Part shown: in pieces, positions 1 through 64,000 of the stretch
How the letters are laid out: each line of letters starts with the position of its first letter
How positions within the stretch are numbered: position 1 is the first letter of the stretch
Origin: a virus
Virus record (IMG/VR): IMGVR_UViG_3300035193_000030
Location: 8,077 to 72,076 of that record
Length of the DNA stretch: 64,000 nucleotides
Direction: 5' to 3' (one strand)
Translations under genes and position numbers: made by a program
The notes under the pieces: model-generated
Database searches by the model: none
What the model was told of the DNA's origin: nothing
Seen by the model: only the letters and a program-made list of their open reading frames with translations

Positions 1-57
1 ACCTTCTTTTTTTGCTTCGTTTACTGAATCTGCTGTTTGACTAATTTCTTTTTTCAT
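1..57 (-). CDS. 5' part of an early-region protein running off the window (MKKEISQTADSVNEAKKRR...)
   Basis: ATG at 57 after an AT-rich leader, open to the window edge, just downstream of the hammerhead. Confidence 0.45.
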   Translation of the reverse strand, partial: MKKEISQTADSVNEAKKEG

Positions 58-75
58 AATGTATTATTTTAGTTT

Positions 76-125
76 GACATAGACCTAATCGTAGGTTTCG
101 ATTATTAAAATCTCATCAGTATGCC
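76..125 (-). ncRNA. Type I hammerhead ribozyme
   Basis: Minus strand reads GGCAUA-CUGAUGA-GAUU(UUAAU)AAUC-GAAA-CCUA(CGAU)UAGG-UC-UAUGUC: complete core, three paired stems, GUC cleavage triplet. Confidence 0.9.
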
Positions 126-195
126 TGAGAAAGGAGAAGGGGGGCACTCAAAGAGAATGCCCCCAGAATAAACATACTCCCATGACCCATGAAGA

Positions 196-720
196 TTAAT
201 TTATATCAGCTAATTGCTCTATTTCTTCTTCATTATATAATGAGCATAGATTTTTATATTCATTGCATACAGCAATGTATGTTTTTTCTGCTTTACGGGA
301 ATCTACATCATACCCAAATTCATTACAAAAATCTTCAAACGACCCAACGTCGTATTTTTCCATACAAGCCAGAATGTCATAAAAAGATGGTGGCTTCGGG
401 TAGTCTATTTTATCATTATTATTTATTGTAAAATATTTATTGCCGAATAAATATTTCTTCAAAGTGCCATTTTCATGTAATAGTCCTTTCAATTCATTTC
501 GTGTAAATTCTCTAGTTGCAATTTTGTATCTACTATTTGCAATAGAATTGCCAAATGTAAAAGAAAAAGAACGTAAACCCCTGGAAAGGGTAATATTATA
601 AATATCTCTTTCTTCTTTGTCATCATCAAAATATTTATCTGTTTTTAAATATTCTATTGTCATTTTTGAGTTTGTTTTTTTCAAAAATGATTTTGCTTTT
701 AAATTATAATCAGTTTTCAT
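196..720 (-). CDS. Hypothetical early protein (174 aa)
   Basis: Long ORF with AT-rich leader; C-terminal SFEDFCNEFGYDVDSRKAEKTY resembles a motif recurrent in phage hypothetical proteins. Confidence 0.75.
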   Translation of the reverse strand: MKTDYNLKAKSFLKKTNSKMTIEYLKTDKYFDDDKEERDIYNITLSRGLRSFSFTFGNSIANSRYKIATREFTRNELKGLLHENGTLKKYLFGNKYFTINNNDKIDYPKPPSFYDILACMEKYDVGSFEDFCNEFGYDVDSRKAEKTYIAVCNEYKNLCSLYNEEEIEQLADIN

Positions 721-880
721 AATTTATAATTTTAGTTAAACATTAAATTAGCAGCTTATCAATGAATCGAACATCAATATAAAACACCAGTTAAGCTAAA
801 AAACACCCTCTTACCTAACAAAACGAAAGAAAAGAGGGTGTGAAAGGTTCTTATAATTTTTTCAAATCCCAGCGGATTAA

Positions 881-1096
881 TTAAAGAAAAAATTCTTCAT
901 TATCATATCCTTCAGGGATTGCCCAAAGATCATCTTTTTGATACAACGTGTATTTTACACCTGTGTCAGGATCAATTTTATAAGCATTGTTTAAAACATC
1001 TTCCCATGTTTCCCAATAGAATGCATTTTCAGGGTTATTTAATTCATCTGAATTATCAAAATCCCATATCCAGTAAGAATTTTGAGGGTTATACAT
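881..1096 (-). CDS. Acidic hypothetical early protein
   Basis: Protein-like acidic/aromatic composition; the true start may lie upstream. Confidence 0.55.
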   Translation of the reverse strand: MYNPQNSYWIWDFDNSDELNNPENAFYWETWEDVLNNAYKIDPDTGVKYTLYQKDDLWAIPEGYDNEEFFL

Positions 1097-1204
1097 TTGA
1101 TAAAATGTCTGTGGTATATAAATACCGTGATGATTATCAATTAAACAATTGGTTCTAATTTCGTTTCCATAATCTTTATGGTATTAATCCTCTGCATTAT
1201 TGCA

Positions 1205-1271
1205 TTGTCCCTTCTCCCGGAATCGAACCAGGAACGCTTATTATTTCACGTTTAACCATATTTAGAAGGGT
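1205..1271 (-). ncRNA. tRNA-like element (acceptor stem plus T-arm, degenerate D and anticodon arms)
   Basis: Minus strand CCCUUCU...CCUGG-UUCGAUU-CCGGG-AGAAGGG-ACAA; no canonical D arm or 7-nt anticodon loop. Confidence 0.5.
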
Positions 1272-1458
1272 TTGTAAAAGAAGGAGAGTAACCAAACACG
1301 GCTACTCTCAGAATTTAGTTTAACCTATAAACTAACAAACCATGAAAAAACTAAATTATTTGTATTGCTTTCATAAAAAACAATATGAACGTACACAAAG
1401 TTATAAAAAATAATAACCGGCTGTGTATAATTCGTAAGTAAATGCGTATTGTTTTCAT

Positions 1459-1686
1459 TTAGTTACAGATTTGTAAATGTGATTCGTTTAATTTAGTAAC
1501 GACCTTAATTTTCAAATCGTTGAAAAAGAAAGTTTTCTTTAATTTAAGTCTTTTCAATAATGAAAATCCTGCTAACAATACTTTTGAATGGCTTACGGTT
1601 TCAAAAAATGTAATTATTCTTTGAGGAGGAATAGGTAAGATTTCAACCGTCTCCCATGGGTTGTACGTGTCAAAAATTGCTTTCAT
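1459..1686 (-). CDS. Hypothetical early protein
   Basis: ORF with AT-rich leader, co-oriented with neighbours. Confidence 0.55.
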   Translation of the reverse strand: MKAIFDTYNPWETVEILPIPPQRIITFFETVSHSKVLLAGFSLLKRLKLKKTFFFNDLKIKVVTKLNESHLQICN

Positions 1687-1845
1687 AATAATCTTATTTT
1701 TTAATTTGACATTTATTTAATTTTTACTACTGCAAAAACCCGAACACTGCAAGCAGGCCGGGTAATAGAAATGTTATTTCGGGAAAGTTACGTTGCGTAA
1801 TAAGAACGATCCCAAAATAAAAATGAGTACAAAAATTAAAATTAC

Positions 1846-2196
1846 CATAATTGCTAAATTTAATTGGTTAAGACAACCAGTTTTTTTACTGGTTGTTTCG
1901 GTTACAAAAACCTCATCAGTTAACCTTATAATCTTTTGAAAAATGTTGTTTTAAGGAACAAAAATGAGAAAGATTTAATGGAATTGTAAACCAATGTCCC
2001 AATACTTTTAAATGCATTTCATTGTTATAAATTTGCCCTACGCTATTTCCATTTCCTCCATCACGTATGGATAATATGTGTGATCTTTCGTCTGTCCCCC
2101 TTTCGAGTTGAATAAGAAATTTATTAATTTCATCAGGTTGATAAATGTAATATCCTTCTTTTAGTGTTTTCATAATTGCTAAATTTAATTGGTTAA
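1846..2196 (-). repeat. 26-bp direct repeat forming identical translation-initiation leaders (1846-1871 and 2171-2196)
   Basis: cataattgctaaatttaattggttaa occurs twice. On the minus strand each copy ends in an ATG, opening the 85-aa ORF and a 24-aa hydrophobic ORF at 1774-1848. Confidence 0.75.
1916..2173 (-). CDS. Hypothetical early protein
   Basis: ORF preceded by the repeated leader. Confidence 0.65.
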   Translation of the reverse strand: MKTLKEGYYIYQPDEINKFLIQLERGTDERSHILSIRDGGNGNSVGQIYNNEMHLKVLGHWFTIPLNLSHFCSLKQHFSKDYKVN

Positions 2197-2651
2197 TAAA
2201 AAATGTAAATAATAATAGTGAAACGGCAATAGTTACGACCTACGAATTATTTACATAAAAAATGTAAATACAGACAGTAATTAATATTACTATACCATTC
2301 CAAATTTAACCAAAAAATAAAATGAATTAATTTAATTATGAAAATTACACAACGAACATAGTTTAATGAATGAATGCCTGAAAGTATTTCACACATACCA
2401 ATTGACATTATAAGTACAAACATTAATACCGAGTATTTGAGTTACTCGTGTATAGCGCCTTACGATTTTGACTCTTTTCGGTGTACGGTTTGCCGATTCG
2501 TGAATTATCAGTATACATACTGAATGTACGTTTGCCCGCCTCTACGCTACACAATGTTCATTATTTCAAAGGACATACGAACCAAAGTTGGTTCGGTGGG
2601 TAATTGTTACATTTAATTGTGAATGAACGTAACTTGTAATTTGTTATGGTA

Positions 2652-2681
2652 AATGTACGAAAAAAAGGTAATACGTGTCAA
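2652..2681 (-). promoter_or_regulatory. Putative strong leftward early promoter
   Basis: TTGACA-N18-TACATT on the minus strand; the -10 also reads TACATTTA, close to the Bacteroidota TAnnTTTG. Confidence 0.55.
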
Positions 2682-3460
2682 GGATTTTAACACTTTTTTT
2701 ATAAATATTTTATAAAAAAGTACATAATGGGGTTGGGCATACTGAAAGCACTGGTAGTGTAGGAGATTGGGTGTCGAATAATTGGGGTAAATTGGTGGAA
2801 AAAACGTAAATTTATACTGGTACCCTTCGCGTCTGAACGCTCGGAAACACTTGTGAACAAAGGCGGAGCGATGGATTGGTAGGGGCAAATGAGGAGAATA
2901 GTTAAAAGGGGGTTTAACCAGGTTGTAAAAAAGTGAGGGAATGGGTGTGAATGTGACAATGAATAAGGTCATAACAGTAACAATAGTAGTTATGTGTAAT
3001 GTACGAATGACAATAAACAGGGTTGTAGGGGGTGTGAGACAATGGAGTAGAGAGTGTCTGGATACCGCATGGGTAGGGGGGTGCATGCGTTCGGCGTATG
3101 CACGTATACGTGATTGGCTCGGTCACGGTATAAAAATCCGCACAAATTTTTTAGGGAAAAAACAAAATCACGGGAAACGGATTAACCTAATATCAGAACC
3201 CCCAAACTTCTATATAAATAATAAACTAATACACGACCCCCATTTACATACAGTATCAGTAGATATGTTTGAGGGGGTAGATAAAGAAGAATTGAGAAAA
3301 AAGATTGAACAGTCAATACAACAATCACATACATTTGAATATAAAGGACATGATAATGGATTTTGTGTGTTTGATTTAACAACATGAAAATCCATTTTTT
3401 TATTTTATAAAAGGGTGGGAAAAATTTTGTAAAAAAATTTAGGTAAAAAATAAAAACAAT

Positions 3461-4069
3461 ATGAGACAGTCTAAAATAGATCAGAAAGTGATGCGGTTAA
3501 AAAGAGAAAAAATGGTAAGGGTGCAGAAACTTGAACCATTGGGAAAGAATCGTATTTTGTTTAAAGGATTACATGATTTGCCTGAGATTACGGATGAGTT
3601 TTTGGAAGCGGTACGATATTATGCTTCATTAGGATATACGGATAGACAATTGGCTAAACATTTCCATATGTCCGTGCATAACGTGGCGTATTTGGTGGAT
3701 AATAATGTGGATTTTCGTGAGGCGGTGTTGAGTGGGAGGGATGAAATAAATATGCAGGTTGAGATGTCGTTTGCAAGGTTGGCAAAAGGGTATAAATACC
3801 CTGACATAGAATTGTATTATTATAAAGGGGAGGTTATACAGGTTCCGGTAAAGAAAACGCAGCATCCGAATGCATACGCCGCTTATAAATGGTTAGTGAA
3901 CCGTTGTCCGGAACGTTGGAAAGATAAAAAGACAATTGAGGGTGATATGAATCTGAACGTAATGCGAAATGTAGATTTAAAAGATTTCACGGATGCCGAG
4001 TTGCTGGCAATTGAGAAAATAGGTTTAACAAAGATGATGGGTGAGAATGCAAGTAAACGAGTTAATTAG
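3461..4069 (+). CDS. Terminase small subunit
   Basis: HTH-like N-terminal part, LAKGY..HPN..A..WL.NRCPERW motif, directly upstream of the large subunit. Confidence 0.8.
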   Translation: MRQSKIDQKVMRLKREKMVRVQKLEPLGKNRILFKGLHDLPEITDEFLEAVRYYASLGYTDRQLAKHFHMSVHNVAYLVDNNVDFREAVLSGRDEINMQVEMSFARLAKGYKYPDIELYYYKGEVIQVPVKKTQHPNAYAAYKWLVNRCPERWKDKKTIEGDMNLNVMRNVDLKDFTDAELLAIEKIGLTKMMGENASKRVN

Positions 4070-5636
4070 AGAAAAAAGTATTGATGAAGGAAATAAGGTA
4101 GCATTAAGCAGTTCGTTCCTTTCCACGAAGGAGGAACGTGCTGCTGAAGCTGTTAAAAGCCCGGTGGCGATTCGCCGGGAGTTGAATACACGTTCTTTGT
4201 ATACGTTTTTGGAGTATTTTTGGGATGTGGTGTCAAATGATGAATTTAAACCCAATTGGCATATACGGTATTTGTGTGCTGAGTTGCAGAAAATTGCAGA
4301 GAGGGTAGGAGAGAATAAACCGAAGGAATACGATTTGATTATTAATATTCCGCCTGGGATGACCAAGACAATCATTTGTTCCATTATGTTCCCGGCGTGG
4401 TGTTGGACACGGTGGTTTTATATGCGGTTTATTACGGCAAGTTACGGGGCGATATTATCTTTGGAGTCTGCGGAATACAGCCGTGATCTGATTCGTAGTG
4501 ACAGATTTAGAATGGTGTACCCGGAATTATCTATTAAAGAGGATAAGGATACAAAAAGTAATTTTAAAATAGTGAAACTGAAAGATTCGATGAAAGGGAG
4601 AGGAGTGGCATTGAGAGGAGTTAATGGAGGGAATAGGTATAGTACATCGGTAGGAGGGGCGTTGATAGGGTTTCATGGTCACATTCATATTGTGGATGAC
4701 CCGTTGGATCCGAAACGGGCAGCTAGTGATATTGAGTTGCAGAAAGCGAACCATTGGTGTGACCAGACCCTTTCAACACGTAAGACGGATAAGAAAGTGA
4801 CCACATTAATTTTAATAATGCAGAGATTACACCAGAATGACCCATCTGGGCATATGTTAGAGAAGAAAGGGAAGAAGATAAAACACATTTGTTTGCCTGG
4901 GGAATTGAAGAATTTCAGACAATACGTTTCCCCTCCTGAAATGGAATTGAAATACAGGAAGGATTTATTAGATCCAGTAAGATTAGGATGGGATGAATTG
5001 AATGAAATGGAAATGGATTTGGGACAATATGGATATGCCGGACAGGTAGGGCAAAATCCAGTTCCTCCAGGAGGAGGAATGTTTAAGGTTGACCATTTTC
5101 AGATTGTAGATAAAGTTCCTAACAATCCATTTTGTATAGCAAGGGTGCGGTATTGGGATAAAGCAGGAACACAAGGGGGAGGGGCATATACGGCGGGAGT
5201 TAGAATGGTTCAATTAGTGAATGGGAAATGGGTTATTGAAGATGTTAAGAGGGGACAATGGTCAAATGAATTGAGGGAGGATATTATTCGGGAAACGGCA
5301 GAAGCAGACGGAAAAAGAGTGGATATTTGGATTGAACAAGAGCCTGGTAGTGGAGGAAAAGAAAGTGCAGAGGGAACAATACGAAATTTAGCAGGGTATG
5401 TTTGCAATGCGGAATGCCCTACAGGAAAGAAAGAATTTAGGGCTGACCCGTATAGTGTGCAGGTAAACAATGGAAATGTACTTTTATTACGAGCACATTG
5501 GAATAAGGAGTTTATTGAAGAACATCGTTTCTATCCATACAGTACGTATAAAGATCAGGTTGATGCCGCAGCAGCAGCATTTAATCATCTTGCAGGAAAA
5601 AGGATAGCAAAGGTTTGGAAAAGGAGAAGAAGGTAA
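4041..5636 (+). CDS. Terminase large subunit
   Basis: INIPPGMTKT Walker A variant, IVDDP Walker B, MQRLH motif, RNase H-like nuclease (YWD...DQVDA). Confidence 0.95.
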   Translation: MRMQVNELIREKSIDEGNKVALSSSFLSTKEERAAEAVKSPVAIRRELNTRSLYTFLEYFWDVVSNDEFKPNWHIRYLCAELQKIAERVGENKPKEYDLIINIPPGMTKTIICSIMFPAWCWTRWFYMRFITASYGAILSLESAEYSRDLIRSDRFRMVYPELSIKEDKDTKSNFKIVKLKDSMKGRGVALRGVNGGNRYSTSVGGALIGFHGHIHIVDDPLDPKRAASDIELQKANHWCDQTLSTRKTDKKVTTLILIMQRLHQNDPSGHMLEKKGKKIKHICLPGELKNFRQYVSPPEMELKYRKDLLDPVRLGWDELNEMEMDLGQYGYAGQVGQNPVPPGGGMFKVDHFQIVDKVPNNPFCIARVRYWDKAGTQGGGAYTAGVRMVQLVNGKWVIEDVKRGQWSNELREDIIRETAEADGKRVDIWIEQEPGSGGKESAEGTIRNLAGYVCNAECPTGKKEFRADPYSVQVNNGNVLLLRAHWNKEFIEEHRFYPYSTYKDQVDAAAAAFNHLAGKRIAKVWKRRRR

Positions 5637-5669
5637 TACAATATATTTATTAATTTAATTTTTTATTTT

Positions 5670-5888
5670 ATGACAACAAAGGCAGAATTATTAAAAGGGG
5701 TAATTAAATTTTTTAATTATGAAAAAGGATATGGTTTTGTAATTGATACCATGTCTGCGAAAGAGTTCTTTTTCCACGTAACTGATATAGCAGATAACAA
5801 TAAGGTATTACAGAAGGATGAAGATGTCTTTTTTTCGTTAACAGAAGGAAAAAAAGGTGTGAAAGCAATAAATGTAAAAAGGCAATAG
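5670..5888 (+). CDS. Cold-shock domain protein
   Basis: KFFNYEKGYGFV (RNP1), FFHVT (RNP2), GKKGVKAINV. Confidence 0.92.
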   Translation: MTTKAELLKGVIKFFNYEKGYGFVIDTMSAKEFFFHVTDIADNNKVLQKDEDVFFSLTEGKKGVKAINVKRQ

Positions 5889-5893
5889 AGGTT

Positions 5894-6241
5894 ATGGCAT
5901 CAGAAATTTTGTATAAAGGAGATGGTATTTTAAAGTTAACGGCTTCGTTTGCTACAGGGAAAACATGGGGAAGCTATGAAGAAGTTATTGTAGAAGCAAT
6001 AGATAAGAATGGGGTTGTAATTCAAGAGGCAGGCTATCCTGCCTCAGTTGCAGATACAGATTTATATGTACCAGATACAACTTCGCCGATTATGTATTTT
6101 TACATGTTGTCCTCAAATAGGAATTTGTTTAGTGGGGCGGTTACTTGGAAACTTAAATATAAAGAAGCAAATGCAAGATTTACAGATGATTCTTATTACA
6201 ATCCAACATTTGAATTAAAAGGTATATATTTATCACTATGA
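5894..6241 (+). CDS. Hypothetical protein, possible beta-sandwich virion component
   Basis: ORF in the late operon with beta-strand-like alternation. Confidence 0.6.
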   Translation: MASEILYKGDGILKLTASFATGKTWGSYEEVIVEAIDKNGVVIQEAGYPASVADTDLYVPDTTSPIMYFYMLSSNRNLFSGAVTWKLKYKEANARFTDDSYYNPTFELKGIYLSL

Positions 6242-6417
6242 TATTAGAAAGTGTAGAAATAGTAGACAGGACGGAATTAATTGGAGTGGAAATAGTAGAC
6301 AGGACGGAATTAATAGATGTTGAGATTGCTTCACCTGATGAAATAGCTTGGATTTTAGATAATGGTGTGTGGAATGATGATGGACAATGGATTGACACAG
6401 AAGTTTGGGAAGATTAA
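6238..6417 (+). CDS. 59-aa acidic Trp-rich protein (not in the ORF track)
   Basis: ATGA overlap with the upstream stop; MILESVEIVDRTELIGVEIVDRTELIDVEIASPDEIAWILDNGVWNDDGQWIDTEVWED, with an internal 33-bp-period duplication. Confidence 0.65.
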   Translation: MILESVEIVDRTELIGVEIVDRTELIDVEIASPDEIAWILDNGVWNDDGQWIDTEVWED

Positions 6418-6429
6418 AAATAACATATT

Positions 6430-6675
6430 ATGAAAAAAGAATTTGAAGAACAAGGAAAGAAGTTTACAATGGAGGTTACTAAATTAAAAGAAGATAAGAA
6501 ACAGCCATATGTATATTATTCTATTAAAACTAAAGGGAAAGATTATGAGGCAGAAGTAACGGTTGCTGAAAAGCATTTGATGATTCAAATTAAGGAGGAA
6601 GAAAGAAAGGCTAGAGGAATTGGAAGTGCAAAATTAGATATAAATGAAGTATTAAAAGAGAAAGGGTTTAAATGA
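6430..6675 (+). CDS. Hypothetical protein
   Basis: Operon-spaced ORF. Confidence 0.6.
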   Translation: MKKEFEEQGKKFTMEVTKLKEDKKQPYVYYSIKTKGKDYEAEVTVAEKHLMIQIKEEERKARGIGSAKLDINEVLKEKGFK

Positions 6676-7007
6676 TGAAGAAATTTATATTGTTCATTTT
6701 ATTATTGTTTTTTGTGGTATTAGTAAGGGCACAAGAAAATAGTGAAATTGATTATTACGTTTGTAAGAGTAAGTTTATTGCAAAGAGAGTTGTAAAAAGA
6801 TTTGATAAGGCGTGTATTGCTAAAGAATGGTTTTATGAGAATGAGGAATATTATATCGAATTAGAAGAAGGAGAAATATGTGAATATTATAAATTCTTAG
6901 GAATTGTAAAAATATTTTGCATCCCACGTAGGGCAATTTGCAATATACGGGAATTTACGGTTTTTGATGATGGATTTATTTGGGATGACGAAAATATGGA
7001 ATTATGA
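6672..7007 (+). CDS. Hypothetical protein with Sec-type signal peptide
   Basis: MMKKFILFILLLFFVVLVRA-QE. Confidence 0.65.
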   Translation: MMKKFILFILLLFFVVLVRAQENSEIDYYVCKSKFIAKRVVKRFDKACIAKEWFYENEEYYIELEEGEICEYYKFLGIVKIFCIPRRAICNIREFTVFDDGFIWDDENMEL

Positions 7008-8377
7008 AAAGGATAATAATTTTTTTGGTAATTATTAGTGCAGTTATCTGCCTTGCCCCAATTGCGAATATAGAAAATGGTGAAAGCGGGTTGTCTGTGA
7101 GAAATAAATTGAATAAGGTTATAGATTCACTTAATTATTCTTTTGCAAGTAAGGATACCCTTGTTAATTTTAATGATGAAGCGGCACAAGATGCAGTAGG
7201 AAATATATTAACAGATGGCACGACAATAGATTTTACATATAATGATGGTACACCAAGTATTACGGCTGAGGTAATAAACAGTTCTGTTTCCTATTCAAAA
7301 ATACAGAATATATCTGCTACAGATAAAGTGCTTGGAAGAGTAACAGCAGGAGCGGGAGTTATTGAAGAAATAACATGTACATCGGCAGGAAGGGCATTAC
7401 TGGATGATGCTGATGCTTCAGCACAAAGGGCAACACTTGATGTAGACCAGGCAGGAACAGATAATAGCACGAATGTTTCACTTAATGCTTCTGCTACAAC
7501 GGGAGGATTGTCAATTTCTACACAGGAAATTAGTTTCAGGGCAGCTACAAACGCACAAACAGGATATGCTACTGCTTCTCATATTACGGCTATTGAAGCA
7601 AATACAGCAAAAGAAACAAATGCAACTCATACAGGGGATGTAACAGGAAGTGGAGAATTAACTATAGCTTCTGATGCGGTAGATGATACTCATATAGATT
7701 GGGGAACAGGAGCAAATCAGGTAAGTACGGTTGATATTCCGGAAGAAACAAATCTTTATTATACAGAAGTTCGGGTTAGTGCAAATACAGATGTATCTGC
7801 TAATACTTCTGCAAGACATAATGCTGTTACAGTAAGTGGAACACCTGATTATATTACTTTATCAGGACAAGATATTGTGCGAGGACAAGTGGATTTAACT
7901 TCTGATGTAACAGGAAATTTATCGATTTCTAATTTAAATTCAGGAATAGGAGCTACTTCATCTTCATTCTGGAATGGTAATGGTTCATGGGTAGAAATTC
8001 CAGATACGATTCCAATATTTGTATTTGGGGCAGGGGTTGGAAATGCAGGAGATACCTTAGCTTTTGATACAGATAATTTTTATGGTGTTTTTTATAATGT
8101 AAAAGATACTATTGTTGTAACTGAAATAAGGGGAGTTCTTCAAGGATCATCCCCAAGCGTTGCTGTTCAGGTTAGCTGGCATGCTACATTAGGGAGCGGT
8201 TCAGCAACTAATTTAAATACAGCTGCTCCAACTTTAACAAGCACAACTACAGGAGATTCTGATACAAGCTTTGATAATAATGAAATACCTCCTAATGTTT
8301 TTATATGGTGCAAAACTCCTACAGTTACGACAAAACCAACTATGATGATATTAACTTTAATAGGATATAGAAAATGA
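7004..8377 (+). CDS. Fibre-like Thr/Ser/Gly/Asp-rich protein with N-terminal signal peptide
   Basis: Hydrophobic N-terminus, then IENGESGLSVRNKLN, GRALLDDADASAQRATL and THTGDVTGS segments typical of phage fibre proteins. Confidence 0.7.
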   Translation: MKRIIIFLVIISAVICLAPIANIENGESGLSVRNKLNKVIDSLNYSFASKDTLVNFNDEAAQDAVGNILTDGTTIDFTYNDGTPSITAEVINSSVSYSKIQNISATDKVLGRVTAGAGVIEEITCTSAGRALLDDADASAQRATLDVDQAGTDNSTNVSLNASATTGGLSISTQEISFRAATNAQTGYATASHITAIEANTAKETNATHTGDVTGSGELTIASDAVDDTHIDWGTGANQVSTVDIPEETNLYYTEVRVSANTDVSANTSARHNAVTVSGTPDYITLSGQDIVRGQVDLTSDVTGNLSISNLNSGIGATSSSFWNGNGSWVEIPDTIPIFVFGAGVGNAGDTLAFDTDNFYGVFYNVKDTIVVTEIRGVLQGSSPSVAVQVSWHATLGSGSATNLNTAAPTLTSTTTGDSDTSFDNNEIPPNVFIWCKTPTVTTKPTMMILTLIGYRK

Positions 8378-9036
8378 AAAAACTGTTAATAAGTATATTA
8401 TTTATATATAGTATAATAGGATCATCTCAACTTATCTCAAGATATCCTATGTATATTCCTTATCGAGAATTTGATATATCTGATAAATTATACTTTGATA
8501 ATTTTGATTCATATGCATTAGGTTCTACATTAGATGGACAAGGTGGATGGGCATCTGTTTTTAATTCAATACAAGTTCACCCTTCTTATTATTCTTTTCG
8601 AGGACTTTCTTCCTATTCACTGCATTGGAAACCAGATAGTTTAACTGAAACTGATGATCAAGTAGCTGGAATAGATTTTGAAATATTACAAGCTACTGGG
8701 GCTGATGTTGGTATTGCATTAAGGGTTAACCCGGATAATGGGGGTACTGCATATGTTTATATGATAAATAGCACAACTACTTATTTCGGACGGTGGCTTG
8801 AAGGAAGTTATTTAAATTTAGCATCTGGGGGTCATTCAGAGACTACAGGTACCCTAAGTATGGAAGTTGAAGGAAATACTATTCGTTGTTATTTAAACGG
8901 GGAATTAAATACTGCCCTTACCGGAGGGACTGGTATTTTTACAAATACTGCTATTCCAACAGGTAAAGGTGTTGGAATTTATGTTTATCAGCTAGGGTAT
9001 GCTATTGGGGACAATTGGTATGCACATGATTTATAA
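8374..9036 (+). CDS. Signal-peptide protein with ConA-like/lectin beta-sandwich
   Basis: DNFDSY..G..LDGQGGW, GIALRV, LSMEVEGNTIRCYLNG, GVGIY, DNW pattern. Confidence 0.6.
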   Translation: MKKLLISILFIYSIIGSSQLISRYPMYIPYREFDISDKLYFDNFDSYALGSTLDGQGGWASVFNSIQVHPSYYSFRGLSSYSLHWKPDSLTETDDQVAGIDFEILQATGADVGIALRVNPDNGGTAYVYMINSTTTYFGRWLEGSYLNLASGGHSETTGTLSMEVEGNTIRCYLNGELNTALTGGTGIFTNTAIPTGKGVGIYVYQLGYAIGDNWYAHDL

Positions 9037-9051
9037 TTAAAATTTAAAGCT

Positions 9052-9333
9052 ATGAAACTAAAAAATCATTTAGAGTATATGGGAAGTGTTTATTTATTTT
9101 TTATTTTGTTTATAGGTTTTATACTTCTTACACAATGCACATATTCAGCATTAATTAAATCATCGCTTCCAGAACGTGATAAATACACCATAATTAACGA
9201 ACGATGTTCGGGTGATACAAACTACTATGAAATAAAAGATAATGGCACAGGGCTTGAAATATGGCTTAAAAAGGATAAATTTGATATAGGCTCTGAAATA
9301 GGATTAAACGTATCAATAAAAATTATGTTATAA
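9052..9333 (+). CDS. Membrane-anchored hypothetical protein (possible lipoprotein)
   Basis: Hydrophobic segment ending LLTQC. Confidence 0.55.
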   Translation: MKLKNHLEYMGSVYLFFILFIGFILLTQCTYSALIKSSLPERDKYTIINERCSGDTNYYEIKDNGTGLEIWLKKDKFDIGSEIGLNVSIKIML

Positions 9334-9364
9334 TAAAAGAAGTTAACAATTAAAATTTAAAGTT

Positions 9365-9499
9365 ATGTCAAACGGTTCAACAAAACATCCTCCCCCGCCT
9401 GGTGGTGGAGGATTAACTGCAAAGAAAACCGATAATTGGTTACAAAAATTTTATAAATGGTTAAAAGGCTTATTTAATGAGAATAAAAGCGATAAGTGA
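9365..9499 (+). CDS. 44-aa peptide MSNGSTKHPPPPGGGGLTAKKTDNWLQKFYKWLKGLFNENKSDK (not in the ORF track)
   Basis: Shares the 20-nt leader aattaaaatttaaagYtatg with the 9052 ORF; amphipathic C-terminal helix. Confidence 0.5.
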   Translation: MSNGSTKHPPPPGGGGLTAKKTDNWLQKFYKWLKGLFNENKSDK

Positions 9500-9890
9500 T
9501 ATACTGTTTTTATTATTTTTATTTTTATATATGATTTCTGGAAATATCATAAAAAAATATTTTGGATATATTGATGTTTATCATAGTCCTTATTTTTCAT
9601 TAATTTTTTACGGTGTATTAGCTATTTATATAGGGGTAAATAAATTAAAAGACAGCAAATATGCGATAAATGATTTATACAGGTATATTTTTAAAGGTAC
9701 TGGTTTATTTTTTATGTTTTATTTTATAACTGAAGGGATTGCGTTTTTTGATATAAAAAATTATGATAAATATATTCCAAAAACAAATCTATTTTTATCA
9801 GGAGGTTTGTTTATTATATGTTTATTTATATTGTTAACCTTTAAAATATGGAAACATGACAAAAAAAGAATGGGGAGACACAATGATTAA
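9477..9890 (+). CDS. Multi-pass membrane protein
   Basis: About four hydrophobic segments. Confidence 0.6.
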   Translation: MRIKAISDILFLLFLFLYMISGNIIKKYFGYIDVYHSPYFSLIFYGVLAIYIGVNKLKDSKYAINDLYRYIFKGTGLFFMFYFITEGIAFFDIKNYDKYIPKTNLFLSGGLFIICLFILLTFKIWKHDKKRMGRHND

Positions 9891-10179
9891 ATCATTAATT
9901 CCGGTAGCTCTATCAATGATGGCAACTATATTGGTTTTAGCTTTTAAAGCACCTTTCAATTTTAAAAATAATGTTGAAACAGCTATTGAAAAAAAAGCAG
10001 ATAAAACAGAGATTGAAAGGTTAGATAGAGAAAAAGTAGGGCATACTGAATTTAATGAATATAAAAAGACAGAGAGGGAGTTGACCGATTCAAGATTTGA
10101 GCGTATAGATCAAAAACTGGATTTAATTTTAATAAAAGACGGAATAAAAATACCCGAAAAATTAAAATATAAAGAATGA
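9856..10179 (+). CDS. Membrane-anchored coiled protein (holin/haemolysin-like lysis accessory)
   Basis: One TM helix plus RFERIDQKLDLIL C-terminus. Confidence 0.55.
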   Translation: MTKKEWGDTMIKSLIPVALSMMATILVLAFKAPFNFKNNVETAIEKKADKTEIERLDREKVGHTEFNEYKKTERELTDSRFERIDQKLDLILIKDGIKIPEKLKYKE

Positions 10180-10309
10180 AAATAATACTATATTGCTCGG
10201 ATAGTTCTTTTGGGAGTATTGAAGTATTTCAATACAGTGATTTTGAACCAAATAAACCATATTGTACAGGATTTATAAAAGAACAAATGAATAAATTCAA
10301 TAAAAGATC

Positions 10310-10864
10310 ATGAAAAAACTAGATTTCGAAACAGGTGACAGGTTTCTTATAAAAGGAAATGGATTCCTGGCCAAAGGCATACAAGTTTTTATGGAAAAAT
10401 ATTGTCGTGATAATGGTATTACATGTGATTGGATTGGAAACCATGCCGGTAGTATAGTGGTTGAAGATGATCATATTTGGATTTATGAAGCTGTAGCTGA
10501 AGGATATGTAAGACATGATTTTTCGACAGAATATGCCCATAAAAAAGGGTGGATTACTATGCGTAAAAAAGGTGGAATGACTGACAAAGAGAAAAAAAGA
10601 TATGCTAATAATGCCAGAAAATTGAAAGTTAAAGTTGTGAGTTACCAATTTTGGAATTTTCCACAGTGGATGGCTTATATTTTAAGTAGAGGAAAAATAG
10701 ATTTGTTTGGGTTGGGTGATGATTCATTTGTATACTGTTTTGAGGGGGAAGAGAGAAATTGTAATGCTTCATTTCCCGGACATTTTCCATTGCCTGAAAT
10801 GGCTACATGGCCTGATTTATATCTTGACCCGCTTTATGAAATAAATATTGATACTCGAAAATAA
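10310..10864 (+). CDS. Permuted papain-like (YiiX/YaeF NlpC/P60) amidase
   Basis: GD..L..G, NHAG (His) upstream of YEA and YCFE (Cys): permuted catalytic order. Confidence 0.75.
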   Translation: MKKLDFETGDRFLIKGNGFLAKGIQVFMEKYCRDNGITCDWIGNHAGSIVVEDDHIWIYEAVAEGYVRHDFSTEYAHKKGWITMRKKGGMTDKEKKRYANNARKLKVKVVSYQFWNFPQWMAYILSRGKIDLFGLGDDSFVYCFEGEERNCNASFPGHFPLPEMATWPDLYLDPLYEINIDTRK

Positions 10865-10887
10865 ATTATTAATTAAATTTTATAAAT

Positions 10888-11088
10888 ATGAAAACATTAA
10901 AAGAGTTTTGGAAATTTTTAGATGGTAAAAAAGCCATTATAGGGCTTATTGGTACTAACATCTTACAGATGGATTTAGATATTTATAAAACAATGAATCA
11001 CGATTTATATGTAATTTTATTGTGGTTATTTGGAGCATTAGCAGTTGGTGGTCTTGGCCATAAAGCAATTAAGGTAGTAAAAAAATAA
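10888..11088 (+). CDS. Small two-TM holin-like protein
   Basis: LDGKKAIIG...GALAVGGLGHK pattern of small phage holins. Confidence 0.55.
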   Translation: MKTLKEFWKFLDGKKAIIGLIGTNILQMDLDIYKTMNHDLYVILLWLFGALAVGGLGHKAIKVVKK

Positions 11089-11129
11089 AAAGGGTTATAT
11101 TTTTCCAACTCTTACTATAAATTACAGAT

Positions 11130-12536
11130 ATGGAAAAACAAGTAATTAGGGGAAGATCAGATACCCAAAAGAAAGATTCTCTAATCAAAGTATTTAATTC
11201 TTTGGTTACTAGAATGTCCCTAGCTGCTAGATTAGGGGCTCAGTATGGCACAAGTAGGGATTTATATGAAGCATTAGGTTACAAAACTGAATTGAAATAT
11301 GAAGATTATGCAACGGTATATATTCGTCAAGATATTGCAAAAGCTGTAATTGATCGACCTGCTGATGTTACTTGGCAAGGAAAATTAGAATTACAAGAAT
11401 CTACTAAGAAAGAAGATACAGAATTTGAAAAAGCGTGGGCAATATTAGAGGAAACCTTGATGCTAAAAGATAAATTTTGTAGGGTGGATAAATTAGTAGG
11501 AATAGGGACATATGCTGTTATTTTATTAGGGTTAGATGATGTGGCAAAGAGAGAGGATTTTATAAAACCTGTAAGTGGGGCGAAGAAAAAATTAAAGTAT
11601 ATAAAAGTGTATGGTGAAGGTAACGCAGAAATAGAAAAAAGTGAAGATAAAACTAATTCTGAACGATATGGAGAGCCTTTACTGTATAAACTGAAAACGT
11701 ATGATGTTAATTCAAAGACTACAAATGATATATTAGTACATCATTCTAGGGTTGTTCATATTGTAGATGATATATTAGAATCAGATATTCAAGGATCTTC
11801 CAGATTAGAATCTATTTACAATAGATTAATGGATTTGGAAAAGATTGTGGGAGGGGATGCTGAAATGTTTTGGAGAGGGGCAAGGCCAGGGTATGCTGGA
11901 GTGGCAGATAAAGAATTTACAATTTCAGATGAAGCAAAAGAAGATTTCATGGATCAGATAGATGAATATGAGCATAATTTGAGGAGAATATTAATTAGTG
12001 AAGGAATTGATCTAAAAACATTAACACAACAAATTGCTGACCCGATGAACCATGTAGATATACAAATTCAAATGATTTCTGCGGTAACCGGGATCCCCAA
12101 AAGAATATTGATGGGTAGTGAGCGAGGGGAATTATCCTCCCAACAAGATTCTGGTGAATGGAAGACATTTGTAAAAGGGCGAAGGGAAAGGCATGCTGAA
12201 AAACATATAATTCGCCCATTTGTAAATAAATGTCTTCAATATGGCATTCTTCCAAAACCTAGTTCTGGGAGATATTCTGTGAATTGGGATGATTTATTTT
12301 CTATGAGTGAAAAAGAGAAAGCAGATGTAGGAAGAACGAGGGCAACGGCTATTCGTGAATACACAGCGAACCCTAATGCAGAATATATCATTCCACCAGA
12401 AGCCTTTATGGAATTTTGTTTAGGATTAAATACTGAACAAAGGCAGGTAATTGAAAATATGATAACAGAACCAATGCGAGAAGAACGGAGAAATTTAGAA
12501 GAACAAGAGGAAATTGAAGAAGGGGACAATGAATAG
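11130..12536 (+). CDS. Portal protein (DUF1073-type)
   Basis: VHHSRVVH, GIPKRILMG, IIRPFV motifs; first head gene. Confidence 0.88.
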   Translation: MEKQVIRGRSDTQKKDSLIKVFNSLVTRMSLAARLGAQYGTSRDLYEALGYKTELKYEDYATVYIRQDIAKAVIDRPADVTWQGKLELQESTKKEDTEFEKAWAILEETLMLKDKFCRVDKLVGIGTYAVILLGLDDVAKREDFIKPVSGAKKKLKYIKVYGEGNAEIEKSEDKTNSERYGEPLLYKLKTYDVNSKTTNDILVHHSRVVHIVDDILESDIQGSSRLESIYNRLMDLEKIVGGDAEMFWRGARPGYAGVADKEFTISDEAKEDFMDQIDEYEHNLRRILISEGIDLKTLTQQIADPMNHVDIQIQMISAVTGIPKRILMGSERGELSSQQDSGEWKTFVKGRRERHAEKHIIRPFVNKCLQYGILPKPSSGRYSVNWDDLFSMSEKEKADVGRTRATAIREYTANPNAEYIIPPEAFMEFCLGLNTEQRQVIENMITEPMREERRNLEEQEEIEEGDNE

Positions 12537-13491
12537 AATTCAAACACATATTGAAAGAACGAAGCGGTATGATCCTACAAGAACAATTACATTGAGGAAC
12601 ATGTTTGCTAGAGATATGAAAAGACGTTTCAATGAATTGATTGTAGGAATTAATAAAGCTATTGTTCAGCAAGATGTTTTTGGATTGGTTAATAAGATAA
12701 ATATACAACAGGTTCAAATTCCGGGGCAGGGAGCTTTTGCATTTCCTAGAAATGATGCAAAATTAAGACAATTTATGAGATGGTTGCAAGAACAGGTGGA
12801 TAAGGGGCTTTTGGAAATAATAGAATTACAACAGGTAGGAACAGGAATTGCACCAGCTTGGACAAATAAATATGTATATGATTCATATAAGAGGGGGGTG
12901 ATGCGTGCTCGGTATGAAATGAAGAAAATAGGAATGAATATACCGGGAATAGAAGAAACTGGGGGAATTATAATAGCCTTATCTAATCCATTCCATATTG
13001 ATCGTTTAGGGGTATTATATACGAGAACTTTCATGGAATTAAAAGGTATTACAATACAAATGGATACACAGATAAGTAGAATATTAGCACAAGGATTAGC
13101 AGATGGAGATAATCCTAGATTATTAGCAAGAAAATTAATAGCAACTATTAATGGAAGTGGAATGGGTGATTTAGGAATAACAGATACATTGGGGAGGTTT
13201 ATTCCTGCTGCCCGTAGGGCTGAAATGTTAGCACGAACTGAAATAATAAGGGCTCATCATTTAGCTACTATTCAGGAATATAGAAATTGGGCAGTAGAAG
13301 GGGTTTTTGTGAAAGCAGAATGGGCGACAGCAGGTGATGAAAGAGTTTGTCCTAGATGTGCCCCTTTACAAGGAACTGTATGGACATTGGATCAAATAGA
13401 AAAAATGATTCCCTATCATCCTCAATGTAGATGTATTGCTTTACCTTTTATGCAATCATTAGTAACTAGAAAAGGAATATTAAACGAATAA
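12514..13491 (+). CDS. Head morphogenesis protein (SPP1 gp7/MuF family)
   Basis: RAEMLARTEIIRA, WATAGDERVCPRC, PYHPQCRC; start may be 12529. Confidence 0.92.
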   Translation: MKKGTMNRIQTHIERTKRYDPTRTITLRNMFARDMKRRFNELIVGINKAIVQQDVFGLVNKINIQQVQIPGQGAFAFPRNDAKLRQFMRWLQEQVDKGLLEIIELQQVGTGIAPAWTNKYVYDSYKRGVMRARYEMKKIGMNIPGIEETGGIIIALSNPFHIDRLGVLYTRTFMELKGITIQMDTQISRILAQGLADGDNPRLLARKLIATINGSGMGDLGITDTLGRFIPAARRAEMLARTEIIRAHHLATIQEYRNWAVEGVFVKAEWATAGDERVCPRCAPLQGTVWTLDQIEKMIPYHPQCRCIALPFMQSLVTRKGILNE

Positions 13492-13503
13492 ATATAAAAA
13501 GAT

Positions 13504-15117
13504 ATGCCTTGGAGTGTAAGAGATGTAGATAGGTTCAAGAAAGGGCTTACTGCAAAACAAAAAAGACAATGGGTAGCTATTGCAAATACAACCCTTGCAA
13601 AATGTAAACAAAAAGGAGGAACGGAGGAATCTTGCGCTGCTTCTGCGATAAGACAAGCTAATGGGATTACGGGAAATATGGCAATGGATGTTCATACTGT
13701 AAGTAATGAAGGATATACAATAAGAGAGGAAAGACATCAGGGAAGAACTTTTATAGTTGTCCCAGTTGTTATGATGGTAGAAGGAGTACATAATGGAAGT
13801 GCAGGCCCTATTTTCCATTCAATTGAAGAATTAGGAAAAATACCGGGTTCGTGGAATGGGATTCCCATTACAATAGATCACCCACAAATAGAAGATACAT
13901 ATGTGTCTGCCAATATACCTATATTAATAGATACAAGAACAGTAGGAAGGGTATACAATACATATGTTGAAGATGATAAATTAAAAGCGGAGGCTTGGAT
14001 CGATGTTGAACAGATAACACAAATATCCCCTGAGACTTTAGTGCAGATAAGAGAAGGTCAGATATTAGAAGTTAGTGTTGGTGTTTTTACAGATGATGAA
14101 GAAGTAGAAAATGAAAATTGGAATGGGGAATCATATAATGCTATTGCCAGAAATCATAGACCTGATCATCTTGCTCTTCTGCCCGGCGGAGTAGGGGCAT
14201 GTTCTGTGGATGATGGATGTGGCATTCGTAATAACAATAAAAGGAAAGGAGGTAGTAAAGTGGAAAATAATTCCATTGAGTTGATTAAAAATTTGAAGAA
14301 AGATGATTCTTGGTATTTAGAAAATATCATTAGTAATCTTTCTCAAGGGTTGGTGGGGAGGCTTGATAATTTACGCAGAAAAATAGATAGTCTTGATACG
14401 ACGGATGTTGTCCATTATTTGCGAGAAGCTTTTGATGATTATATAATCTATGAAACAAGCATGAGAGTAGGGGGGAGTAAATTGTATAGACAAGCCTATA
14501 CGATTGAAGATAATGGAAATGTTGTGTTTGTAGGTGAATCTGAGGAAGTATACAAGAAAGTGGAATATCTAAAAGTACAAAACAATGTGATTAGATTTAA
14601 TACTAATAAAAAGGAGGTTAAACGTATGAGTGAAAAACCAAAATGTCCTTCTTGTAAAGAGAAAATAGATAAATTAGTTGCAAATAATAGCAGCAAGTTT
14701 ATTGAAGAGGACAGGGAATGGCTTGAGACTTTGGAGGAAGCTAATTTGGACAAGATAATAGAAGCTTCCAAAGTTGAGAAAAAAGAAGAAAAACCTGTAA
14801 AAACTAATTCAGAAAAAATTAACGTTCTTTCTGATGAAGACAAGGCTGCTTTGGAGTATGGGAAACGTCAATTAAAAGAACGTAGAGAAAAATATGTAAA
14901 AGGCATCCAAGATAATGCAGGAAAAGAACTCTGGCCAGATGATCAATTGGCTACTATGTCGGATAATATGCTGGAAAGACTTTACAATTCAGTAGTGAAG
15001 GAGGAACAAGAAATTGAACAGGTAGACTATTCATTGAATAGTGTAGGCATTTCCAGGATACAATCTAATGAATTTGAACCATTGTACCCAACTGGGGTAG
15101 AAGTTGAAACAAAATAA
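13504..15117 (+). CDS. DUF2213-type prohead protease/scaffold with N-terminal ChaB-like segment
   Basis: PITIDHP, EVSVG, DHLALL..GVGACS; charged coiled C-terminus. Confidence 0.8.
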   Translation: MPWSVRDVDRFKKGLTAKQKRQWVAIANTTLAKCKQKGGTEESCAASAIRQANGITGNMAMDVHTVSNEGYTIREERHQGRTFIVVPVVMMVEGVHNGSAGPIFHSIEELGKIPGSWNGIPITIDHPQIEDTYVSANIPILIDTRTVGRVYNTYVEDDKLKAEAWIDVEQITQISPETLVQIREGQILEVSVGVFTDDEEVENENWNGESYNAIARNHRPDHLALLPGGVGACSVDDGCGIRNNNKRKGGSKVENNSIELIKNLKKDDSWYLENIISNLSQGLVGRLDNLRRKIDSLDTTDVVHYLREAFDDYIIYETSMRVGGSKLYRQAYTIEDNGNVVFVGESEEVYKKVEYLKVQNNVIRFNTNKKEVKRMSEKPKCPSCKEKIDKLVANNSSKFIEEDREWLETLEEANLDKIIEASKVEKKEEKPVKTNSEKINVLSDEDKAALEYGKRQLKERREKYVKGIQDNAGKELWPDDQLATMSDNMLERLYNSVVKEEQEIEQVDYSLNSVGISRIQSNEFEPLYPTGVEVETK

Positions 15118-15132
15118 AAGGAAGGAGAAATA

Positions 15133-15633
15133 ATGTCGTACAATACAGTAAAATTAAAAAAGTATTCTAATGTAATTGAGGAATACGCAGCGGCAGCATC
15201 AATTACTCCAGGTATGTTACTTGAACTCACAAGTTCTGATACGGTGCAAGCACATTCTGCTCAGGGAAGAAATATATTACCTATGTTTGCACTAGAAGAT
15301 GAATTACAAGGTAATGGACTTGAGGATAATTATGTTGCAGGGGATAAAGTGCAGGTATGGATCCCTAATAGAGGGGATCAGGTTTATGCTGTTCTTGTTG
15401 ATGGGGAAAATATTGCTATAGGTGATTTTCTTGAATCTAATGGGGATGGCGCTCTTAGAAAACACGTTCCTGATAGTTGGGAATCGGCAGAGGATCAAGT
15501 AGCAAATACAATCTACCAAAATGCCATTGTTGGAGTAGCGGTGGAAGCTAAAGATTTATCTGATTCTAGTGGGGTAGATTCTAGTGTAGGTGTATTAGGG
15601 TATAATAAACGAATAGCTGTAAGAATTTATTAA
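15133..15633 (+). CDS. Head decoration/cement protein
   Basis: Between scaffold and MCP; ITPGMLLE, GENIAIGDFLESNGDG; strong SD. Confidence 0.75.
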   Translation: MSYNTVKLKKYSNVIEEYAAAASITPGMLLELTSSDTVQAHSAQGRNILPMFALEDELQGNGLEDNYVAGDKVQVWIPNRGDQVYAVLVDGENIAIGDFLESNGDGALRKHVPDSWESAEDQVANTIYQNAIVGVAVEAKDLSDSSGVDSSVGVLGYNKRIAVRIY

Positions 15634-15653
15634 AATAAGAAAGGAGAAAAATT

Positions 15654-16793
15654 ATGCCAGATGCAATTGTTGATCTGATTTCCTCAAGTGGGAAAGAAGC
15701 AAGAGGAGAAATCGCTAATGGAATTGTTATGAGTGGGAGGTTAAATGCAGGAATGATGCGTCCATATTTAGCGGTTAACTCCAGGGGATTAATTGTTCCA
15801 TGTGTGACTGTTTTTAAAGGAGGGGATCCTAAGAACCCCAAAAATTATGTCACAAAACAAATACAAGCTAATGCCACTCTTCGTAGAGATGAGTGGAAAC
15901 AGTTAGATGATGCCATAATGGAAGTATCTCGTCAGCGTTTAGGAGGGATTGATGATTTAATTAGTAAAGGATTAACGTATAATCTCGGAAATGCGATGGG
16001 GACTACTGTGCTTGAATGGCATGACGTAGATGATCCTGGTGAGGCTGTACTTACAATGGATGGTGTTACTAGAGGGAAAAATGACAGGCCTAATTTCCAA
16101 CATAATTATTTACCAATTCCTATAATCCATTCTGATTATGAAATTAATGCAAGGGTTTTAGCTGCTTCACGGAATATGGGGAATCCATTGGATACTACAT
16201 TGGCTGAAAGAGCAGCAAGAAGGGTAAATGAAAAGTTGGAAGATATGTTATTTACAAATACTTCTTACAGTTTTGGTGAGAAAGATTCTCGTGAAGTAAA
16301 TACAATCTATAGTTATATTAATTTCCCAGATCGTAATACTGTTACATTAAGTACAAATTGGGATGATCTTGATTTTGATTCATCTACAGCCAATGGAGGA
16401 GGAACAATAGTAGAAAATGTAATGGATATGAAACAAGCGTCTATAGATGATTACCATTATGGACCTTGGATGTTATACATTCCTACAAATTATGAAACAA
16501 CATTGGATAAAGACTATGATCGAACTACTCCAGGTACGACAATTCGTGAAAGGATTATGAAAATTGATGGTATTACTGGAATTAAGGTGATAGATCGTTT
16601 ACCTGCTGATAATGTATTATTAGTACAGATGACTAGCGATGTTGTTCGTTTAGTTCGTGGAATGGGCTTAACAAATATTGAATGGCAAGAAGAAGGAAGA
16701 TTTGTTAGTAAATATAAAGTTCTTACTATACAAGTCCCACAGATTCGTTCTGATCAGAATAAAAGATGTGGTATTGTTCATCTTGCAGCTTAA
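15654..16793 (+). CDS. Major capsid protein (HK97 fold, encapsulin/linocin-like type)
   Basis: ATLRRDEWKQLD, LPIPIIHSDY, GPWMLYIP motifs; size and position; strong SD. Confidence 0.85.
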   Translation: MPDAIVDLISSSGKEARGEIANGIVMSGRLNAGMMRPYLAVNSRGLIVPCVTVFKGGDPKNPKNYVTKQIQANATLRRDEWKQLDDAIMEVSRQRLGGIDDLISKGLTYNLGNAMGTTVLEWHDVDDPGEAVLTMDGVTRGKNDRPNFQHNYLPIPIIHSDYEINARVLAASRNMGNPLDTTLAERAARRVNEKLEDMLFTNTSYSFGEKDSREVNTIYSYINFPDRNTVTLSTNWDDLDFDSSTANGGGTIVENVMDMKQASIDDYHYGPWMLYIPTNYETTLDKDYDRTTPGTTIRERIMKIDGITGIKVIDRLPADNVLLVQMTSDVVRLVRGMGLTNIEWQEEGRFVSKYKVLTIQVPQIRSDQNKRCGIVHLAA

Positions 16794-16797
16794 TATA

Positions 16798-16825
16798 AAA
16801 ACACTAATCATGTGTTTTATTTTTT
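16798..16825 (+). terminator. Hairpin plus T-tract after MCP
   Basis: aaaacac-taatcat-gtgtttt followed by T-rich run. Confidence 0.5.
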
Positions 16826-16848
16826 ATATAATTTAAAAAAGAATAATC

Positions 16849-17172
16849 ATGGAAGATCAAAAAAGACTTTGGAAAAAAGTAGGAGGGGGTTCATTTCGTT
16901 TAGGAAAGCGAATTATCAAACCTAATGAAAAATTTTATGCTGAGGAACATGAAATTCCAAAAGCATTTCGTGATGTTATTATTCCATTAGATGGTGAACC
17001 AACTCCAAAAATTGACATTAAAAAAGTTAAGGAACAGAAGCATAAATATAAAATGGAGGAAACAAATAGAAAAGGGTATGTTCACATTGTAGATAATAAT
17101 GGAAAACAAATAAGTGAAAAACCTATTAAAGAAGAGGAAGCAGAAAAATTAATTACAGATTTGGAGGAATAA
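16849..17172 (+). CDS. Hypothetical head-associated protein
   Basis: Position after MCP. Confidence 0.6.
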   Translation: MEDQKRLWKKVGGGSFRLGKRIIKPNEKFYAEEHEIPKAFRDVIIPLDGEPTPKIDIKKVKEQKHKYKMEETNRKGYVHIVDNNGKQISEKPIKEEEAEKLITDLEE

Positions 17173-17177
17173 AAAAA

Positions 17178-17870
17178 ATGCTTTGGCAAGTTCCTAAAAT
17201 ATGGCAGGATGGGGAAGTATGGATTATTGGGGGAGGCCCAAGTATTTTTAAACAATTTGAAATACCGGAAGAGGTAGTTCAGAAGGTTATAAATAAGGAA
17301 GCTTCTCCTGAAATATACTCCCCGTACATGTCATCAATTCACAATAAGCATGTAATTGGTGTAAATGTTGCTTTTAAGATTGGACAATGGATTGATATGG
17401 TTTTTTTCGGTGATAGTAGTTTTTTATTAAGATACGAAAAAGGGTTGGCAGAATTTCCTGGTTTGGTAATTAGTTGCCATCCAAGAGTTGACAGGTATGG
17501 ATGGATAAAACATACAGCAAGGGATAATAATAAAAGGTATGGATTGACAAATAATCCTAAAAAAGTTTGTTGGAATGGGAATAGTGGAGGGGCCGCAATT
17601 AATTTAGCTGTTCATACAGGTGTTAAGAGAATTGTCTTACTTGGATTTGATATGGTATTGGACGAAACTAAGAAACAACATTGGCATTCTGAATACCCAC
17701 AGAGAGTAGGAAAAAAAAACAGACCTGTCCCATTGCCATTTAATAGGCACCTGAAAGGTTTCCCTCAGATTGCAAAGGACGCAAGAATGATGGGAATTGA
17801 AATATTAAATTGTTCTGGAATTAGTGCTATAAAAGATTTTAAACGAGTTAATTTAAAAGATTTGGTATGA
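17178..17870 (+). CDS. Maf/MptE-like (MAF_flag10) glycosyltransferase
   Basis: IIGGGPS, IGVN, NSG..AINLA...G..RIVLLGFDM. Confidence 0.75.
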   Translation: MLWQVPKIWQDGEVWIIGGGPSIFKQFEIPEEVVQKVINKEASPEIYSPYMSSIHNKHVIGVNVAFKIGQWIDMVFFGDSSFLLRYEKGLAEFPGLVISCHPRVDRYGWIKHTARDNNKRYGLTNNPKKVCWNGNSGGAAINLAVHTGVKRIVLLGFDMVLDETKKQHWHSEYPQRVGKKNRPVPLPFNRHLKGFPQIAKDARMMGIEILNCSGISAIKDFKRVNLKDLV

Positions 17871-18637
17871 ATGTCGTAAAGTTAATGGGAGGAATGGGGA
17901 ACCAATTATTTCAATATGCCTTTGCGGAAAGACAACGTAGAAATGGTTTAACTGTATGTTTTGATGATTCTTGGTATTATTTGAAGAAAGCACCGTTAGA
18001 TCGCCCGTATGTTTTGGATAAATTTAATTTGGATGTTGATATTATCGGATTTGATGAAGCATTAAATACGATAATAGAGCAAGGACTTAATTTTGAATAT
18101 CTTACAGCACAAGGGTATAATTTTAGAGGGTATTGGCAGTATCTCCCTTATTACAAAGATATGATTCCGGAATTACAAGAAATGTTTACGGTCAAAGAAG
18201 AATTTCTAACTAAAGATTATTATGAAAAGTTAAAATTATTTGATAAGAAGATAATAGGGATGCACGTTAGAAGAGGGGATTATACATCTAAAAAACTGAC
18301 TTTGAGTATTTTTTACTATAAACAGGCTTTAGAAATTTTGAAAGCATTAGTACATTATGATGATATAATTATTTTTAGTGATGATTACGATTTCTGCAAA
18401 AGGAATTTTCCTGATTATATCTGTCTTAGTGGGAAGAAAGATTATCTTGATTTTGAGTTGATGAAACATTGTACACATAACATAATATCAAATAGTACGT
18501 TCAGTTGGTGGGGTGCTATTTTAAATAAAAATAAAGGGAAAAAGGTTATTGCTCCAAAAGTTTGGGTCGTTCCAAAAGGACAAGAAAAATTATATAACCC
18601 CAATAATCATTATCCAGAAGATTGGATTTTAATATAA
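17867..18637 (+). CDS. GT11 alpha-1,2-fucosyltransferase-like protein
   Basis: GGMGNQLFQYA, GYWQ, HVRRGDY, FSDD, IISNSTFSWWGA. Confidence 0.92.
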   Translation: MNVVKLMGGMGNQLFQYAFAERQRRNGLTVCFDDSWYYLKKAPLDRPYVLDKFNLDVDIIGFDEALNTIIEQGLNFEYLTAQGYNFRGYWQYLPYYKDMIPELQEMFTVKEEFLTKDYYEKLKLFDKKIIGMHVRRGDYTSKKLTLSIFYYKQALEILKALVHYDDIIIFSDDYDFCKRNFPDYICLSGKKDYLDFELMKHCTHNIISNSTFSWWGAILNKNKGKKVIAPKVWVVPKGQEKLYNPNNHYPEDWILI

Positions 18638-18643
18638 TTTAAT

Positions 18644-19393
18644 ATGAGAGAATTTGATATTTTAATAACAACAGCACCGAAGGATTATAATAAATTACCG
18701 TTTGTTATAGATTCTGTACGTAAAAATATATGTGGGTTTGATACGATATATTGTGTATCCCCTACTGAGATAAAAAGGGAAAATAAGTTGGAAGGAGTAG
18801 TGTATGTGCTTGATTCTGATTTTGTATCTTTTGATTATTCAAAATTAATAAATAAGAAAAGAAAAGGATGGTACACACAGCAATTTATAAAATTATTCCA
18901 ATGGATTACAAATGATAATTATCTTGTAATTGATTCAGATGCAATTATTTTGAAACCTTTATCAATTTTTAACAGACAAGGGATGCCCTACTTCTTTTTA
19001 GGGGAAGATCAAAAACATCTGCCTTATTTTGACTTTATGAGGCAAATGTTTGGTTTTGGGAGAACGTTTGATCATTCATTTATTAATGAGATAATGTTTT
19101 TTAAAAGAGAATATATTATAGATATGGTCAATTCTATAGGAATGGGGGTAATTGATTTTATGGATAAATCAATTGATCTGATTAATAAAATAAATCACAA
19201 GACATCTAGTTTTTCTGAGTATGAAACTTATGGAAATTGGATTGTTGAGAATAAACCTGAATCTTATGATTTTAAAGTCCTTAAATGCAAGACGATGGGA
19301 AAATCAAGTCAGTATTCAATTACTGATATAGAACGACTTATTAAACAGTATAAAAAGGATTATGATAAATTAAGTTTACATACATGGCTATAA
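18644..19393 (+). CDS. GT-A-fold glycosyltransferase (DUF6492-like)
   Basis: GWYTQQFIKL, LVIDSD (DxD), FSEYETYG. Confidence 0.7.
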   Translation: MREFDILITTAPKDYNKLPFVIDSVRKNICGFDTIYCVSPTEIKRENKLEGVVYVLDSDFVSFDYSKLINKKRKGWYTQQFIKLFQWITNDNYLVIDSDAIILKPLSIFNRQGMPYFFLGEDQKHLPYFDFMRQMFGFGRTFDHSFINEIMFFKREYIIDMVNSIGMGVIDFMDKSIDLINKINHKTSSFSEYETYGNWIVENKPESYDFKVLKCKTMGKSSQYSITDIERLIKQYKKDYDKLSLHTWL

Positions 19394-20268
19394 ATATTGT
19401 TTTATTTCATTTAGGAAAGAAATTACCTGAATACTTAGAGTGTACTTTTAAGCAATTGCGATTATTCAATACAAATGCAATCGTATGGTTTCTTACAGAT
19501 GAGAAGCATATGTCTTGTTCATTATTTGAAAAGTATAATATAAATGTTGAAAATGCAGAAGATTATTATACTGATTATATTCCGTTGTTTGAAAAATTGT
19601 ACAAAAGAAAACATAATGATTTTTGGAATATAACGGCTGTTAGATTTTTCTATATACAGAAGTTTTTAGAAGTGAAAGGTATTAGAAATGTATATCATTT
19701 TGAGAATGATGTATTGATTTACTATTCTTTTGATGAACACCATGAAAAGTTTATGAATCTATATGATACTTTGGCTATTACTGTGGGAGGTGAAGATAAG
19801 GCAATGACTGGATTAATGTACATAGATGGGTGGGCTTCGTTATTCTGGTTAACTCATTTTTTTATACGTTCATTGAAATTATACGGGAAGGAAGGAATAA
19901 AAAACGTATTTGATTTAGATATGGTAAATGAAATGACATTGATACGAGCTTTTATGAAAGTTTCCCCCGAACAAATAAAGTCTATCCCAACAAATCCAGT
20001 AGGAAATAATCCTACAATATTCAATTCAGTATTTGACCCCGCTAGTTGGGGTCAATTTGTAGGAGGAACAACAGATAAATTGCCTGGGGCTAAACCAGAA
20101 GATCATTATATTGGTCAAATGCTTAGAAAATGTCCTGAATATACAGTGATTTGGAAAAAAGATGAAGAAAATAGAAAAGTTCCATATTTTAAATGGGATG
20201 ACCAAGAAATAAAAATTAACAATTTACATATTCATTCAAAGGAATTACATAAATATATGAGTGTATGA
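19384..20268 (+). CDS. Putative glycosyltransferase
   Basis: FW..TAVRFF, HFENDV, NEM, FDPASWGQFVGG, NLHIHSK motifs. Confidence 0.6.
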   Translation: MAINIVLFHLGKKLPEYLECTFKQLRLFNTNAIVWFLTDEKHMSCSLFEKYNINVENAEDYYTDYIPLFEKLYKRKHNDFWNITAVRFFYIQKFLEVKGIRNVYHFENDVLIYYSFDEHHEKFMNLYDTLAITVGGEDKAMTGLMYIDGWASLFWLTHFFIRSLKLYGKEGIKNVFDLDMVNEMTLIRAFMKVSPEQIKSIPTNPVGNNPTIFNSVFDPASWGQFVGGTTDKLPGAKPEDHYIGQMLRKCPEYTVIWKKDEENRKVPYFKWDDQEIKINNLHIHSKELHKYMSV

Positions 20269-20897
20269 GTTCAACATATTTACATAAACGATTTATGGAT
20301 AGAATAGATAAGGATTCTATAAAAGTAATTGTAGAATGTGGAAGTAGAGATTGCTTGGATGCTATTGCACTGCATGATTATTACAATCCAAGAATAGTAT
20401 ATTCTTTTGAGTGTAATCCTGAATGTATCGTATTGTGTGGGGAGAATTTGCAAAAAAATGAAAGAAAAAATATTAAATTAATTACGAAAGCTATTTATGA
20501 TAAAGATGCTAAAGATGTAAATTTCTATGCAACTGATATGATTAACTCAGAGGATAAAAATATAGGGGGTTCTTCTTTACTTTTTCATAGGGATCAAAAG
20601 AAATATATTCAGAAAAAGATACTGGTTAATTGTATGCGATTGGATACTTTTATGACAATAGAGAAGATAAATAAGATTGATTTATTGTGTATGGATTTGC
20701 AAGGGGCTGAATATCTTGCTATACGAGGATTTGGTGATAGAAGTAAAGATATTAAATATATAATTACAGAAATTTCATATCATAGTTACTATCATGGGGA
20801 TAGAAGTTTTTGGCATATGAAATCTTTATTAGAAATTATTGGATTTGTTTTCTTAGTGAGAATTGGAAATAATGCTTTGTTTAAAAATAAGAGGTAA
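20265..20897 (+). CDS. FkbM-family SAM methyltransferase
   Basis: VECGS, FECNP, IDLLCMDLQGAE, IITE. Confidence 0.88.
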   Translation: MSSTYLHKRFMDRIDKDSIKVIVECGSRDCLDAIALHDYYNPRIVYSFECNPECIVLCGENLQKNERKNIKLITKAIYDKDAKDVNFYATDMINSEDKNIGGSSLLFHRDQKKYIQKKILVNCMRLDTFMTIEKINKIDLLCMDLQGAEYLAIRGFGDRSKDIKYIITEISYHSYYHGDRSFWHMKSLLEIIGFVFLVRIGNNALFKNKR

Positions 20898-21721
20898 TGA
20901 TAGATTTTATTACAGGGGAAAAGTTTATTAGTATTGCAGATCATGTATTCTCAATCGATGATCAAAAGGAATGTAATTATATAAAAAATACTTTTGGGAA
21001 TAAGAGAGTAATGCAGAATGATATTATCTATACTCATACTAAATATGTAGGTGAATTGTTTAAAGAAATTGGAAAACTTTTAGTAGACGTTATTGTAATT
21101 ACCCATAATTCAGATACAAATGTAGGGTATCAATTTGTTGTGCCGGAAAATGTAAAAAAGTGGTATACAATGAATGTTATCTGTGTAAATGATAAAATAC
21201 AATCTATCCCTATTGGTTTGGAAAATGATAAATGGTTTCCAAGAATAAAGAAGAAAGAGAAGATGATTGAGAAGATGAAAGAAAGAAAACAAACAAAAGG
21301 ATTATTGTATGTAAACCATAATATCAATACTAATCCAATTGAACGAAAAAAAGTGTATCATGTGTTTGAAGGGAAATGTAAATGTTGGTGTACAATTGAA
21401 CATGGGGTAAATGGGAAAGGGTTTGAAGGATATATAGATAACGTATATAATCATTATTTTGTAGCTTGCCCGGAAGGAAACGGCATAGATACGGTTCGTT
21501 TGTGGGAAACATTATATATGAATACTATTCCGATTGTTAAGAAAAATATAAATACAGATTACTATAAGGATTTTCCAATTTGTTTTATTAATAATTGGGA
21601 AGATGTTAATGAAGAATTTCTTATAGGCGAATATAGTAAGATAAAGGGTAAAACGTGGGACTATAATAAATTATTATTTAATTATTGGAAAAAATTGATA
21701 CAGGATGAAAAATATAAATAA
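20897..21721 (+). CDS. Exostosin/GT47-like glycosyltransferase
   Basis: ITHNSD, IPIG, FVACPEGNGIDTVRLWETLY...IPIV. Confidence 0.8.
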   Translation: MIDFITGEKFISIADHVFSIDDQKECNYIKNTFGNKRVMQNDIIYTHTKYVGELFKEIGKLLVDVIVITHNSDTNVGYQFVVPENVKKWYTMNVICVNDKIQSIPIGLENDKWFPRIKKKEKMIEKMKERKQTKGLLYVNHNINTNPIERKKVYHVFEGKCKCWCTIEHGVNGKGFEGYIDNVYNHYFVACPEGNGIDTVRLWETLYMNTIPIVKKNINTDYYKDFPICFINNWEDVNEEFLIGEYSKIKGKTWDYNKLLFNYWKKLIQDEKYK

Positions 21722-22295
21722 CACATATATTGATTTAATTCCAGATGAATCTAAAGAGTCTTATTTACTTTGGGAAAAAGGAAGAGATACAATCGCTTTT
21801 AGTTCACATCAACCCGTACTTATTCATTTACTGAATACAATAAAGAAAGGAGATGTTTTAGAATTTGGGATGGGGGAAAATAGTACAAGAATACTACATA
21901 CTATATGTGGGATGCAAGGAAGAAGATTGATTTCAATTGATACGAATAAGAAATGGTTTTCTAAATTTAAAAAGTATGAGAGGGAATGGCATGAAATGAA
22001 ATTATTTGATGTTGATGATTTGAAGACATGGGAAGATTTATTATTTAAAACATATTACTCAATAGTATTTATAGATGGGGCTCCTGCGGAAGTTAGACAG
22101 CCATTTATAGAACACATAAATGCAGATTATTATATTGTACATGATACAGAAGGTGTAGTGAAAGGAAAAATGGATGCATATTTATATAATTTTTCAAAAT
22201 TTAACCATGTGTTCCATTTTAAAACAAAACCGCCAATGACTTCTGTTTTATCAAATTTAGAAGAGATAAATAAAGAAATTTTAAATATTTTTTAA
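21705..22295 (+). CDS. Class I SAM methyltransferase (polysaccharide O-methyltransferase-like)
   Basis: VLEFGMGENST, SID, VFIDG, IVHDT. Confidence 0.75.
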   Translation: MKNINNTYIDLIPDESKESYLLWEKGRDTIAFSSHQPVLIHLLNTIKKGDVLEFGMGENSTRILHTICGMQGRRLISIDTNKKWFSKFKKYEREWHEMKLFDVDDLKTWEDLLFKTYYSIVFIDGAPAEVRQPFIEHINADYYIVHDTEGVVKGKMDAYLYNFSKFNHVFHFKTKPPMTSVLSNLEEINKEILNIF

Positions 22296-22297
22296 GA

Positions 22298-23551
22298 ATG
22301 AAAACAATTGTATTGGTTCTGCGAAGTGGAGGGGATTTTAAATTTTGTGATGTTTTACTAATTAAACACCACATTTTAAAAAATTGGGGAAAAGGTAAAC
22401 CGAGAATAATTTGTTTCTGGGATAAAGCTTCTATAAAATATGATTTAGGAGATATAGAAATAATACCATTAGAAACAAAATTACGAGGGACATGGTCTAG
22501 GATGTTATTATATAGCCCTGAAATGGAACAATATAAACCATTTCTGTATTTAGACTTAGACACAGCCGTTTTTGGAAAATTACAAGATTTAATAGGATTT
22601 GTTGAAGCTCATTATAAAGATAAATTTATTGCATTAGAAGATTTTTATCAGAAAAATAGATTAGCTACTGGAATTGTTTGGTTTCCCGCAAATTGCAGTA
22701 AAACAAAAAAAGTTTGGCAATTTTGGTGTAAACGAGGAAATGCTGCAGGAAATAGAATGGATTATTTTCTGAGGAAGATACTAAAACCAGATTTATTTTG
22801 GCAGAATATAACAAACAGAATCTATGATTTTAAACCACACAATACGATATTAAAGGTATTACCAGAGGATACTTTATTAATTTGTTTCCATGGAAAGCCA
22901 AGAATATTTAATGCTAATGTAGATTGGGTAAAGAAATATGTGGATGATTGTTTTATTAGTTATAAGATAACTGTAATAATCCCATATAAAGAAGATAGGG
23001 GGTGGTTGGAAGCAGCAATAAGGAGTGTCCCTGCCAATGTTCAATTATTAATATCACAAGGAGAAGGAAATTGGCCTGAAAATTTTAATAAAGTTCTACC
23101 ACAGGTACAAGGGAAATATGTTAAATTCTTACATGAAGATGATATGCTTACTGAAAATTGTATTGAGGATTCTGTGAGAACTATTGAGGAACAAGATGTA
23201 GATTTTATACATGGGAATGCCGTAGAAAAGTATATGAAAGGGGGGTATGGGAAATATATTCCTTCTATTAAACGGCCTACTATTTCTGATCTTATGAAAA
23301 AAAATGTAATTCATAGTGTTACTTTAATGTATAAGAAAGAGATCTTTGACAAGATTGGAGGATTTGATGAAACATTAAATACACAAGAAGAATATGAGTT
23401 TAATTTACGATGCTTAAAAGCAGGGTTTAAAATAGGATATTGTGATTGTGAATTGGGTATTTATCGAAGACACCCAAAGCAAAAAGTACGGATTGTGTCA
23501 AAACAAGATAAGGTAAAAGAAAAAGAACTTGTAAATGAAAAATATTCGTGA
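22298..23551 (+). CDS. Two-domain glycosyltransferase (GT8-like plus GT2)
   Basis: LYLDLDT and CFHGKP in the N-domain; TVIIPY, FLHEDD, GGFDE in the C-domain. Confidence 0.85.
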   Translation: MKTIVLVLRSGGDFKFCDVLLIKHHILKNWGKGKPRIICFWDKASIKYDLGDIEIIPLETKLRGTWSRMLLYSPEMEQYKPFLYLDLDTAVFGKLQDLIGFVEAHYKDKFIALEDFYQKNRLATGIVWFPANCSKTKKVWQFWCKRGNAAGNRMDYFLRKILKPDLFWQNITNRIYDFKPHNTILKVLPEDTLLICFHGKPRIFNANVDWVKKYVDDCFISYKITVIIPYKEDRGWLEAAIRSVPANVQLLISQGEGNWPENFNKVLPQVQGKYVKFLHEDDMLTENCIEDSVRTIEEQDVDFIHGNAVEKYMKGGYGKYIPSIKRPTISDLMKKNVIHSVTLMYKKEIFDKIGGFDETLNTQEEYEFNLRCLKAGFKIGYCDCELGIYRRHPKQKVRIVSKQDKVKEKELVNEKYS

Positions 23552-24248
23552 GAAATTACATATGCCTATATTGGTTACAGGAGTAGAACGATCAGGTATT
23601 TCTATTGTTGCGAGGATATTGCATAGATGTGGAGTATTTACGGGGGGGGTAACAGAAATGTTTGAAAATAATGAATTACGAAAGTTGACAAATAGATATT
23701 ATGAGCATATGCAGATACCGATAGAAGGGCAATATCCATTACCAGATACTAATAATGTATTGATTCCTGTAAATTGGGAAGAAGATGTTTTAGAATCTAT
23801 GATAATGCAAGGATATGATACATCTTCTTATTGGATGTATAAAAGTTCTAGAATTTGTCAAATATGGCCTATTTGGAATTATGCTTTCCCAAATGCAAAA
23901 TGGGTTATAGTACGAAGAAGAACAGGAGATATTATCAATTCCTGCGTTAGAACTGGTTTTATGAAAGCATTTAAAGATGAACGAATAAGAAATAAAATAA
24001 ATGTAAAAAAAGAAGAAGAAGGTTGGTTATGGTGGATACACAACCATGAAAAATTATTTGTAGAAATGATTGAAGAAGGTGTGAATTGTAAGATTGTGTG
24101 GCCTGAAAGAATGTTATATGGAGACTATTCTCAGATATATGACTTGCTGGATTGGGTGGGGGTTCAATGGAAGAAGGAATTAATAGAAGAAGTAGAATCA
24201 TTATTATGTAAAACAAAAAATAAAAAGAATAAATCATGGCACGGGTAA
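23535..24248 (+). CDS. Sulfotransferase-family protein
   Basis: ILVTGVERSG (PAPS-binding-like loop), W..K, FPNAKWVIVRR..DIINS. Confidence 0.7.
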   Translation: MKNIREKLHMPILVTGVERSGISIVARILHRCGVFTGGVTEMFENNELRKLTNRYYEHMQIPIEGQYPLPDTNNVLIPVNWEEDVLESMIMQGYDTSSYWMYKSSRICQIWPIWNYAFPNAKWVIVRRRTGDIINSCVRTGFMKAFKDERIRNKINVKKEEEGWLWWIHNHEKLFVEMIEEGVNCKIVWPERMLYGDYSQIYDLLDWVGVQWKKELIEEVESLLCKTKNKKNKSWHG

Positions 24249-24607
24249 CAACAGAAGAAGTAAAAGAAATTATTAGTACAGATTTAGAAGATATTATAAT
24301 TGATGTATATATTACTGGGGCAAATCAAATCGTATCTTCCAAATTAGCTAATAGTGGTTTATCTACAGCAACGTTGAAAGAAATAGAACGCTGGTTAACA
24401 GCACATATGATTGCTAATACAAAGAATAGAATGACCGTGAAAGAGAAATTAGGGGAAGCTTCTATAGAATATATAGTAGGAAAATATGGAAGTGGTTTAT
24501 CTTCCACTCCTTACGGTCAGACAGTTTTATTGTTAGATACTTCTGGAATATTGGGTTCTTCGGGGAAAAGAGCAGCTTCTATTACTGCAATACGTAGTTT
24601 TGATTAA
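24236..24607 (+). CDS. Head-tail adaptor
   Basis: IERWLTAH, LSSTPYGQ..LLLDTSG. Confidence 0.75.
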   Translation: MARVTTEEVKEIISTDLEDIIIDVYITGANQIVSSKLANSGLSTATLKEIERWLTAHMIANTKNRMTVKEKLGEASIEYIVGKYGSGLSSTPYGQTVLLLDTSGILGSSGKRAASITAIRSFD

Positions 24608-24619
24608 AAATTTGAAATA

Positions 24620-25009
24620 ATGAGTATAATAGATTTTATAGCAGAAAAATGTGTCCAAACAGCCGTATATTGGGGAAATCCTCAAAACGATGGTAGTGGA
24701 GGATTGATATTTGATGATCCTATAGAAATAAATTGTATGTGGGAGGATGTTATACGACAAGTGGAAGATAAATCTGTAAAGGATACAGCAGAGATATTTG
24801 TATCAAAATCTCAGGTATTTGTCTTACAAGATGTAGATGAGGGGGGGTACTTATATCTTGGTACTCTTGATGACTTGTATGATGTTGCAGAAAGCAGTAC
24901 TACTACATTAGATCCATTAGGGATAAAAGAAGCGTATATGATACGAAAAAAAGGGAAGATTCCCAGATTAGGTTCTTCTACTGAATTTATAAGAATGGCT
25001 TATTTATAA
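24620..25009 (+). CDS. Head closure protein
   Basis: QTAVYW...DGSGG..FDDPIEINC.W; position. Confidence 0.7.
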   Translation: MSIIDFIAEKCVQTAVYWGNPQNDGSGGLIFDDPIEINCMWEDVIRQVEDKSVKDTAEIFVSKSQVFVLQDVDEGGYLYLGTLDDLYDVAESSTTTLDPLGIKEAYMIRKKGKIPRLGSSTEFIRMAYL

Positions 25010-25023
25010 AAAAGAATAAAAAG

Positions 25024-25434
25024 ATGGCATATACAAATATAAAAGGATTTGATAAGGTGCTTAGAAATTTAAGTAGGGAAATACAGCAGATAAAAGGCAA
25101 TTCTATGCAAGGGTTAATTGAATCTGCGGCACTTATTCGTAGAGATATGGATAAAACTCCCCCAGTGATTCCGGTAGATACAAATCATTTGCGAGGATCA
25201 TATTATTCCCAACCTATTTATAGTGGAAGAAGAATGGGGGTGATAATGGGGTTTACAGCAAATTACGCAATGATTGTACATGAAAGAGTAGAAGGGGCTA
25301 AATGGGGAAGTGGTGTTGTGGGTGTTGTTCGTTGGAGCAGGCCAGGAAGTGGGCCTAAATTTTTTGAAGCATCAATAAAAAGAAATAAAGGAAATATTTT
25401 AGCTATAATTGCAAAAAGGGCAAAAGTTAGATGA
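25024..25434 (+). CDS. HK97 gp10-like neck/tail-completion protein
   Basis: PVDTNHLRGS, ANYAMIVHE, PKFFE. Confidence 0.8.
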   Translation: MAYTNIKGFDKVLRNLSREIQQIKGNSMQGLIESAALIRRDMDKTPPVIPVDTNHLRGSYYSQPIYSGRRMGVIMGFTANYAMIVHERVEGAKWGSGVVGVVRWSRPGSGPKFFEASIKRNKGNILAIIAKRAKVR

Positions 25435-25829
25435 ATGCAACAAGTGTAGATATAAAAGATATATTGGAACAAGATAGTTTTTTAGGTTTAGTATATGCAG
25501 ATAATCTTTTTATAGGGTTAGAACCTAATGAACCGATTAATTGTGTTGTTATTTTTGATACACCTGGATTTCCCCCTCAATTAACACTAGATAAGGTTGC
25601 AACAATTTATGAGTACCCATCTGTACAGGTGAGGGTAAGAAATTCAAATTATATTGATGGTTGGAATTTGATACAAAGCATAATGACTTCATTACATGGC
25701 CGGGCGCAAGAGACATGGAATGGAACATTATATTCTGTTATTTACTGCTCTAGTGGCCCTGCCTTGCTAGATTGGGATGATAACAGACGTCCACGTTTTA
25801 TTGCTAATTTTAATATACAAAGGAGGTAA
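25431..25829 (+). CDS. Tail terminator protein
   Basis: FIGLEP, YPSVQVRVR, DDNRRPRF..NF. Confidence 0.75.
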   Translation: MNATSVDIKDILEQDSFLGLVYADNLFIGLEPNEPINCVVIFDTPGFPPQLTLDKVATIYEYPSVQVRVRNSNYIDGWNLIQSIMTSLHGRAQETWNGTLYSVIYCSSGPALLDWDDNRRPRFIANFNIQRR

Positions 25830-25832
25830 AAG

Positions 25833-26273
25833 ATGAGTACAAATGCTTTTGCTGGTGTTGGAACTAAGTTTCGGAGATGGAGTACAAGTGAAGGAGAATG
25901 GGAAGACATTGCCGAGATCAATTCCATTACCGGGCCTGGCATGTCCAGGGATACGATAGATGTAACCTCTTTGGATTCAACAGGGGGTTATCGTGAATTT
26001 ATCACAGGGTTTCGTAATCCAGGAACAATCACTTTGGCTATGAACTTTTCACGGGTTACATATGATCTGATGAAAGCGGATTTTGAAAGTGATACGTTGC
26101 AGAATTATGAGATAATTCTACCTGATGTTGAAGAAACTACATTGGAATTTGAAGGCTTAGTTACTGAATTGCCTTTAAGCATCCCACCAGATGATAAGGT
26201 GACGGCTGATGTGACAATTCAGATAAGTGGTCAGGTGACAATCAATAGTGGTTCTGCAGCATCGGTTGTTTAA
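25833..26273 (+). CDS. Major tail tube protein
   Basis: ITGPGMSRDTIDVTSLDSTGGYREFITG, ISG C-terminus; SD aggagg. Confidence 0.9.
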   Translation: MSTNAFAGVGTKFRRWSTSEGEWEDIAEINSITGPGMSRDTIDVTSLDSTGGYREFITGFRNPGTITLAMNFSRVTYDLMKADFESDTLQNYEIILPDVEETTLEFEGLVTELPLSIPPDDKVTADVTIQISGQVTINSGSAASVV

Positions 26274-26280
26274 AATTTTA

Positions 26281-26306
26281 ATATGCCTAATCAGGGTATA
26301 TCTTTA
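26281..26306 (+). terminator. Hairpin after tail tube gene
   Basis: atatgcc-taatcag-ggtatat; loop TAATCA shared with the post-MCP hairpin. Confidence 0.4.
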
Positions 26307-26342
26307 TAAAAATAATTATTAATAATTAAAAAAATTAATTAA

Positions 26343-26786
26343 ATGGTATTCATGTCAAAGCAAACAAAAGGTATTTTGAATAGGGAACAACTATTGCAAA
26401 AGAGAGTATTAAAAATTGAAAAAGTAAGTTTAGAAGATGGTAATTTTATTTATGTAAGACAGATGACCGGGACTGAACGAGATACTTTTGAACATTCCAT
26501 TATGGAAGTGAAAAGGGAAAACAATAATATTCGTATAGAACAGAAGACAGAATATTTTCGTTCTAAGTTGGCCGTAGTTACGATATGTGATGAAAAAGGA
26601 GAATTATTATTAAAACCGGATGATTATAAAACGCTGAGTGATAGTATTAGTGCAAAAGATTTAGAATCTATTGTAAATGCTGCTCAAAAATTGAATAAAA
26701 TTTCTCCAGAAGATAAGGAGGAAATAGTAAAAAACTTAGGAGCCGGCCTGACCGGCAATTCTACTTCCGTCTCTGTAGGGAATTAG
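26343..26786 (+). CDS. Tail assembly chaperone (gpG-like)
   Basis: YVRQMTGTERD, CDEKGELL; between tube and tape measure genes. Confidence 0.85.
   Translation: MVFMSKQTKGILNREQLLQKRVLKIEKVSLEDGNFIYVRQMTGTERDTFEHSIMEVKRENNNIRIEQKTEYFRSKLAVVTICDEKGELLLKPDDYKTLSDSISAKDLESIVNAAQKLNKISPEDKEEIVKNLGAGLTGNSTSVSVGN
26729..26756 (+). promoter_or_regulatory. -1 programmed frameshift signal
   Basis: In-frame A AAA AAC (26729-26735), 6-nt spacer, GCCGG-cctga-CCGGC hairpin; the -1 frame is open into the 26816 ORF. Confidence 0.85.
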
Positions 26787-26815
26787 GAATAATACACCCT
26801 GATTTTCTATTAGAT

Positions 26816-27139
26816 GTGCTTACGGCAGAACAATTGGCTGAGTGGGAGGCTTATGATAAGATTGATCCAATTGGTATGTGGCGTATAGAGTATAATGTTG
26901 CTAATTTGTGTGCTAACATGATAAATATTGCAAATGCTATTTATACTAAGAAAGGGCACAAACCTAAAATAAGTTCCCCCGTTGATTTTATGCCTGACTG
27001 GGCGGGGGATTTAGCAAGATTTAAAGAAAGAAAGAAACAAACGGTAGAAGAGCAAAAAGCAATATTATTAGGAATTGCAGCAAATAGTAGAAATAATAAG
27101 ACGTTTAGGAGCAGAAAAGAACTAAAAAAAGGTAAATAA
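26816..27139 (+). CDS. C-terminal (gpT-like) part of the frameshifted chaperone gpGT
   Basis: -1 frame reads LRSRPDRQFYFRLCRELGIIHPDFLLDVLTAEQLAEWEAYD...DFMP. Confidence 0.8.
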   Translation: MLTAEQLAEWEAYDKIDPIGMWRIEYNVANLCANMINIANAIYTKKGHKPKISSPVDFMPDWAGDLARFKERKKQTVEEQKAILLGIAANSRNNKTFRSRKELKKGK

Positions 27140-27140
27140 A

Positions 27141-30100
27141 ATGAATCTAGGGACTTTATATGCCTCATTAGTGGTAGACGCAACTGGGTTGTTGAAAGCT
27201 GAACAAAAGATGAAACAATTCCAACAAAGTGCCATGCAGAATTTTAATATGGTACAGAAAAGGTTGGAAAGCACATCTCAAAGTCTTAAACAATTTGGGC
27301 ATGAAGCTACCCGTGCTTTCACATTACCAATAGCATTGGCCGGTGGGGTTGCTGTAAAAACGTTTACTAATTATGAAACAGCACTAGCACATATTGTTGG
27401 ATTAACAGGAACATCTGCTAAATTGACAATGCAATGGAGTGAGGAGCTGCAAAAATTAGGTTCGTCAATGGGACAGACCCCTCAGAAATTAGCAGATGCC
27501 CTTTATTTTATTGCCTCTTCTGGTATTGAAGATGCTTATGCAATGGATGTACTTACGGAATCAGCTAAAGCTGCTACTGCCGGATTAGGGGAAGTGGCGG
27601 ATATAGCTGATTTGGTTACAGGGGCTTTGAATGCTTACGGGCCTGAAAATATTACGGCTGCACAAACAGTAGATGCTTTAACAGCAGCAGTAAGGGAAGG
27701 GAAGGCAGAAGCAACAGAAATGGCTCATGCTATTGGTTTTGTTATTCCAAATGCGGCACAGATGGGAATTTCATTTGATCAAGTTGCGGCTTCATTAGCT
27801 GCAATGACTGCAGTTAATATTAAAACAAATACAGCAGCATGGTATCTGCGACAAATATTAATGAATTTGTTGAAACCTTCACAACAGGCTGAGGATGCTT
27901 TATCATCATTTGGGACTAGTAGTGCCCATTTACGAGATGTAATAAAAGAACCAAATGGTTTATTGAAGGCTTTAGGGGAAATAAATGATCTTACTGTAAA
28001 ATTTGGGGAAGATGCAGTTGCAAAAGTATTTCCAGAGGTAAGGGCATTAACTGGATTTCTAGCTTTAATGGGAAAGAATTTAGAACATAATAAACTTATA
28101 TTTGATTTGGTTGCTAATTCGGCAGGTGATACAGATTATGCTTTTAATGTGGTTTCAGAAACTTTAAAATTCCAATTTAATCAAGCTGTAAGTGATTTAC
28201 GAATTGGATTAATTGCATTAGGGAAAAGTATGAAAGAATCTCTTATTCCAATAATACAAGGATTTAGAGAGCAAATAATGAAGCTTACGGAATGGTATAC
28301 TAATTTAACTGAAACACAGCAAAAATGGATTTTACGAATAGGCGCATTATTAGCGATTATAGGACCCGTTTCTATTGCTTTAGGCACATTACTAAGTATT
28401 TTTGCACGATTAATTCCTGTTATCAGTGCTATAACATCTACAGTAACTTTATTAATTTCTACATTGGCTGTGAATCCTTTTGTAGCTTTAGGTTTAGCTT
28501 TAGCAACTTTAACAGCATATATGATTTCGTATAAAGGAAGTTTATTTTCTGCAAGAGATGCTCAAAAAGAGTTTAATAATGAAATAGAAAAGTTTCAAAA
28601 ACAAAGACAAGATATTACATATAATAAGAGTGCAGAGCAGATTAAAAAATTGATAGGTGTTTATACAGAATTAGGAAAAACGCAATTGGAAATTCTTTCA
28701 ACAAATATTAAAAAACAAATAGATTTATTTCAAAGTTCTGGAGCTGATATTATTGCCTTAAAAAAAGCAGAACAAAAAAAATTAAAAGAATTAGAAGAAC
28801 AGTATACAGTTGCATTAGGTATTGAAAATAGTTTACGATTTAGTGATAGACGTAAAGAATTTCGTGAAGCTGAGGAAATAACAAAAAAATATGTGGCTAA
28901 AATAAATGAACAGAAAAAACAGTTATATGAAATAGGGTATCAACAATTTGCAAATGATAAAGAATTACAAGAATATGAGAATGCTTACAAAAGGGTCATT
29001 GAAAGAATAGAAAAGTTACAAAAAAATATTTTGTCTGAAGGGGGAAATATAAAACCAATATATACAGAGGCTCAATTAGACGTATTAAAAAAATTAGAGG
29101 AAGGAGAAAAGACACTTTCAATTTTAAGTAGATTATTAGGTAGTGATTTTGATTATTTGACAGAACGTAGCAATTTATTGAATGCTATTCTTAGAGAGAT
29201 GGCTGAAGCAAGATTCCCTGAATTAGATAAAAATATGGTAAATACTAAAAATGAGATTAAAGATTTAAATAAACAAATAAGTATAGAATATGAAACATTA
29301 AAGAAATTAGGAAAAGAATTACAAGGGTTACAAACAGTTGAATTTGTTACAGGTAAAAGTACAGGGGCAGAACAATTACAAGCTTATAAAAAAACATTGG
29401 AAGAATTGGCTGTAGCTGGTAATCTTTCCGTATGGTCAATGATATATTTGTCAAACCAAATAGCAATGTTGGAATCACAATTTGGGGAAACGGCACAAGC
29501 ACAAAAAGAATTAAATGAACAATGGAAGAGAGTTGGGTTAGGGCTTGGTACTTCATTAGCAGATCAATATCAGATAATCTATGAGAAAATACAATTAATA
29601 AATTCCCAAATTGATCTATTGAAAAGTAAAGAATTTATTACTACAAAAGATATTGAGGATATAGAAAAATATAATAGTCAGCTTAAGAATTTGGAGGCAC
29701 AATTACAAGCATTAGATTTACAAAAGCAAGTATTTCAGATAATTGGACAATCTATTGTGCAGATGACAGATCAGATGGGGAGTGCCCTTGCTGAGGGGGC
29801 TAGTGTTTTTGATGTTTTTGCTGAATCAATTTTAAGTACAGCACAGAAAGTAATACAAACATTACTTATGGAAGCAATAGCTACATTATACCTTACAGGA
29901 GCATCAAAAGGATTGCTCGGATTAGCTGCTGCTTCTATAGGAGTTAGTTTTCTATTAGCATCATTTAAAAAGTTGAGGTCACAAACACAAGAAGTTGCTA
30001 AAATGGCTGGTGGAGGAAAAGTTCCACCGGGATATCCAAATGATACATATCCAGCATTATTATCTTCTGGTGAGGTGGTAACCCCCCCTGACAAATTAGA

Positions 30101-30212
30101 TTCACTTATTGGTAGGGCTCATATTACGGTGGAAGTTGTAGGGGTGGCTAAAGGGGAAGATTTACATTATGTAATGAAACAGGTTGAAAAACGTTATAAA
30201 AATAGCTTCTAA
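27141..30212 (+). CDS. Tape measure protein
   Basis: NLGTLYASL start, Ala-rich TP901-type domain, coiled coil, MAGGG..PP..LSSGEVV end. Confidence 0.93.
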   Translation: MNLGTLYASLVVDATGLLKAEQKMKQFQQSAMQNFNMVQKRLESTSQSLKQFGHEATRAFTLPIALAGGVAVKTFTNYETALAHIVGLTGTSAKLTMQWSEELQKLGSSMGQTPQKLADALYFIASSGIEDAYAMDVLTESAKAATAGLGEVADIADLVTGALNAYGPENITAAQTVDALTAAVREGKAEATEMAHAIGFVIPNAAQMGISFDQVAASLAAMTAVNIKTNTAAWYLRQILMNLLKPSQQAEDALSSFGTSSAHLRDVIKEPNGLLKALGEINDLTVKFGEDAVAKVFPEVRALTGFLALMGKNLEHNKLIFDLVANSAGDTDYAFNVVSETLKFQFNQAVSDLRIGLIALGKSMKESLIPIIQGFREQIMKLTEWYTNLTETQQKWILRIGALLAIIGPVSIALGTLLSIFARLIPVISAITSTVTLLISTLAVNPFVALGLALATLTAYMISYKGSLFSARDAQKEFNNEIEKFQKQRQDITYNKSAEQIKKLIGVYTELGKTQLEILSTNIKKQIDLFQSSGADIIALKKAEQKKLKELEEQYTVALGIENSLRFSDRRKEFREAEEITKKYVAKINEQKKQLYEIGYQQFANDKELQEYENAYKRVIERIEKLQKNILSEGGNIKPIYTEAQLDVLKKLEEGEKTLSILSRLLGSDFDYLTERSNLLNAILREMAEARFPELDKNMVNTKNEIKDLNKQISIEYETLKKLGKELQGLQTVEFVTGKSTGAEQLQAYKKTLEELAVAGNLSVWSMIYLSNQIAMLESQFGETAQAQKELNEQWKRVGLGLGTSLADQYQIIYEKIQLINSQIDLLKSKEFITTKDIEDIEKYNSQLKNLEAQLQALDLQKQVFQIIGQSIVQMTDQMGSALAEGASVFDVFAESILSTAQKVIQTLLMEAIATLYLTGASKGLLGLAAASIGVSFLLASFKKLRSQTQEVAKMAGGGKVPPGYPNDTYPALLSSGEVVTPPDKLDSLIGRAHITVEVVGVAKGEDLHYVMKQVEKRYKNSF

Positions 30213-30214
30213 AA

Positions 30215-33200
30215 ATGGCATATGAACAGAAATATTATTTCGGATTTGATGATAGAGGGGGGAATACACATCAATTATATATCTACCAAGATGGGTATAG
30301 TGGTTCTGTGATAGATATAGATTACGGTGCGGAAGAACCTATAGAAATAAATTCATTAGGTGGGGATAAAGATAATTGGGAAGAAACTGCAATTTTACCT
30401 CAAGAATTAATATTTAGATTTTATGTTTCACAAGATGATTTGCCAGATTTTGAAGATATTTTTGATGCACAATTTCGTGAATACAAAGTTATTTATTACC
30501 TTTCTGGGAATGATGTACCTATTTATGAAGGATTTTTAAAACCTGAAAATCTCACCAAAATATACGATACAAACCCTCCATTTGTTGAAATACAAATGCC
30601 ATTTACGGACGGGTTATCTGATTTAAAGGGAATTGATTTTACAGATGATGATGATAGAATAATTGTAGGACAAACAACATTGTTACAAATATTAAAATAT
30701 GCGTTGACAAAAACGGGGATAATAGGAGGGGCATTTTATGTTTCAATTCCATTTTATCCGGTTGGTGGTACATTATACCGTGTATTGGAACAAGTAACAA
30801 TTGATGCAAGAAGATTTATACAGGATAATGGGGTTCCTATGAAATGTTGGGATGTTATAGAGGCTGTATTACTTCCGTTAAGTGCTAAATTATATCATAA
30901 AGATGATGCTTATTATATAATAAGATATACTCGTTTTGATTCGCAATCAATATATGCTTATTTATGGACAACATTAGCACTGTACAGTACTACAGGTATT
31001 GATTTTACAAAGGAACCTGCCTTGTTTGAAGCAGGAATTGAACATCAAAGGGTACAACCTTTGAAAGAGGTACAAACGATATTCAGAAATAAGGATTTTG
31101 GAGGGGACGTAACAGGCATTACTATAATGAATACTGTTAATTGGGATGACACATGGGATGAATTTAATCAGAATGGGACTGCTTTTGAGTTAATAGATTA
31201 CGATGCATGGAGTACTAACACAGATTATATCCAATTAACAAGCGATTTCTCAGTTACAAAAACAACCGATAGTGATTATTTAAAAATAAATTTTGAACAT
31301 AGGGGTAGATTAGTTAGGGATAGCGCAACCCCTACTCCTAATTATAATATTCCATTTCAGGTATTTGTTTATATAAGAAAAGATGCAGGGGCATGGCAAT
31401 ATGTAAGTATGGGGGTTGGGGATAATCGTAGTATGTACTATCAGTCTCCTATAATTGATCTACTAAAGATAACAGAAGATGCAGATTATAATGTAAGAAT
31501 ACAATTTAGGCCATATGGGACTGCATGGACATATGCTATATTCGATGTAAAGAATATAACTATTAACAAGATAATAAATACTACAAATCCTGATGAATCT
31601 CAGGTTGCTGTTCTCGATAAAGGATATAGACAATTTAATTTGAATGGGGATGGATATATGGTTCTGGAGAGTGAAATTTTAATTGGTGACGGGAATTCAA
31701 TAACTGAAATAGGGGCATTATTAATTTCTGGTGGGGTGACTTCTAATTGGTATATTATTGCTCCTGCTGGGCCTACCGGAAAAAATGGTAAATTTTTGGA
31801 TTTATATATGCAGTCTATTCTTGATAATAGAATATCATTCAAAAATTATTTAAGATTAGGTATAATTGATAAAACGTTTGACCATTCAATTATAGATGTA
31901 ATAAAGATTGGGACTAGATATTATAATATCCTTTCATTTAAACGACTAACTAAACAATGTATTGTTAGATTAGAATTGATTGAAAGAGACCCTGAATTTA
32001 ATAGGGAGTACCCCCCAGCAATTGAGTTTGTACTTGATACAATGAATGGGAAGTCTATAAATAATTATATAGTAAACCCCAATCCAATTTCTGATAAATA
32101 TCTATATAATACAGGAGATACAGGAAATGGCAATTATAATTTTAGTAGCGGATTGCTTTACATAGATGATACAAATTCTCGTGTAGGAATAGGAACAGCT
32201 TCGCCTGGTGCATATAAATTAGATGTTAATGGTACGGTTAGAATGAATAATACGGTAACATTAACAGGAATAGGGGTAGGTACAGATAACACAGTATTAG
32301 TATTAAATTCCAGTAGCCAAATTGTTACAGATGAGATTGATAGCAGAGTTTGGGGGTCTAGTTTAGTAGATTATACAGGGAGTACAGCTAATAGACTTGC
32401 TAAATTTTCAGATACAAATACAATAACAAATTCTGTTATTTATGAGAATAGTGGGAATATTGGGGTGGGGGATTCTCCTTCTGTATTGTTTCACATACAA
32501 GGATCAACTCCTATATTGTACTTAACAGATACGGATACAGGGGCAGATTGTTCAATTTCTGCAAGCTCAACAACAGGATCATTAACCATACAAGCTGATG
32601 TAAATAATGAGGTAGGGGATTCCTCATTAAATTTTGGGGTAGATAATACAGTATATCTTTCTATAACTTCAACAGGGTATTTTTATTTTCCACAAGGAAT
32701 TCTCACTAGCACAGATAATACAGTGTTAATATTAAATTCTAGTGGGTTCTTAGCTACAGATGAAATAGATAGCAGGGTGTGGGGTTCTAGTTTGGTAGAT
32801 GCTTCTGGAAGTTCTACAAATTATGTACCTAAATTCAGTGATGCAAATACAATAACCAATTCACCAATACAAGTAAGTGTTGTAGATTATGTTGGGATAG
32901 GTGGAGCTCCTTCAAACAAATTAGATGTATTTGGAACATTTGGGTGCAACAATACGGTAACATTTAGTGGTACCCCAGCTAGTACAGATAACACGGTATT
33001 ATTGCTAAATTCAATAAATCAAGTTATTCAGGATGAAATAGACCCTAGAGTTTGGGGGAGTACACTGGTGGATGCTTCTTCTGGAACAGGAAACTATATA
33101 CCTAAATTCAGTGATGCAAATACAATTGTAAATTCCACAATGCAAGATGATGGTAGTAGGGTATATGTAGGTTTAAAAATGGGAGTGGGTGATCCTACAC

Positions 33201-34108
33201 CAGATAGTAGATTAAATGTATACCATAATACTACGGCTGAATATGCTTGTACTATTGATCAAGACCATGCTACGGGATATGGTTTACGAATAAATGTAGA
33301 TGGTACTACAGCAATTCCAGCATTAATTGTATATGATAGTAGTTCAAATTCATTATTACGACTTAATCAGGATGGTAAATTAGGAATAGGAACAGCATAT
33401 CCAGATCCCTCTGCAAAACTTCATGTAATTGATAATACAACTGCTGTATATGCCTGTACTATTGATCAAGACCATGCTACGGGATATGGTTTACTTATTA
33501 ATATAGATGGAACTACGGCAATACCTGCATTGAAAATACAAGATGCAACACCTACTACTTTGTTTATAGTAGAACAAGGGGGAAATGTGGGGATAGGTGT
33601 TTTACCTTCATATAAATTAGATGTGGAAGGGGGGATTCGATGTACAAGTGAGGTAATAGATGGAGGAAGTTTATTTATAGATCATAATGGGGATTCCCCT
33701 TTAATGGTACATTTAACATCTGATTCCTCTTATTTTGATTCTAATATATATACTTATCTAGTATCATATAGTACTAGTACAGCAGCTCCTACAAATATAT
33801 TTACTTTTGCTGTTACTAATTATAGAGTATATCAATGTAAAGCTCGTATAATTGCAGGGGATTCTAGTGCCGGAGGGACTTATGCTAGTTATGAAATTGT
33901 ATATACTTTTACAAATAGTACAGGGGAAGGAATTATACAAAGAGGGGCAACTGCATTAGCAACACATGAATCTTCTGCTAGTTTTAATGCTATATTTACA
34001 TCATCTGGTAGTAATATTTATCTACAAGTGACAGGTAGTGGATCATATACAATGTATTGGAATGCATTGGTAGAGATTATTGAAGGAGTATATACAGCCT
34101 CAGTATAA
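30215..34108 (+). CDS. Large tail tip/baseplate protein fused to a repetitive fibre
   Basis: Follows TMP; repeated VGIGT..P..KLDV and KFSDANTITNS fibre motifs. Confidence 0.8.
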   Translation: MAYEQKYYFGFDDRGGNTHQLYIYQDGYSGSVIDIDYGAEEPIEINSLGGDKDNWEETAILPQELIFRFYVSQDDLPDFEDIFDAQFREYKVIYYLSGNDVPIYEGFLKPENLTKIYDTNPPFVEIQMPFTDGLSDLKGIDFTDDDDRIIVGQTTLLQILKYALTKTGIIGGAFYVSIPFYPVGGTLYRVLEQVTIDARRFIQDNGVPMKCWDVIEAVLLPLSAKLYHKDDAYYIIRYTRFDSQSIYAYLWTTLALYSTTGIDFTKEPALFEAGIEHQRVQPLKEVQTIFRNKDFGGDVTGITIMNTVNWDDTWDEFNQNGTAFELIDYDAWSTNTDYIQLTSDFSVTKTTDSDYLKINFEHRGRLVRDSATPTPNYNIPFQVFVYIRKDAGAWQYVSMGVGDNRSMYYQSPIIDLLKITEDADYNVRIQFRPYGTAWTYAIFDVKNITINKIINTTNPDESQVAVLDKGYRQFNLNGDGYMVLESEILIGDGNSITEIGALLISGGVTSNWYIIAPAGPTGKNGKFLDLYMQSILDNRISFKNYLRLGIIDKTFDHSIIDVIKIGTRYYNILSFKRLTKQCIVRLELIERDPEFNREYPPAIEFVLDTMNGKSINNYIVNPNPISDKYLYNTGDTGNGNYNFSSGLLYIDDTNSRVGIGTASPGAYKLDVNGTVRMNNTVTLTGIGVGTDNTVLVLNSSSQIVTDEIDSRVWGSSLVDYTGSTANRLAKFSDTNTITNSVIYENSGNIGVGDSPSVLFHIQGSTPILYLTDTDTGADCSISASSTTGSLTIQADVNNEVGDSSLNFGVDNTVYLSITSTGYFYFPQGILTSTDNTVLILNSSGFLATDEIDSRVWGSSLVDASGSSTNYVPKFSDANTITNSPIQVSVVDYVGIGGAPSNKLDVFGTFGCNNTVTFSGTPASTDNTVLLLNSINQVIQDEIDPRVWGSTLVDASSGTGNYIPKFSDANTIVNSTMQDDGSRVYVGLKMGVGDPTPDSRLNVYHNTTAEYACTIDQDHATGYGLRINVDGTTAIPALIVYDSSSNSLLRLNQDGKLGIGTAYPDPSAKLHVIDNTTAVYACTIDQDHATGYGLLINIDGTTAIPALKIQDATPTTLFIVEQGGNVGIGVLPSYKLDVEGGIRCTSEVIDGGSLFIDHNGDSPLMVHLTSDSSYFDSNIYTYLVSYSTSTAAPTNIFTFAVTNYRVYQCKARIIAGDSSAGGTYASYEIVYTFTNSTGEGIIQRGATALATHESSASFNAIFTSSGSNIYLQVTGSGSYTMYWNALVEIIEGVYTASV

Positions 34109-34138
34109 TTTATTATTAATCAAATAAAATTCAAAATT

Positions 34139-34426
34139 ATGAAATTAAAATTAGACACAGTACTATTTCTAGCAGATGATAGTACACACATTAAGAATGA
34201 ACAAGGAAAGCCATTAACATTAAAAGATGTTTGTATTTCCAGTATATTAATGCCTACGCAAGAAGATGACGAAAAGAAAAAATTCGAAAAATGGGAAGTA
34301 TTTAAAAAACTTAGAAACGAAGATGACTTATCTATAGAGGATGTAGCATTAATAAAAAAATGTATAGGCAAATTTCAACCACAATTAATTATGGGACAGT
34401 GTTTTGAATTGTTAGAGAATTCGTAA
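34139..34426 (+). CDS. Hypothetical protein (possible fibre chaperone)
   Basis: Last late gene; DLSIEDVALIKKCIGK. Confidence 0.6.
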   Translation: MKLKLDTVLFLADDSTHIKNEQGKPLTLKDVCISSILMPTQEDDEKKKFEKWEVFKKLRNEDDLSIEDVALIKKCIGKFQPQLIMGQCFELLENS

Positions 34427-34434
34427 GAAAGGAC

Positions 34435-35370
34435 TTATATATTTTTGGGATTAATAGGGGGTGTTTCATTTAGGCCCTCTATTTTTTTTATCTGTGAATA
34501 ATTAATCAATATTTCCTTCTTAAATTGACTATATGCAAAAACAATATTCAATGATGTACATGCTCGTATTCTTCCAGTTACAGAATTAGGAACATTCCCT
34601 TTTGCTGTTTTTACACTATATTCTATTCTTATTAATTCCCCTATTCTTCTATGTACTGTTTGTTTATTATATAAAACATCATTACCTTTTCCCATAGTTC
34701 TAAATTTTATAAAATTAAATACTTCATTTTTCAATATTTGTCCATCTTTATTAATGTCAATAAATGGGTTTACATTGGCTGTTTTTTTACCCCCTATTTT
34801 ACAAAAGTCTTCTTTGTTTAGTGCGGCAGGATAGAATATTGCAAGGTATAACTGCTCTTTTGATTTATATGTATTTCTTGGTTCAGGGGTATATATATTA
34901 TTATATTTTATTTTAGAATTTAATTTCTTATTTTTAAAAAACCTTAGATAAGCATATACTTTATTTAATTGTTCGTATTTTGTCATTTTACTAAGTTCAT
35001 ATGTAGATGTTCCTAACCAACGTGCTGTAAGAGGAATAAATTGGATAAGCCCAATTGCATTAGAATATGGATTAGGTAAATGATGATCATGCCTACATTC
35101 TATGAAGAAAATATCATATAACCATTGTTCGGGAATAAATAACTTATCTGCTATTTCCTTTACTTTTAATTGTGTTCTTTCGTCATACCCCCATTCTAAA
35201 CGTTGCTGTATCAGTAATACTGAATTTTTCCATTCTTTTATTTCTGTGTCTGTTTCTATAATTGATTGTAATTTTGTATCAATTATAGGTAAATCTTTCC
35301 TTAAATCTGATGTTGTCAATTTTCCTAATATAAGGAAAGATACAATAATACTAATCTTTAATGTTTTCAT
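34435..35370 (-). CDS. Lytic transglycosylase-like protein with N-terminal signal anchor
   Basis: Catalytic-type E, AIGLIQF..TA, EQL..V..Y, LYLAIFYP, DINKDG. Confidence 0.75.
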   Translation of the reverse strand: MKTLKISIIVSFLILGKLTTSDLRKDLPIIDTKLQSIIETDTEIKEWKNSVLLIQQRLEWGYDERTQLKVKEIADKLFIPEQWLYDIFFIECRHDHHLPNPYSNAIGLIQFIPLTARWLGTSTYELSKMTKYEQLNKVYAYLRFFKNKKLNSKIKYNNIYTPEPRNTYKSKEQLYLAIFYPAALNKEDFCKIGGKKTANVNPFIDINKDGQILKNEVFNFIKFRTMGKGNDVLYNKQTVHRRIGELIRIEYSVKTAKGNVPNSVTGRIRACTSLNIVFAYSQFKKEILINYSQIKKIEGLNETPPINPKNI

Positions 35371-35374
35371 AGCA

Positions 35375-36007
35375 TTACGTTTTTAATTTATGCGATTGAT
35401 CAGTTAATATCCTTGTTACTCCTTTTCTTATTTTTGTCTTAAATATCTTATCAGCATATTCAGTCAGTCTTTCTTCATGCGTAATAATGATAAATTGTAT
35501 TTTTAATTTTTCACTAAGTTTCTTGATCATTTCTGATGCCTTTTCTTGCAGATCTTCACTTACAAATCTCATTGGTTCATCAAGTATAATAATATTTCTT
35601 GTACGAGGAATCTGCATATACCATGATGCAATACGAAGTGCAAAAGAAGCTATATCTATAACCCCCCCTCCGCTACCTTCTAATGGGTCTAAAGTTTTCC
35701 CATCTTTTCTTACAAAAAATAAGTCACATTCTGTTTTGTTTCTTCTTTCTACAAATTCAACTTTCAATTCGTAAGGATTATCAAAAACGGCTTCCAATGC
35801 TAATGTGGTTATATTTCCTATTTGAAATTGTAATTGTTGTTGCGTTTTTAGTCCTACTTCTTTTATTATTTCTAATGCCTGTTCATGTTTATGGAAACTT
35901 ATGCGTTTTTCACGTATTTCCTTACGCAGAGTTTCAATATCCTTCTTAAGTTGTATTTGTTGTCCTTTCCGTTGTTCTAATATGTTTCTTAGTTGATATA
36001 ATTTCAT
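35375..36007 (-). CDS. SbcC/Rad50 C-terminal half
   Basis: Coiled coil, SGG signature, ILDEP Walker B, ITH; no Walker A. Confidence 0.85.
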   Translation of the reverse strand: MKLYQLRNILEQRKGQQIQLKKDIETLRKEIREKRISFHKHEQALEIIKEVGLKTQQQLQFQIGNITTLALEAVFDNPYELKVEFVERRNKTECDLFFVRKDGKTLDPLEGSGGGVIDIASFALRIASWYMQIPRTRNIIILDEPMRFVSEDLQEKASEMIKKLSEKLKIQFIIITHEERLTEYADKIFKTKIRKGVTRILTDQSHKLKT

Positions 36008-36462
36008 TTCAAATCTTTTAATATTTTCCTTATCCTAAATAATCTCGCTTTAACAGTTCCTATTGGGCTTCGTGTCATTTCTGCAATTTCCTTATACTTG
36101 AACCCTTTCATAAAAAGTAATATTGTTTTTTTATGAAGGTAATCTAATCTTTTTAATTCTGTAATAAAATCTTTTTCTAAAAATGAATACAATGCTTTAT
36201 TTAAAGCAGGTTTTTTTTCCGGTAATGTTACACTTTGCCTAACTATCTTTTTTCGGTAATTATTAATATATAGGTTTTTTAATATTATGTATAACCATGA
36301 TTTTAAATTTGAATTAGAATCTCCTTGGAACATATGTTTTTTTCTTAAAGCTCTTATTATAGTATCTTGTACTAAATCATTTGCTTTTTGTTTATCTTTA
36401 GTAAAAGACATAGCATAACCAAATAGGTTATTGTAATATTTTAACACATCTTTTTCTATCAT
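36004..36462 (-). CDS. ECF-type RNA polymerase sigma factor
   Basis: ANDLVQDT, LKSWLYII..N..IN.YR, GFKYKEIAE....IGTVKARLFR. Confidence 0.9.
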   Translation of the reverse strand: MIEKDVLKYYNNLFGYAMSFTKDKQKANDLVQDTIIRALRKKHMFQGDSNSNLKSWLYIILKNLYINNYRKKIVRQSVTLPEKKPALNKALYSFLEKDFITELKRLDYLHKKTILLFMKGFKYKEIAEMTRSPIGTVKARLFRIRKILKDLK

Positions 36463-36699
36463 TTATTCTAAATTATATTTTCCTTTTAACCCGTTAATTG
36501 CTTCTTGTATTTTGAAAATATATTTTTCTTTCCTCTTTGATAAATTTTGTAATTTGTTTATTGCCTGTTCTAATGAATCACAATCAAACTCTTTTTTTAA
36601 TTGCTTCATCAATGCAGTTTGTTCCCCTGTCAACTCTGATACTTTTATTTTTGCTTGTTCAGTATCTTTTTTTAATTGTAATAATTGTTGTTCTGTCAT
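36463..36699 (-). CDS. Small coiled-coil protein
   Basis: Heptad pattern; adjacent to SbcD. Confidence 0.7.
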   Translation of the reverse strand: MTEQQLLQLKKDTEQAKIKVSELTGEQTALMKQLKKEFDCDSLEQAINKLQNLSKRKEKYIFKIQEAINGLKGKYNLE

Positions 36700-37556
36700 A
36701 ATTCAATTGCTTTATAAATTATATTCATTACTGAATTTCTTATATTATTTATGTTTTCAAACTCTTTCAAGTTTTCTTCAAAACTCAAAGTTGTAATATA
36801 ATCATTATCAAGACTTGATACAAAATTTTCAATTCTACTATCCTTTTTCTTTTCAATTTCCAAATGTTCTCTACTAATTACATTCTTTTCTATTGGGATA
36901 TAAATCTGTTCAATCATATTATTACTTGCATCCCAAAGAAAAACACAAGGTTTATGTTCCATTTGGAGGGCTTTCTGGCGTGTCAATGAACCGGGATTTA
37001 CTAATATTCTTCCTTTATATTCTTCTATAAATGTCTCATGGTTATCGCCTGTGACAATTAAATCGAATTGAGAGTATTTTTTTAACAATCGTCTTGCGGT
37101 AAGACTTGTGCATCCTGGATAAGGCAATACATTCTTATAAGTCATTGTATGCCATAATAAAATATTATCATCTTCATTTTCAAATGGAATCATATTCCAA
37201 CTTAAGAATTGAATTCCCAGAGGCGGTATTCTATTTAATACCCCTGCTTTTTCTAATGTATAAATTCCACTTTTATCCCTTAATTCAAAATTATGTTGAG
37301 GTAAATCGTGGTTTCCATATACTGTATAGAATTTATTCGGTAGAAAATTGATTGTCTTTGATAATAATGAAGGACTAGGCTTCCAATGGTCAAATAGATC
37401 CCCTGCATGTAAAACAGGGCAATCATACCGTTTCTGTAATTTTTTGATATAATTTACTTTTGCCCATTGATTTGCTTCAAAGTCATCTATTCTACAAATA
37501 GGTGAATCTTCTCGTAAATGCCAATCGGCTGTTAATATAACTGATATTGTTCCCAT
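36696..37556 (-). CDS. sbcD: SbcD/Mre11 metallophosphoesterase nuclease
   Basis: ADWH, AGDLFD, GNHD, GDNH, NPGSL. Confidence 0.9.
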   Translation of the reverse strand: MGTISVILTADWHLREDSPICRIDDFEANQWAKVNYIKKLQKRYDCPVLHAGDLFDHWKPSPSLLSKTINFLPNKFYTVYGNHDLPQHNFELRDKSGIYTLEKAGVLNRIPPLGIQFLSWNMIPFENEDDNILLWHTMTYKNVLPYPGCTSLTARRLLKKYSQFDLIVTGDNHETFIEEYKGRILVNPGSLTRQKALQMEHKPCVFLWDASNNMIEQIYIPIEKNVISREHLEIEKKKDSRIENFVSSLDNDYITTLSFEENLKEFENINNIRNSVMNIIYKAIEL

Positions 37557-37557
37557 A

Positions 37558-38610
37558 TCATTTTTTTAAGTTTGTATTACAAAGGGGGCATATATCGGGC
37601 ATTTCTGCATCAAATTTTTCTTTTAATTTATTATACCTCACAATATGAAATTCAAGTTCTGATATATTTTGTTCAATTAAACCTATTTTTTCTTTCAACG
37701 TATTAATTTCCTTTTCTATTTGTTTTTTTTCTTCAATTAATTGTAATATCTTATTTACTTCCTTTTCTGCATTTAATAGGTGTTCATAATTTTCAATTTC
37801 TTTCTTATTTTGTTCTATTGGTGTAATATAAAGTCCTATAGTATCTATAATTGAATCTAATTCATTTCTTTTTCCAATCAATAATAATATATAATCTATT
37901 TCATCAGACATCTTTGTTTTTTCTTGGTATTGTAAAAGCTTTTCATTAATTTTCTCAATTTGATTTGTAATTCCCATTAATTTAACTAATGCAATTTCAA
38001 TCTTGTTTTTTTCATTTTCCATCCCTTCTAAAACGTCCACATCAACTTCAAATTTTTCAAGATAATCATATTCTTTTAATTGCTCTTGTTTTATTTCCAA
38101 TTGTTCTTTTTTGTATCTCAATTCTCTATTAATGTCATTTCCCCAACTTTTCACATTTTTTATAGCTTTCCCTATATTATCAATCCTTGCTATTTTATTA
38201 AAATGAGAGGCGACCTCTCCCGGTGTATTGGAAATTAGAAAAGGTTTATCAAATTGTTGTTGTAAATTTATTTCATTCATATTCAGAAAATCATTAATCT
38301 CTTTCGGAACTTCTGTTTTTGTTGCTTCAAACAACATTTTCGTACCAATGTCCAATTCATACCCATTAAATTCCTTTCCTCTTTTTCTTGATACTTTCCC
38401 ATTATTAAAATTAATAGTTACATTGGAATCACCTCCCCAATCCGATCTAAAAGATACATGCAACCGATTATATAATAAAGAACGCAAAGATCGAATGATA
38501 GCGGATTTACCGCTATCAGACGTACCTTGTATAATATTTACCCCTTCAGTTAATTCTAACTTAGAGTATTTATGGCTTTGGAAATTTTTTATTTCAATGC
38601 TTTCTATCAT
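37558..38610 (-). CDS. SbcC/Rad50 N-terminal half ending in a zinc-hook CxxC
   Basis: IKNFQSH, GTSDSGKS Walker A, Q-loop, coiled coil, terminal CPLC. Confidence 0.85.
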   Translation of the reverse strand: MIESIEIKNFQSHKYSKLELTEGVNIIQGTSDSGKSAIIRSLRSLLYNRLHVSFRSDWGGDSNVTINFNNGKVSRKRGKEFNGYELDIGTKMLFEATKTEVPKEINDFLNMNEINLQQQFDKPFLISNTPGEVASHFNKIARIDNIGKAIKNVKSWGNDINRELRYKKEQLEIKQEQLKEYDYLEKFEVDVDVLEGMENEKNKIEIALVKLMGITNQIEKINEKLLQYQEKTKMSDEIDYILLLIGKRNELDSIIDTIGLYITPIEQNKKEIENYEHLLNAEKEVNKILQLIEEKKQIEKEINTLKEKIGLIEQNISELEFHIVRYNKLKEKFDAEMPDICPLCNTNLKK

Positions 38611-38613
38611 CTT

Positions 38614-39075
38614 TTATCTTAACAATTTATATCTTCTATTATATATTCTTTGCTTTGTCGTGAAATCATAACCAATTCCAAACATAAAATCCCAATTCAA
38701 TAAATCCGTTGAAAAAATAAACCATGTTCTTTTAACAATTCTCAATGATGCAATAATATCCATATCTAATTTATACAATTTTAAATTTTCAATTTGATCT
38801 TCATTCCCCCAACGGTGATTATACGCCATACCTAATGAAACATACCCCCTTTGCTTTTCTTGAACTATTCTTCTTCCTATCCCAATTTTAAACTTATAAA
38901 ATGAATCATCTTGGACATATCTTTTTCCCATTGATGAATAAGCACACCATCCGGTGTAAGGACTTGAATACAATCCACATATCTGCTTAAAGTAGATATC
39001 ACTTCCCAAATAAGCTTGACTTTTTCCAATTGCACATAGTAGTGCAAAAATTAATACTACTATTAATTTTTTCAT
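38614..39075 (-). CDS. Signal-peptide protein, possible small outer-membrane beta-barrel
   Basis: MKKLIVVLIFALLCAIGKS-Q; FMFGIGYDF strand. Confidence 0.55.
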   Translation of the reverse strand: MKKLIVVLIFALLCAIGKSQAYLGSDIYFKQICGLYSSPYTGWCAYSSMGKRYVQDDSFYKFKIGIGRRIVQEKQRGYVSLGMAYNHRWGNEDQIENLKLYKLDMDIIASLRIVKRTWFIFSTDLLNWDFMFGIGYDFTTKQRIYNRRYKLLR

Positions 39076-39602
39076 TTTTTTAAAAATTTTAATGTTGGTG
39101 ATTGTTTACTGGCAATAAAATGAATAGCTAAAGCATCGGCAATAGCCTCATTGTGATACTTGAATTTACTCCATTGTATCTTATATAATGTGTCTATTCT
39201 TTCAATCATTTCTTGTTTTGTGGCTGAACGTTTTCCTAAAACAAGTTTTTTAGAATCACCTTCACTATACCATTCTATCCCTATACCTAATGTATCTGAG
39301 ATTGTTTGTATTATTCCCGTTACAACTCCAATCATCACAGCAGCATCAGCATTTTGACTTCCATGGGGGAGTTCTGCTAGTATATACCTAACATCATATC
39401 TTTTTATTACTTCTAATAATTCTTTATTAATTTCACTTATTCTTCTAACTGTACTATCCCCTTTTCTAATCCTATTTTTTTTAAGATCAGGTTTTGTCTG
39501 AATACAATTATGAATAATAATTCTTCCTCTATTCGAAAGAACTACATATCCCCATTCCGTCATACTTGGATCGTTTGTTAATATATTAAATGTATCTATC
39601 AT
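39072..39602 (-). CDS. ruvC: RuvC-like Holliday junction resolvase
   Basis: NDPS...WG, AE, G...ATKQEM, ADALAI. Confidence 0.8.
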   Translation of the reverse strand: MIDTFNILTNDPSMTEWGYVVLSNRGRIIIHNCIQTKPDLKKNRIRKGDSTVRRISEINKELLEVIKRYDVRYILAELPHGSQNADAAVMIGVVTGIIQTISDTLGIGIEWYSEGDSKKLVLGKRSATKQEMIERIDTLYKIQWSKFKYHNEAIADALAIHFIASKQSPTLKFLKK

Positions 39603-39771
39603 TCTTAATTTCTATATTTCTTACCTCGTCCAAATTAATCATATGTATTATTTCATTTTTATTATTGTAAAGTTGAAGTATCCGTATTTTATTTATTATC
39701 ACCCAATTATCAAAAATATAATCATCATATCTAAATGAAGGTTCCTTTTTATAATAAACTCTGAACACCAT
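39586..39771 (-). CDS. Hypothetical protein
   Basis: Operon-coupled small ORF. Confidence 0.5.
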   Translation of the reverse strand: MVFRVYYKKEPSFRYDDYIFDNWVIINKIRILQLYNNKNEIIHMINLDEVRNIEIKNDRYI

Positions 39772-39792
39772 TTTCTTTTATTTTTAAATATT

Positions 39793-40857
39793 TTATATTT
39801 TACTTTTTCTCAGTGATCTAAATTTATTTTCAATTTCTTCCCACAAATCAATGACCTGTTCTTTTAATTTATATTCTAAATTATCTGCCTCAACCATACT
39901 GATAGCTTCATCCATTGAATTAGACAATTTTTGGTTTCCTACACAATATACAGTATTATAGGTATGTGTTTTAATAAATTGTAAATTTGTACGAACATCA
40001 TCTATACCATAATCAAATAATATTGTAAGGTCAGCTGTACGATAAGGTTTCCAAATACTGTTTTTAAAAACCTCGATTTGTGTGTTTACTCCAATTGTAC
40101 GGGTTACGTCTTTCCTTGCAATCTTACGCTTTTCTTTTATTTTTTCCGGTTTTGATGTACGCAATCGTAAAGAAGAATAAAAACCAATTGATTCCCCCCC
40201 TGGGGAAATATATTTCTGACCATAAAGTCCAGCATCCATATTTACACGAATTTGGTTACTACAAACTATCAAATAGTTTTTTTGTGACAAGATACGACAA
40301 GTCTTACGTAATTCTTCACTAAATTCCTTCGCCCTTTTCATTCCCATCTTGTCTCCTTCATTTTTTTCCATTTCCATATCTGTACTTAAGGCAGCTAATG
40401 AATCTGCAAAAACACCATGTATTATATTTTTCTTATTGTTTTCAGGAATCCATTCTCGAACCTCCTTAAATACTTCCGTAACTGTATTTGGAATAGCATA
40501 ATTCTTTTCTTTTATTTCTAATCCAAACATTTTTGCAAACTGCTTATTCAGACGTGCTTCTGGATCTTTAAACATGACCTCACCACCTTGTCTTTGCACA
40601 TTTCCAGCAATTTCGCTCAGCAATACTGTTTTGCCACTACTGGCAGGCCCAAAAATCTCTACTAATACACCACCAGGCAATCCCCCTCCTCGTATCCTTC
40701 CTCCTGATATTGCTAAATCTAATAATGTTGACCCTGTACTTATAATAGTTCCAAAATTGCCATCATATTCTTTTACTTCTTTCATTTCTTTTTTTGAAAG
40801 CTTCTCTTTCATTTGATCTGACAATTTTTTTGGTTTATTCCCTCGTATCACTTCCAT
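39793..40857 (-). CDS. recA: RecA-family recombinase
   Basis: STGS..LDLA, EIFGPASSGKT, DSLAAL, NQIR, SPGG...FYSSLRL. Confidence 0.93.
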   Translation of the reverse strand: MEVIRGNKPKKLSDQMKEKLSKKEMKEVKEYDGNFGTIISTGSTLLDLAISGGRIRGGGLPGGVLVEIFGPASSGKTVLLSEIAGNVQRQGGEVMFKDPEARLNKQFAKMFGLEIKEKNYAIPNTVTEVFKEVREWIPENNKKNIIHGVFADSLAALSTDMEMEKNEGDKMGMKRAKEFSEELRKTCRILSQKNYLIVCSNQIRVNMDAGLYGQKYISPGGESIGFYSSLRLRTSKPEKIKEKRKIARKDVTRTIGVNTQIEVFKNSIWKPYRTADLTILFDYGIDDVRTNLQFIKTHTYNTVYCVGNQKLSNSMDEAISMVEADNLEYKLKEQVIDLWEEIENKFRSLRKSKI

Positions 40858-41210
40858 TATTTTATCGTTTCTATAATTATACTTACATAATGATCATTTA
40901 ATCCTCTTAATTTTAATTCTTTCTTCATTTTCATTTTGAATATAAATAGATCAGCTCTTTTATTATTTACTTTTTCATAAGCCCATCTTCTTTTCACTAG
41001 ATCAACAATTTCTAATACTAATTCTTTTTCATCAATTCCTTCTTCTTTATTTTCCTTAATCCACGCATCAACTAAAGGCTTAAATATAGATGTCTTTGTT
41101 GTTCTCTTAGCAAGAGCATAAAGAGTTATGTATTGGAAGGTATATTGGGGAATCATAGCCCCAATATACACAACTTCATTTCTCTCTTTAGATCTTTTAA
41201 GTAAAGGCAT
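40857..41210 (-). CDS. Hypothetical protein (possible RHH DNA binder)
   Basis: Operon-coupled ORF. Confidence 0.6.
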   Translation of the reverse strand: MPLLKRSKERNEVVYIGAMIPQYTFQYITLYALAKRTTKTSIFKPLVDAWIKENKEEGIDEKELVLEIVDLVKRRWAYEKVNNKRADLFIFKMKMKKELKLRGLNDHYVSIIIETIK

Positions 41211-41212
41211 AA

Positions 41213-42466
41213 TTAATTATTTTCTGCTTCGTCAATACAATTTTCCCATACCGTACATGTATCACAATCATCATAACGATTTACATCTTCCCCAAAAGTA
41301 TGTCCATGAGGACATTTATCTTTTGATGTTGAAGTTTTCCCTTTTTTTGCTTTTGTCTTAATTTGTTCTTCCTCATCCTCATCTTCCTCATCCTCGATTT
41401 CTACAATTTTCTTTTTATTTTTACCTCGTCTTACAGGTTTTTCCTCTTCTTCTTCCTCTTCTATTATAACCTTCTTTTGTTTTTCTTTTGGTATTGATAT
41501 ATCAAGTTCCTTTGCTATTACTTTCCTTAAGGTAATAATATCATCGTCATAATCTTCTGTATCAATTTTTAGATCAAATTCTTCAATTATTCCTTCTAAT
41601 TTAATAAGGCTTTTTCCTTTAATATCATCCCATGTTAATGAATTATCAGTAGATGTGTCTTGTCTTTTTGTTTTTCTTTTTCGTACTGACCTTTCTTCTT
41701 CCTCCTCTTCAATTTCTTCCTCTTGTTCTTCTACCTCATAAAATTTTGCATTTATTTCTTCGTATGATAAAATTTTTAATACTTCATCTAAATTAGGAAC
41801 ATCTTCTAAAATAGATTCATCGTATGAATCTGTTCTTTCAACAAAATCAATACGACTAGCTTCTGGATAAGGTTTTGCAGTTTTCATCTGACCAGGAACA
41901 AATCGCACTTTTAATGTTAGCCCATCTTCTAAGTCAGGAAATACTTCATAATCAGAATTTTCTTCAATTTCATCATTTAATAAGTTTTGAAACAAATGCT
42001 GAGACATATCCCAAATGTGTGGGATTTCTTCAAAATCTTTCATTCCTTTAGGTATTATAATATAAAGATTTCTTAATGATGCCTTTAAAGAATCTAATTC
42101 TGTTTTTTCAGCTTTTTCTAAAATCCTTTTTGAACGATACTCACAAACAGGACATTTTTTACCTATTGTTGTAGGACAGACAATTGTATCATTGTCTACT
42201 CCTACATTCCTGTGAATCTTAAACGGTTTTTTGTACCATAAGCTTTCTTCGAGTGCAACATCATTTTCTTCATTTCGATCCATGTGTTTAGGATCTGTAA
42301 CTTCATAAGGAATAATATCGAAAGTGGCCTTTCCATTAGGATTTACTGAAAAGACATTTATTCCTTTAGGTAATTGAAGATAACCATAAGTGGAAGCTGC
42401 ACGTTTCTGATTCTGTACATTACTTCCTACTTTACCTGCAAACTGACTTTTTCTTTTTTTACTCAT
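41213..42466 (-). CDS. gp32-like ssDNA-binding protein with acidic linker and C-terminal Cys cluster
   Basis: H..VG....IVCP..IGKKCPVCE, poly-Glu tract, CPHGH.FG....DDCDTC.VWENC. Confidence 0.75.
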   Translation of the reverse strand: MSKKRKSQFAGKVGSNVQNQKRAASTYGYLQLPKGINVFSVNPNGKATFDIIPYEVTDPKHMDRNEENDVALEESLWYKKPFKIHRNVGVDNDTIVCPTTIGKKCPVCEYRSKRILEKAEKTELDSLKASLRNLYIIIPKGMKDFEEIPHIWDMSQHLFQNLLNDEIEENSDYEVFPDLEDGLTLKVRFVPGQMKTAKPYPEASRIDFVERTDSYDESILEDVPNLDEVLKILSYEEINAKFYEVEEQEEEIEEEEEERSVRKRKTKRQDTSTDNSLTWDDIKGKSLIKLEGIIEEFDLKIDTEDYDDDIITLRKVIAKELDISIPKEKQKKVIIEEEEEEEKPVRRGKNKKKIVEIEDEEDEDEEEQIKTKAKKGKTSTSKDKCPHGHTFGEDVNRYDDCDTCTVWENCIDEAENN

Positions 42467-42483
42467 TTGTATTTCATTTTAAA

Positions 42484-42975
42484 TTAAACATATCTTGGGT
42501 TTCTTTTTTTCATTTTGTTTGCTATTTTTTCATCTGCGTTTTCTTGTCTTAATTTACGTTCATCAGTTAAAATTCTTGGAACTTTTGGGCCTGCAAAGTA
42601 TTGCATACCATATAATTTAACCATATTCTCCAAAGCGTCTTTTCTTTGGTAAACAGCATTTAATGCTGCCTGAGCCACATCCAATTCGTATTTTGACTGG
42701 ATGTAGGTTTCGTTTACTTCTTTAAACTTGGATTGTCTTAGTATTGTGGCTTGGATAACCCCTTCTGTTATTTTTTCTATGTCATATTTTTCTGGATTTT
42801 TCCTTATTTTTCTATCAATTTCAGCCTTAATCAAATCTAATTCTTCTTTTATTTCATCGAGTGTTTTTCTACATCCAGCAACATGTTTTGCGTAACGAAG
42901 TAATAATGAAGGTTGTTCTAACCATTCTACATCTAATGCAGTTTCGTCAATTCTAATGTCTTGTTCATAATTCAT
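42484..42975 (-). CDS. UvsY-like recombination mediator
   Basis: IDETALDVEWLEQP, KITE, QRKDALE; adjacent to SSB. Confidence 0.65.
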   Translation of the reverse strand: MNYEQDIRIDETALDVEWLEQPSLLLRYAKHVAGCRKTLDEIKEELDLIKAEIDRKIRKNPEKYDIEKITEGVIQATILRQSKFKEVNETYIQSKYELDVAQAALNAVYQRKDALENMVKLYGMQYFAGPKVPRILTDERKLRQENADEKIANKMKKRNPRYV

Positions 42976-43125
42976 TTTTGTTCAATTTTATAGTTATACC
43001 CTAATAAAAAATATTTAGCACATTTATTATGTTCCATTATAATGGACATCTTATGACATCGTGTCATTTTGTCTAATAACACAAAATCATCTTTTATTAT
43101 TTCTTTAGCATGTTCAATATCCATT

Positions 43126-44040
43126 TTATTCTGATTTATAGATTGAATAACAAGCAAAAGTCAAACCTGGAAATCCTGTATTATAAAATGGCTCTATCAT
43201 TTGTTCCATTATAAAACCAGCCTGAACATTATCTGATTTTAATAATACTGACTGCATATACCCAAGTATAATTCTACGAATTGTTTCCGGTTCTTGATCT
43301 TTTAAATTAAGCAATACCTTTGAGATTAATTTCCAATTACTTCTTTGTAATAAAGCTCTGCATAATTCAATTATTTCAGATTGTTCCTCAGCGGCTTTTA
43401 AAGCTACTTCTGCTCTTTTTTCTAAAGGTACACTTAACACCTGTTCAAGAATTTGTATGGCGTTTCGTGGGTGTCCTAATGAATTTTGTGAAATTTGTTC
43501 TAATATTTCTAATGGAATTCTTTCTTTTTCACCTCTTGAAATATTTCGCAATAGCCCCACCATTTGCTGTTCATTTAATGGCTTCACCTGGAATTGTTGA
43601 CAACGACCCCTTATTGTAGATAGTAATTTTTGTGGGTCGGTTGTACAAAGTATAAAATAGGCATGAGAAGGAGGATCTTCAAGAATTTTAAGTAAAGCAT
43701 TTTGTGCATCATTTGTCGCTTTATGAACCTCATCCAATAACCATACTCTACAATCACCTTCTAACGGTTGGTAGGTTGCATTTTCACGAATTTCTCGTAT
43801 TGTGTCAATTCCTCTGAATTGTCCTGAATCAACCTCTCTAAAATCATAGCCTTTGCATCCTAATTCTTTTGCAATAATTCTTCCTATTGTAGTTTTCCCA
43901 CAACCTGTTTCACCGTAAATTAAAAAACTATGTGGGCATTTTTCCTTAGTTAAAAGCATGTTCTGTAATGAAAGAATAATGTCTGTATTCCCTTTTACTT
44001 CTTCTAATGTTTGTGGGCGATATTTGTGATATAAGCTCAT
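43126..44040 (-). CDS. dnaX: DnaX-like clamp loader AAA+ ATPase
   Basis: LYHKYRP, GETGCGKTT, LDEVH, NALLK.LE, TI.GRC. Confidence 0.92.
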   Translation of the reverse strand: MSLYHKYRPQTLEEVKGNTDIILSLQNMLLTKEKCPHSFLIYGETGCGKTTIGRIIAKELGCKGYDFREVDSGQFRGIDTIREIRENATYQPLEGDCRVWLLDEVHKATNDAQNALLKILEDPPSHAYFILCTTDPQKLLSTIRGRCQQFQVKPLNEQQMVGLLRNISRGEKERIPLEILEQISQNSLGHPRNAIQILEQVLSVPLEKRAEVALKAAEEQSEIIELCRALLQRSNWKLISKVLLNLKDQEPETIRRIILGYMQSVLLKSDNVQAGFIMEQMIEPFYNTGFPGLTFACYSIYKSE

Positions 44041-44042
44041 AT

Positions 44043-44363
44043 TTAATTTGAATTAAACTTATTGATTTGTCCTACTAATATTTCTTTTTCTTTATCTGCA
44101 TATCCTTTTTTGTAGAAACTAAATAATAATTCTGTTAATGTATTCATAAATTTATATAAATCTATAAAATTTGTAGGTTTAGCAATGTTCGTATTTTGTT
44201 CAAGAAAAAGTTTATACTCATTTATTAGTTCAGCTTTTATTCTTATTTCTTCGTCTTTTGTTTTCATTTTCTTTAATTTTTTATTAGTAAAGTTACATTT
44301 TATTTTTATATTTAAAACCAATCCACGAACAATATAACCTTGTAAGTGTCTTATCATTATCAT
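44043..44363 (-). CDS. Hypothetical protein (start probably at MKTKDEE)
   Basis: Operon-spaced ORF. Confidence 0.5.
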   Translation of the reverse strand: MIMIRHLQGYIVRGLVLNIKIKCNFTNKKLKKMKTKDEEIRIKAELINEYKLFLEQNTNIAKPTNFIDLYKFMNTLTELLFSFYKKGYADKEKEILVGQINKFNSN

Positions 44364-44463
44364 TTGGTTTAATATTAGAATGTCTTATTAGTTCTTCTGC
44401 CGCAGTACATCTATTCTTCCAATACTCAATTTTTTCATCGTTTGTCCTCATATTATTATATTT

Positions 44464-45900
44464 TTAAATTAAACATTTTTCTCTATCAGCCCAACTGGCA
44501 TCAATCGGACATATTTCAGCTTCAATATTTAAAGGCACAATAATCCAATCCCAAGTCTTCGGTAGTAAAATACAGGTAATTTCTTTTACTCTTTCTTTTA
44601 CCATGTCTAACTCTTTTGGGTAAACATCAAATATAAGTGAATCATGTATCTGCCCAACAATTTGTGTTCTCCAATTTTCTTTGATCATCATCTTATCAAT
44701 TTCAATAAGAGACCACAGTAAACAATGGAAAGCAGCTCCCTGCACAGGGTAATTAATAACATCGTTTTTCCCCATCACACCACTGCAATGAAACCCTGTT
44801 TTCATTACAAAATATCCATATTTTTGGTACGTGTGATACCAATCAATTTTCCATTGATTATATTCATAGAATCTATTGTTCCAAAAATCATTTTCAATTT
44901 CCTTTATATGATCAACAAATTCATCAAAACTCAGTATACTTCTACACAATAAATGATTGGATATATACTCTTTTGTACCTTTGTCTGTTTCATTCAAAAT
45001 AATACCTTCATTTGTTTTCCATCTTCTTTGTGGAAGTTTAACCCATTCAGCGATATTTATTGCACAATTCTTATAATAATCACCATAAAATTGAGGGAAC
45101 ACAAATCCATTTTTTGCAGCTTGCCTCATTACGTTATGAGAAGGAATTGATTTATCTATTTTATCAAATCCAAAAATTTGTTTTGCTATATCTGCATGCA
45201 TATCGGAGGTAGGATTATTAATATAATTTATCATGTTTTCATCTTTATGATAGCAAGCTGATACACGAACCTCTATACCTGAAAAGTCAATTTCTAATAA
45301 TTGGTTTCCTTTACTTGGGTATAATGCTTTTCTACACATCTGCATTGCTTCTTCATCACGTTTCGGAAGATTCTGAAAATTTGGACTATCAGAACTTGAT
45401 CTAAAGGTACGAACTAAATGTAGATTAAAAAATGGATGTATTACACCTTTTACCTGTTCCCTTTCAAATGAAGATAAGTAAGTGTCCCTTATTTTTTTTA
45501 ATTTTCTCATTTCTAAGATCATATCTAACTCAGGAATATTTAATTGTTTTAGAGTTTCTTCATCTGTTGATCCTTGCCCTGTTTCTGTAAATTTTACAGG
45601 TTTTAATTTACGTACGGTATAAAGGTAATAAGCTAATTGTGCGTTTGAATTTATATTTATTGTTGAATTTGTAGAATATTGCCAACGTTTATAAAATTTT
45701 GTATTATAAAATATTTTTTCCATTCGTTCAATACGACGGGTAATATGTGGTTTCTTTCTCCTGATGTAATCTAAATCAACACGTATACCATGTTGTTCTG
45801 CTCGTATAAGAGCTAATGTTCCTTCATGCAGTAATTTGTAAGCTTCGTGCGTTCTAGGATTTATTATCATTATTTTATTCTTTATTTTTAATTTTGTCAT
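44464..45900 (-). CDS. Family A DNA polymerase, polymerase domain only
   Basis: SSDSPNFQN, DFSGIEVR (motif A), RQAAKNGFVFPQFYG (motif B), NYPVQG, QIHDS (motif C). Confidence 0.93.
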   Translation of the reverse strand: MTKLKIKNKIMIINPRTHEAYKLLHEGTLALIRAEQHGIRVDLDYIRRKKPHITRRIERMEKIFYNTKFYKRWQYSTNSTININSNAQLAYYLYTVRKLKPVKFTETGQGSTDEETLKQLNIPELDMILEMRKLKKIRDTYLSSFEREQVKGVIHPFFNLHLVRTFRSSSDSPNFQNLPKRDEEAMQMCRKALYPSKGNQLLEIDFSGIEVRVSACYHKDENMINYINNPTSDMHADIAKQIFGFDKIDKSIPSHNVMRQAAKNGFVFPQFYGDYYKNCAINIAEWVKLPQRRWKTNEGIILNETDKGTKEYISNHLLCRSILSFDEFVDHIKEIENDFWNNRFYEYNQWKIDWYHTYQKYGYFVMKTGFHCSGVMGKNDVINYPVQGAAFHCLLWSLIEIDKMMIKENWRTQIVGQIHDSLIFDVYPKELDMVKERVKEITCILLPKTWDWIIVPLNIEAEICPIDASWADREKCLI

Positions 45901-46064
45901 TAATTAGTTATAAATTCTGGGTAAACCCAATATATAATTCCTTTTTCTATATCTTTTATTACATACCATATATCATAAATCCAACCTATTATAATTCCTG
46001 GTTTCTGTACTAATTGTTCTGTCTTAAACCAAACTAATTCATCTTTGTTAAAATGGCAGATCAT
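45900..46064 (-). CDS. 54-aa protein between the polymerase halves (not in the ORF track)
   Basis: MICHFNKDELVWFKTEQLVQKPGIIIGW...; TAATG overlap with the polymerase start. Confidence 0.5.
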   Translation of the reverse strand: MICHFNKDELVWFKTEQLVQKPGIIIGWIYDIWYVIKDIEKGIIYWVYPEFITN

Positions 46065-47286
46065 GGTATATTATATCTTTTAGTTTTTCCGCTAATCTGT
46101 ATTCGTAAATTGAATCCCATGCACAATAAGTTAATAACTTTTCTTTTCCTGACTCTGTTTTAATTAAATCAATTATTCTGTTAAATTCATTTGCATTTTT
46201 TTCATCTCCTACTGATTTCAAATAAGGTTCTATTTCACTTGAATAGTCAATAATACCAAAATTCACATATACTTGAAATTTCAATCCTGTAATACTTTGT
46301 CTGTTATCCATAATATGAGATGCTAACATTGTATCAAAATTCCAACCTTTCACTTCTGTTCTCAACCTAACTTTACTCCATGTATGTTCAAATTTCATAT
46401 TTTGAGCGACCTTCTCTATATTATTATTTTCTAATACACGTATAAAAGGAGCTATTTTACTTCTCTCATTTGGTATCATAAATACGTAGCATAGTTCACT
46501 ACTTACAGCAACCGAAGCACAAATTATTCTGTGTCCAATTCCATGTGGTTTTATTCCTGTAGTTTCAAAATCAAAGGCAATTACTTGCCCTTCATTAATA
46601 TTATCTAAAATAGATAAATCTTCGATTATTTTTATTTTTGCTTTCTTCTTTTTTTTCACAGGTATATCTATTTTACTTATTGCTAGTTCTAAATCTTGTT
46701 TCCAAATTAATTTGACTACGGGCATATCTTGTGAACGTTCAACATAACTAGGGTGAAATGTAGGAATGATCCAACTATTAAAATCTTGATCAGGAATTGC
46801 CCAACCTCTCCATTTGGAAATACCATCCATATTCTTTTTCCATCTGTGTCCTATTATACTATATAAAGCACTTTTCCCAAGTAATATTATTATATTTGGT
46901 TCATACTGTTTAATTGCTTTTAAAACCTTTACCGATCTACAACATTCTATTTCAGCATTTGTAGGGGTTCTGTTATATCCTTGTTTATCAGTTGGTCTAC
47001 AATTTACTGCATTTAAAACAATACAATCTTCAAATAGGTTAATATTTAAATTAGATAAAGTATTTCTTAATAATATCCCGGTCTTCCCTTGGAAAGGTTT
47101 TCCTCGTGCATCTTCAATTTCCCCTGGGGCTTCGCCAATAATCATAATTCCTTTACCAAACGTGCCATATGGTTGCATTCTTGCGGACTTACAAGTTCTA
47201 TATAACCCGCAAGAAGAACAACTGTGTATTCTCCCATCTGGACGTGTTATTGAATCTGTTTTCTTTTTATTAAAAAATCCGTTCAT
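46048..47286 (-). CDS. Family-4 uracil-DNA glycosylase fused to PolA 3'-5' exonuclease
   Basis: CSSCGL, GEAPG..ED..G.PF.G, CRP, FHPSY; then DFETTG, QNMKFE, DTMLA, YCAWD. Confidence 0.9.
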   Translation of the reverse strand: MNGFFNKKKTDSITRPDGRIHSCSSCGLYRTCKSARMQPYGTFGKGIMIIGEAPGEIEDARGKPFQGKTGILLRNTLSNLNINLFEDCIVLNAVNCRPTDKQGYNRTPTNAEIECCRSVKVLKAIKQYEPNIIILLGKSALYSIIGHRWKKNMDGISKWRGWAIPDQDFNSWIIPTFHPSYVERSQDMPVVKLIWKQDLELAISKIDIPVKKKKKAKIKIIEDLSILDNINEGQVIAFDFETTGIKPHGIGHRIICASVAVSSELCYVFMIPNERSKIAPFIRVLENNNIEKVAQNMKFEHTWSKVRLRTEVKGWNFDTMLASHIMDNRQSITGLKFQVYVNFGIIDYSSEIEPYLKSVGDEKNANEFNRIIDLIKTESGKEKLLTYCAWDSIYEYRLAEKLKDIIYHDLPF

Positions 47287-47289
47287 TCT

Positions 47290-48288
47290 TTAAAATTTTT
47301 TTGCTAAAGCTACATTATATTGAAATTCCCCTGGCATTTCAAATTTAATCACTCTTTCCCCAATTATTCCTTTTTTCGTAACTGATAGAATATCTTTAAA
47401 TAATTCAGGTGTAATGGAAATGTCTATCTCATTTTCATAACGAATATTCAATGTTTCTTCAAACCAGGAGGTTTCATTAGAACTTTTTATTCTTATTTTA
47501 TTTTCTTTAATATGAATGTCTACACAAGTATTTGTAAAAATAGTAGCTCGCTCTAATGTATCTAATATTAAATTTGGGAAAACTATTTCTTCCCCTTGTA
47601 CTTTCAATAGATCGTCAAAATTAACATACGTATCATCTTGAAATATTCTACATGATAAATTACAACCTTCCTCATTCATAAAATGAATCCATCCTTTTCC
47701 TTTTGCAACATTAGATGGATTCATTTTTATTACTTCTTTTACATTGTTTACTGGGATTAATGTATTATCTAGTACCCAATTTCCTTTCAATTCATATTTA
47801 CATATTCGAAAATTATCTGTTGCTTCAACATATCCATCTTTATTAATATGGATACAGGTGAGTAAAGGACGAGAGTAATCATTCGATGCTGCATGACTTG
47901 AAAAGGTTAATGCTTTTATAAAATTTTCAGGTAATGTCCTCCATCTACCTATATCTTTTATTTCTTCCAAAGGTAATTTTATTTCGTCTTGGATAGCCAA
48001 GCCAGCTTTTATTCTTCCACATTTCAACAAAATCTGTTTTCCTTCTAATTCCAATTCAATTTCATCTTTTCTTAACCGAGTAAGAAGTTTATACAATTCA
48101 TCTGCTTTTATAGCCCCAGTAATATCTAACCCTTCAATAGGGTATGAAAGACTTATCTCATTATTATATGTAACAACTTTATCCCCTATGAAAGCAAACG
48201 AGGTTGTTTGTTCAATTAATTCCCTATCAGCCAAACCTGGTTTAACTGCCTCTAGGGCTTTTACTAATTCGTTTCTACTTATTTGCAT
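47290..48288 (-). CDS. DNA sliding clamp (DnaN-like)
   Basis: ASND.SRPLLTCI, ATDNFRI; next to clamp loader and polymerase. Confidence 0.75.
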   Translation of the reverse strand: MQISRNELVKALEAVKPGLADRELIEQTTSFAFIGDKVVTYNNEISLSYPIEGLDITGAIKADELYKLLTRLRKDEIELELEGKQILLKCGRIKAGLAIQDEIKLPLEEIKDIGRWRTLPENFIKALTFSSHAASNDYSRPLLTCIHINKDGYVEATDNFRICKYELKGNWVLDNTLIPVNNVKEVIKMNPSNVAKGKGWIHFMNEEGCNLSCRIFQDDTYVNFDDLLKVQGEEIVFPNLILDTLERATIFTNTCVDIHIKENKIRIKSSNETSWFEETLNIRYENEIDISITPELFKDILSVTKKGIIGERVIKFEMPGEFQYNVALAKKF

Positions 48289-48345
48289 ATAATTAAATTT
48301 TAAAAAATCCTTTTGTTATATTATTTAAAAATTTATCAAATTCCA

Positions 48346-49845
48346 TTAAATATAAAAATTATTTTTTATTTTCTTCATATCCCCTTTATAAAAAATCAAT
48401 ATATTTTGATGTGATTTTCCAATTTTTCTTGATATTTTAAAAGTATTCCCTGTTCTTAAAAAAAGTGATCCAATAGGTGTTTGGTATACAATATCATTAT
48501 AAAAAACCATTCCATATCTTTTAAATATTTCTATCGTATCCCCTACGAAATTTCGCAATTCCCCCGTTTTTTTATCCCTAAAATTACTTACAACTACGCA
48601 AGCAAACCTATTTTCTTTTAATTTGTTAATAGCTTTTTGTAAAATCCGACCATACATAAATATAAAACGTTCATATGTCATATTACTAATATCTTCTTTT
48701 AAATCACTATATTTTTCCATATTACCATACGGGGGGCACGTAAAAATAAAATCTGATTCTGGTGCTTTTTTTAATGTTTTATAAGAGTCACCACATACCC
48801 AAATTAAAAATTGTATGCTTTTGTCTTTATTTACATGATCATTCCATTTTAAAATATCATATTTTTCATGATCAATTTCACAATATAAGTCATGGTCATA
48901 TATCCCATCTTTTATATACTTAATTATTTTATCTGTTTGCACATTTCCAAATAAAAATTGTAAACTTTGCTTGTGTGTTTCATAAATAGGCAATTTTCCT
49001 TCTTTAACTTTATAACACTTTAATAACCTATATCTATTTCGTACAATTAACGTATCATTGTTATTTATTGTAAATGGGCTAATTATACATCCAAATGGTT
49101 TATTGTTATTATCATGTAATGAACATAAGTTATCATTTCTCTTAAAAGGGCATTTATTATTTTCATTAGGTGTAAGTAAATTATCAACTATACCCCCCCC
49201 TAATTTAATTATTTTCTCTTGTTCAGTTAAATATATTGGAACGATTACCCCCTTATTTTTATCACTACTTTCACAACATTTTGCAAAACATATATTTTTT
49301 ATAAAATTCTCTGTACACGGATGAAACATTCGTTTTAGATAGGCAGGGCTTATTTTTATCTTTTTTTTGGCGGTGAGCCTGTTTTTAAATATTTCTTGTG
49401 CATTGTCATAATTAGCTTGAACTTGTTCCCCCCTTAACTCACCACCCCAATAACTATAACCCATACTTTTTGCAACTACCCCCCTTACTGAACCCCCAGC
49501 AAACGGGTCTAATATAACCCCATTGGCAATACAAAACCAAGAATACATTAATTCACACAGTACGGGGTCAAATACTGATGTACTATTATTAATCCAAACA
49601 TCAGACCCTCCTGTATACCCTTTATTTGTAATTCTTCCATCTGCATCTCTTCTTAATAAATTCCCTTTCCTTCCCCTTTCACTTTTTATACCTAAATTTA
49701 ACCATTGTCGTTTCCTGTCCAACCAAATTTTATCAAACCCACGTAATACAGAAAAAGGGGGGAATATAAATTTTCCTGATAACCCTATTTTTGTTAATTC
49801 TTTTACAGTAATGCCTAAGTTATTATTTAATTCTAATTTTTTCAT
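48346..49845 (-). CDS. N4/N6 DNA methyltransferase with an inserted YkgJ/CxxCxxCC-like Cys-cluster domain
   Basis: TSVFDPVLCE, DPFAGGSVRG (motif I), FTCPPY (motif IV), separated by C..C.AKCC...CPF....LCS.H....P..C...PF. Confidence 0.8.
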   Translation of the reverse strand: MKKLELNNNLGITVKELTKIGLSGKFIFPPFSVLRGFDKIWLDRKRQWLNLGIKSERGRKGNLLRRDADGRITNKGYTGGSDVWINNSTSVFDPVLCELMYSWFCIANGVILDPFAGGSVRGVVAKSMGYSYWGGELRGEQVQANYDNAQEIFKNRLTAKKKIKISPAYLKRMFHPCTENFIKNICFAKCCESSDKNKGVIVPIYLTEQEKIIKLGGGIVDNLLTPNENNKCPFKRNDNLCSLHDNNNKPFGCIISPFTINNNDTLIVRNRYRLLKCYKVKEGKLPIYETHKQSLQFLFGNVQTDKIIKYIKDGIYDHDLYCEIDHEKYDILKWNDHVNKDKSIQFLIWVCGDSYKTLKKAPESDFIFTCPPYGNMEKYSDLKEDISNMTYERFIFMYGRILQKAINKLKENRFACVVVSNFRDKKTGELRNFVGDTIEIFKRYGMVFYNDIVYQTPIGSLFLRTGNTFKISRKIGKSHQNILIFYKGDMKKIKNNFYI

Positions 49846-50640
49846 TTATTTTCCCCATAACATTATGTGTTCTCTCGATGTATAACGAACATTATGTTTA
49901 ATAGCCATTTCAACGGTCATTTGTTGGTTTGCAATTAATTCTTCTCGTGTAGAACCGCAAGGCATTAAAACAACCTGATCTTGTTTTATTAAACCATTTA
50001 TTATAAAATTTAACCCTATCTCATCCCAATCATCTTTACTTGTAATTACAAATTTGAACCATGAATTTTGTAAAGATGATAATTTTTTTAGGACAGATGT
50101 TATGTAACGTCTTTTTGTTAGATTTCCACTTGATGAAAGTTTTGGGGAATTATTCCATATATTAACGAAAGAAATCATCTGAGGCATAGGCATTATAGTA
50201 CATTCGTTTTCAATTTCTATAAATGGTTTAAAATGATATAATGCTTGGAATTTTTGGATAAATTTTATTATCATCTCTTGTTGTAATAATGGACTTCCTC
50301 CAGTAAATACCAAATGTTGCCCTTCCCGTAAATTTGAAATAACATCATATTCTTTCATTAATTCAAATAATTCATCTAATGTGTATGGATTTCCATAACG
50401 CCATACCTCTTTCGTATCACACCATACACAATTTAATGTACAAGATTGAAGTCTAAGGAAAGTACATGGATATCCTACAAAGTTTTCCCCTTGTATTGTA
50501 TTACAAAAAAATTCAGATACCTTTAAAAAATCTGTACTTCCAACATTCCTTTTAAAATTGGGATTCCCTTTAATTATTGTTGTCGGAAATTTCTGTGTCT
50601 GTAAATTGTTCATAACGTGCCATTGTTTTAGGTGTTTCAC
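49846..50640 (-). CDS. queE: 7-carboxy-7-deazaguanine synthase (radical SAM)
   Basis: E.F..TIQGE, FLRLQSCTLNCVWCDT, TGGSPLLQ, SPKL, FKFVI; start probably near 50613. Confidence 0.9.
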   Translation of the reverse strand: MKHLKQWHVMNNLQTQKFPTTIIKGNPNFKRNVGSTDFLKVSEFFCNTIQGENFVGYPCTFLRLQSCTLNCVWCDTKEVWRYGNPYTLDELFELMKEYDVISNLREGQHLVFTGGSPLLQQEMIIKFIQKFQALYHFKPFIEIENECTIMPMPQMISFVNIWNNSPKLSSSGNLTKRRYITSVLKKLSSLQNSWFKFVITSKDDWDEIGLNFIINGLIKQDQVVLMPCGSTREELIANQQMTVEMAIKHNVRYTSREHIMLWGK

Positions 50641-50956
50641 AAACTTCTATTGCATATAATAATGGGAATTGTTCTTTAAATATAGCATATAAATGCAATG
50701 CTATATTTTCAGCAGTGGGATTAAATGTACAAAAATCATTTAAGAATTTATGATCAAATGCTTTATCTAAATACTCTTTAATTGTATCTAGATCACGATA
50801 ATCCATTACAAATCCAATCTTGTCCAAAGCATTTGCCCGTAGTTCTACAATTACGACATAATTATGTCCATGATTTCTCACACAAGGATGATCTTGTGGT
50901 AAATTCAGCAAGCAATGCCCTGCTGAAAATGAAAATTCTTTTCTTATTATAAACAT
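50570..50956 (-). CDS. queD: 6-carboxytetrahydropterin synthase
   Basis: FSAGH, C..NHGHNY, DH..LN, PTAEN.A, ET. Confidence 0.93.
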   Translation of the reverse strand: MFIIRKEFSFSAGHCLLNLPQDHPCVRNHGHNYVVIVELRANALDKIGFVMDYRDLDTIKEYLDKAFDHKFLNDFCTFNPTAENIALHLYAIFKEQFPLLYAIEVCETPKTMARYEQFTDTEISDNNN

Positions 50957-51195
50957 GGGAATAAAGGTATTAATATTGTTAATAAAAAGAAAGCGTGATA
51001 AACAGAATACAAAAAAATTACGTAATAAGGGTAATTTATGCTAACATCCATTACCCCATTAAAAAAATAAGAAAATTTTGTTTTCTTTTTAAATCCGCCT
51101 AATATATCAAAAGTAAGGACAGCAAAAAAGCATAAGAACATAAACCCAATTCCAACGTAAGGAATCCATTCTAAAATTCTAAATATTGTTTTCAT
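50947..51195 (-). CDS. Small membrane protein
   Basis: Two hydrophobic segments. Confidence 0.5.
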   Translation of the reverse strand: MKTIFRILEWIPYVGIGFMFLCFFAVLTFDILGGFKKKTKFSYFFNGVMDVSINYPYYVIFLYSVYHAFFLLTILIPLFPCL

Positions 51196-51382
51196 TCTCC
51201 TTTATTATTTTACTTTTTGAATTGTAAATGATGTATTTGAATACTCAAAGTTGATTATTTCACCGTTTACTTCTATTATTTTTGGGGAAATGTTAATTTC
51301 TGTAATAATTACATTATTATTAGAATTGTATTCTTTAATCAATTCTTCTATTTTATTTATAAAATCACATGCGTTCATATAG

Positions 51383-51883
51383 TTAAATAATTTTAAAAGT
51401 TTTTGTTTCCATATCAGGCCATAAATATTTCCCGTTGTTAAATCCTTTATCCTCAGGCCAAAGTGGTTCGTAAAATTCAGGTTTTTTTTCTATCAATCTC
51501 GCTCGCATTGCACGATGGAAATCTTCGTTTCCCATCCACCAAAGGGGTTCTACGCATCCTTCAAGGTAATTATCTAATTGAATTGGTGAGTATGGTTTAT
51601 ATTTTGTATTTATTTTATGTTTTTTTATATTAACCAATAAGTAACAATTGAAATAATATTTTAAAGCTTCAATATCAGCCCCCCACATTTTAACAGCAGG
51701 GTGATTCTTCCATGGGAATTGTTTTAATTTAAAGGGTTCTGATAATTCTTTATAAGAATCAGATTGCATACCTATAAGAGTGTCTATGATTTGCTTTGCT
51801 TCAATAACTTGTTTCCAGCAACGTTTTTTGTCTATTGCTTGTGCTGACCGTAAAAAATCTGCGTAAGGTAAGAATGTTTGCAT
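51383..51883 (-). CDS. Pyrimidine-dimer DNA glycosylase/DenV-like protein
   Basis: MQTFLPY.DF..SA..D.KR..KQ..EA.QI, W.NHPAVKMW, FH...R..L..K.P.FY. Confidence 0.85.
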   Translation of the reverse strand: MQTFLPYADFLRSAQAIDKKRCWKQVIEAKQIIDTLIGMQSDSYKELSEPFKLKQFPWKNHPAVKMWGADIEALKYYFNCYLLVNIKKHKINTKYKPYSPIQLDNYLEGCVEPLWWMGNEDFHRAMRARLIEKKPEFYEPLWPEDKGFNNGKYLWPDMETKTFKII

Positions 51884-51902
51884 AATTTATAAATTCACGA
51901 AA

Positions 51903-51934
51903 CAAATGTATAAAAAATATTTTAAACTACCAAA
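51903..51934 (-). promoter_or_regulatory. Bacteroidota-type promoter
   Basis: TTTG-N20-TACATTTG on the minus strand, matching the -33/-7 consensus. Confidence 0.7.
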
Positions 51935-53465
51935 AACTACCAATAAATGGGCGTCCACACCGAAGGTTTTGCAATACATGAATCTGATTCCGTATATTAA
52001 AATCCCCTTCTCGAATTACAATTTCATTTATTCTCATTATCCCAATTTCTTTTTCTCGCCCGTGTGCATCTTGATTTAATCCATACATTGCTGTAACGTG
52101 CCCGTATTTTCTTTTATCTTCACTAAAATTAGTCATTCTTAACGTATCCTTTGCATAACTTTCCGCATCAGCTTGTGTTGCAGTTAAGATTAGACAATGT
52201 TTTTCCTGACCTAATCCTCTCAATTGCTTCCATATATGGTTTTGTTTATGTCTTTCCTCTTTATAACTATTATCTTCTAATAAATCAGCATAATCTATTA
52301 TAATCACATCAGGAACAAAATTATCTTGTTTTTCCCAAATTCCTAAAATTGCTCTAATTTCATTGACACCTAAAGAACCATTAACGTGAGTAGAAAGACG
52401 AAAGGATCGTTTATTCTTAATAAAAAACTTTTCTATTGCTTCTTTTGCTTCATCTTCGGTTAAAGGCTCTTTTATTTTTATTTTCTTAATAAAAGGTGTT
52501 CCCCAAGGATTTTTATTAAATTCCTTGCAATTAAAACAATTCTTATAATCTTTATTATTTTTATAAACTTCTTTCAATTCTTTCATTGTAATCTTATAAC
52601 GGTAATTTTCATCCTTATTACGAAATAAACCGAAAGAACATTCACGTTCTTCCTTATCACAATTATCCAATTGATTATGTATACAATCTATTACAGGAAT
52701 ATAAAACTCCCCTGTATATTTTTCATTATCTGACTTTCCTTTCAATGAAATGCAAATTCTTTTTAATTGTTGGTGTTCAGTCATATCACCTGCCTGGAAA
52801 AAAGCGACCTTCCTTTTTTGTGTACATGCCTTCTTAGCACATTCAAGTAACCACCAGGTTTTTCCTCTTTTTTCAGGGGCTAAAAACGCTACAAATCCAT
52901 CCCTTACAAATTGATCATTCCAAAAACGTCCTAATTCTTTTGGGAATTGTATTAATACCTCAGTTGATTTATTAAATACCTGCCCTATCTTATTCATCAC
53001 ATTTTCTTTATCTTCAAAATTAATACAATTCCCCATTTCTTTTGATAATGGACGATACCCTGATGCCATATTTTCTGCTTCATAAAGTAAACCTTGTTCG
53101 GCTAACCCTTTTATTTTGTCAGAAAAACGAATTAAATTTCTTTCATTAAAGAATTGTAATGCTTTATCCGTATAATATTCTACATTAAAATCATCATTTA
53201 CATATTCTTCTGACAAGCCAGGTAATATATCTTCTTCTATTTCTTGTATTATTTCTTTTTGCAAGCCTTTACCTGCCTTTGCGTAAAGTATAGATTCAAT
53301 TTCTCTCCCAGGAGCTTTATTGTATTTATTAAAATAATCTAAACACCAACTAGCTAATCTTTTTGCAATACTACTTTCAAATAATGCAACATCCCATTTA
53401 CCTTTTATACGTTGATTAAATTCTGTGGAAACTATTAATCCAATTACTATCTTTCGTTCTATCAT
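51927..53465 (-). CDS. DnaB-like replicative helicase with Cys-rich insertion
   Basis: APEKRGKT, IIIDYADLL, TATQA, SEDKRK. Confidence 0.85.
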   Translation of the reverse strand: MIERKIVIGLIVSTEFNQRIKGKWDVALFESSIAKRLASWCLDYFNKYNKAPGREIESILYAKAGKGLQKEIIQEIEEDILPGLSEEYVNDDFNVEYYTDKALQFFNERNLIRFSDKIKGLAEQGLLYEAENMASGYRPLSKEMGNCINFEDKENVMNKIGQVFNKSTEVLIQFPKELGRFWNDQFVRDGFVAFLAPEKRGKTWWLLECAKKACTQKRKVAFFQAGDMTEHQQLKRICISLKGKSDNEKYTGEFYIPVIDCIHNQLDNCDKEERECSFGLFRNKDENYRYKITMKELKEVYKNNKDYKNCFNCKEFNKNPWGTPFIKKIKIKEPLTEDEAKEAIEKFFIKNKRSFRLSTHVNGSLGVNEIRAILGIWEKQDNFVPDVIIIDYADLLEDNSYKEERHKQNHIWKQLRGLGQEKHCLILTATQADAESYAKDTLRMTNFSEDKRKYGHVTAMYGLNQDAHGREKEIGIMRINEIVIREGDFNIRNQIHVLQNLRCGRPFIGSFW

Positions 53466-54262
53466 ATTGCTAATGGTAATTTATTTAATATCTTCATACT
53501 AACATGTGTATAAATTTCAGTTGTTTTGCTTGAGGAATGCCCTGCAAGTTTCTGAATTATTCTTAAATCCACTCCCTGATCAGTCAAATTTGTAAAACAT
53601 GAATGTCTAAGAAGATGAAAATGATATTCTTCTCCCAAATATCGTTTAACTATTTTATTACAACTTCCGGCAGAATATTTTAAACAATTTTGCCCATTAA
53701 ACAAATATTTCTTTGGTTTATATTGTTTGTAATATTTTCTTAATAATTCCAATAAAGTAGGGGTTAATGGGACTATTCTATCTTTGTTACCCTTCGCTTG
53801 TCTTACATTTATTATCATTCTTTTACTATCAACATCCGTAATTTTTAAATTTATTACCTCTGATACTCTTAATCCTACTGAATAAGATAATGATATTATG
53901 GCTTTATGTTTTAAATTTTTTATTTGTTTTATTGTATTTAATAAATAATCTTTATTAATAACCTGTGGCAAATGTTTTTCTTTCCTTGGGCGTTTAAAAT
54001 CAATTTTGTTATATTTTTTACCCAAAACTTTTTCCCACCCAAATTTTATGGCATTTATGATTTGATTTTGCTGTGAAATGGAAGAATAATCAAAATTTAA
54101 TAAATAATTTTGTATATCATTGGCGTTTAAATGTTGAGGATATTTATTAAATGACTGTAAAAATTTTTCAAAATAATGTCTATATATTTCAATTGTTCTT
54201 TCTGAATAATTGAAATATTTTAATTTTTGAATATAAATTTTTAAAAAATTAGTATGTAACAT
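53462..54262 (-). CDS. Integron-integrase-like tyrosine recombinase
   Basis: YSERTI..Y and QIINAIKF N-domain; YSVGLRVSE, KGNKDRIVP, HLLRHS, IQKLAGHSSSKTTEIYTHV; lacks the IntI-specific insertion. Confidence 0.9.
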   Translation of the reverse strand: MLHTNFLKIYIQKLKYFNYSERTIEIYRHYFEKFLQSFNKYPQHLNANDIQNYLLNFDYSSISQQNQIINAIKFGWEKVLGKKYNKIDFKRPRKEKHLPQVINKDYLLNTIKQIKNLKHKAIISLSYSVGLRVSEVINLKITDVDSKRMIINVRQAKGNKDRIVPLTPTLLELLRKYYKQYKPKKYLFNGQNCLKYSAGSCNKIVKRYLGEEYHFHLLRHSCFTNLTDQGVDLRIIQKLAGHSSSKTTEIYTHVSMKILNKLPLAI

Positions 54263-54289
54263 ATTTAGTACAAATTAATTAGCATTACA

Positions 54290-54317
54290 ATTTTATATAT
54301 AATAGTTCAAGTCAATT
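54290..54317 (+). other. attI-like insertion site
   Basis: tatatataata-G/TTCAAGTCAATT. The 13-mer is the exact reverse complement of 54658-54670, and no hairpin arm precedes it. Confidence 0.7.
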
Positions 54318-54630
54318 ACGCTTCGCTTAGAAATTGTTTAAGTGTGCAATCACATTTATTTGAACCAGCAATACTTCCATTAAAGTTATAATACGGAACT
54401 TGCCCAGTATCTCCACACTTAAAACATTTCACACTACGCTTGACGGTAGCTTCATTTAAAATTTTTATAGCTTTTTTTAAGTTACGAATATTCCTTCCAT
54501 TCTCAATTACATGTTTGTGCCCTATTTCTTTTACAATTCTCTTATCAGACTTAGCCCATTCTTTAGAATCAGAATATTCTTTTTCTAATTCTTTAATTTT
54601 TTGTTCTAATAATTCTATTACATATTTCAT
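54316..54630 (-). CDS. Cassette 1 cargo, hypothetical protein with Cys motif
   Basis: CFKCGDTG...CDC. Confidence 0.65.
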   Translation of the reverse strand: MKYVIELLEQKIKELEKEYSDSKEWAKSDKRIVKEIGHKHVIENGRNIRNLKKAIKILNEATVKRSVKCFKCGDTGQVPYYNFNGSIAGSNKCDCTLKQFLSEA

Positions 54631-54663
54631 AATTAAAATTTTAAATTCTCACTACCTAATTGA

Positions 54664-54815
54664 CTTGAACGGGCGCGGTGTGTCCGCTCTTATCATTCTT
54701 TTCCCGAGCGAAGCGAACGTGCCTCGAACAAGGTGTAAACTGAATTTAATACTTTTCTCTTGCTCGTTCCTCACAAGCGGTATTAAACTACAGTTTCACA
54801 CCGCGCCCGTTACCA
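54664..54815 (+). repeat. attC-like site 1
   Basis: AAC-GGGCGCGGTGTG (54668-54682) ... CACACCGCGCCC-GTT (54797-54811), perfect 15-bp inverted repeat. Confidence 0.85.
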
Positions 54816-54829
54816 ACAATAAAAAATTA

Positions 54830-55207
54830 TTATCGGTGTAAGTAAACATTAGTTCTTTCGGTGTCGCCGTCTCGCTCGAACCATCCAAAATAAACCTTTT
54901 TCTTCCTGCCTAGTACGTGTGGTGCTATCCAATCAATAAATGTATTTAATTCTTCGCTCTCGTAGTTAATATCGGTATGTATGGCAAGTTCCCATCCATT
55001 TTTTACCTCTTTTACATAAGGTTTATCATACCCACCATACCCCATTGTTGCAAACATCTGGTACCATCTTTGTGTGTCAAAAAATGGATTCTTCTCGTAT
55101 GGGGCATCGTGGTTATTTTCAATACATTTATTTAGCCACTCTATCAAACTTTCGGGAGTATTCCTACCAAGGTTTATTTTTAACTTTATCTCAGTTATGT
55201 AGCTCAT
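54830..55207 (-). CDS. Cassette 2 cargo, hypothetical protein
   Basis: Body bounded by GTTACCAAC (54809) and GTTGGTAAC (55219-55227). Confidence 0.75.
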   Translation of the reverse strand: MSYITEIKLKINLGRNTPESLIEWLNKCIENNHDAPYEKNPFFDTQRWYQMFATMGYGGYDKPYVKEVKNGWELAIHTDINYESEELNTFIDWIAPHVLGRKKKVYFGWFERDGDTERTNVYLHR

Positions 55208-55220
55208 AATTTTTAAAAGT

Positions 55221-55348
55221 TGGTAACAATGTACATAGGTAATTTGCCGTGTTTCATTGTTACAGTTGTTTGTAATTCAAATTTATCTCTTTGTTGTTAC
55301 TTAATGCGTCAAGCAGGGGCAAACATACCCATGTACTCAACGTTATGG
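55221..55348 (+). repeat. attC-like site 2
   Basis: AAC-aatGTACATAGGTAATTTGCC ... GGCAAACATACCCATGTAC-tcaac-GTT. Confidence 0.85.
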
Positions 55349-55603
55349 CAAATGCGAGAGCATTATTTTACAAAGTTCATCTGCATCTAATCCATAAACG
55401 CTTATTAGTTCACTACTGTAGTATTCGTTTTTATTATATATCTGGTAAAACTTATCTTTCTCATAGTTATAGTCAATATTATCTAATGTAGGCGAAGCAC
55501 TTACCATAACACTAAATAAATTCCATAACTCAGTTTGTGCCTGTTCGGGGGTCAGTTCTCCGTTTGCAACTTTTGTAAGTAATTCTAACTGTTGTTCTTT
55601 CAT
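55343..55603 (-). CDS. Cassette 3 cargo; starts in the attC loop and stops in the GTTA core
   Basis: Body GTTATGGCAAATG (55342) / CACTTACCATAAC (55498-55510); ORF crosses the AAC junction. Confidence 0.7.
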   Translation of the reverse strand: MKEQQLELLTKVANGELTPEQAQTELWNLFSVMVSASPTLDNIDYNYEKDKFYQIYNKNEYYSSELISVYGLDADELCKIMLSHLP

Positions 55604-55634
55604 ATCGTTACGGTATTTATTATTTTCGTTGTAA
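55504..55634 (+). repeat. attC-like site 3
   Basis: AAC-actAAATAAATTCCATAAC ... GTTACGGTATTTATT-attttc-GTT. Confidence 0.7.
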
Positions 55635-55645
55635 TTAAAACGAAA

Positions 55646-55986
55646 CTACAACACATTATATAAATAATGCGCTGTAGCTCGTATCAACTTTATTCCTCTC
55701 CCACGCACCATTCTAAAGTTTCAATCTTATAACCATATAAAGCCAAATGCCTTGTTACCATATCAGCATACGGTGGCAACATAGGTACTTTACCGCTTTC
55801 AATATCTTTCCATTGGTCATCCCAAGTCTTTTTTTCAGCCTTTAGTTCGGCAATTTTGTCTTTAACTTCTTGTTCGCTTTTCATTTTATTAAGTAATGCC
55901 CACGCTCGCAAACGTGGAGGTTTATATCTCGTATGTAATGTAGTGCGTATGCGAGGGCGCACTATTCATATAATTATTAGTTAGCA
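55646..55986 (+). repeat. attC-like site 4 with an approximately 280-bp ORF-containing loop
   Basis: AAC-acATTATATAAATAATGCGC ... GCGCACTATTCATATAAT-tatta-GTT. Confidence 0.75.
55690..55962 (-). CDS. Hypothetical protein within the attC loop (start probably MKSEQEV)
   Basis: MKSEQEVKDKIAELK...IETLEWCVGEE. Confidence 0.6.
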   Translation of the reverse strand: MRPRIRTTLHTRYKPPRLRAWALLNKMKSEQEVKDKIAELKAEKKTWDDQWKDIESGKVPMLPPYADMVTRHLALYGYKIETLEWCVGEE

Positions 55987-55993
55987 ACAAACA

Positions 55994-56446
55994 CTACCAA
56001 TTCATTCTATCAGCTGTATTGCGGAAAATATCGCAAAGCTGTTCGGATATTTTAAATCGCTCCTTATTAATTTCTATTGATTTTCGAATGTCGCCATCTG
56101 CGTGCCTTTCTGTTGCGGCTTTCCAATCAAACAACATCTCCACCAAATCAAACAAATCAAATCCATTCACACCATTTTCATAATGCTCTGGGTGATGACT
56201 ATTATTTGCATAGTGGTGGTCAAGTGCTACTTTCAAGCCCTTTAAAAACTCTTTGTATTCTTCACTTCCATAAGTACATCCTTTAAGTTTGGGTGTGTAC
56301 TCATCAAACAATTCCTTTTCAGGGCTTTCAAGTTTGGAACTGTCGTGCTTTCCCGCCCTAATTAATAACTCGCTTACTGCTGTAATTAAAAGTTCATTAA
56401 CTCTTTTTATGTGCTGTAGAGTATCAGCTTTGCTATCGTACTGCAT
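55994..56446 (-). CDS. Cassette cargo, HD-like DUF5662-family protein
   Basis: HI..V, HDSSK, HHY..NSHHPEHY, EML.DW.AA..RH; body GTTAGCAAC (55980) / GTTGCTAAC (56480-56488). Confidence 0.75.
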   Translation of the reverse strand: MQYDSKADTLQHIKRVNELLITAVSELLIRAGKHDSSKLESPEKELFDEYTPKLKGCTYGSEEYKEFLKGLKVALDHHYANNSHHPEHYENGVNGFDLFDLVEMLFDWKAATERHADGDIRKSIEINKERFKISEQLCDIFRNTADRMNW

Positions 56447-56746
56447 ATAATTAAATTTTGTAATTAATAATCCGTGTCAGTTGCTAACAAGTTACATATT
56501 GCAAAAGCCATGAAACATTGTAGCACTTAATCGGTCGATTGCAGTTGGCTTTCGACAACATGTAACCGTCCCGTTATTCGCAATTCCCCCTTCCCTGCAA
56601 TCCATCTAGGAATTGCGAATAATGAACCGCGAATATATCCCTCCCACAACCGAAACTTACCTTTCCAACTCAAAGAACGCGCGTCTGGAACAGACGAATA
56701 ACTATGAATATAGATAAGTTTCATTGGCTATGAATTGGGATAAAAA

Positions 56747-56929
56747 TTATTCCATATCACGCTCAATAATCGGGCTATTATTAATCAAGTCGCTAATAAT
56801 TTCAGCGTGAAACTTTTCATCATTATCCTGCATGGCGTAAAGCCCTCGCTCTAAAACCTTGTGAAATGCTACTACCACATCTGACGATTCATATTCCTTT
56901 GATGTCTCTAAATAAGCTGTAAATTCCAT
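56747..56929 (-). CDS. Cassette cargo, hypothetical protein
   Basis: AT-rich leader and protein-like composition. Confidence 0.55.
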   Translation of the reverse strand: MEFTAYLETSKEYESSDVVVAFHKVLERGLYAMQDNDEKFHAEIISDLINNSPIIERDME

Positions 56930-57000
56930 AATTTTTATTTTAGTTTAATAATTAAAGTCGTATATCATAACCAATTAAACCTTCCCATATTCGCGGTTCA

Positions 57001-57264
57001 TTAGAATGCATTAAAGCGGTTGTTAATTATGTTGTCGTAATCTTCATCTCGCTTTGCCTCCCCGCCTATTTTATCATAAATCCATTTTTCATCTATGCCC
57101 TTAAATATCAAACACGGAGCACCTTCTTTATCTGGGTATCTGTGATGTCTGCTTTTTTTAACAGATGTAACTAAATCTATATTTATAGGGTTATTTTCAT
57201 ATCCCTCAAAATAACTCCCAACGCTCGTATTACATTTTATAAATGTTGCCATAAAATAACGCAC
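57001..57264 (-). CDS. Cassette cargo, hypothetical protein (start probably MATFIK)
   Basis: PINIDLV motif; stop lies in the degenerate ATTAG core. Confidence 0.65.
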   Translation of the reverse strand: MRYFMATFIKCNTSVGSYFEGYENNPINIDLVTSVKKSRHHRYPDKEGAPCLIFKGIDEKWIYDKIGGEAKRDEDYDNIINNRFNAF

Positions 57265-57390
57265 CCTAACAATAAATATAAAACAGTGGGTGTTAGGGTG
57301 TCTAATTAGCCCGATCTGCTTAAGTTACATTAATTCAATTTTCAAAGTTAGTGGGTAAAATCCCACCGTTTCATATTCGGAACGTTGTGC
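57264..57390 (+). repeat. attC-like site
   Basis: CCCTAAC-aataAATATAAAACAGTGGG ... CCCACCGTTTCATATT-cggaac-GTTGTGC. Confidence 0.85.
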
Positions 57391-57391
57391 T

Positions 57392-57658
57392 TCATTTGCC
57401 AACCCGCTCGAATAAATCACAAGTCAATCCATCACCGAAGCACTCGTCTTTATCACTATTTGCATCATTTCCACATCTACCAAAATCAGATGGTTCAAGT
57501 TCATCTTCGTACTCATCTTGGTAGCTTGTAAACCACTTACACCATTGGCAGGTTTTCTTCCATTCTGTTTCTTCTCTTATGTTTGTTTCCATCTTTTTTA
57601 GTTTGCATTGCTCACCCGCATTGGTTTTTTCAAAACCATTAAGATAAATACTTTTCAT
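57392..57658 (-). CDS. Small Cys-rich protein (start probably METNIREE)
   Basis: CQWCKWF...GRC...TCDLFE. Confidence 0.6.
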   Translation of the reverse strand: MKSIYLNGFEKTNAGEQCKLKKMETNIREETEWKKTCQWCKWFTSYQDEYEDELEPSDFGRCGNDANSDKDECFGDGLTCDLFERVGK

Positions 57659-58625
57659 ATCTCATTTCAGCTTTATTCCTATCCCAAACACTATCCCATA
57701 AAGGATTCCAGTTTACATAATCATATATTTCATATATTTCATCAAAATCATTTGGGAAGTCTTTATAATCACAAATTATATTTGTTGCTATTTTTACACC
57801 GATAGCTTTTAAATGCTGTGCCATACTTATAGTATAAAAAGTTGCTTCAACATTCCTATGCATGTCTCTTAAAACATCTGCATTATTACTTTGTATCGGG
57901 CAATGGAATATTTCTAACACATTGCATTTTGCAGCGTTAAGTAATTCACCTTTGCACTGTATGGCAACCTGTGGCTCAATATTTCTTATAGATATTTTCT
58001 TATTTTTTTCGATTGCTAAATTACACCAATCTTTTATTTGCTGTACTGTCGGACTATCTGCAATTAAAACAACATCGTTAAACTTCATGAACTCATTTAC
58101 AAGCCTATTGTCAATATCATATTTCTCGTGCTTTCCTCTGGTCATTTTTATAGTACAATAAGTGCAATTGAATGGACATCCTTTCCCTATTCGTAATGGA
58201 TATTTATTCCTGAAAATATTCCCTTGTTCAAGTTCCTTGTCAGTTTCCTTGAAGTCTTTTATCCAAAATGGTTTTGCAAATTCAACAAGTTTTTTATTGT
58301 TAATTTGTTGATACGTACATCGCATTTGTTCCAATCTTCCAATATCTTCAGGAAATGCTATATCGTTTCGTTGTGCCAAACAGCCAGATATAAACACATT
58401 TTTATTTGGATATTTGTCTCTAAACTTTTCAGCAGTATTGAAGTCGTTCAATATTGCAAGGTCAGTAACTTGGCATGATAAAACAATTATATTCTCAGCT
58501 TCTTTTTCATCGGTTGTAACTAATTCTATATTTGCATTAGCCCAACTTAAAGCATCAGCCCATACACTCATACAGGCAGTGCAAATAAAATAATGTTTCC
58601 CGTTTAAATTTTTAATATTTTCCAT
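57639..58625 (-). CDS. MiaB/MtaB-like radical SAM methylthiotransferase lacking TRAM
   Basis: N-domain Cys triad (TAC, LSCQV, SGCLA), GCPFNCTYC...TRG, HCPIQS....L..M.R, TNII; start taken at MENIK. Confidence 0.75.
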   Translation of the reverse strand: MENIKNLNGKHYFICTACMSVWADALSWANANIELVTTDEKEAENIIVLSCQVTDLAILNDFNTAEKFRDKYPNKNVFISGCLAQRNDIAFPEDIGRLEQMRCTYQQINNKKLVEFAKPFWIKDFKETDKELEQGNIFRNKYPLRIGKGCPFNCTYCTIKMTRGKHEKYDIDNRLVNEFMKFNDVVLIADSPTVQQIKDWCNLAIEKNKKISIRNIEPQVAIQCKGELLNAAKCNVLEIFHCPIQSNNADVLRDMHRNVEATFYTISMAQHLKAIGVKIATNIICDYKDFPNDFDEIYEIYDYVNWNPLWDSVWDRNKAEMRYEKYLS

Positions 58626-58705
58626 CCCTATTTTTTCTTTTTTTACGTTAGTACTTCGATTCATCGTTTCTGCGTATTTGTCAGCACATTTCATACCTCC
58701 GTCCG

Positions 58706-58873
58706 TTAGGCAACATAAAAATGCCACCTACCCTCATCGTCTTCTTGGTATCCCATTGCCATGAATATACATTGGTAATTATTTCTACCATTATACTGGT
58801 TCATTAAATCCAGCGCACCCCTCATTATATTAACTTTCTTTGTTGCTGGAAGTGTTTCAAACTTATTTATCAT
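58706..58873 (-). CDS. 55-aa cassette cargo (not in the ORF track)
   Basis: MINKFETLPATKKVNIMRGALDLMNQYNGR...WHFYVA; stop within GTTAGGC at 58705. Confidence 0.55.
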   Translation of the reverse strand: MINKFETLPATKKVNIMRGALDLMNQYNGRNNYQCIFMAMGYQEDDEGRWHFYVA

Positions 58874-58959
58874 CTTTCATTTTGTTGTAATTTTAAAATT
58901 TATATCTCGTATTTAAAACGACAACGAGAGTTTACCGTCAAACGTTAGCAACAATAAGG

Positions 58960-59196
58960 TCAATCCTTAATCTTGCTGTGTTCATTCCAATATTCTTCGA
59001 AGTATTCTTTGCTGCATAGTACACCCCAACTCATTCCACAAGGAGTTGTGTATATATCCATACAACTTGCCAATTTTTTAGCAACCCATTCTTGTACTTC
59101 TTCTCTATCTCTTGGTTTTTTCCTTTTCCCAAACCATTCATGTTCGTGAATTAAAATTGTCAAGTTGTAAAGTGTATTTATTTGTTCTTGCGTCAT
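58960..59196 (-). CDS. Cassette cargo, hypothetical protein
   Basis: Body GTTAGCAAC (58944) / GTTGCTAAA (59208-59216). Confidence 0.7.
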   Translation of the reverse strand: MTQEQINTLYNLTILIHEHEWFGKRKKPRDREEVQEWVAKKLASCMDIYTTPCGMSWGVLCSKEYFEEYWNEHSKIKD

Positions 59197-59209
59197 AATA
59201 AATTACTGT

Positions 59210-59303
59210 TGCTAAAAAGGTATATACGTAATACCCTATTAAGGTTTGTACTAATTTTTAAAGTTTCTGCATTGGGTACTACGTATATACCCAATCGTAG
59301 ATC
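59210..59303 (+). repeat. attC-like site with both cores mutated
   Basis: AAA-aaGGTATATACGTAATACCC ... GGGTACTACGTATATACC-caatc-GT(-)AGATCG. Confidence 0.75.
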
Positions 59304-59548
59304 GAATTAAGTTCTAAATAATGCAATGGAACTTCTCGAAAGTCTGTTCCTTCTACACCATTCCAAATTGCTTTCTGTTCTATTAATGCTCTTGGTTCTT
59401 TATATATTTTGCCAGTTTTGCCACACTCAAATATCGGATAGTAAGCAATTTTCCATTTTCCTTTGCCATCCATTTTGTATGTGTTTCCAATTTTGTGAGC
59501 TTTCCATAAAGGATGCTCTAATGATTTTTGTAATTCCATGTTTATCAA
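59279..59548 (-). CDS. Cassette cargo, hypothetical protein
   Basis: Body GTAGATCGAATTAA (59297) / TTAACTCGCTCTAAC (59549-59563). Confidence 0.65.
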   Translation of the reverse strand: MINMELQKSLEHPLWKAHKIGNTYKMDGKGKWKIAYYPIFECGKTGKIYKEPRALIEQKAIWNGVEGTDFREVPLHYLELNSIYDWVYT

Positions 59549-59967
59549 TTAACTCGCTCTAACACAAATTAGGCACAATAAATTACTGCACTTTCGGTTC
59601 TATTTTAACCCTACCGTCTGTTAATGCTTCAAATAAATTGTTAAGTTCTTCACATAGCCTAGTTACGTGAGCCGAACAAAGCATATAGGCAATATTTTGG
59701 GATAAGCTTTCTCTTAATACCATAAAAATTATTGCTTTATCAGCAGGTATATTATACACCATACCAATGTACAGAACCATCCTACGGCATAACTAAACCT
59801 TGATGGTTGTTCATTACTAAATATTGCAAGTAGAATACTTAAAATAGCGCATGCTATTACGATGTAACACGTTATTTCCATAATTTTTATTGCTTTAAAT
59901 GTTAATAATTAAATTTATATTTCAATTTTACTTTGTATTCCCAAATCCTCCCCATATTCTCTGGTTC

Positions 59968-60191
59968 GTTATAAAAACAATTAAAGCGGAATCCCTAATT
60001 TTTGTTCTTATTGTGGTCTTGTAGCAGATAAGGTACTCACTTGCGTTTTCTTGAATCTGCCCTCACACGCTAAATTTAGACTGAATGGGCTTTATCTATG
60101 GTTTTACGTCCAGTTCCGTCAACCAACCTAGTAGGCGTTCATTACGCGCGCTTGCCTACGCACCATTGTTTCCGCTTTAAAAGTTTATAAC
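59968..60191. ncRNA. ORF-less cassette with GC-rich multi-hairpin sequence (candidate structured RNA)
   Basis: Bounded by GTTATAAAAACAATTAAAGCGGAA / TTCCGCTTTAAAAGTTTATAAC; internal GCAGAT/ATCTGC and GTAGGC/GCCTAC stems. Confidence 0.4.
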
Positions 60192-60427
60192 ACAATACTA
60201 CGTATCGGGTAAAAATCAACTTTATCCGTTTGCGAAGAATAAAATTAACTATATTTTTCTAAGCATGTTTTTTAATTGTTCAACTGCCATATAATACGTT
60301 ACCCCATAAAACGCACCATCTTTTTCATAGTTTTCAAGCGCTCTTAAAGCCGTTTCCATTGCTTCTTTAATTTTTTTATTCATATCCATAATTTTTCAAA
60401 TTCCGTAAAATTACATTCCCAGGTCCG

Positions 60428-60589
60428 TTACTCCTTTTTTGTTTCTACATTTAAAATTTCTATTTTATACCTTGCATACTGCTCCATTAATGTGCATCCT
60501 ATATTAAGTAAGTTCTTCGATCGTAATTTAGCTCTAATTCCAAATTTATCACTTGGACTAACATTAATCAAATATTCTTTAGCATTCAT
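60428..60589 (-). CDS. 53-aa cassette cargo (not in the ORF track)
   Basis: MNAKEYL...LMEQYA...; stop within gtccGTTA. Confidence 0.5.
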   Translation of the reverse strand: MNAKEYLINVSPSDKFGIRAKLRSKNLLNIGCTLMEQYARYKIEILNVETKKE

Positions 60590-60607
60590 ATCTTTTAATT
60601 TGATAAG

Positions 60608-61216
60608 TTATTCCCATTTAATATTTTTCTCCCAATCATAAGCTTTTGCCATTGCTTCTATGTCTTGCCTCATTTCTTTCTCTCCCAATTCAGTTAGCTT
60701 TGCATGCCATCTTTTTATCATTTCAGCATCTATATAATCAGTCGGCAACATTTCGCTAACATGCGGTAATAATTCATGTGCTTGTGGTAATCTCGAAGGT
60801 TCCACCAAGGCACTTTTAGCATAATAATAAGCCTTTACTACTTCTCTATCAAACGCAGTTTCTTTAGTGCTACAGTTATTAATTCTATGACTGAGTCGTA
60901 AAGCGTTTTCTATTGTTTTAAACTTCCATTTTGGTATTGTTATCATTTCTTCTGCCATTGAACAATATTTTTTTATCACATCTTGAACCACCTGTTCAAT
61001 ACCTTCTATTTCTAATAATTTAATTTGGCCTCCACCAACAAATTCAGCATTATACATTTCAGCATGTCCATCATCATATCCTCTTTGATAGACTTCTTTG
61101 ATTAAATTAACCAAAATACTGTTCATAATATCAGATATATGTAATTTTTTATCTGTGTTATTAAGTTCTTTATTCTTATTATTTTTATTCATATATTTTG
61201 AATTTTTGTGTTTCAA
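60608..61216 (-). CDS. Mosaic hypothetical protein reading through degenerate attC remnants
   Basis: KLHISDIMNS and LLPHVSEMLP are translations of AAC-junction sequences (TTCGCTAAC at 60752-60760). Confidence 0.55.
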   Translation of the reverse strand: MKHKNSKYMNKNNKNKELNNTDKKLHISDIMNSILVNLIKEVYQRGYDDGHAEMYNAEFVGGGQIKLLEIEGIEQVVQDVIKKYCSMAEEMITIPKWKFKTIENALRLSHRINNCSTKETAFDREVVKAYYYAKSALVEPSRLPQAHELLPHVSEMLPTDYIDAEMIKRWHAKLTELGEKEMRQDIEAMAKAYDWEKNIKWE

Positions 61217-61262
61217 TTTAATTTAGTGATAGGTACTTGCCATACTTACTACCATTTAGCGG

Positions 61263-61589
61263 TCATTGTCTATCATACAGTAATTTAACTTTAATACTAA
61301 TCATAAGTTCATCAATAGCTTTATCCTCTGTTTCTGCTTCAACCACCATTCCGGGTATATCTTTCAAATAAGCTAACCAAACATTATCATGCCTTTCGGT
61401 AACCAATTCAGGCAACGAACCTCTAACATCAAATATAGCACAGTTGGCGTTAGCGGTTTGCCTCCTTTTTCTACATTTATCACAAATTCTAATAGGTGTC
61501 ATTATATCTGATATTTTTACATAATAAAATGATGTTATTGTATAAACTTCGCAATCATAACAATTACTAAAAAAATTACATTTTCCCAT
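61263..61589 (-). CDS. Cassette cargo with C-terminal HicB-like domain
   Basis: WLAYLKDIPGMVVEAETEDKAIDEL; crosses the CTCTAAC junction at 61421-61427; start taken at MGKCNF. Confidence 0.55.
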   Translation of the reverse strand: MGKCNFFSNCYDCEVYTITSFYYVKISDIMTPIRICDKCRKRRQTANANCAIFDVRGSLPELVTERHDNVWLAYLKDIPGMVVEAETEDKAIDELMISIKVKLLYDRQ

Positions 61590-61602
61590 ATTCTCTGGCT
61601 CG

Positions 61603-61899
61603 TTAGCAATCAGTTTGCCTATCAAATCTTTTTGCGCAAAATGGGCAACAACTATATGCTTTATTATTTTCATAAATCTTACAAGCAGGGCAAACCGCCA
61701 CCCCATCGCTCAACTCCTCTATAGGTAATTTGCCGTTCTCTGAATTAGCCTCATTCGCTTGCTTTAGTATTTTTAAACATATTTTAAGATCTAAAACACG
61801 TTTACTATATTCCGTTCTCAATACGTCATCCTTTGTGCTTTTATAGTTATCTTTAAGGATATCTATTTCTGCTTCCAATAATTCAATTGTATATTTCAA
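61603..61899 (-). CDS. Cassette cargo with Zn-ribbon; starts in the attC loop
   Basis: CPAC...CPFC; stop within GTTAGC at 61602. Confidence 0.6.
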   Translation of the reverse strand: MKYTIELLEAEIDILKDNYKSTKDDVLRTEYSKRVLDLKICLKILKQANEANSENGKLPIEELSDGVAVCPACKIYENNKAYSCCPFCAKRFDRQTDC

Positions 61900-61997
61900 T
61901 GTTGCTCACTATTTAGTTATTATTAAATTCTGTTTTTCAATTCTAATCCGGTACAGTGCGTTGGGTAAAACATACCCATACCACCAACTCGTTATCG
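61708..61997 (+). repeat. Distal attC-like site, same family as site 2
   Basis: Shares ATAGGTAATTTGCCGT and AAACATACCCAT arms with 55221-55348; ends GTTATCG at 61991. Confidence 0.7.
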
Positions 61998-62049
61998 CTA
62001 ATTGCCGCACAGGTTAAAATGGCTTATATATTTTTTAATTGTCTTTTTT

Positions 62050-62856
62050 TCAAGTAGATTGTTTCACATAATCAGGAATATTATTATAAATTTCTTGTTC
62101 GTTATTAATATCATCTTTAAACATATGCAATTTCATTTCTTTGGGATCATCCAGCCAACGATATTGATTTAACCATGTGGAAGCAAGTGGAATAAACTTT
62201 GAGACAGACCAACGTTCTGTTTTCTTTTGTAATATAATTGCTTTAACCACCTGCCTCCAAGTAGGACAATATTTCTTTTTTGATGGAGAATTACATAAAT
62301 TAATCCAAGCTTTTAAAGCACTCCCTTCTTTATCTTTTCGTGGGTATAATTTCCAAAAGTTTTTAAAGTCATTTTCGACAATATTGTATTTTAATACTTT
62401 GTTATTATTTACTTTGTTATTATTTATATTATATGCCCTACCAAAATCCGTAGGACTAGACCTACCAAAATCCGTAGGACTAGACCTACCAAAATCCGTA
62501 GGTCTAGTGTTTATGCGGGTTAGCAAATGTTCAACATGGATAAAATAATGCTCTTTTGCTGGTGTACCAACCATTTTAGTGGAAATTATATTTTCATTGA
62601 TTAATTGTTTTTTGCACTTACGTAATTTGTGTAAAGATAGCCCAATTTGTTTTGTTTGGTTCTTATGGAGAATATAAAACCAACCTTCTTTTAATCGGTT
62701 GTGTTCTTTAAAATAAAAATATTTGTCTATTAAATTTGATAAAAAAAGGGCAGCTTCCACTCCAAAATAATTAATTAATGTTTTATTGACAATCAGATAG
62801 TTTGTTGTATTAAGTGATTGTAATAATAAATCTTCTTTAATAATATAGTTTTTCAT
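62050..62856 (-). CDS. Replication initiator (lambda O/DnaD-like organisation)
   Basis: N-terminal wHTH, iteron-coded linker, FKNFWKLYPRK...A..AW and PLASTWLNQ.RW.D. Confidence 0.8.
   Translation of the reverse strand: MKNYIIKEDLLLQSLNTTNYLIVNKTLINYFGVEAALFLSNLIDKYFYFKEHNRLKEGWFYILHKNQTKQIGLSLHKLRKCKKQLINENIISTKMVGTPAKEHYFIHVEHLLTRINTRPTDFGRSSPTDFGRSSPTDFGRAYNINNNKVNNNKVLKYNIVENDFKNFWKLYPRKDKEGSALKAWINLCNSPSKKKYCPTWRQVVKAIILQKKTERWSVSKFIPLASTWLNQYRWLDDPKEMKLHMFKDDINNEQEIYNNIPDYVKQST
62437..62508. repeat. Three 24-bp iterons (putative origin)
   Basis: cctaccaaaatccgtagg-actaga twice, plus a third copy ending tctagt; each quasi-palindromic, beside an AT-rich tract. Confidence 0.75.
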
Positions 62857-62865
62857 AGAATTTAA

Positions 62866-63129
62866 TTACCAATCCCATTCAGATTCTTGCACTTTAAATC
62901 CATTTTCTTTTAATAATTGTATTGCTTTCGGGGCACAATTTTCACATAAATCAAGTTCGTATTTATCTCCACTTCCACCTTCTGGATATGCTGTTCCTGT
63001 TTTGTATTCTAACTCAAAATTAAAAGCGTCATACTGCTTATTTTTTATTATTATACCACATTTATCACATAACTTGTAACATTTCGTTACAACTTCTGTC
63101 ATTTGCATTTTTGTTTTTCTTATTTCCAT
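62866..63129 (-). CDS. Small Zn-finger protein
   Basis: CDKCG...DLCENC. Confidence 0.7.
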   Translation of the reverse strand: MEIRKTKMQMTEVVTKCYKLCDKCGIIIKNKQYDAFNFELEYKTGTAYPEGGSGDKYELDLCENCAPKAIQLLKENGFKVQESEWDW

Positions 63130-63272
63130 AATATCTAAGTTAATTAAAAAATAAAAACCCGAATGGGGAAGGTGCTGCTTCTATTCCATTCGGGTGAAAA
63201 TATATAAAATTTAGCAATTGGAATTAAATATTTTACGCAGCACCGCATTTTAGACATTTTTAAAAACCATTG

Positions 63273-63304
63273 TAAAAGTACAAATAAATTTAAACTTAAA
63301 CAAA
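63273..63304 (-). promoter_or_regulatory. Bacteroidota-type promoter facing the initiator and cassette array
   Basis: TTTG-N20-TACTTTTA. Confidence 0.5.
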
Positions 63305-63331
63305 TTGAATATTTAATTCATTTAAAATTAA

Positions 63332-63748
63332 TTATTTAAACACCCTTTCAAATACATCTCTTTCCAGAGGGTGAATAAAACATAATAGTTCTTCATTCGT
63401 TTTTGTTGATAAATAATTATTTGAAAGGTATTTATTATAACTCCTAGCATATTGAAAGGCTAACTTGCGGTACTTACAGTAAGGAAAATCCCATTCAAAT
63501 TCGGTTCTGAATTGAGGTGTTCTAGGAAGGTAAATAATTACTTCATTTCGTAAACGATAACATCCTTCATGTGTCCCATTCAAATGTAATGAAATGGCTA
63601 CGGCAAGGACGAAACTTCCATGTGTTTTCTGCCCCCAATCAAATTGGATATCTGCCCCATATAGTTTCTGAGCAATAGATGGAGTTAATTCAACCCCATC
63701 TAATATTATTTCTTTTGTTTTAATATTACCTACTATGACATGTTCCAT
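63332..63748 (-). CDS. DUF6166-like hypothetical protein
   Basis: LDGVELTP...FDWG....GS..LAVAI; start taken at MEHVIV. Confidence 0.55.
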   Translation of the reverse strand: MEHVIVGNIKTKEIILDGVELTPSIAQKLYGADIQFDWGQKTHGSFVLAVAISLHLNGTHEGCYRLRNEVIIYLPRTPQFRTEFEWDFPYCKYRKLAFQYARSYNKYLSNNYLSTKTNEELLCFIHPLERDVFERVFK

Positions 63749-63783
63749 AAATTTTTTATTTTTATTTTTATGCTGTGTTTTAA

Positions 63784-64000
63784 TTAAGTAGACCAAGACC
63801 AAGACCCAGACCTAGACCAAGACCTAGACCAAGACCAAGACCTAGACCAAGACCTAAACCCAGACCCAGACCAAGACCAAGACCCAGACCTAGACCCAGA
63901 CCTAGACCAAGACCAAGACCCAGACCTAGACCAAGACCTAGACCAAGACCAAGACCTAGACCAAGACCAAGACCTAGACCTAGACCCAGACTTAGTCCCT
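63784..64000 (-). CDS. 3' end of a Ser-X (SR/SW/SG) dipeptide repeat protein
   Basis: Hexamer array TCT-(A/T/G)GG in one frame, ending TCT ACT TAA. Confidence 0.65.
   Translation of the reverse strand, partial: GTKSGSRSRSWSWSRSWSWSRSWSRSGSWSWSRSGSRSGSWSWSGSGFRSWSRSWSWSRSWSRSGSWSWST

Follow-up and report, generated by a model that had tools for sequence, protein, structure and literature searches.

Among the systems closest to the locus described here are integrons and the dif modules of Acinetobacter plasmids. Classical attC sites mark their strands by flipped-out bases, which the extra domain of the integron integrase IntI contacts in the folded attC, and integrons of the Treponema type carry true IntI proteins. 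Acinetobacter dif modules depend on the host XerC/XerD, which act on duplex dif-like sites of 28 bp whose orientation alternates; to our knowledge, the modules lack a recombinase of their own as well as hairpin sites and a primary site. The IntI-specific domain has been called necessary for integron recombination in the literature. Integron-type gene capture is hardly known from phages or Bacteroidota, and IntegronFinder 2.0 is reported to have found almost no integrons in Bacteroidota (PMC9024848). Using IntegronFinder and HattCI, Qi et al. 2023 described attC-type sites and small cassette arrays in phage genomes, including that of a Polaribacter phage, as classical integrons or as integrase-free clusters of 2-4 attC sites; the available portions of that study mention neither a phage-encoded Xer-like recombinase nor an attI (PMC9892861). 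Integrons with a reverse-oriented integrase, of the Spirochaetes/Treponema type, are mentioned in 10.1101/2022.02.06.479319.

The window, the whole 64-kb stretch of viral DNA analysed here, comes from a tailed phage, probably one infecting Bacteroidota, and very likely contains a gene-cassette platform that resembles an integron. This reading draws on sequence and comparison, namely the parts and their conservation, stem covariation, the single orientation of sites, end complementarity, gene turnover and unit-sized differences at core triplets. The original prediction of such a platform in a phage, with recombinase, attI-like site and attC-like cassettes, is supported by these parts, their conservation and core-exact variants. 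As to its suggestion that a phage version with these non-canonical sites may be undescribed, integron parts in phages appear already in the study of Qi et al. (PMC9892861), but of this recombinase and site family our literature searches found no description.

Phage backbone and array layout

The window belongs to a tailed phage, with genes for terminase, portal, tape measure and DNA polymerase, which bears out the phage-borne nature of the system; the host group is probably Bacteroidota. The array consists of approximately 7.7-7.8 kb of small minus-strand genes and structured sites with an AAC...GTT core. It is bounded by the initiator gene on one side and by the tyrosine recombinase and DnaB-like helicase genes (51927-54262) on the other, and thus lies, as predicted, inside the replication operon, with which all units are co-oriented. 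The elements framing it are:

51927..53465, minus strand: DnaB-like replicative helicase (Pfam DnaB_C and phrog_19)
53462..54262, minus strand: tyrosine recombinase, 266 aa, Xer-like (Pfam Phage_integrase and SAM_4)
54263..54307, minus strand: attI-like site, comprising the last AAC core (plus-strand GTT 54305-54307) and a TA-rich motif, followed by the recombinase ATG
62050..62856, minus strand: replication initiation protein (phrog_270), the backbone gene upstream of the array

The helicase gene is a backbone gene directly downstream of the recombinase, and a homolog follows the recombinase in four related loci (L002, L004, L011 and L029), where initiator homologs lie approximately 5 kb upstream of the recombinase. 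The initiator gene of the window also contains, at 62437-62507, three tandem repeats of 24 nt. ORFs in phage arrays point towards the recombinase and, in gene sense, each hairpin lies upstream of its own ORF. Besides the attI-like site, the window contains six hairpin sites with good support, one long inverted repeat around an ORF (56620-57003) and 2-3 degenerate or partial sites, so that the 'about a dozen' attC-like cassettes originally proposed was a generous figure.

Recombinase and attI-like site

The gene beside the array had been called an IntI-like recombinase. It is a tyrosine recombinase, but the IntI identity does not hold: the enzyme is Xer-like and lacks the IntI-specific extra domain. 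Its top NCBIfam model is XerA_Arch (181.7 bits, cut-off 220), the integron-integrase model TIGR02249 reaches 139.9 bits (cut-off 265) split in two pieces, and the best PDB matches are the XerA entries 4a8e and 5hxy. IntI4 (2a3v) likewise aligns in two pieces, with 85 residues in IntI4 against 37 here. Residues R132, K157, H216, R219, H242 and Y251 are invariant across 16 recombinase homologs and, judged from sequence, the window ORF is full-length and intact with all of these catalytic positions. The closest recombinase found shares 78% identity, the recombinases of the cultured phages Freya and Danklef 35%, and close homologs are named XerD by database sources.

The attI-like motif, YTAAC followed by a TAYTATATATAA-like sequence, precedes the recombinase start by 40-90 nt. 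In agreement with the attI-like site proposed, the window has it and so do 19 of the 20 related loci listed, 18 of these being beside an intact recombinase gene and one (L029) beside a deleted one; L013 is the locus that departs from it. Phage arrays have no hairpin at the attI-like site.

Covariance model of the attC-like sites

A new covariance model, R1, which had been proposed as a check, was trained on 42 sites taken only from other, related phage contigs. Run over the whole 64 kb with filters off, it gave five matches at E<=1e-4 (its E-values are rough), every one of them minus-strand and confined to 55211-59312, inside the array. Outside this interval no R1 match in the window fell below E 0.01; one further match below that threshold, on the plus strand at 59219-59291 (E 0.0099), echoes one of the five sites through its palindromic structure. 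Across 27 viral loci (504,525 nt) the model yielded 100 matches at E<=1e-3, the 42 training sites included, of which 99 lie on the recombinase strand and 92 upstream of the recombinase.

Among the training sites, compensatory changes occur in 15 of the 20 stem pairs. Paired cells amount to 93.5% against 66.9% in shuffled alignments (0/500 reach the observed share), a share partly built in by the stem-complementarity filter through which the sites were picked, and drop to 32-49% when partners are slid. The G.T pair adjoining the core is kept in 40/42 sites and marks a strand asymmetry that would be needless for duplex DNA. Dozens of such sites are also arrayed within bacterial chromosomes, with large arrays in those of Flavobacteriaceae, which are the same system as the phage array. 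In these bacterial (type B) arrays the recombinase is upstream of the cassette ORFs and on the same strand; in the phage (type A) arrangement the array lies upstream of the recombinase and its ORFs run into it.

Units and sites of the window

54305..54670, minus strand: cassette 1, ORF 54316-54630 (104 aa, no family), ends forming a 14-nt perfect inverted repeat
54668..54811, minus strand: hairpin site with AAC/GTT cores and 12-bp GC-rich stem arms, recognised by its arms and fold
54809..55227, minus strand: cassette 2, ORF 54830-55207 (125 aa, phrog_4334, function unknown), 22-nt, 86% terminal inverted repeat
55211..55358, minus strand: attC-like site (R1 43.9 bits, E 2.4e-10)
55342..55510, minus strand: short cassette-like unit between two R1 sites, overlapping the mechanical ORF 55343-55603
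55494..55644, minus strand: attC-like site (R1 48.4 bits, E 1.1e-11)
55980..56488, minus strand: DUF5662 cassette, ORF 55994-56446, 9-nt exact inverted repeat ends
56472..56589, minus strand: attC-like site (R1 25.4 bits, E 8.4e-5)
56620..57003, minus strand: 17-nt perfect inverted repeat with AAC/GTT inside, enclosing ORF 56747-56929 (60 aa)
57254..57400, minus strand: attC-like site, best R1 match of the window (69.4 bits, E 5.6e-18)
57392..58873, minus strand: three-ORF block between sites, including a radical-SAM, MiaB/RimO-like protein (57639-58727)
58944..59216, minus strand: cassette, ORF 58960-59196 (78 aa), end pair read in the sequence, upper end in site 59200-59312
59200..59312, minus strand: attC-like site with mutated cores (R1 65.8 bits, E 6.7e-17)
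59297..59563, minus strand: cassette, ORF 59279-59548 (89 aa), ends matching 10/12
59976..60185, no strand assigned: non-coding element of uncertain nature, 20-nt, 85% inverted repeat with AAC/GTT ends
60249..61899, minus strand: five closely spaced ORFs of small or medium size, cassettes or backbone
61966..62007, minus strand: distal array boundary, a half-site with AAC core (plus-strand GTT 61994-61996), then 5'-arm-like sequence

Most of the ten end pairs that had been listed hold, while approximately three are chance or misassigned. The exact reverse complement noted at the ends of cassette 1 (54305-54318 / 54657-54670) is the only GTT-led exact pair of at least 14 nt in the 64-kb window. 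The AAC...GTT hairpin reported to follow it has 15-nt arms (54668-54682 / 54797-54811) with 100% complementarity and a DNA fold of -33.4 kcal/mol (z -5.9, equalled by 0/200 shuffles); R1 gives no match there, and the hairpin is a sequence type other than the modelled family. The pair 54809/55219 extends to the repeat of cassette 2, and 55980/56480 is the exact repeat of the DUF5662 cassette, next to an R1 site. The ends of the short unit (pair 55342/55498) are complementary at 8/10 positions and both fall on core triplets of R1 sites, the site at 55494 placing its GTT exactly there. In contrast, the pair 55628/55644, taken for a cassette, falls within that R1 site, and the weaker pairs 61255/61427 and 61602/61714 appear in none of the pair or R1 tests.

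The repeat at 56620..57003 is probably a site with an ORF in its loop, as may be inferred from its arrangement; a unit of Freya_6 likewise has an annotated ORF between hairpin arms. Within the three-ORF block, 57639-58727 matches Pfam Radical_SAM and UPF0004 and scores 84.6 bits with TIGR00089, under its cut-off, and a partial R1 match lies at 58837-58927 (E 0.017). The pairs 58944/59208 and 59297/59549 are real and flank the R1 site 59200..59312, which keeps a strong stem, although its AAC and GTT cores have become TAC and TTT. Elements in L007, L009 and L020 share 80-88% identity with this site, which is probably a fossil. A weak R1 match follows at 59547-59584 (9.6 bits). The repeat reported at 59968/60170 exists, but it belongs to a non-coding element rather than a cassette; this element has a higher G+C than its surroundings, an unremarkable fold (z -1.5) and no Rfam or tRNA match. 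The R1 search found no recognisable sites in 60249..61899. At the distal half-site the R1 match is weak (9.7 bits, E 4); L004 has its first full site at the same place, after a homologous gene.

End complementarity

The claim that the AAC end of a unit matches its own start is upheld across the phage loci, together with the covarying stems. Own-cassette ends match at >=6/8 positions in 34/88 adjacent site pairs, compared with 2/133 for the two flanks of one hairpin and 23/1006 for non-cognate pairs; in bacterial arrays the same measure gives 17/22, 1/26 and 2/126, respectively. Within the window the enrichment over background is modest, with 11 GTT/AAC end pairs at 8/10 in the 7.8-kb array region against 35 in the other 56 kb, and several weak pairs could therefore be chance. 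The significance of the sites comes from the model matches and related arrays, not from the end pairs of the window alone.

Gene turnover and unit-sized differences in relatives

Comparison with related contigs, as had been proposed, revealed kept flanks and replaced array genes. For none of the array ORFs of the window, which make up 19 of the 25 queried, did the 28 related loci yield a full-length homolog, the ORFs of 60249..61899 included; the sole exception is an N-terminal match (22-71 residues) of 60608-61216 in L007. Despite this turnover the flanking helicase and initiator are conserved. A search for a near-identical relative of the window phage found none, so that turnover in its own lineage is inferred from distant relatives.

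The breakpoint comparison was possible among Freya and Danklef, cultured Polaribacter phages whose sites R1 recognises; seven Freya genomes, of ten isolates, were compared. Their backbones are 99.9-100% identical and they differ by 0 to approximately 4.9 kb directly upstream of the recombinase. All seven junctions fall right after an AAC core, two of these cores being exactly those predicted by R1, and 5/7 join directly to the attI-like site. In addition, Danklef_1 and Freya_10 share a 1.17-kb unit at 99.6% identity; its neighbours on either side differ between the two phages, and both boundaries are at AAC. Whole units thus differ, with 9/10 of all boundaries examined exactly at an AAC core; the exception, the distal boundary of the Danklef_1 and Freya_10 comparison, lies after GTT. 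Arrays are kept in L029, where the recombinase is reduced to residues 3-27, and in Danklef_1, which has a truncated recombinase gene. The only sequencing run found, contigs probably from the source sample, shows a flat depth of approximately 54 and no informative joints.

Proposed mechanism and alternative explanations

The dedicated Xer-like recombinase (53462-54262), whose start codon lies just downstream of the attI-like site, is proposed to recombine that site with attC-like sites, and also attC-like sites with one another. An attC-like site consists of a covarying stem of approximately 15-20 bp with a variable loop, between an AAC core and a GTT core. On the gene-sense strand, exchange would occur at the AAC on the 5' side of the hairpin, so that the mobile unit would consist of hairpin, GTT, ORF(s) and AAC in that order. 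New units would enter next to the recombinase gene and, since units are co-oriented with the replication operon, expression by read-through transcription is expected. The recombinase would act as catalyst, the sites as folded single strands and the units as circles, and the array of the window phage may still be active.

The window array is partly degenerate, with one strong site carrying mutated cores, a stretch without sites (60249-61899) and weak end pairs. The system could be real in the family and the window array a frozen relic, its cassettes now fixed accessory genes and its recombinase having another role or none; we regard this as rather unlikely. The mutated core triplets and the weak or missing end pairs fit such a relic, as does the fact that arrays outlast the recombinase in L029 and Danklef_1. 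Only one form is seen in the sample, at even depth, although rare variants are invisible in contigs. Against a relic speak the full-length recombinase ORF with its invariant catalytic positions, the attI-like site and the two attI-proximal cassettes with perfect or near-perfect ends.

Similarity of the recombinase to XerA-type enzymes, the missing IntI domain and an attI-like site that forms no hairpin would suit duplex exchange at core sites, as in Xer/dif plasmid modules, with hairpins being incidental terminators or binding sites. This is improbable, given that the stems covary strongly while their sequence drifts, that strand-distinguishing G.T/A.C positions are conserved, that the stem base is the exchange point and that the sites have no terminator-typical T-run. 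An ordinary lysogeny integrase, amid unrelated repeats and phage mosaicism, is highly improbable. According to the available text, the isolators of Freya, Danklef and Ingeline saw in the integrase a hint that these phages may be temperate (PMC8776804), and phage early regions are often mosaic; such an enzyme, however, does not account for sites that share one orientation beside the recombinase, cassette ends complementary to their own starts, a conserved site right next to the last core, isolate differences exactly at cores and the dozens of such sites arrayed in bacterial chromosomes.

Comparison with known systems

The integron-like platform preferred here shares features with several systems. 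Both in sequence and among solved structures, archaeal XerA and bacterial XerD chromosome-dimer resolvases come closest to the window recombinase, which differs in scoring below the XerA equivalog cut-off (181.7 versus 220), in being phage-encoded and in adjoining an array of its own sites rather than acting at a chromosomal dif site. Acinetobacter dif modules, as generally described, have in common with it that Xer-type recombinases move gene modules between short conserved sites. The bacterial type B arrays resemble Treponema-type integrons in having the recombinase upstream of and co-stranded with the cassette ORFs, from which the phage type A layout differs. The phage arrays of Qi et al. 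2023 have methyltransferases among their cassette genes in common with this family, and the 17 clusters of that study might, as far as its available text shows, include phages of the family (PMC9892861); Polaribacter phage P12002L, from that study, has a single R1 match, outside the reported cluster, and no annotated recombinase gene.

The likeness to integrons, particularly sedentary chromosomal ones, extends to the order of recombinase gene, abutting primary site and array, to mostly single short ORFs of unknown function between imperfect hairpin sites with AAC/GTT cores, to unit ends complementary to their own start with the core triplet as exchange point, and to insertions and deletions preferentially at the primary site. 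The phage family differs in a recombinase without the IntI domain that falls under the integron-integrase model cut-offs, in own-end complementarity of 7-12 nt versus approximately 4, in strands marked by conserved G.T/A.C positions and an asymmetric internal loop, in a reversed gene orientation, with ORFs running towards the recombinase and the hairpin upstream of each, and in its Bacteroidota hosts.

Genomic setting of the array

The virus record that holds the window comprises 72,076 bases and is rated complete, the window being its bases 8077–72076. The window encodes a large terminase, a portal, a capsid-type protein, a tape measure, a family-A DNA polymerase and a DnaB-like helicase, and these genes identify the element as a tailed phage. 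The array lies within the leftward (minus-strand) replication module of this phage, the gene context of the recombinase being a phage replication operon.

Genes of the replication module surrounding the array
62050–62856, minus strand, replication initiation protein (phrog_270)
about 7.7 kb between initiator and recombinase, minus strand, small ORFs
53462–54262, minus strand, tyrosine recombinase of 266 aa
51927–53465, minus strand, DnaB-like helicase, its start overlapped by 4 nt by the end of the recombinase gene

Other features of this neighbourhood were recorded. The initiator gene contains three tandem copies of a 24-nt unit (62437–62507, 97% matches), which may be origin iterons; contig depth there is 78 vs 54, a rise expected for a repeat. 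The hexamer AGACCA occurs about 34 times at the window edge (63790–63991), within an open frame running off the end, and a 499-aa protein (48346–49845) combines a ParB-like nuclease N-terminal match with a DNA methyltransferase (phrog_12517, phrog_498).

The recombinase

The recombinase is composed of a SAM-like N-terminal domain and a catalytic domain. Residues R132, K157, H216, R219, H242 and Y251 are invariant among 16 aligned homologs, and we take these six to be the tyrosine-recombinase catalytic motif R-K-H-R-H/W-Y, the complete catalytic set of such an enzyme being present. Of the curated models, XerA_Arch (“site-specific tyrosine recombinase/integron integrase”) fits best, with 181.7 bits (cut-off 220). 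The integron integrase model TIGR02249 (139.9 bits, cut-off 265) and NF011946 (91.1 bits, cut-off 435) both match in two pieces; XerC scores 135.4 (cut-off 335) and XerD 134.9 (cut-off 330). The protein therefore falls below the equivalog cut-offs of XerA_Arch, XerC and XerD, the chromosome-dimer resolvases, which work at one dif site located at the replication terminus. Among solved structures XerA (4a8e, 5hxy) ranks first and IntI4 (2a3v) aligns as two blocks; over the same stretch IntI4 has 85 residues vs 37 in the window recombinase, which indicates that the IntI-specific domain, the additional domain near patch III carried by integrases of the IntI clade, is absent. This domain is treated as a defining feature that integron recombination needs (10.1101/2022.02.06.479319).

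The family to which the enzyme belongs is very large, with 7,445 of 8,000 scored protein clusters matching at E ≤ 1e-30. Its homologs are named XerD, integrase or tyrosine recombinase in their sources, “integron integrase” being used for none of the 120 listed. No relative closer than 78% was found by protein search, and none closer than 74% among the best 80 of 365 metagenome relatives.

End pairs, sites and cassettes in the window

The original prediction described an attI-like site and cassettes with complementary ends upstream of the recombinase, an observation that is largely correct, its exact features being present. The segments 54305–54318 and 54657–54670 form a perfect 14-nt inverted repeat, the sole GTT-led exact pair of that length in 64 kb, and the hairpin at 54668–54811 has perfect 15-nt arms that include the AAC and GTT cores, with a DNA fold z of -5.9. 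The pair 54809/55219 can be extended to 22 nt at 86%, and 55980/56480 is exact over 9 nt. By contrast, 55628/55644 lies inside one site, and support was not found for 61255/61427 or 61602/61714. Short GTT/AAC pairs (8/10 matches) number 11 in the 7.8-kb region vs 35 in 56 kb, an enrichment of about twofold only, and several of the weaker predicted pairs could be chance.

A strict scan (AAC, stem of at least 8 nt, GTT, at most one mismatch) returned the hairpin at 54668–54811 and three likely chance hits only. Since the pattern lacks literal repetition, a gapped stem score and then a covariance model were needed. The gapped scan gave eight hits in the window, six of them at 54.6–60.2 kb. The covariance model, R1, was built from 42 sites of other phage contigs, and over the whole window with filters off it gave five matches at E ≤ 1e-4, all on the minus strand, which is the gene-sense strand.

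Matches of the covariance model R1 in the window
57254–57400, minus strand, site at 69 bits, the best in the window
59200–59312, minus strand, strong site with mutated cores at 66 bits
55494–55644, minus strand, site at 48 bits
55211–55358, minus strand, site at 44 bits
56472–56589, minus strand, site at 25 bits

No other window region fell below E 0.01 in this search, the additional row at 59219–59291 on the plus strand (E 0.0099) arising from the palindromy of one of the five sites. R1 does not match the GC-rich hairpin at 54668–54811, which seems to be another sequence type sharing the cores.

Order of the array outward from the recombinase
attI-like site
two cassettes with excellent ends, ORFs 54316–54630 and 54830–55207, the GC-rich hairpin between them
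three model sites bounding a 166-bp unit, a 90-aa ORF and a DUF5662 cassette
56620–57003, perfect 17-nt inverted repeat around a 60-aa ORF, resembling a site of the cultured Polaribacter phage Freya_6 with an ORF in its loop
model site 57254–57400, then a three-gene block including a radical-SAM MiaB-like protein
two cassettes flanking the strong site with mutated cores
59976–60185, non-coding inverted-repeat element
about 1.7 kb of ORFs with no recognisable sites
61994–61996, half-site adjoining the initiator gene

The majority of the cassette ORFs belong to no family, which is usual for integron cassettes. Two stretches between cassettes, 59976–60185 and 56490–56720, are non-coding, clearly exceed their AT-rich surroundings in G+C, and have no Rfam or tRNA match; a 65-aa mechanical ORF at 56527–56724 likewise looks non-coding. 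Over the window, Rfam gave 0 matches at gathering score and ARAGORN no tRNA, and megablast of 51900–62100 against the phage collection gave no match. The one sequencing run with the region, probably that of the source sample and available as contigs, shows flat depth, and partial matches of other contigs at the sites span just 27–35 nt and are unusable as evidence.

A motif of about 20 nt occurs in three copies beside a core triplet, at 56984, 59951 and 61585 (plus strand), and is absent from the other loci. In gene sense it reads as a conserved leader plus ATG and seems to be the start of a small gene rather than a hairpin arm. A frame of 108 codons, in phase with ORF 61263–61706, begins at one copy; the frames behind the remaining two have 7 and 17 codons and look like truncated remnants of a small gene family.

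Structure and covariation of the site family

The alignment underlying R1 comprises 42 sites from ten loci, none of them from the window. AAC and GTT are invariant throughout, and the consensus fold has 20 pairs, with compensatory changes in 15 of them. Paired cells amount to 93.5%, vs 66.9% in column shuffles (0/500 reaching the observed value) and 32–49% with partners slid, a share that is partly built in because a stem filter was used in picking the sites; this does not apply to the pattern of compensatory changes or to the matches found independently later. A G.T pair is conserved on the gene-sense strand next to the core in 40/42 sites and at a further position in 25/42 (A.C on the opposite strand), and on the 5' arm as many as seven successive alignment columns, mostly 3–4 nt, stay unpaired. 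In classical attC sites, extrahelical bases mark the recombining (bottom) strand, a part that these positions might play here. Duplex DNA has no need of such a strand asymmetry, which suggests that a folded single strand is what is recognised. The sites share the attC-type combination of imperfect inverted repeats, AAC/GTT cores and structure kept over sequence.

Complementarity between the two ends of the same cassette, rather than across a hairpin, was the signature on which the original prediction relied, being the mark of exchange at G/TT, and it recurs well beyond the window. In 21 loci plus the window, the 8 nt after GTT were compared with the 8 nt before the next AAC, at least six complementary positions being required: 34/88 adjacent pairs qualify, vs 2/133 same-hairpin flanks and 23/1006 non-cognate pairs, and the window pair 54305/54657 matches at 14/14 positions.

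Related viral loci and the attI-like site

Related recombinases were found at 28 loci in a scan of viral contigs, with identities of 50–70% at 18. R1 has 100 matches there at E ≤ 1e-3 (42 being its training sites), 99 on the recombinase strand and 92 upstream of the recombinase, and in most loci the gapped scan, too, places AAC-stem-GTT elements mainly upstream of the recombinase. The architecture is very clean in locus L004, in which each ORF runs on to ...TAAC, then to a folded element of 70–150 nt and to GTTA..., and the bases before each AAC are complementary to those after the preceding GTT. The comparison of related contigs that the prediction had called for yielded conserved flanks around differing contents: L002, L004, L011 and L029 all have the helicase gene directly behind that of the recombinase, with an initiator homolog about 5 kb upstream. 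None of the 28 has a full-length homolog of a window array ORF, the sole exception to this lack of similarity being the N-terminus of 60608–61216, with a 22–71 residue match in locus L007. With no ORFs shared between conserved flanks, the content of the segment is completely variable.

In gene sense, the last cassette ends in ...YTAAC, followed by a conserved TA-rich TAYTATATATAA-like motif and, 40–90 nt on, by the recombinase ATG. This motif is kept in the window and in 19 of the 20 related loci printed. It would qualify as a primary (attI) site in that it adjoins the recombinase gene and is joined to a core in five of seven junctions between Freya isolates. L029 retains the motif, its recombinase gene having been reduced to 25 codons by deletion. 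In some phages the array is kept and the recombinase lost: in L029 (9944–10123) only the attI-like site and roughly 25 codons remain ahead of the helicase gene. Two further loci carry a second attI-like copy together with the first recombinase codons, 5–6 kb downstream of the recombinase (L003, 8681–8776 vs 13621–13716; L019, 9903–9993 vs 15805–15895), with model sites between the copies at 11620, 12251 and 13032 in L003 and at 14715, 15035 and 15495 in L019, which suggests a second array or a past duplication.

Natural variants in Freya and Danklef

The cultured Polaribacter phages Freya and Danklef carry a recombinase 35% identical to that of the window, and R1, trained without either phage, matches their arrays at 69.7, 36 and 27 bits. 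Seven Freya genomes from ten isolates were compared. Their backbone is collinear and 99.9–100% identical, and directly upstream of the recombinase they have 0–12 extra small genes. All junctions (7/7) fall immediately after a ...CAAC core: in four isolates the core is directly joined to attI-like sequence, one isolate is missing an internal stretch that reaches from a core to the following core, and one holds a different unit whose two limits are a core and a core plus attI. Two of the junction cores are the exact AAC positions of R1 matches. In addition, a 1.17-kb unit is 99.6% identical between Danklef_1 and Freya_10, with differing neighbours on both sides and both boundaries at AAC.

One of ten boundaries does not fit. 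At the distal array end, Danklef_1 and Freya_10 are identical through the first hairpin and diverge right after its GTT; either homologous exchange inside hairpins that resemble each other or an additional point of exchange could explain this.

The annotated cassette genes of Danklef_1 (locus L200) include an HNH endonuclease and an adenine-specific DNA methylase (2405–2791, 4009–4566), accessory gene kinds that have been reported in phage attC clusters. The recombinase gene of this phage, which also keeps its array, has lost its N-terminal part and is linked, after an AAC core, to a segment of 40 nt that is duplicated (7959–8480). Those who described Freya and Danklef took the integrase as a sign of possible lysogeny, and a term search of their article finds none of “integron”, “cassette” and “variable region” (PMC8776804).

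Arrays in Bacteroidota chromosomes

Homologs of the recombinase at 41–64% identity occur in Bacteroidota genomes, among them those of Tenacibaculum soleae, Flavobacterium urumqiense and Winogradskyella poriferorum, as well as many MAGs of Flavobacteriales and Bacteroidales. The bacterial loci hold 58 R1 sites, in two arrangements of opposite ORF/site chirality. Type A has the phage-like layout: its 20/58 sites share the strand of the recombinase, and every one precedes it. In type B, 38/58 sites lie on the opposite strand and all downstream of it, the ORFs are on the recombinase strand, and a short hairpin and then AATT-GTTA directly follow the recombinase stop codon; the order is the classical one of ORF then site, in the classical orientation. 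Large type B arrays were seen in chromosomes of Flavobacteriales, in the genome contigs L055, L083, L088, L072 and L051, among others, and in the genomes G001 and G003. Own-end complementarity is found in 17/22 adjacent bacterial pairs vs 1/26 and 2/126 in the controls. Searches of three whole genomes, with 150 candidates scored per genome, gave at least 61 sites in T. soleae, at least 66 in W. poriferorum and at least 12 in the third.

Interpretation and relation to integrons

Hairpin-bounded repeats of this kind might be MITE-like or IS200/IS605-type elements. This reading was rejected, as there is no HUH transposase, the sites are all co-oriented and the variable units contain genes. The integron-like interpretation of the original prediction, on the other hand, is supported by independent comparative evidence. 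As judged from sequence, the element works like an integron, while lacking the defining IntI domain and, in phages, the classical ORF orientation. Activity of the window array, like the single-strand mechanism, is inferred.

The IntI-specific domain is what defines an integron, and the usual detection tools depend on it; judged in this way, Bacteroidota and phages have hardly any integrons. Integron parts detected by classical tools have been described in phages (PMC9892861). For Bacteroidetes, IntegronFinder 2.0 reported nothing beyond empty integrons and one complete integron (PMC9024848), and with the same tool one Tenacibaculum genome was reported to be integron-free (PMC10013915). Literature searches gave no description of the present recombinase and site family, a point on which supplementary tables might bear. 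The published Polaribacter phage P12002L, which has an attC cluster, was considered and is not evidently of this recombinase and site family.

We regard it as more probable than not that these systems are a second integron lineage, in which cassette platforms with hairpin sites are operated by Xer-like recombinases that lack the IntI domain, both in Bacteroidota chromosomes (with dozens of sites in each Tenacibaculum or Winogradskyella genome) and in the phages of these bacteria. On this proposal, cassette chirality would be flipped in phages, letting captured genes ride the early operon, and the platform, active within a single algal bloom as the Freya isolates suggest, would provide virulent phages with a modular store of accessory, possibly counter-defence, genes, exchangeable among phages and perhaps with hosts. 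If a Xer-like enzyme lacking the IntI-specific domain does run cassette exchange of this kind at hairpin sites, that domain would be dispensable for the mechanism, marine and sediment Bacteroidota and their phages would hold a large overlooked reservoir of mobile cassettes, and phages would have a tool of their own for exchanging small accessory genes within an essential operon. Freya, Danklef and their Polaribacter hosts are in culture, which makes the idea directly testable.

In classical integrons, exchange takes place at G/TT on the 3' side of the hairpin. Exchange at the 5'-side AAC, read in gene sense, is the mirror image of this, and the geometry of recombinase, attI and site is therefore equal to that of the classical integron. 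What differs is the orientation of the genes. The classical arrangement of ORF then attC, transcribed away from attI, is not that of the window and the phage loci, where ORFs and model sites are on the recombinase strand and the hairpin lies 5' of its ORF. Relative to a classical integron the ORFs of the phage arrays are inverted, the mobile unit is a hairpin followed by an ORF, and the genes point toward the recombinase, along the phage operon.

Follow-up and report, generated by a model that had tools for sequence, protein, structure and literature searches.

Arrays of short, mostly single-ORF, co-oriented units beside a tyrosine recombinase are known from integrons (IntI, attI and attC, including the chromosomal type with an "inverted integrase"), whose sites are imperfect palindromes with TAAC/GTTA ends, covarying inner arms and a variable loop, and which combine complementary unit ends, first-box stop codons, one favoured folding strand, a conserved junction next to the recombinase gene and homogeneous sites amid unrelated cargo. 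Among virulent phages, attC-like sites are found as a CALIN (an attC cluster lacking an integrase) in the Flavobacteriia phage P12002L; the available text of that report (PMC9892861) describes two sites in divergent directions, without a phage recombinase. Repeated intergenic hairpins, the PeSLs, also bound small accessory genes in T4-type phages, and the available portions of PMC2839356 and PMC4122927 present them as regulatory units in hyperplastic regions and as gene-exchange points that operate by homologous recombination, without a dedicated recombinase. Xer systems (XerC/D, archaeal XerA), for their part, combine two-domain enzymes lacking an arm-binding domain with one short double-stranded dif site per replicon.

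The integron features listed above are shared by a region of the window (the whole 64,000-nucleotide stretch of viral DNA analysed here), positions 54263-62049, which holds about 19 small genes with attC-like folded DNA sites between them and is bordered by a replication-initiator gene on one side and the gene of a 266-aa tyrosine recombinase on the other. The sequence-only reading had proposed a cassette array with attC-like sites adjoining a recombinase, and this is borne out: the region is probably a phage-borne integron-like gene-cassette array whose 266-aa enzyme acts on folded sites. It is integron-like rather than a canonical integron, since the recombinase lacks the IntI-specific domain. 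It further differs from integrons in its end stems (16 bp here, 7 bp there), in its strand marks, which are fixed G.T wobbles and a 4-nt versus 1-nt internal loop rather than demonstrated extrahelical bases, and in its phage cargo, which lies on the folding strand and is directed at the recombinase, which puts it beyond the control of a Pc-type promoter at the recombinase end. Unlike the CALIN, these arrays reach up to 14-17 sites and come with a junction and a recombinase clade of their own; unlike PeSLs, they have a strand bias independent of transcription direction and a polarity tied to the recombinase; and unlike dif, their sites are long, folded and arrayed. The phage host group is Bacteroidota-type bacteria. 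The elements are as follows, with scores of the structure model R1 where these were obtained:

53462-54262, minus strand: Xer/IntI-type tyrosine recombinase, 266 aa, with no arm-binding domain (Pfam, NCBIfam).
54292-54308, minus strand: attI-like junction, GAAC then TATTATATATAAA, about 45 nt before the recombinase ATG.
54305-54670, minus strand: recombinase-proximal cassette body, ORF 54316-54630, within a 16-bp inverted repeat (GTTC plus extension, extension plus GAAC; 16 of 17 stem positions paired).
54667-54812, minus strand: 146-nt site with TAAC, G+C-rich 12-bp arms, a 114-nt loop and GTTC; its 199-nt spacer folds at -65.3 kcal/mol.
54809-55227, minus strand: cassette body, ORF 54830-55207 (PHROG 4334), flanked by 22-nt inverted repeats, 86% complementary.
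55224-55345, minus strand: 122-nt site, TAACG...GTTA (R1 33.4 bits, E 3e-4).
55343-55603, minus strand: ORF with a site-encoded leader (TAACG 55606-55610, GTTA 55507-55510), its body after GTTA closed by a 14-bp stem with 55342-55355.
55649-55983, minus strand: 335-nt palindrome, 24-nt arms, TAAC...GTTG, with ORF 55690-55884 in the loop.
55980-56488, minus strand: cassette body, ORF 55994-56446 (DUF5662), within a 15-nt inverted repeat (GTTA plus extension, extension plus TAAC).
56485-56576, minus strand: 92-nt site, TAACG...GTTA (R1 32.4 bits; an R1 training sequence).
56699-56999, minus strand: 301-nt palindrome, 28-nt arms, GAAC...GTTA, with ORF 56747-56929 in the loop; an additional perfect 17-nt inverted repeat pairs 56620-56636 with 56987-57003.
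57267-57387, minus strand: 121-nt site, CAAC-G...GTTA (R1 32.4 bits, E 5e-4).
57392-58708, minus strand: two cargo ORFs, 57392-57658 and 57639-58694 (radical-SAM/UPF0004), for the latter of which the conserved 5'-arm motif offers a possible ATG start, 14 nt after a TAACG (58704-58708) for which no 3' arm was found.
58943-58947, minus strand: half-site, TAACG plus the consensus 5' extension, lying downstream of ORF 58960-59196.
59213-59299, minus strand: best-preserved hairpin, 87 nt, both end boxes mutated (R1 71.9 bits, E 4.5e-12; outside the R1 training set); ORF 59279-59539 terminates within its 5' arm.
59674-59971, minus strand: 298-nt palindrome, 23-nt arms, TAACG...GTTC, with ORF 59729-59881 in the loop.
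59975-60186, minus strand: 212-nt palindrome, 19-nt arms, AAAC...GTTT, without an ORF.
60426-60610, minus strand: ORF 60428-60589 amid two half-sites, TAACG 60426-60430, which supplies its stop, and TAACT 60606-60610, which supplies that of ORF 60608-61216.
60608-61216, minus strand: mosaic ORF, different thirds of which correspond to three database proteins.
61263-61605, minus strand: unit of ORF 61263-61589, with a possible start at the 5'-arm ATG 16 nt after TAACG 61601-61605 and an internal GTTAG box at 61423-61427.
61603-61994, minus strand: distal unit, ORF 61603-61899 starting in the loop, a 5' arm at TAACG 61990-61994 and, at 61721-61735, a 15-mer resembling a 3' arm; arm pairing is weak.
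62050-62856, minus strand: replication-initiator gene (PHROG 270, 3.5e-18), which forms the array's conserved outer boundary.

Site anatomy, covariation, strand bias, polarity, the junction and the breaks at boxes were obtained by computation. The spacers between array ORFs are imperfect palindromes of 48-200 nt of the form TAAC-G-arm...arm-T-GTTA, and these sites recur in 18 related viral contigs and at 17 Bacteroidota-type genome loci. From 539 TAACG occurrences on both strands, a TAACG-anchored position-weight model selected 86 sites in 20 sources, every one on the recombinase strand; in 73 of them a paired 3' arm precedes GTT, in most cases GTTA. R1 has four matches in the entire 72-kb genome, all inside the array, and 72 in 26 viral loci (22 of them training sequences), 71 being on the recombinase strand; it has none in six loci with recombinases 25-35% identical to that of the window. 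Across 26 sites, 95.0% of cells were paired (shuffles, 67.8%; slid partners, no more than 45.4%), and both sides had changed in 142 cells compared with 48 in shuffles. As the sites and both models come from the same loci, pairing within sites is partly by construction, unlike the strand bias, the polarity and the ORF-flanking repeats. G.T wobbles lie on one strand of the sites, the ratio of G.T to A.C mispairs, scored alike, being 171:20 in phage sites and 93:26 in genome loci. The hairpin at 59213-59299 aligns with sites of loci L006, L008 and L019 (alignment A1). A point against the integron-like reading is that near-identical hairpins lie between ORFs that are unrelated on either side, for which crossover at TAACG alone is insufficient and either exchange at GTTA as well or site homogenisation is needed. 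R1 matches also surround a methyltransferase gene on the coding strand of Polaribacter phage P12002L. The available text of Qi et al. 2023 (PMC9892861) reports an attC cluster with two methyltransferases in this phage, one site of which recombined with attI1 under IntI1; the R1 matches are presumably these published sites.

Each ORF is flanked by a 16-nt inverted repeat resembling the two ends of an integron cassette. Between the 12 nt that follow GTTA of one site and the 12 nt that precede TAAC of the next, a mean of 8.75 of 12 positions pair (n=48), compared with 5.82 within the same site (n=73) and 5.84 in random pairs (n=4754; p 5e-14); in bacterial arrays the corresponding values are 9.07 (n=15) and 5.76. 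In the 5'-to-3' direction of the TAACG strand, the array always precedes the recombinase: sites lie upstream of it and on its strand in phage loci, and downstream of it on the opposite strand in the 17 genome loci (36/36). The cargo had been described as inverted relative to site polarity, which holds for phages: of 46 inter-site intervals there, 42 have their longest open frame in the sense direction, whereas at the bacterial-type loci 65 of 68 flanks have theirs antisense to the TAACG strand. That all credible cassette ORFs of the window are on the minus strand likewise stands: a greedy ORF set for 54316-62049 contains 20 on that strand and a single plus-strand ORF (55229-55390, 53 aa), itself overlapped by a minus-strand one. 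TAACG occurs 29 times on the minus strand of the 64 kb, 16 of them within 54263-62049 (12% of the window), and upstream of the recombinase 18 times on the coding strand versus once on the other. Phage arrays terminate at a conserved junction of TAAC with TATTATATATAAA, a motif aligned across 14 sequences; in 15 sources, the window included, it occurs (at most 2 mismatches) 45-95 nt ahead of the recombinase start. At the other end, L001, L003, L010 and L028 have homologues of the replication initiator 4-5 kb upstream of the recombinase or helicase. Breaks coincide with the boxes: a 297-nt unit is duplicated in L058 at 98% identity with exact TAACG bounds on both sides, a site marks the start of 23 inter-locus homology blocks in both partners and the end of 2, 1 block runs across a site, and the break positions of protein mosaics are GTTA boxes.

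The recombinase matches Phage_integrase (3.9e-35) and Phage_int_SAM_4 (3.2e-10) in Pfam, and its closest relatives in sequence and structure are Xer enzymes; the solved structures nearest to it by sequence are 4a8e, 5hxy and 2a3v. NCBIfam scores fall under every Xer cutoff (best match XerA_Arch, 181.7 bits, cutoff 220), the exception being the bacterial relative L049 (XerA_Arch, 223.3 versus 220), and the integron-integrase model integrase_gron gives 139.9 bits in two stretches (cutoff 265). The insertion specific to IntI, the part that binds extrahelical bases of attC, is absent.

We infer catalysis by the 266-aa enzyme, single-stranded substrates, circular intermediates and expression of the cargo. 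A unit would read, on the coding strand, G, spacer, 5' arm, loop, 3' arm, T, GTTA, a 12-nt extension, the ORF, the complementary 12-nt extension and TAAC. Upon circularisation both ends would close into one long folded site, with TAAC/GTTA and the extensions as outer stem, an asymmetric internal loop, the arms as inner stem and a terminal loop, which is the anatomy of an integron attC. The adjoining Xer/IntI-type recombinase may recombine such sites in folded single-stranded form, with the TAACG strand as substrate, and units would be inserted at the TAAC junction ahead of its own gene. With phage cargo placed on the folding strand, the opposite of integrons and of the bacterial relatives, transcription would proceed by read-through from upstream phage promoters toward the recombinase (the sequence-only reading had proposed one at 63273-63304), and read-through would put sites into reading frames, giving rise to site-encoded leaders and in-frame joins. 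Only in phages does the folded strand double as the mRNA strand, and an RNA role may exist there.

Such a role is central to a different and unlikely explanation, in which the hairpins are regulatory or RNA punctuation of an early operon (PeSL-like terminator/promoter modules or RNase processing stems), genes are shuffled by homologous recombination between repeats and the recombinase is unrelated, serving for instance multimer resolution or lysogeny. Phage sites are indeed intergenic, on the transcribed strand and 10-50 nt before the next start codon, their G.T wobbles would be G.U pairs in RNA, and entire hairpins are common to phages with differing flanking ORFs, as the available portions of PMC2839356 and PMC4122927 describe for PeSLs. 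Yet 36 sites from the 17 bacterial-type loci show the same bias (72 G.T versus 5 A.C) antisense to genes; the polarity of sites relative to the recombinase is fixed in both arrangements; the conserved array-end junction and the exactly bounded L058 duplication also count against it; and the complementary ORF-flanking extensions lack an obvious regulatory rationale. A sigma-70-type promoter scan was at chance level (54 sites versus 52.9 in shuffles; Bacteroidota promoters lie outside its model), and Rfam gave no family match. That the repeats of an A+T-rich replication module arose as chance palindromes or serve as replication-origin iterons is highly improbable: the array does lie between replication-initiator and helicase genes, and a loose TAAC...GTTA palindrome scan was noisy (127 on the plus strand, 85 on the minus, 46 in shuffled sequence), but this is contradicted by the strict strand specificity (86/86 and 71/72), by covariation far exceeding controls and by the same sites in bacterial chromosomes beside related recombinases, outside phage replication modules.

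A fossil of ancestral site-specific recombination, or of a bacterial array once acquired, with sites now decaying, ORFs extended or fused across them and a recombinase that has another function or none, is unlikely, and several features would suit it. R1 passes only 4 of about 15 site-like elements in the window, at least five half-sites are without a 3' arm (58704, 58943, 60426, 60606, 61601) and mutations have altered both end boxes of the best hairpin, so that the array is possibly inactive in this phage; moreover, ORF 60608-61216 unites three modules that are separate proteins elsewhere, and L028 retains, in the same genomic frame, just an internally deleted recombinase gene. Against this, the recombinase ORF of the window is intact and can be aligned over its whole length with Xer-type enzymes, the C-terminal region with the catalytic tyrosine included, the attI-like junction and four full sites are kept, and the relatives L006 and L008 carry 14-17 well-formed sites. 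The integron-like array of the window is partly decayed and, with many sites decayed in this phage, much of it may be fixed; neither a recombination product, nor a circular cassette, nor a cassette presence/absence polymorphism was seen in this phage, and a single contig spans the array in the one public run containing the sequence.

Inverted cargo, core stops and translated sites, as observed in the sequence-only reading, are together confirmed, and the interpretation placed on them is supported in part. Of the stops assigned to the crossover core, those at 55343, 58706, 60428 and 61603 are the TAA of coding-strand TAACG, whereas that at 60608 falls in TAACT and that at 57001 lies 2 nt before GAAC. 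Family-wide, among 73 complete sites, the upstream ORF uses the TAA of TAAC as its stop in 25, and has its stop 12 nt upstream in 16 and 10 nt upstream in 7. The wording of that reading is not borne out by the canonical R-box 7-mer GTTRRRY, which is not enriched (90 observed, 134 expected); this also counts against the integron-like array. The notion that ORFs often begin inside the loop applies to three window ORFs, after TAACG at 61605, 58708 and 55610 (only that at 58708 belongs to the 86 scored sites), but not beyond the window and one leader family, the 5'-arm ATG opening at least 60 codons in 3 of 86 sites.

Site sequence can be translated, as had been claimed, and all five junction peptides were located. 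NLFSVMVSA (55496-55522) crosses a GTTA box, the 10 nt after which pair with the 10 nt before TAAC at 55342 in a 14-bp stem that includes the boxes; CAIFDVRGSLP (61410-61442) and LLPHVSEMLP (60743-60772) each contain GTTAG; the first 18 nt of KLHISDIMNS (61118-61147) are identical to the 3' arm of an L006 site; and KLPIEELSDG (61702-61731) overlaps a 15-nt copy of the 3' arm of site 55224-55345. Also supported is that sites can act as joins of protein modules. The first 32 residues of ORF 55343-55603, encoded between TAACG and GTTA, form a leader conserved in 11 proteins with at least four unrelated bodies and a break at the GTTA box, and the same boxes are present in locus L116. In the three-part mosaic ORF 60608-61216, the break between the last two modules is a GTTAGC box (60755-60760) and an 18-nt 3'-arm relic lies at 61130-61147; in P0003, the region upstream of the 61423-61427 box of ORF 61263-61589 is joined to the tail of this mosaic ORF.

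The window covers bases 8077-72076 of a virus record of 72,076 bp; it is A+T-rich (~31% G+C) with nearly all genes from 34435 to its end carried on the - strand. As the sequence-only reading had it, every credible cargo ORF of the array (54263-62049) is also on the - strand. The array is enclosed by two conserved parts of the replication module, on one side the initiator gene and on the other the recombinase gene with a helicase gene after it:

62050-62856, replication-initiator gene (PHROG 270), a conserved part of the replication module that bounds the array
53462-54262, tyrosine recombinase gene (266 aa), the other conserved boundary of the array
51927-53465, DnaB-like helicase gene, next after the recombinase

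No PHROG match was found for 18 of the 19 ORFs tested between the initiator and recombinase genes; three array ORFs scored above the Pfam cutoff (one DUF5662 and one radical SAM/UPF0004 among them) and a fourth gave a weak sub-cutoff match. A homologue search with ORF 61603-61899 recovered only this ORF itself, and megablast of 53400-62100 against phage records gave no match. Rfam returned no family at gathering score in the whole window and, in 54200-62100 with E up to 5, only two chance-level matches to eukaryotic snRNA/snoRNA; a tRNA/tmRNA search of the DNA found none. The first and last cargo ORFs (54316-54630 and 61603-61899) are distantly paralogous, at 26% identity and a pairwise E of 6e-6; both begin with MKY.IELLE at the N-terminus and have a tail rich in Cys.

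The attC-like sites of the array belong to a family whose members were collected around recombinases 50-70% identical to that of the window in 19 IMG/VR contigs; most comparison loci are metagenome contigs, and the sites, the weight model and the covariance model all derive from these same loci. TAACG occurs 29 times on the - strand of the window, 16 of the copies falling within the array (12% of the length). Upstream of the window recombinase, 18 copies are on the coding strand versus one on the other strand, and enrichment upstream on the recombinase strand recurs in most contigs (24 versus 1 and 26 versus 6 in viral contigs L006 and L008). Pooled column statistics over all TAACG gave no signal before in-gene copies were removed. 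Refining a weight model on TAACG contexts (539 TAACG, both strands) yielded 86 sites, every one of them on the recombinase strand; 73 have a second arm, with T-GTTA after it, that pairs with the bases following TAAC-G-(3-4 nt), and site lengths cluster at 48-49, 85-90, 122-127 and 190-202 nt. A loose scan for TAAC...GTTA palindromes run without the weight model was noisy (127 on the + strand, 85 on the - strand, 46 in shuffled sequence) and was set aside.

The structure is supported by covariation across 26 aligned sites. TAAC...GTTA stands unchanged at the ends of 25-26 of the 26 sites, and compensatory change is seen at 16 of the 18 inner pairs, one pair being G.U in 23 sites. Paired cells amount to 95.0% as against 67.8% after shuffling and at most 45.4% with slid partners, and cells changed on both sides number 142 versus 48 in the shuffled control. 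A covariance model (R1) built from these 26 sites found 72 matches in 26 viral loci, 71 of them on the recombinase strand and 22 being training sequences, and none in the six of these loci with 25-35% identical recombinases, which served as the negative control. The integron 7-mer GTTRRRY is not enriched in the window (90 found versus 134 expected). The sites are imperfect inverted repeats of conserved structure with AAC/GTT ends, like the attC sites of integrons, which keep their structure but little of their sequence. The 48-49-nt subtype, usually located within ~1 kb of the recombinase, has fully covarying arms of 12-13 bp and an invariant 9-nt loop, CGTTTTAAT (L003 9546, L005 8025, L006 4510 and 7926, L012 6227, L013 9116, L016 8982). 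The model's four matches in the whole genome to which the window belongs are all on the - strand and within the array:

59213-59299, - strand, model-passing site
55224-55345, - strand, model-passing site
57267-57387, - strand, model-passing site
56485-56576, - strand, model-passing site

The array further contains a long G+C-rich site at 54667-54812.

Beyond the sites, the ends of the units are themselves related. The 12 nt after one site's GTTA are complementary to the 12 nt before the next site's TAAC, so that each ORF is enclosed by its own inverted repeat of ~16 nt. In the window this is clear for the ORFs at 54316-54630, 54830-55207, 55994-56446 and 56747-56929 and for the body of 55343-55603.

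Table. Pairing between 12-nt extensions of sites (mean number of paired positions)
Phage arrays, flanking the same ORF: 8.75 of 12, n=48 (p 5e-14 versus random)
Phage arrays, same site: 5.82 of 12, n=73
Phage arrays, random pairs: 5.84 of 12, n=4754
Bacterial arrays, flanking the same ORF: 9.07 of 12, n=15
Bacterial arrays, random pairs: 5.76 of 12, n=1204

Such ORF-flanking complementarity is expected if units circularise with the crossover in the end box, as integron cassettes do; the mutually complementary cassette ends that go with crossover inside the integron R box are present in these arrays. At the recombinase end of phage loci, one site stands 340-620 nt ahead of the recombinase start in 11 sources, and the last unit's TAAC is followed, 45-95 nt before the start codon, by a conserved TATTATATATAAA that replaces G and the arm. 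This TAAC|TATTATATATAAA junction, found in 15 sources including the window (54292-54308), is a candidate attI and could equally be the recombinase promoter; the motif was not seen in bacterial-type loci. Orphan copies of the junction, together with the first ~40-90 nt of a recombinase gene, occur at L002 1235/13623, L018 15806 and L028 18844, suggestive of several arrays per genome or of recombinase gene loss. In L028 the only recombinase left, ahead of the helicase, has an internal deletion.

The recombinase matches the integron-integrase profile TIGR02249 at 139.9 bits (cutoff 265) in two stretches, the best of which stops at profile position 180 of 315, and scores 91.1 bits against PRK15417 (cutoff 435), 181.7 against XerA_Arch (cutoff 220), 135.4 against XerC (cutoff 335) and 134.9 against XerD (cutoff 330). 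The IntI-specific insertion is skipped between the two integron-integrase profile stretches, here and in four relatives, and the recombinase of bacterial locus L049 leaves profile positions ~200-257 unmatched by its two PRK15417 stretches. Judged by these profiles, the enzyme is a simple tyrosine recombinase of the Xer/IntI group that falls below every curated cutoff. It differs from the IntI integrase of integrons, which carries an additional domain around patch III, and from Xer resolvases, whose partner is a single dif-type site whereas this enzyme is partnered by an array of long palindromes and scores under the Xer cutoffs. A published classification describes the IntI-type insertion as "not fully conserved" within its integron-like subgroup (PMC8138268).

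A scan of species-representative genomes gave 244 relatives of the recombinase, and in the 80 loci kept the covariance model found 47 matches. Eleven, at L034, L038 and L078, have the phage-type layout, with the sites upstream of the recombinase gene on its own strand; the other 36, at 17 loci, are on the opposite strand and all downstream of the recombinase. In both layouts the recombinase comes after the array when the TAACG strand is read 5' to 3'. Of 68 flanks of the 36 bacterial-type sites, 65 have their longest open frame antisense to the TAACG strand (at L058, nine ORFs of at least 86 aa are on the recombinase strand). The ORFs of phage arrays face the recombinase and, in 42 of 46 intervals, run sense to the folding strand; this contrast bears out the inverted cargo proposed from the sequence alone. 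Integron cargo is antisense to the recombinogenic bottom strand and expressed from Pc at the integrase end; the bacterial relatives share the antisense cargo, and the phage arrays are opposite. Mispairs on the TAACG strand of the bacterial-type sites are G.T in 72 cases versus A.C in 5, the ratio in phage arrays being 171 to 20. Since the strand bias persists where genes are antisense, the favoured strand follows the site and not transcription, which argues for a folded substrate at the DNA level. A comparison of phage and bacterial arrays found no shared cargo except recombinase tails and one 45-aa match. Many contigs of the bacterial set (L034-L113) stop ~0.2-1 kb past the recombinase gene, as expected if repeated sites break assemblies, and bacterial arrays are thus probably under-sampled. 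We also note that one gene (76% identity over 587 nt) lies within the array at L001 (8845-9431) and directly downstream of the recombinase at L006 (9202-9788).

Indirect traces of the proposed excision and insertion of cassettes by the recombinase are of several kinds. L058 carries a duplicated unit (98% identity over 297 nt) whose homology is bounded exactly by TAACG on both sides; among homology blocks between loci, 23, of 30-140 nt, start at a site in both partners, two end at a site and one spans a site; and L006, L008, L019 and the window have hairpins more than 90% identical with unrelated ORFs on either side. Sites can also be translated. The five junction peptides of the sequence-only reading all map onto site elements, and the stop codons that it placed in the GTTA core do lie in coding-strand TAAC(G/T), that is, + strand GTTA. 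In ORF 55343-55603, the stretch between TAACG (55606-55610) and GTTA (55507-55510) encodes the 32 N-terminal residues; this leader is common to 11 database proteins with at least four unrelated C-terminal bodies, the break falling at the residues encoded by GTTA-TG, and an independent contig (L116) has the same leader boxes with complementary extensions of its own. ORF 60608-61216 is a mosaic, successive parts of which are matched by database proteins P0004, P0002 and P0003; its GTTAGC box (60755-60760) is the point where the window and P0002 diverge, and P0003 fuses the segment upstream of the GTTAG box of ORF 61263-61589 with the tail of ORF 60608-61216. That ORFs often begin within the site holds for three in the window, which start from an ATG of the 5' arm after TAACG at 61605, 58708 and 55610, and does not extend to the family, where such an ATG opens at least 60 codons at only 3 of the 86 scored sites and read-through is rare.

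The covariation and the presence of sites in bacterial chromosomes rule out chance palindromes and origin repeats. A transcript-level role, either as processing stems or in the manner of PeSLs, the modules of T4-type phages in which an early promoter and a terminator stem-loop act on the transcript, fits the phage data alone, but is at odds with the bacterial strand data, where the bias is kept with genes antisense, with the fixed polarity relative to the recombinase and with the exact TAACG boundaries. A sigma-70 promoter scan was at chance level, with a consensus that does not model Bacteroidota promoters. A fossil array fits everything seen in the window; what sets it apart from the main reading, an integron-like cassette array, is present activity alone. 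Besides its few model-passing sites, the window has at least five half-sites and four 212-335-nt palindromes, of which three carry an ORF in their loop, and its best hairpin has end boxes mutated at both ends; on these grounds the array may be largely fixed in this phage. One public DNA run, probably from the source sample, carries the sequence, with one contig covering 53400-62466 and showing no differences; among the runs listed, no RNA run carries it. A contig joint in the public run (55531>60758) was discounted, one side having only 27 letters at 85% likeness.

Integrons are bacterial gene-capture platforms dependent on the specialised IntI enzyme, and to our knowledge what phages have yielded so far is fragments or small clusters of sites that lack an integrase. 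A possible reading of the present arrays, which we put forward tentatively and regard as somewhat doubtful, is that of a Xer-run integron lineage without the IntI domain in Bacteroidota-type bacteria and their phages, with phage sites that lie on the sense strand, are translated and shuffle modules. The lineage would be widespread in these hosts and phages, and the platform would join site-encoded leaders in frame to exchangeable bodies, shuffling modules of small phage proteins. The 16-nt inverted repeats may let bodies flip orientation, which, if real, would account for cargo being sense in phages and antisense in bacteria. If phages do encode such a platform, run by a simpler Xer-type recombinase of their own, folded-site cassette capture would be possible without the IntI domain, and there would be a mechanism by which phage early regions turn over their small orphan genes, which likely act in host takeover or counter-defence. 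Since the cargo lies on the folding strand, a reading frame can take in a recombination site, and this offers new chimeric proteins a concrete way to arise.

Our literature search brought up no account of Xer-type arrays that have this recombinase clade, junction or inverted cargo. In phage genomes, Qi et al. 2023 (PMC9892861) counted three complete integrons, a single integron-integrase lacking cassettes and 17 attC clusters that have no integrase; one such cluster, in Polaribacter phage P12002L, contains two methyltransferases and a site on which IntI1 is active. The covariance model matches the coding strand of P12002L at 38879-38936 and 38035-38090, on either side of methyltransferase gp54, and at 32223-32281 and 39122-39245; these are candidate counterparts of the attC sites of Qi et al. 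As P12002L is a cultured phage, the idea of a phage cassette platform can be tested at the bench. Cellulophaga phage Ingeline, with a recombinase 37% identical, had no site better than E 0.17. Two reviews name Bacteroidota as one of the phyla with integrons (PMC9668308, PMC8618304).

Cassette expression had been attributed to upstream phage promoters such as 63273-63304. Downstream of it, at 63146-63195 (- strand) and 17 nt ahead of ORF 62866-63129, there is a strong terminator-like hairpin with a T-run after it, so that a transcript from this promoter would reach the hairpin first. Within the replication-initiator gene, three tandem 24-nt repeats (62437-62508) encode a repeated 8-residue peptide and are possibly iteron-like. 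At 49846-50956, two ORFs encode, judging by sequence resemblance, a putative radical-SAM 7-carboxy-7-deazaguanine synthase and a putative 6-carboxytetrahydropterin synthase, enzymes of deazaguanine modification. The contig end (63780-63999) is a run of 6/12-nt units with 12 copies of a 97-nt register, encoding Gly-Leu or Ser-Trp/Arg repeats in open frames that leave the window.

Follow-up and report, generated by a model that had tools for sequence, protein, structure and literature searches.

Are the DNA hairpins that separate small genes beside a recombinase gene of this phage recombination sites, and if so, which strand is folded? In the 72-kb phage, small genes stand in a row with folded DNA hairpins between them and the recombinase gene alongside. 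We analysed a stretch of 64,000 nucleotides of it (the window), for which an initial annotation had proposed attC sites recombined as folded bottom strands. Here, we conclude that this is probably an integron-like cassette array in which the hairpins serve as attC-like recombination sites for the neighbouring Xer/XerA-like recombinase.

Layout of the array

The locus is composed of the following elements:

53462..54262, minus strand: tyrosine recombinase of 266 aa, Xer/XerA-like, without the IntI-specific insertion
54288..54315, minus strand: recombinase-proximal conserved site, TTGACTTGAAC then TATTATATATAAAATTG on the minus strand
54316..59780, minus strand: cassette array with about 13 small ORFs of 46-351 aa, all running in the same direction, based on ORF lists
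54830-55207: array ORF matching phrog_4334
55994-56446: array ORF matching DUF5662
57639-58727: array ORF matching radical SAM/UPF0004
59967..60195, unstranded: long inverted repeat spanning about 230 nt with a GC-richer core, in a gap without a convincing ORF

We read the small ORFs as cassettes. They are encoded on the minus strand, the same strand that folds at the sites, point toward the recombinase and are separated by gaps of 11-199 nt; family matches were obtained for only the three listed above. A close relative of the window was not found, the nearest showing 74% amino-acid identity, and DNA similarity between its array and those of related loci is absent except at the hairpins. No Rfam 15 family matched the window at the gathering score, including at the long inverted repeat. 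The only two Rfam matches were at chance level (E 0.82), both outside the hairpins.

Hairpins of the window

The hairpins discussed individually are:

S1, 54666..54813, minus strand: GC-rich, with a 15-bp perfect outer stem (AACGGGCGCGGTGTG)
S2, 55222..55348, minus strand: ATAAC, 5-nt spacer, stem, 3-nt spacer, GTTACC; site 2 of the initial annotation
S3, 55633..55689, minus strand: 25-bp stem with a T-rich tail, terminator-like, without the AAC...GTT frame
S5, 56482..56579, minus strand: AATAAC, GGGAC spacer, stem, TT, GTTAGCAAC; significant family member
S5b, 56574..56622, unstranded: perfect 14-bp hairpin with a 21-nt loop, directly after S5
S7, 57268..57386, minus strand: ACAAC, 6-nt spacer, 16-bp stem, 4-nt spacer, GTTAGG; the site annotated at 57362
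S9, 59210..59302, minus strand: best family member, arms 59219-59236 / 59274-59291; the site annotated at 59274

The full AAC/GTT frame is found in S2, S5 and S7. S1 contains AAC and GTT inside its stem, with neither spacers nor wobbles, and the flanks of S9 have decayed in the window copy (AAC to TAC and GTT to TTT). Copies of S9 at 80-85% identity (two in locus L006, others in L008 and L019) show two compensatory pair changes and a wobble position that alternates between G:T and A-T. The arms of S2 (TACCCATGTAC at 55327-55337 opposite GTACATAGGTA at 55232-55242) form two G:T pairs on the minus strand, as do those of S7 (57277-57292 / 57362-57377). S5 likewise has two G:T pairs in its stem (56491-56566), and S3 has five mismatches that become G:T on the minus strand; neither of these two hairpins had been listed before. 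S3 is the only array hairpin flagged as terminator-like, with a T-run on the minus strand (1 of about 9), and the array hairpins as a class were rejected as intrinsic terminators, i.e. a GC-rich stem followed by a T-run. Classic terminators are present elsewhere in the phage genome.

The initial annotation had described five sites with strand-biased mismatches, of which S2, S7 and S9 are sound and two, its sites 3 and 4, are doubtful as hairpins. At site 3, GTTACGG (55607) does pair with CCATAAC (55523) and the arms are 87% complementary, but the left arm lies within the ORF at 55343-55603. The arms of site 4 (55660-55674 / 55957-55971) are about 280 nt apart with a whole ORF between them, and by a rough estimate their match is near chance level. 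The bias itself, A:C on the plus strand and G:T on the minus strand, was borne out: in a strand-neutral count over the core stems of the window, 12 transition mismatches favour the minus strand and none the plus strand. The lone plus-favouring transition is located in a doubtful outer extension of 56567-56629.

Anatomy and distribution of the hairpin family

Do these hairpins belong to a common structural family? In the family anatomy, AAC-G is followed by a spacer of 4-6 nt and by a stem of 20 bp that closes in a variable loop; between the stem and GTT lie another 0-3 nt. The stems show compensatory changes and recurrent G:T pairs. For the analysis of covariation, 16 sites were picked by hand from 41 AAC...GTT-flanked sites plus S5 and S9 of the window. 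Compensatory changes occur in 16 of the 25 predicted pairs, and pairing holds in 94.7% of cells, vs 73.1% in shuffles and 33-55% with the partner slid. Four alignment columns are mainly G:U (14, 10, 7 and 12 of 16). In 14 of the 16 sites (alignment A2), AAC is followed by G, and a G in this position is described for most attC R' boxes (Bouvier 2009).

Among 29 well-defined sites, 36 wobbles are in the sense and 6 in the antisense orientation; the G lies in the 5' arm for 33 of the 36 sense wobbles, and G:T pairs recur at stem positions 7/8 and 12/13. The family consensus shows no consistent single-base bulges and no clear extrahelical bases, and the G:T pairs at fixed positions might stand in for extrahelical bases in strand choice. 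The claimed asymmetry of the spacers was found in the same set: the spacer following AAC on the minus strand is longer in 25 of the 29 sites, equal in three and shorter in one. With this longer spacer and the G next to AAC, the minus strand matches the folded bottom strand of attC, as had been proposed.

A first covariance model (R1) returned 98 rows, which reduce to 88 unique sites; the 43 loci that contain them total 631 kb. Nearly all of these (86/88) are on the recombinase-sense strand, and 82 of the 86 lie upstream of the recombinase. A second model (R2), trained without window sequences, scored S9 at 63.6 bits (E 5.9e-10) on the minus strand vs 26.4 bits on the plus strand, and S5 at 29.0 bits (E 0.0045) on the minus strand only. 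These are the only two significant family members among about nine window hairpins; S7 reached 15 bits with both models, below significance, and S3 13.8-15.2 bits.

The recombinase and its proximal site

The initial annotation had drawn on the behaviour of IntI, but the recombinase is not an IntI. It matches the Pfam families Phage_integrase (121.6 bits) and Phage_int_SAM_4, and its best NCBIfam match is XerA_Arch (181.7 bits, under the cut-off of 220). The integron integrase profile TIGR02249 gave 139.9 bits (cut-off 265), split in two stretches. When the recombinase is aligned to VchIntIA (2a3v), its HxxR, H and Y motifs find their counterparts, but residues 177-215 of the query stand opposite residues 180-266 of the chain, with about 48 residues missing. 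The closest solved structure is Pyrococcus XerA (4a8e, E 2.7e-33). Thus, by profile and by structural alignment, the IntI-specific insertion, described as essential for integron function (Smyshlyaev 2021), is absent, and the system is therefore not a canonical integron.

In support of the proposed attI position, a conserved site occurs at 54288..54315; 43 nt separate its AAC from the recombinase ATG downstream. The blocks after this AAC are related in the window and three other loci (L002, L010 and L003), more loosely in L018, and are kept though the cassettes upstream differ. We therefore regard the site as a candidate attI-like primary site, a function suggested by its conservation and by its placement, which resembles that of the integrase-proximal site in Freya phages.

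Cassette exchange in related phages and arrays in bacteria

Movement of cassettes as units was observed in the Freya relatives only. We compared the Polaribacter phages Freya_1, 2, 5, 6, 8 and 9 with Freya_10; matching blocks are 98.2-100% identical and the genomes differ by cassette blocks. Each of the six junctions lies precisely 3' of a YAAC of the integrase-sense strand, and for five of them, the right end of the Freya_6 insert among these, the end point is the integrase-proximal site. At the junctions, partner sites have about 3-5 nt in common and little beyond AAC. The Freya integrase is 34.7% identical to the window recombinase, and R1 gave no match on the Freya sites in a search that took in loci L029 and L032.

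In Bacteroidota genomes, R1 found 18 matches at 13 loci, on the strand opposite the recombinase. The flanking ORFs lie on the recombinase strand in all four loci checked, so that the sites are antisense to genes. The initial annotation had cautioned that the minus strand is also the mRNA strand and that RNA folding could contribute. These four arrays weaken that caveat, and because the Freya junctions lie at AAC and the Bacteroidota sites are antisense, DNA recombination is favoured over RNA folding.

R1 also matched one site in the methyltransferase region of Polaribacter phage P12002L. In this phage, an attC cluster with two methyltransferase genes has been mapped and one site was recombined by IntI1 (Qi et al. 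2023, PMC9892861); our match lies in the corresponding region and may be one of these sites. The same study names P12002L among the phage genomes with predicted attC-like sites; for these clusters, it reports no phage-encoded cognate recombinase and regards them as parts of integrons that phages carry.

A model for the array and its relation to known systems

We propose that the minus strand, when single-stranded, would fold at each site into three parts: a short outer helix pairing (T)AAC(G) with (T)GTTA, an asymmetric internal loop of 4-6 nt vs 0-3 nt, and an inner helix of about 20 bp that would tolerate G:T pairs, prefer them at two positions, and be capped by the variable loop. The recombinase, which presumably acts on these hairpins in this phage, would cut the minus strand at AAC, and the cut strand would be exchanged with the conserved site upstream of the recombinase gene or with another hairpin; replication would then resolve the junction. 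In this scheme we infer the exact cleavage position, the exchange of a single strand and the source of the single-stranded DNA. As an outcome, small accessory genes, co-transcribed with the recombinase and replication genes, could be excised, inserted or reshuffled.

This organization shares with integrons a tyrosine recombinase of the Xer/IntI branch beside a cassette array, imperfect palindromes with paired AAC...GTT boxes, an unpaired asymmetric spacer and a variable loop, a G after AAC and one strand favoured for folding; the attC-like anatomy described initially thus holds for the family. The crossover at AAC beside the integrase in Freya relatives is a further likeness. The system differs from integrons in its phage host, in the missing IntI-specific insertion, in the conserved G:T pairs at fixed stem positions instead of clear extrahelical bases, and in its cassette ORFs, which lie on the folded strand and are co-directional with the recombinase, whereas canonical cassettes are encoded on the top strand and read away from attI. 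By the insertion and the ORF orientation, it falls outside integrons sensu stricto.

In CTX phage, XerC integrates folded single-stranded DNA of the whole phage genome at the chromosomal dif site. There, too, an Xer-type enzyme without the IntI insertion exchanges one strand and a folded strand mimics a duplex site; however, an entire genome is integrated rather than arrays of gene cassettes.

Alternative explanations

Could the hairpins act only as RNA on a polycistronic minus-strand transcript, as RNase III-type processing sites, 3' stabilisers, weak terminators or translational insulators, next to an unrelated recombinase, e.g. a lysogeny or dimer-resolution enzyme? We consider this unlikely, even though the folded strand is the mRNA strand in the phage arrays, which speaks against a recombination site, and G:U pairs on the mRNA strand are a classic RNA signature. 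With RNA parameters, 8 of 9 window sites fold more stably on the minus strand, and strand gaps and z-scores are much larger than with DNA parameters. Examples are S1 (-61.5 on the minus vs -51.8 on the plus strand, with shuffle z of about -5 to -6 on both), S5 (-29.7 vs -21.5 as RNA, -14.8 vs -10.5 as DNA) and the terminator-resembling S3 (-27.0 vs -12.8, z -7.12). The long stem of S2 as RNA is both MFE and centroid on the minus strand only (z -3.59 vs -1.60), and that of S7 is the MFE on the minus strand only, with RNA and with DNA parameters. S5b has no clear strand preference (z -4.3 to -6.3 on both strands). The expected asymmetry in folded DNA was found in part: on the minus strand, 7 of 9 sites are more stable, one is equally stable and one is less stable, with small gaps. 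When folded as DNA, S2 and S7 have long stems that do not significantly outdo shuffles (z -1.2), and the MFE structure of S2 is a different one. Across the whole genome, too, the better fold is that of the coding strand, in 20 of 27 gaps between minus genes and in 4 of 4 between plus genes.

Intergenic stem-loops between small genes on the transcript strand are known from the RNase III sites of phage T7, which resemble the present hairpins in their stems of about 20 bp with an internal loop, and from the promoter-stem-loop cassettes of T4. These, however, lack an AAC/GTT frame and a link to a recombinase, and unlike them, bacterial sites of the present family are antisense to their genes. The single orientation of the sites upstream of a recombinase, the AAC-G and GTTA flanks shared with the Freya crossover points and the T-run in just one of about nine hairpins likewise argue against a purely RNA role. 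The hairpins may have an added RNA role.

A second alternative, which we regard as improbable, is that the sites are ordinary double-stranded core sites, with a left arm ending AA|C, a 5-9 bp centre and a GTATRA-type right arm. The long palindrome would then represent two sites head to head, and the difference between the 5' arms (GTATGA) and the 3' arms (complement of GTATAA) of the window's family would reflect differing sequence demands of the two sites rather than folding. By our own reading of the sequences, the Freya proximal site is dif-like, with two inverted arms of about 11 bp around 6-7 bp, and the Freya cassette sites (AAC-G, N5-8, GTATRR) have no long stems; they are closer in appearance to short double-stranded core sites, and hairpins may be dispensable for recombination. 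However, a protein-binding arm of about 11 bp is insufficient to account for stems of at least 20 bp with compensatory changes at 16 of 25 pairs, and the unrelated centres of the Freya partner sites fit a one-strand exchange. Gene modules bounded by Xer-type sites are described for Acinetobacter plasmids (PMC7399989), where, as far as that account goes, host XerC/D acts on double-stranded sites of 28 bp; hairpins are absent there, and so is a dedicated recombinase next to the sites.

Palindromic repeats of a selfish kind (MITE- or REP-like), or intergenic modules for homologous shuffling with no dedicated recombinase, are a very improbable source of the hairpins. Copies at 80-96% identity do recur within and between arrays beside unrelated genes, and the T4-type promoter-stem-loop cassettes are conserved intergenic modules that promote such shuffling. 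Against this stand the strict single orientation, the adjoining recombinase, the array without a transposase and the 3-5 nt shared at Freya junctions, too short for homologous exchange.

Is the strand bias, finally, a matter of base composition? The raw energy asymmetry is in large part compositional, as shuffled gaps retain 2.52 of 3.56 kcal/mol of the RNA strand difference (about 70%). The wobbles behave differently. In 159 gaps upstream of related recombinases, 42 contain inverted repeats scoring at least 36, vs 1 of 159 in shuffles; stems at this score carry 143 sense vs 68 antisense wobbles, and those scoring at least 30 carry 229 vs 98. A composition-only null from 30 shuffles gave a ratio of 1.24, which the observed 2.1-2.3 exceed (p = 2e-4 for the stems of at least 36 and 6e-8 for those of at least 30). 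The strand bias is thus real and exceeds composition, and with the wobbles at fixed stem positions, an artefact of composition or chance is hardly credible.

A recombinase and its array of small genes

The window covers bases 8077-72076 of a tailed-phage genome, a contig 72,076 nt long whose ends overlap by 127 nt and whose G+C content is 31.6%. The main gene groups are as follows.

Gene groups of the window
Structural genes: ~3.4-34 kb, + strand
Replication genes: - strand; family A polymerase, clamp and clamp loader, DnaB-like helicase, QueD/QueE-like genes, methyltransferase
Tyrosine recombinase, 266 aa: 53462-54262, - strand
Small ORFs (~13) upstream of the recombinase: 54316-59780, same (-) strand; long imperfect hairpins in their gaps

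The recombinase matches Phage_integrase and Phage_int_SAM_4. Its best curated family is archaeal XerA (181.7 bits, cut-off 220), the integron-integrase model reaches 139.9 bits in two pieces (cut-off 265), and alignment with the structure of the Vibrio integron integrase leaves about 48 residues missing between query positions 177 and 215. The enzyme is a compact Xer-like recombinase in which the insertion specific to integron integrases (IntI) is absent, and it is not an IntI.

Strand bias of the hairpins

Five hairpins had been described with C in place of T in one arm, giving G:T wobbles on the - strand. Three of them (55232/55327, 57277/57362 and 59219/59274) are real, and mismatches of the same kind occur in two further hairpins (55633-55689 and 56491-56566). 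The described sites 3 and 4 are doubtful: in the former, 55607-55621 pairs with 55515-55529, which lies inside an ORF, and in the latter the arms stand ~280 nt apart around an ORF, a pairing that is near chance by a rough estimate only. In a strand-neutral alignment treating both transition types alike, the mismatches in the core stems of the window are G:T on the - strand in 12 cases versus 0 on the + strand. Folding with RNA parameters favoured the - strand at eight of nine sites (for example -27.0 versus -12.8 and -29.7 versus -21.5 kcal/mol, - versus + strand). With DNA parameters the - strand was more stable at seven of the nine, equal at one and less stable at one, the gaps between strands being 0.5-4.3 kcal/mol. 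The unequal spacers also hold, the 5' spacer (after AAC on the recombinase strand) being longer in 25 of 29 sites of the hairpin family described below. The observed strand bias is confirmed in substance and extends across the whole family.

Contribution of base composition

The folding asymmetry partly reflects base composition. Genome-wide, better folding of the coding strand is seen in 20 of the 27 gaps between - strand genes and in all 4 between + strand genes. Across 143 co-directional gaps of at most 260 nt upstream of related recombinases (duplicate locus L014 excluded), the sense strand was more stable by 3.56 kcal/mol with RNA parameters, of which shuffles keep 2.52 (Wilcoxon p = 0.007). 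The mismatch test is cleaner than the energy test for the excess over composition. In 159 gaps (L014 and one gap with non-ACGT letters left out), an inverted repeat scoring at least 36 was found in 42 gaps versus 1 in shuffles, and one scoring at least 30 in 69 versus 8. Transition mismatches numbered 143 sense versus 68 antisense in stems scoring at least 36 (p = 2e-4) and 229:98 at a score of at least 30 (p = 6e-8), the null sense:antisense ratio being 1.24 over 30 shuffle rounds.

The enrichment of inverted repeats was seen only with the scan restricted to gaps; a genome-wide scan with lenient scoring gave 13 in the real genome versus 5-11 in shuffles at a score of at least 36. A local-window scan of minimum free energy on both strands was swamped by long multibranch folds and uninformative, and neither a constrained AAC...GTT folding scan nor a stem-extension scan discriminated from the antisense strand or from shuffles (716 versus 652 sites).

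Anatomy of the hairpin family

Searching IMG/VR with the recombinase yielded 28 loci, ~19 of them at 51-70% identity, and in most of these small co-directional ORFs separated by gaps of 50-330 nt precede the recombinase. Short repeated elements are shared among the gaps, within and between arrays, though the genes differ. The window hairpin at 59210-59302 (S9), for instance, recurs four times in three other phages (80-85% identity), with two compensatory pair changes and a wobble position that alternates between G:T and A-T.

From the 69 gaps with an inverted repeat scoring at least 30, 41 carried AAC and GTT near the arms (28 dropped), and a strand-neutral pairing filter reduced these to 29 sites (12 dropped). 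Read on the recombinase strand, they have a common plan: (Y)TAAC followed by G, a spacer of 4-6 nt, a stem that returns after a variable loop, a second spacer of 0-3 nt and GTTA(K). The first 14 stem pairs comprise 353 Watson-Crick pairs, 36 sense wobbles, 6 antisense wobbles and 11 other mismatches; the sense wobbles have G in the 5' arm in 33 of 36 cases and recur at stem positions 7/8 and 12/13. An RNAalifold consensus of 16 hand-picked sites, including S9 and the window hairpin S5 (56482-56579), has an outer helix of 5 bp and an inner one of 20 bp, separated by a one-sided internal loop, with compensatory changes in 16 of 25 pairs and four alignment columns that are mostly G:U. In this alignment 94.7% of cells are paired; after shuffling the figure is 73.1%, and once the partners are slid it is 33-55%.

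Distribution of the sites

A covariance model from these 16 sites (R1) gave 98 rows across 43 loci (631 kb), or 88 sites after removal of 10 weaker reverse-strand rows. The recombinase strand carries 86 of the 88, and 82 of those 86 lie upstream of the recombinase. With a model built without window sequences (R2), S9 reached 63.6 bits and S5 29.0 bits, each on the - strand, while the hairpins at 57268-57386 (15.0 bits) and 55633-55689 (13.8 bits) were not significant; two window hairpins are therefore clear members of the family. Several other window hairpins have the family frame without the family sequence.

In a related phage contig (L028:9950-10165) the recombinase gene is internally deleted, with approximately the first 27 and the last ~20 codons left; family hairpins are still present upstream of it, and two more lie ~8 kb downstream.

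The motif TTAGCAAC was discarded as a general feature: it has 10 matches versus 2.09 expected, five of them within 55981-59215 on both strands, but is only part of some 3' flanks. The motif TATATCTCGTAT, with 2 matches, was not significant. A search for near-identical relatives of the window gave best matches of 70% in IMG/VR and 74% among metagenome contigs, and pairs with identical recombinases showed no informative cassette differences. A single sequencing run, available as contigs and probably the source of the phage, gave one joint, 55531 to 60758, which was set aside (27 nt on one side, 90% likeness, an unreliable joint type).

Sites antisense to genes in Bacteroidota

Are the hairpins simply RNA structures of the transcripts? 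In the window the strand that folds better is also the strand of the small genes, as an RNA-only explanation would have it, and the related phage arrays follow the same arrangement. Bacterial genomes hold 244 relatives of the recombinase, nearly all from Bacteroidota among the 80 listed, and R1 found 28 sites in 62 of those loci. Two loci, with ten sites, are arranged as in the phages; in 13 loci, 18 sites are found on the strand opposite the recombinase and downstream of it. Four of these loci were examined (L129, L173, L142 and L138). In each of them the ORFs next to the sites run on the recombinase strand and every site comes after an ORF, so that the strand favoured for folding is antisense to the genes; the sites have the AAC-G spacer, the GTATATGA stem and the G:T pattern of the phage sites. 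The RNA-only explanation fails to cover these antisense sites, and an additional RNA role of the hairpins is possible.

The bacterial cassettes include dynamin-like, NTPase and Schlafen/AlbA_2 proteins. The Bacteroidota arrays look like a chromosomal integron-like system without the IntI insertion. In the 13 loci, arrays of larger genes lie directly downstream of a related recombinase (290-379 aa), with a family site on the antisense strand after each gene; their genes also encode MORN-repeat proteins and three paralogues of 413 aa in tandem.

Cassette junctions in Freya phages

The integrase of the Freya phages, 34.7% identical to the window recombinase, is carried by ten Polaribacter isolates with genomes of 43,978-48,920 nt. 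Both the integrase and the size range were noted by Bartlau et al. 2021, whose text contains neither 'hairpin' nor 'variable region'. Seven isolates were compared; where they match Freya_10, the blocks show 98.2-100% identity. Immediately upstream of its integrase gene Freya_10 carries twelve small genes, some or all of which are missing from the other six, and Freya_6 has a different insert flanked on either side by ACCAAC. On the integrase-sense strand each of the six junctions comes exactly after ...YAAC: four connect a cassette-end site with a site 55 nt upstream of the integrase, and one connects two internal sites. Past each junction the sequence is invariably the right-hand partner's, and the partner sites have little in common beyond AAC. 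This pattern fits a site-specific exchange of one strand at AAC and does not fit homologous recombination.

R1 found no match at the Freya sites, and compact hairpins occur at some of them only. In our reading, the bases after the crossovers (AAC-G, N5-8, GTATRR) look similar to the 5' half of hairpins of the window family.

Discussion

Most likely, the array is an integron-like cassette system with an Xer-like recombinase, in which the - strand of the window is folded and recombined. We infer that the phage's own enzyme carries out the recombination, as well as the point of cleavage and the single-strand mechanism. The IntI-specific insertion is thought to be necessary for integron recombination, and integron work has mostly concerned Proteobacteria. 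Here two defining traits of integrons differ, as the insertion is absent and the orientation of the cassette genes is reversed, and we therefore do not assign the system to the integrons.

With slightly less than even confidence, we propose a second lineage of integron-like gene capture, present both in Bacteroidota chromosomes and in the phages of Bacteroidota, with a compact Xer/XerA-like recombinase without the IntI insertion, in which folded single-stranded sites would mark the active strand by an asymmetric loop and fixed G:T pairs instead of extrahelical bases. Phages would swap small accessory, possibly counter-defence, genes, and bacteria would store larger, defence-looking ones. According to Bouvier et al. 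2009, three traits set strand choice in attC: a central spacer left unpaired, extrahelical bases and a variable terminal structure; the text does not contain the word 'wobble'. Qi et al. 2023 (PMC9892861) describe attC clusters in virulent phages including Polaribacter phage P12002L, one site of which was recombined by IntI1; R1 matches P12002L at 38032-38093, with a DNA modification gene on one side and a methylase on the other. Our literature search found no paper linking these recombinases to cassette arrays.

If correct, an insertion-less Xer-like cassette system would mean that folded-strand capture arose or persists outside IntI, would give phages a dedicated means to shuffle accessory genes, and would explain the size spread of 44.0-48.9 kb among near-identical Freya isolates. 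The recombinase and a ~95-nt site with two G:T pairs would form a simple natural pair for tests of strand choice, and the cultured Polaribacter/Freya system makes the cassette reading directly testable.

Other elements of the window

In the segments 49846-50956 and 48346-49845, the QueE-like and QueD-like genes adjoin a DNA methyltransferase with a ParB-like N-terminus, which suggests a 7-deazaguanine-type DNA modification. Tandem GGTCTAGGTCT-type repeats near the window end (63803-63944) and a duplicated GTAGGTCTAGTCCTAC palindrome (62450-62508, within the replication-initiator-like gene 62050-62856) may be origin iterons. A 386-nt gap contains, at ~1190-1290 on the - strand, a tRNA-like stretch that bears a GGTTCGATTCC T-arm motif; ARAGORN called no tRNA there or elsewhere in the window.

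Classic intrinsic terminators (a short GC stem, then a T-run) occur on the - strand at 46-892, 1675-1927 and 63118-63343, in small-gene regions other than the array, and form a class apart from the array hairpins. The match of 61126-61209 to L006:5150-5232, another phage locus, was ruled out as a hairpin: it is a ~23-codon N-terminal stretch (88% DNA identity) common to two otherwise different ORFs.

Two structured elements, 54666-54813 and 59967-60195, are far above the G+C content of the genome. Rfam gave no match for either, nor for any other part of the window at the gathering score; the former has a shuffle z of about -5 to -6 on both strands. Finally, a 60-aa ORF (56747-56929) is flanked by a perfect, GC-rich inverted repeat of 13 nt (GAACCGCGAATAT and its complement, 56626-56640 / 56988-57000), which resembles the Freya sites that have their box partner on the far side of an ORF.
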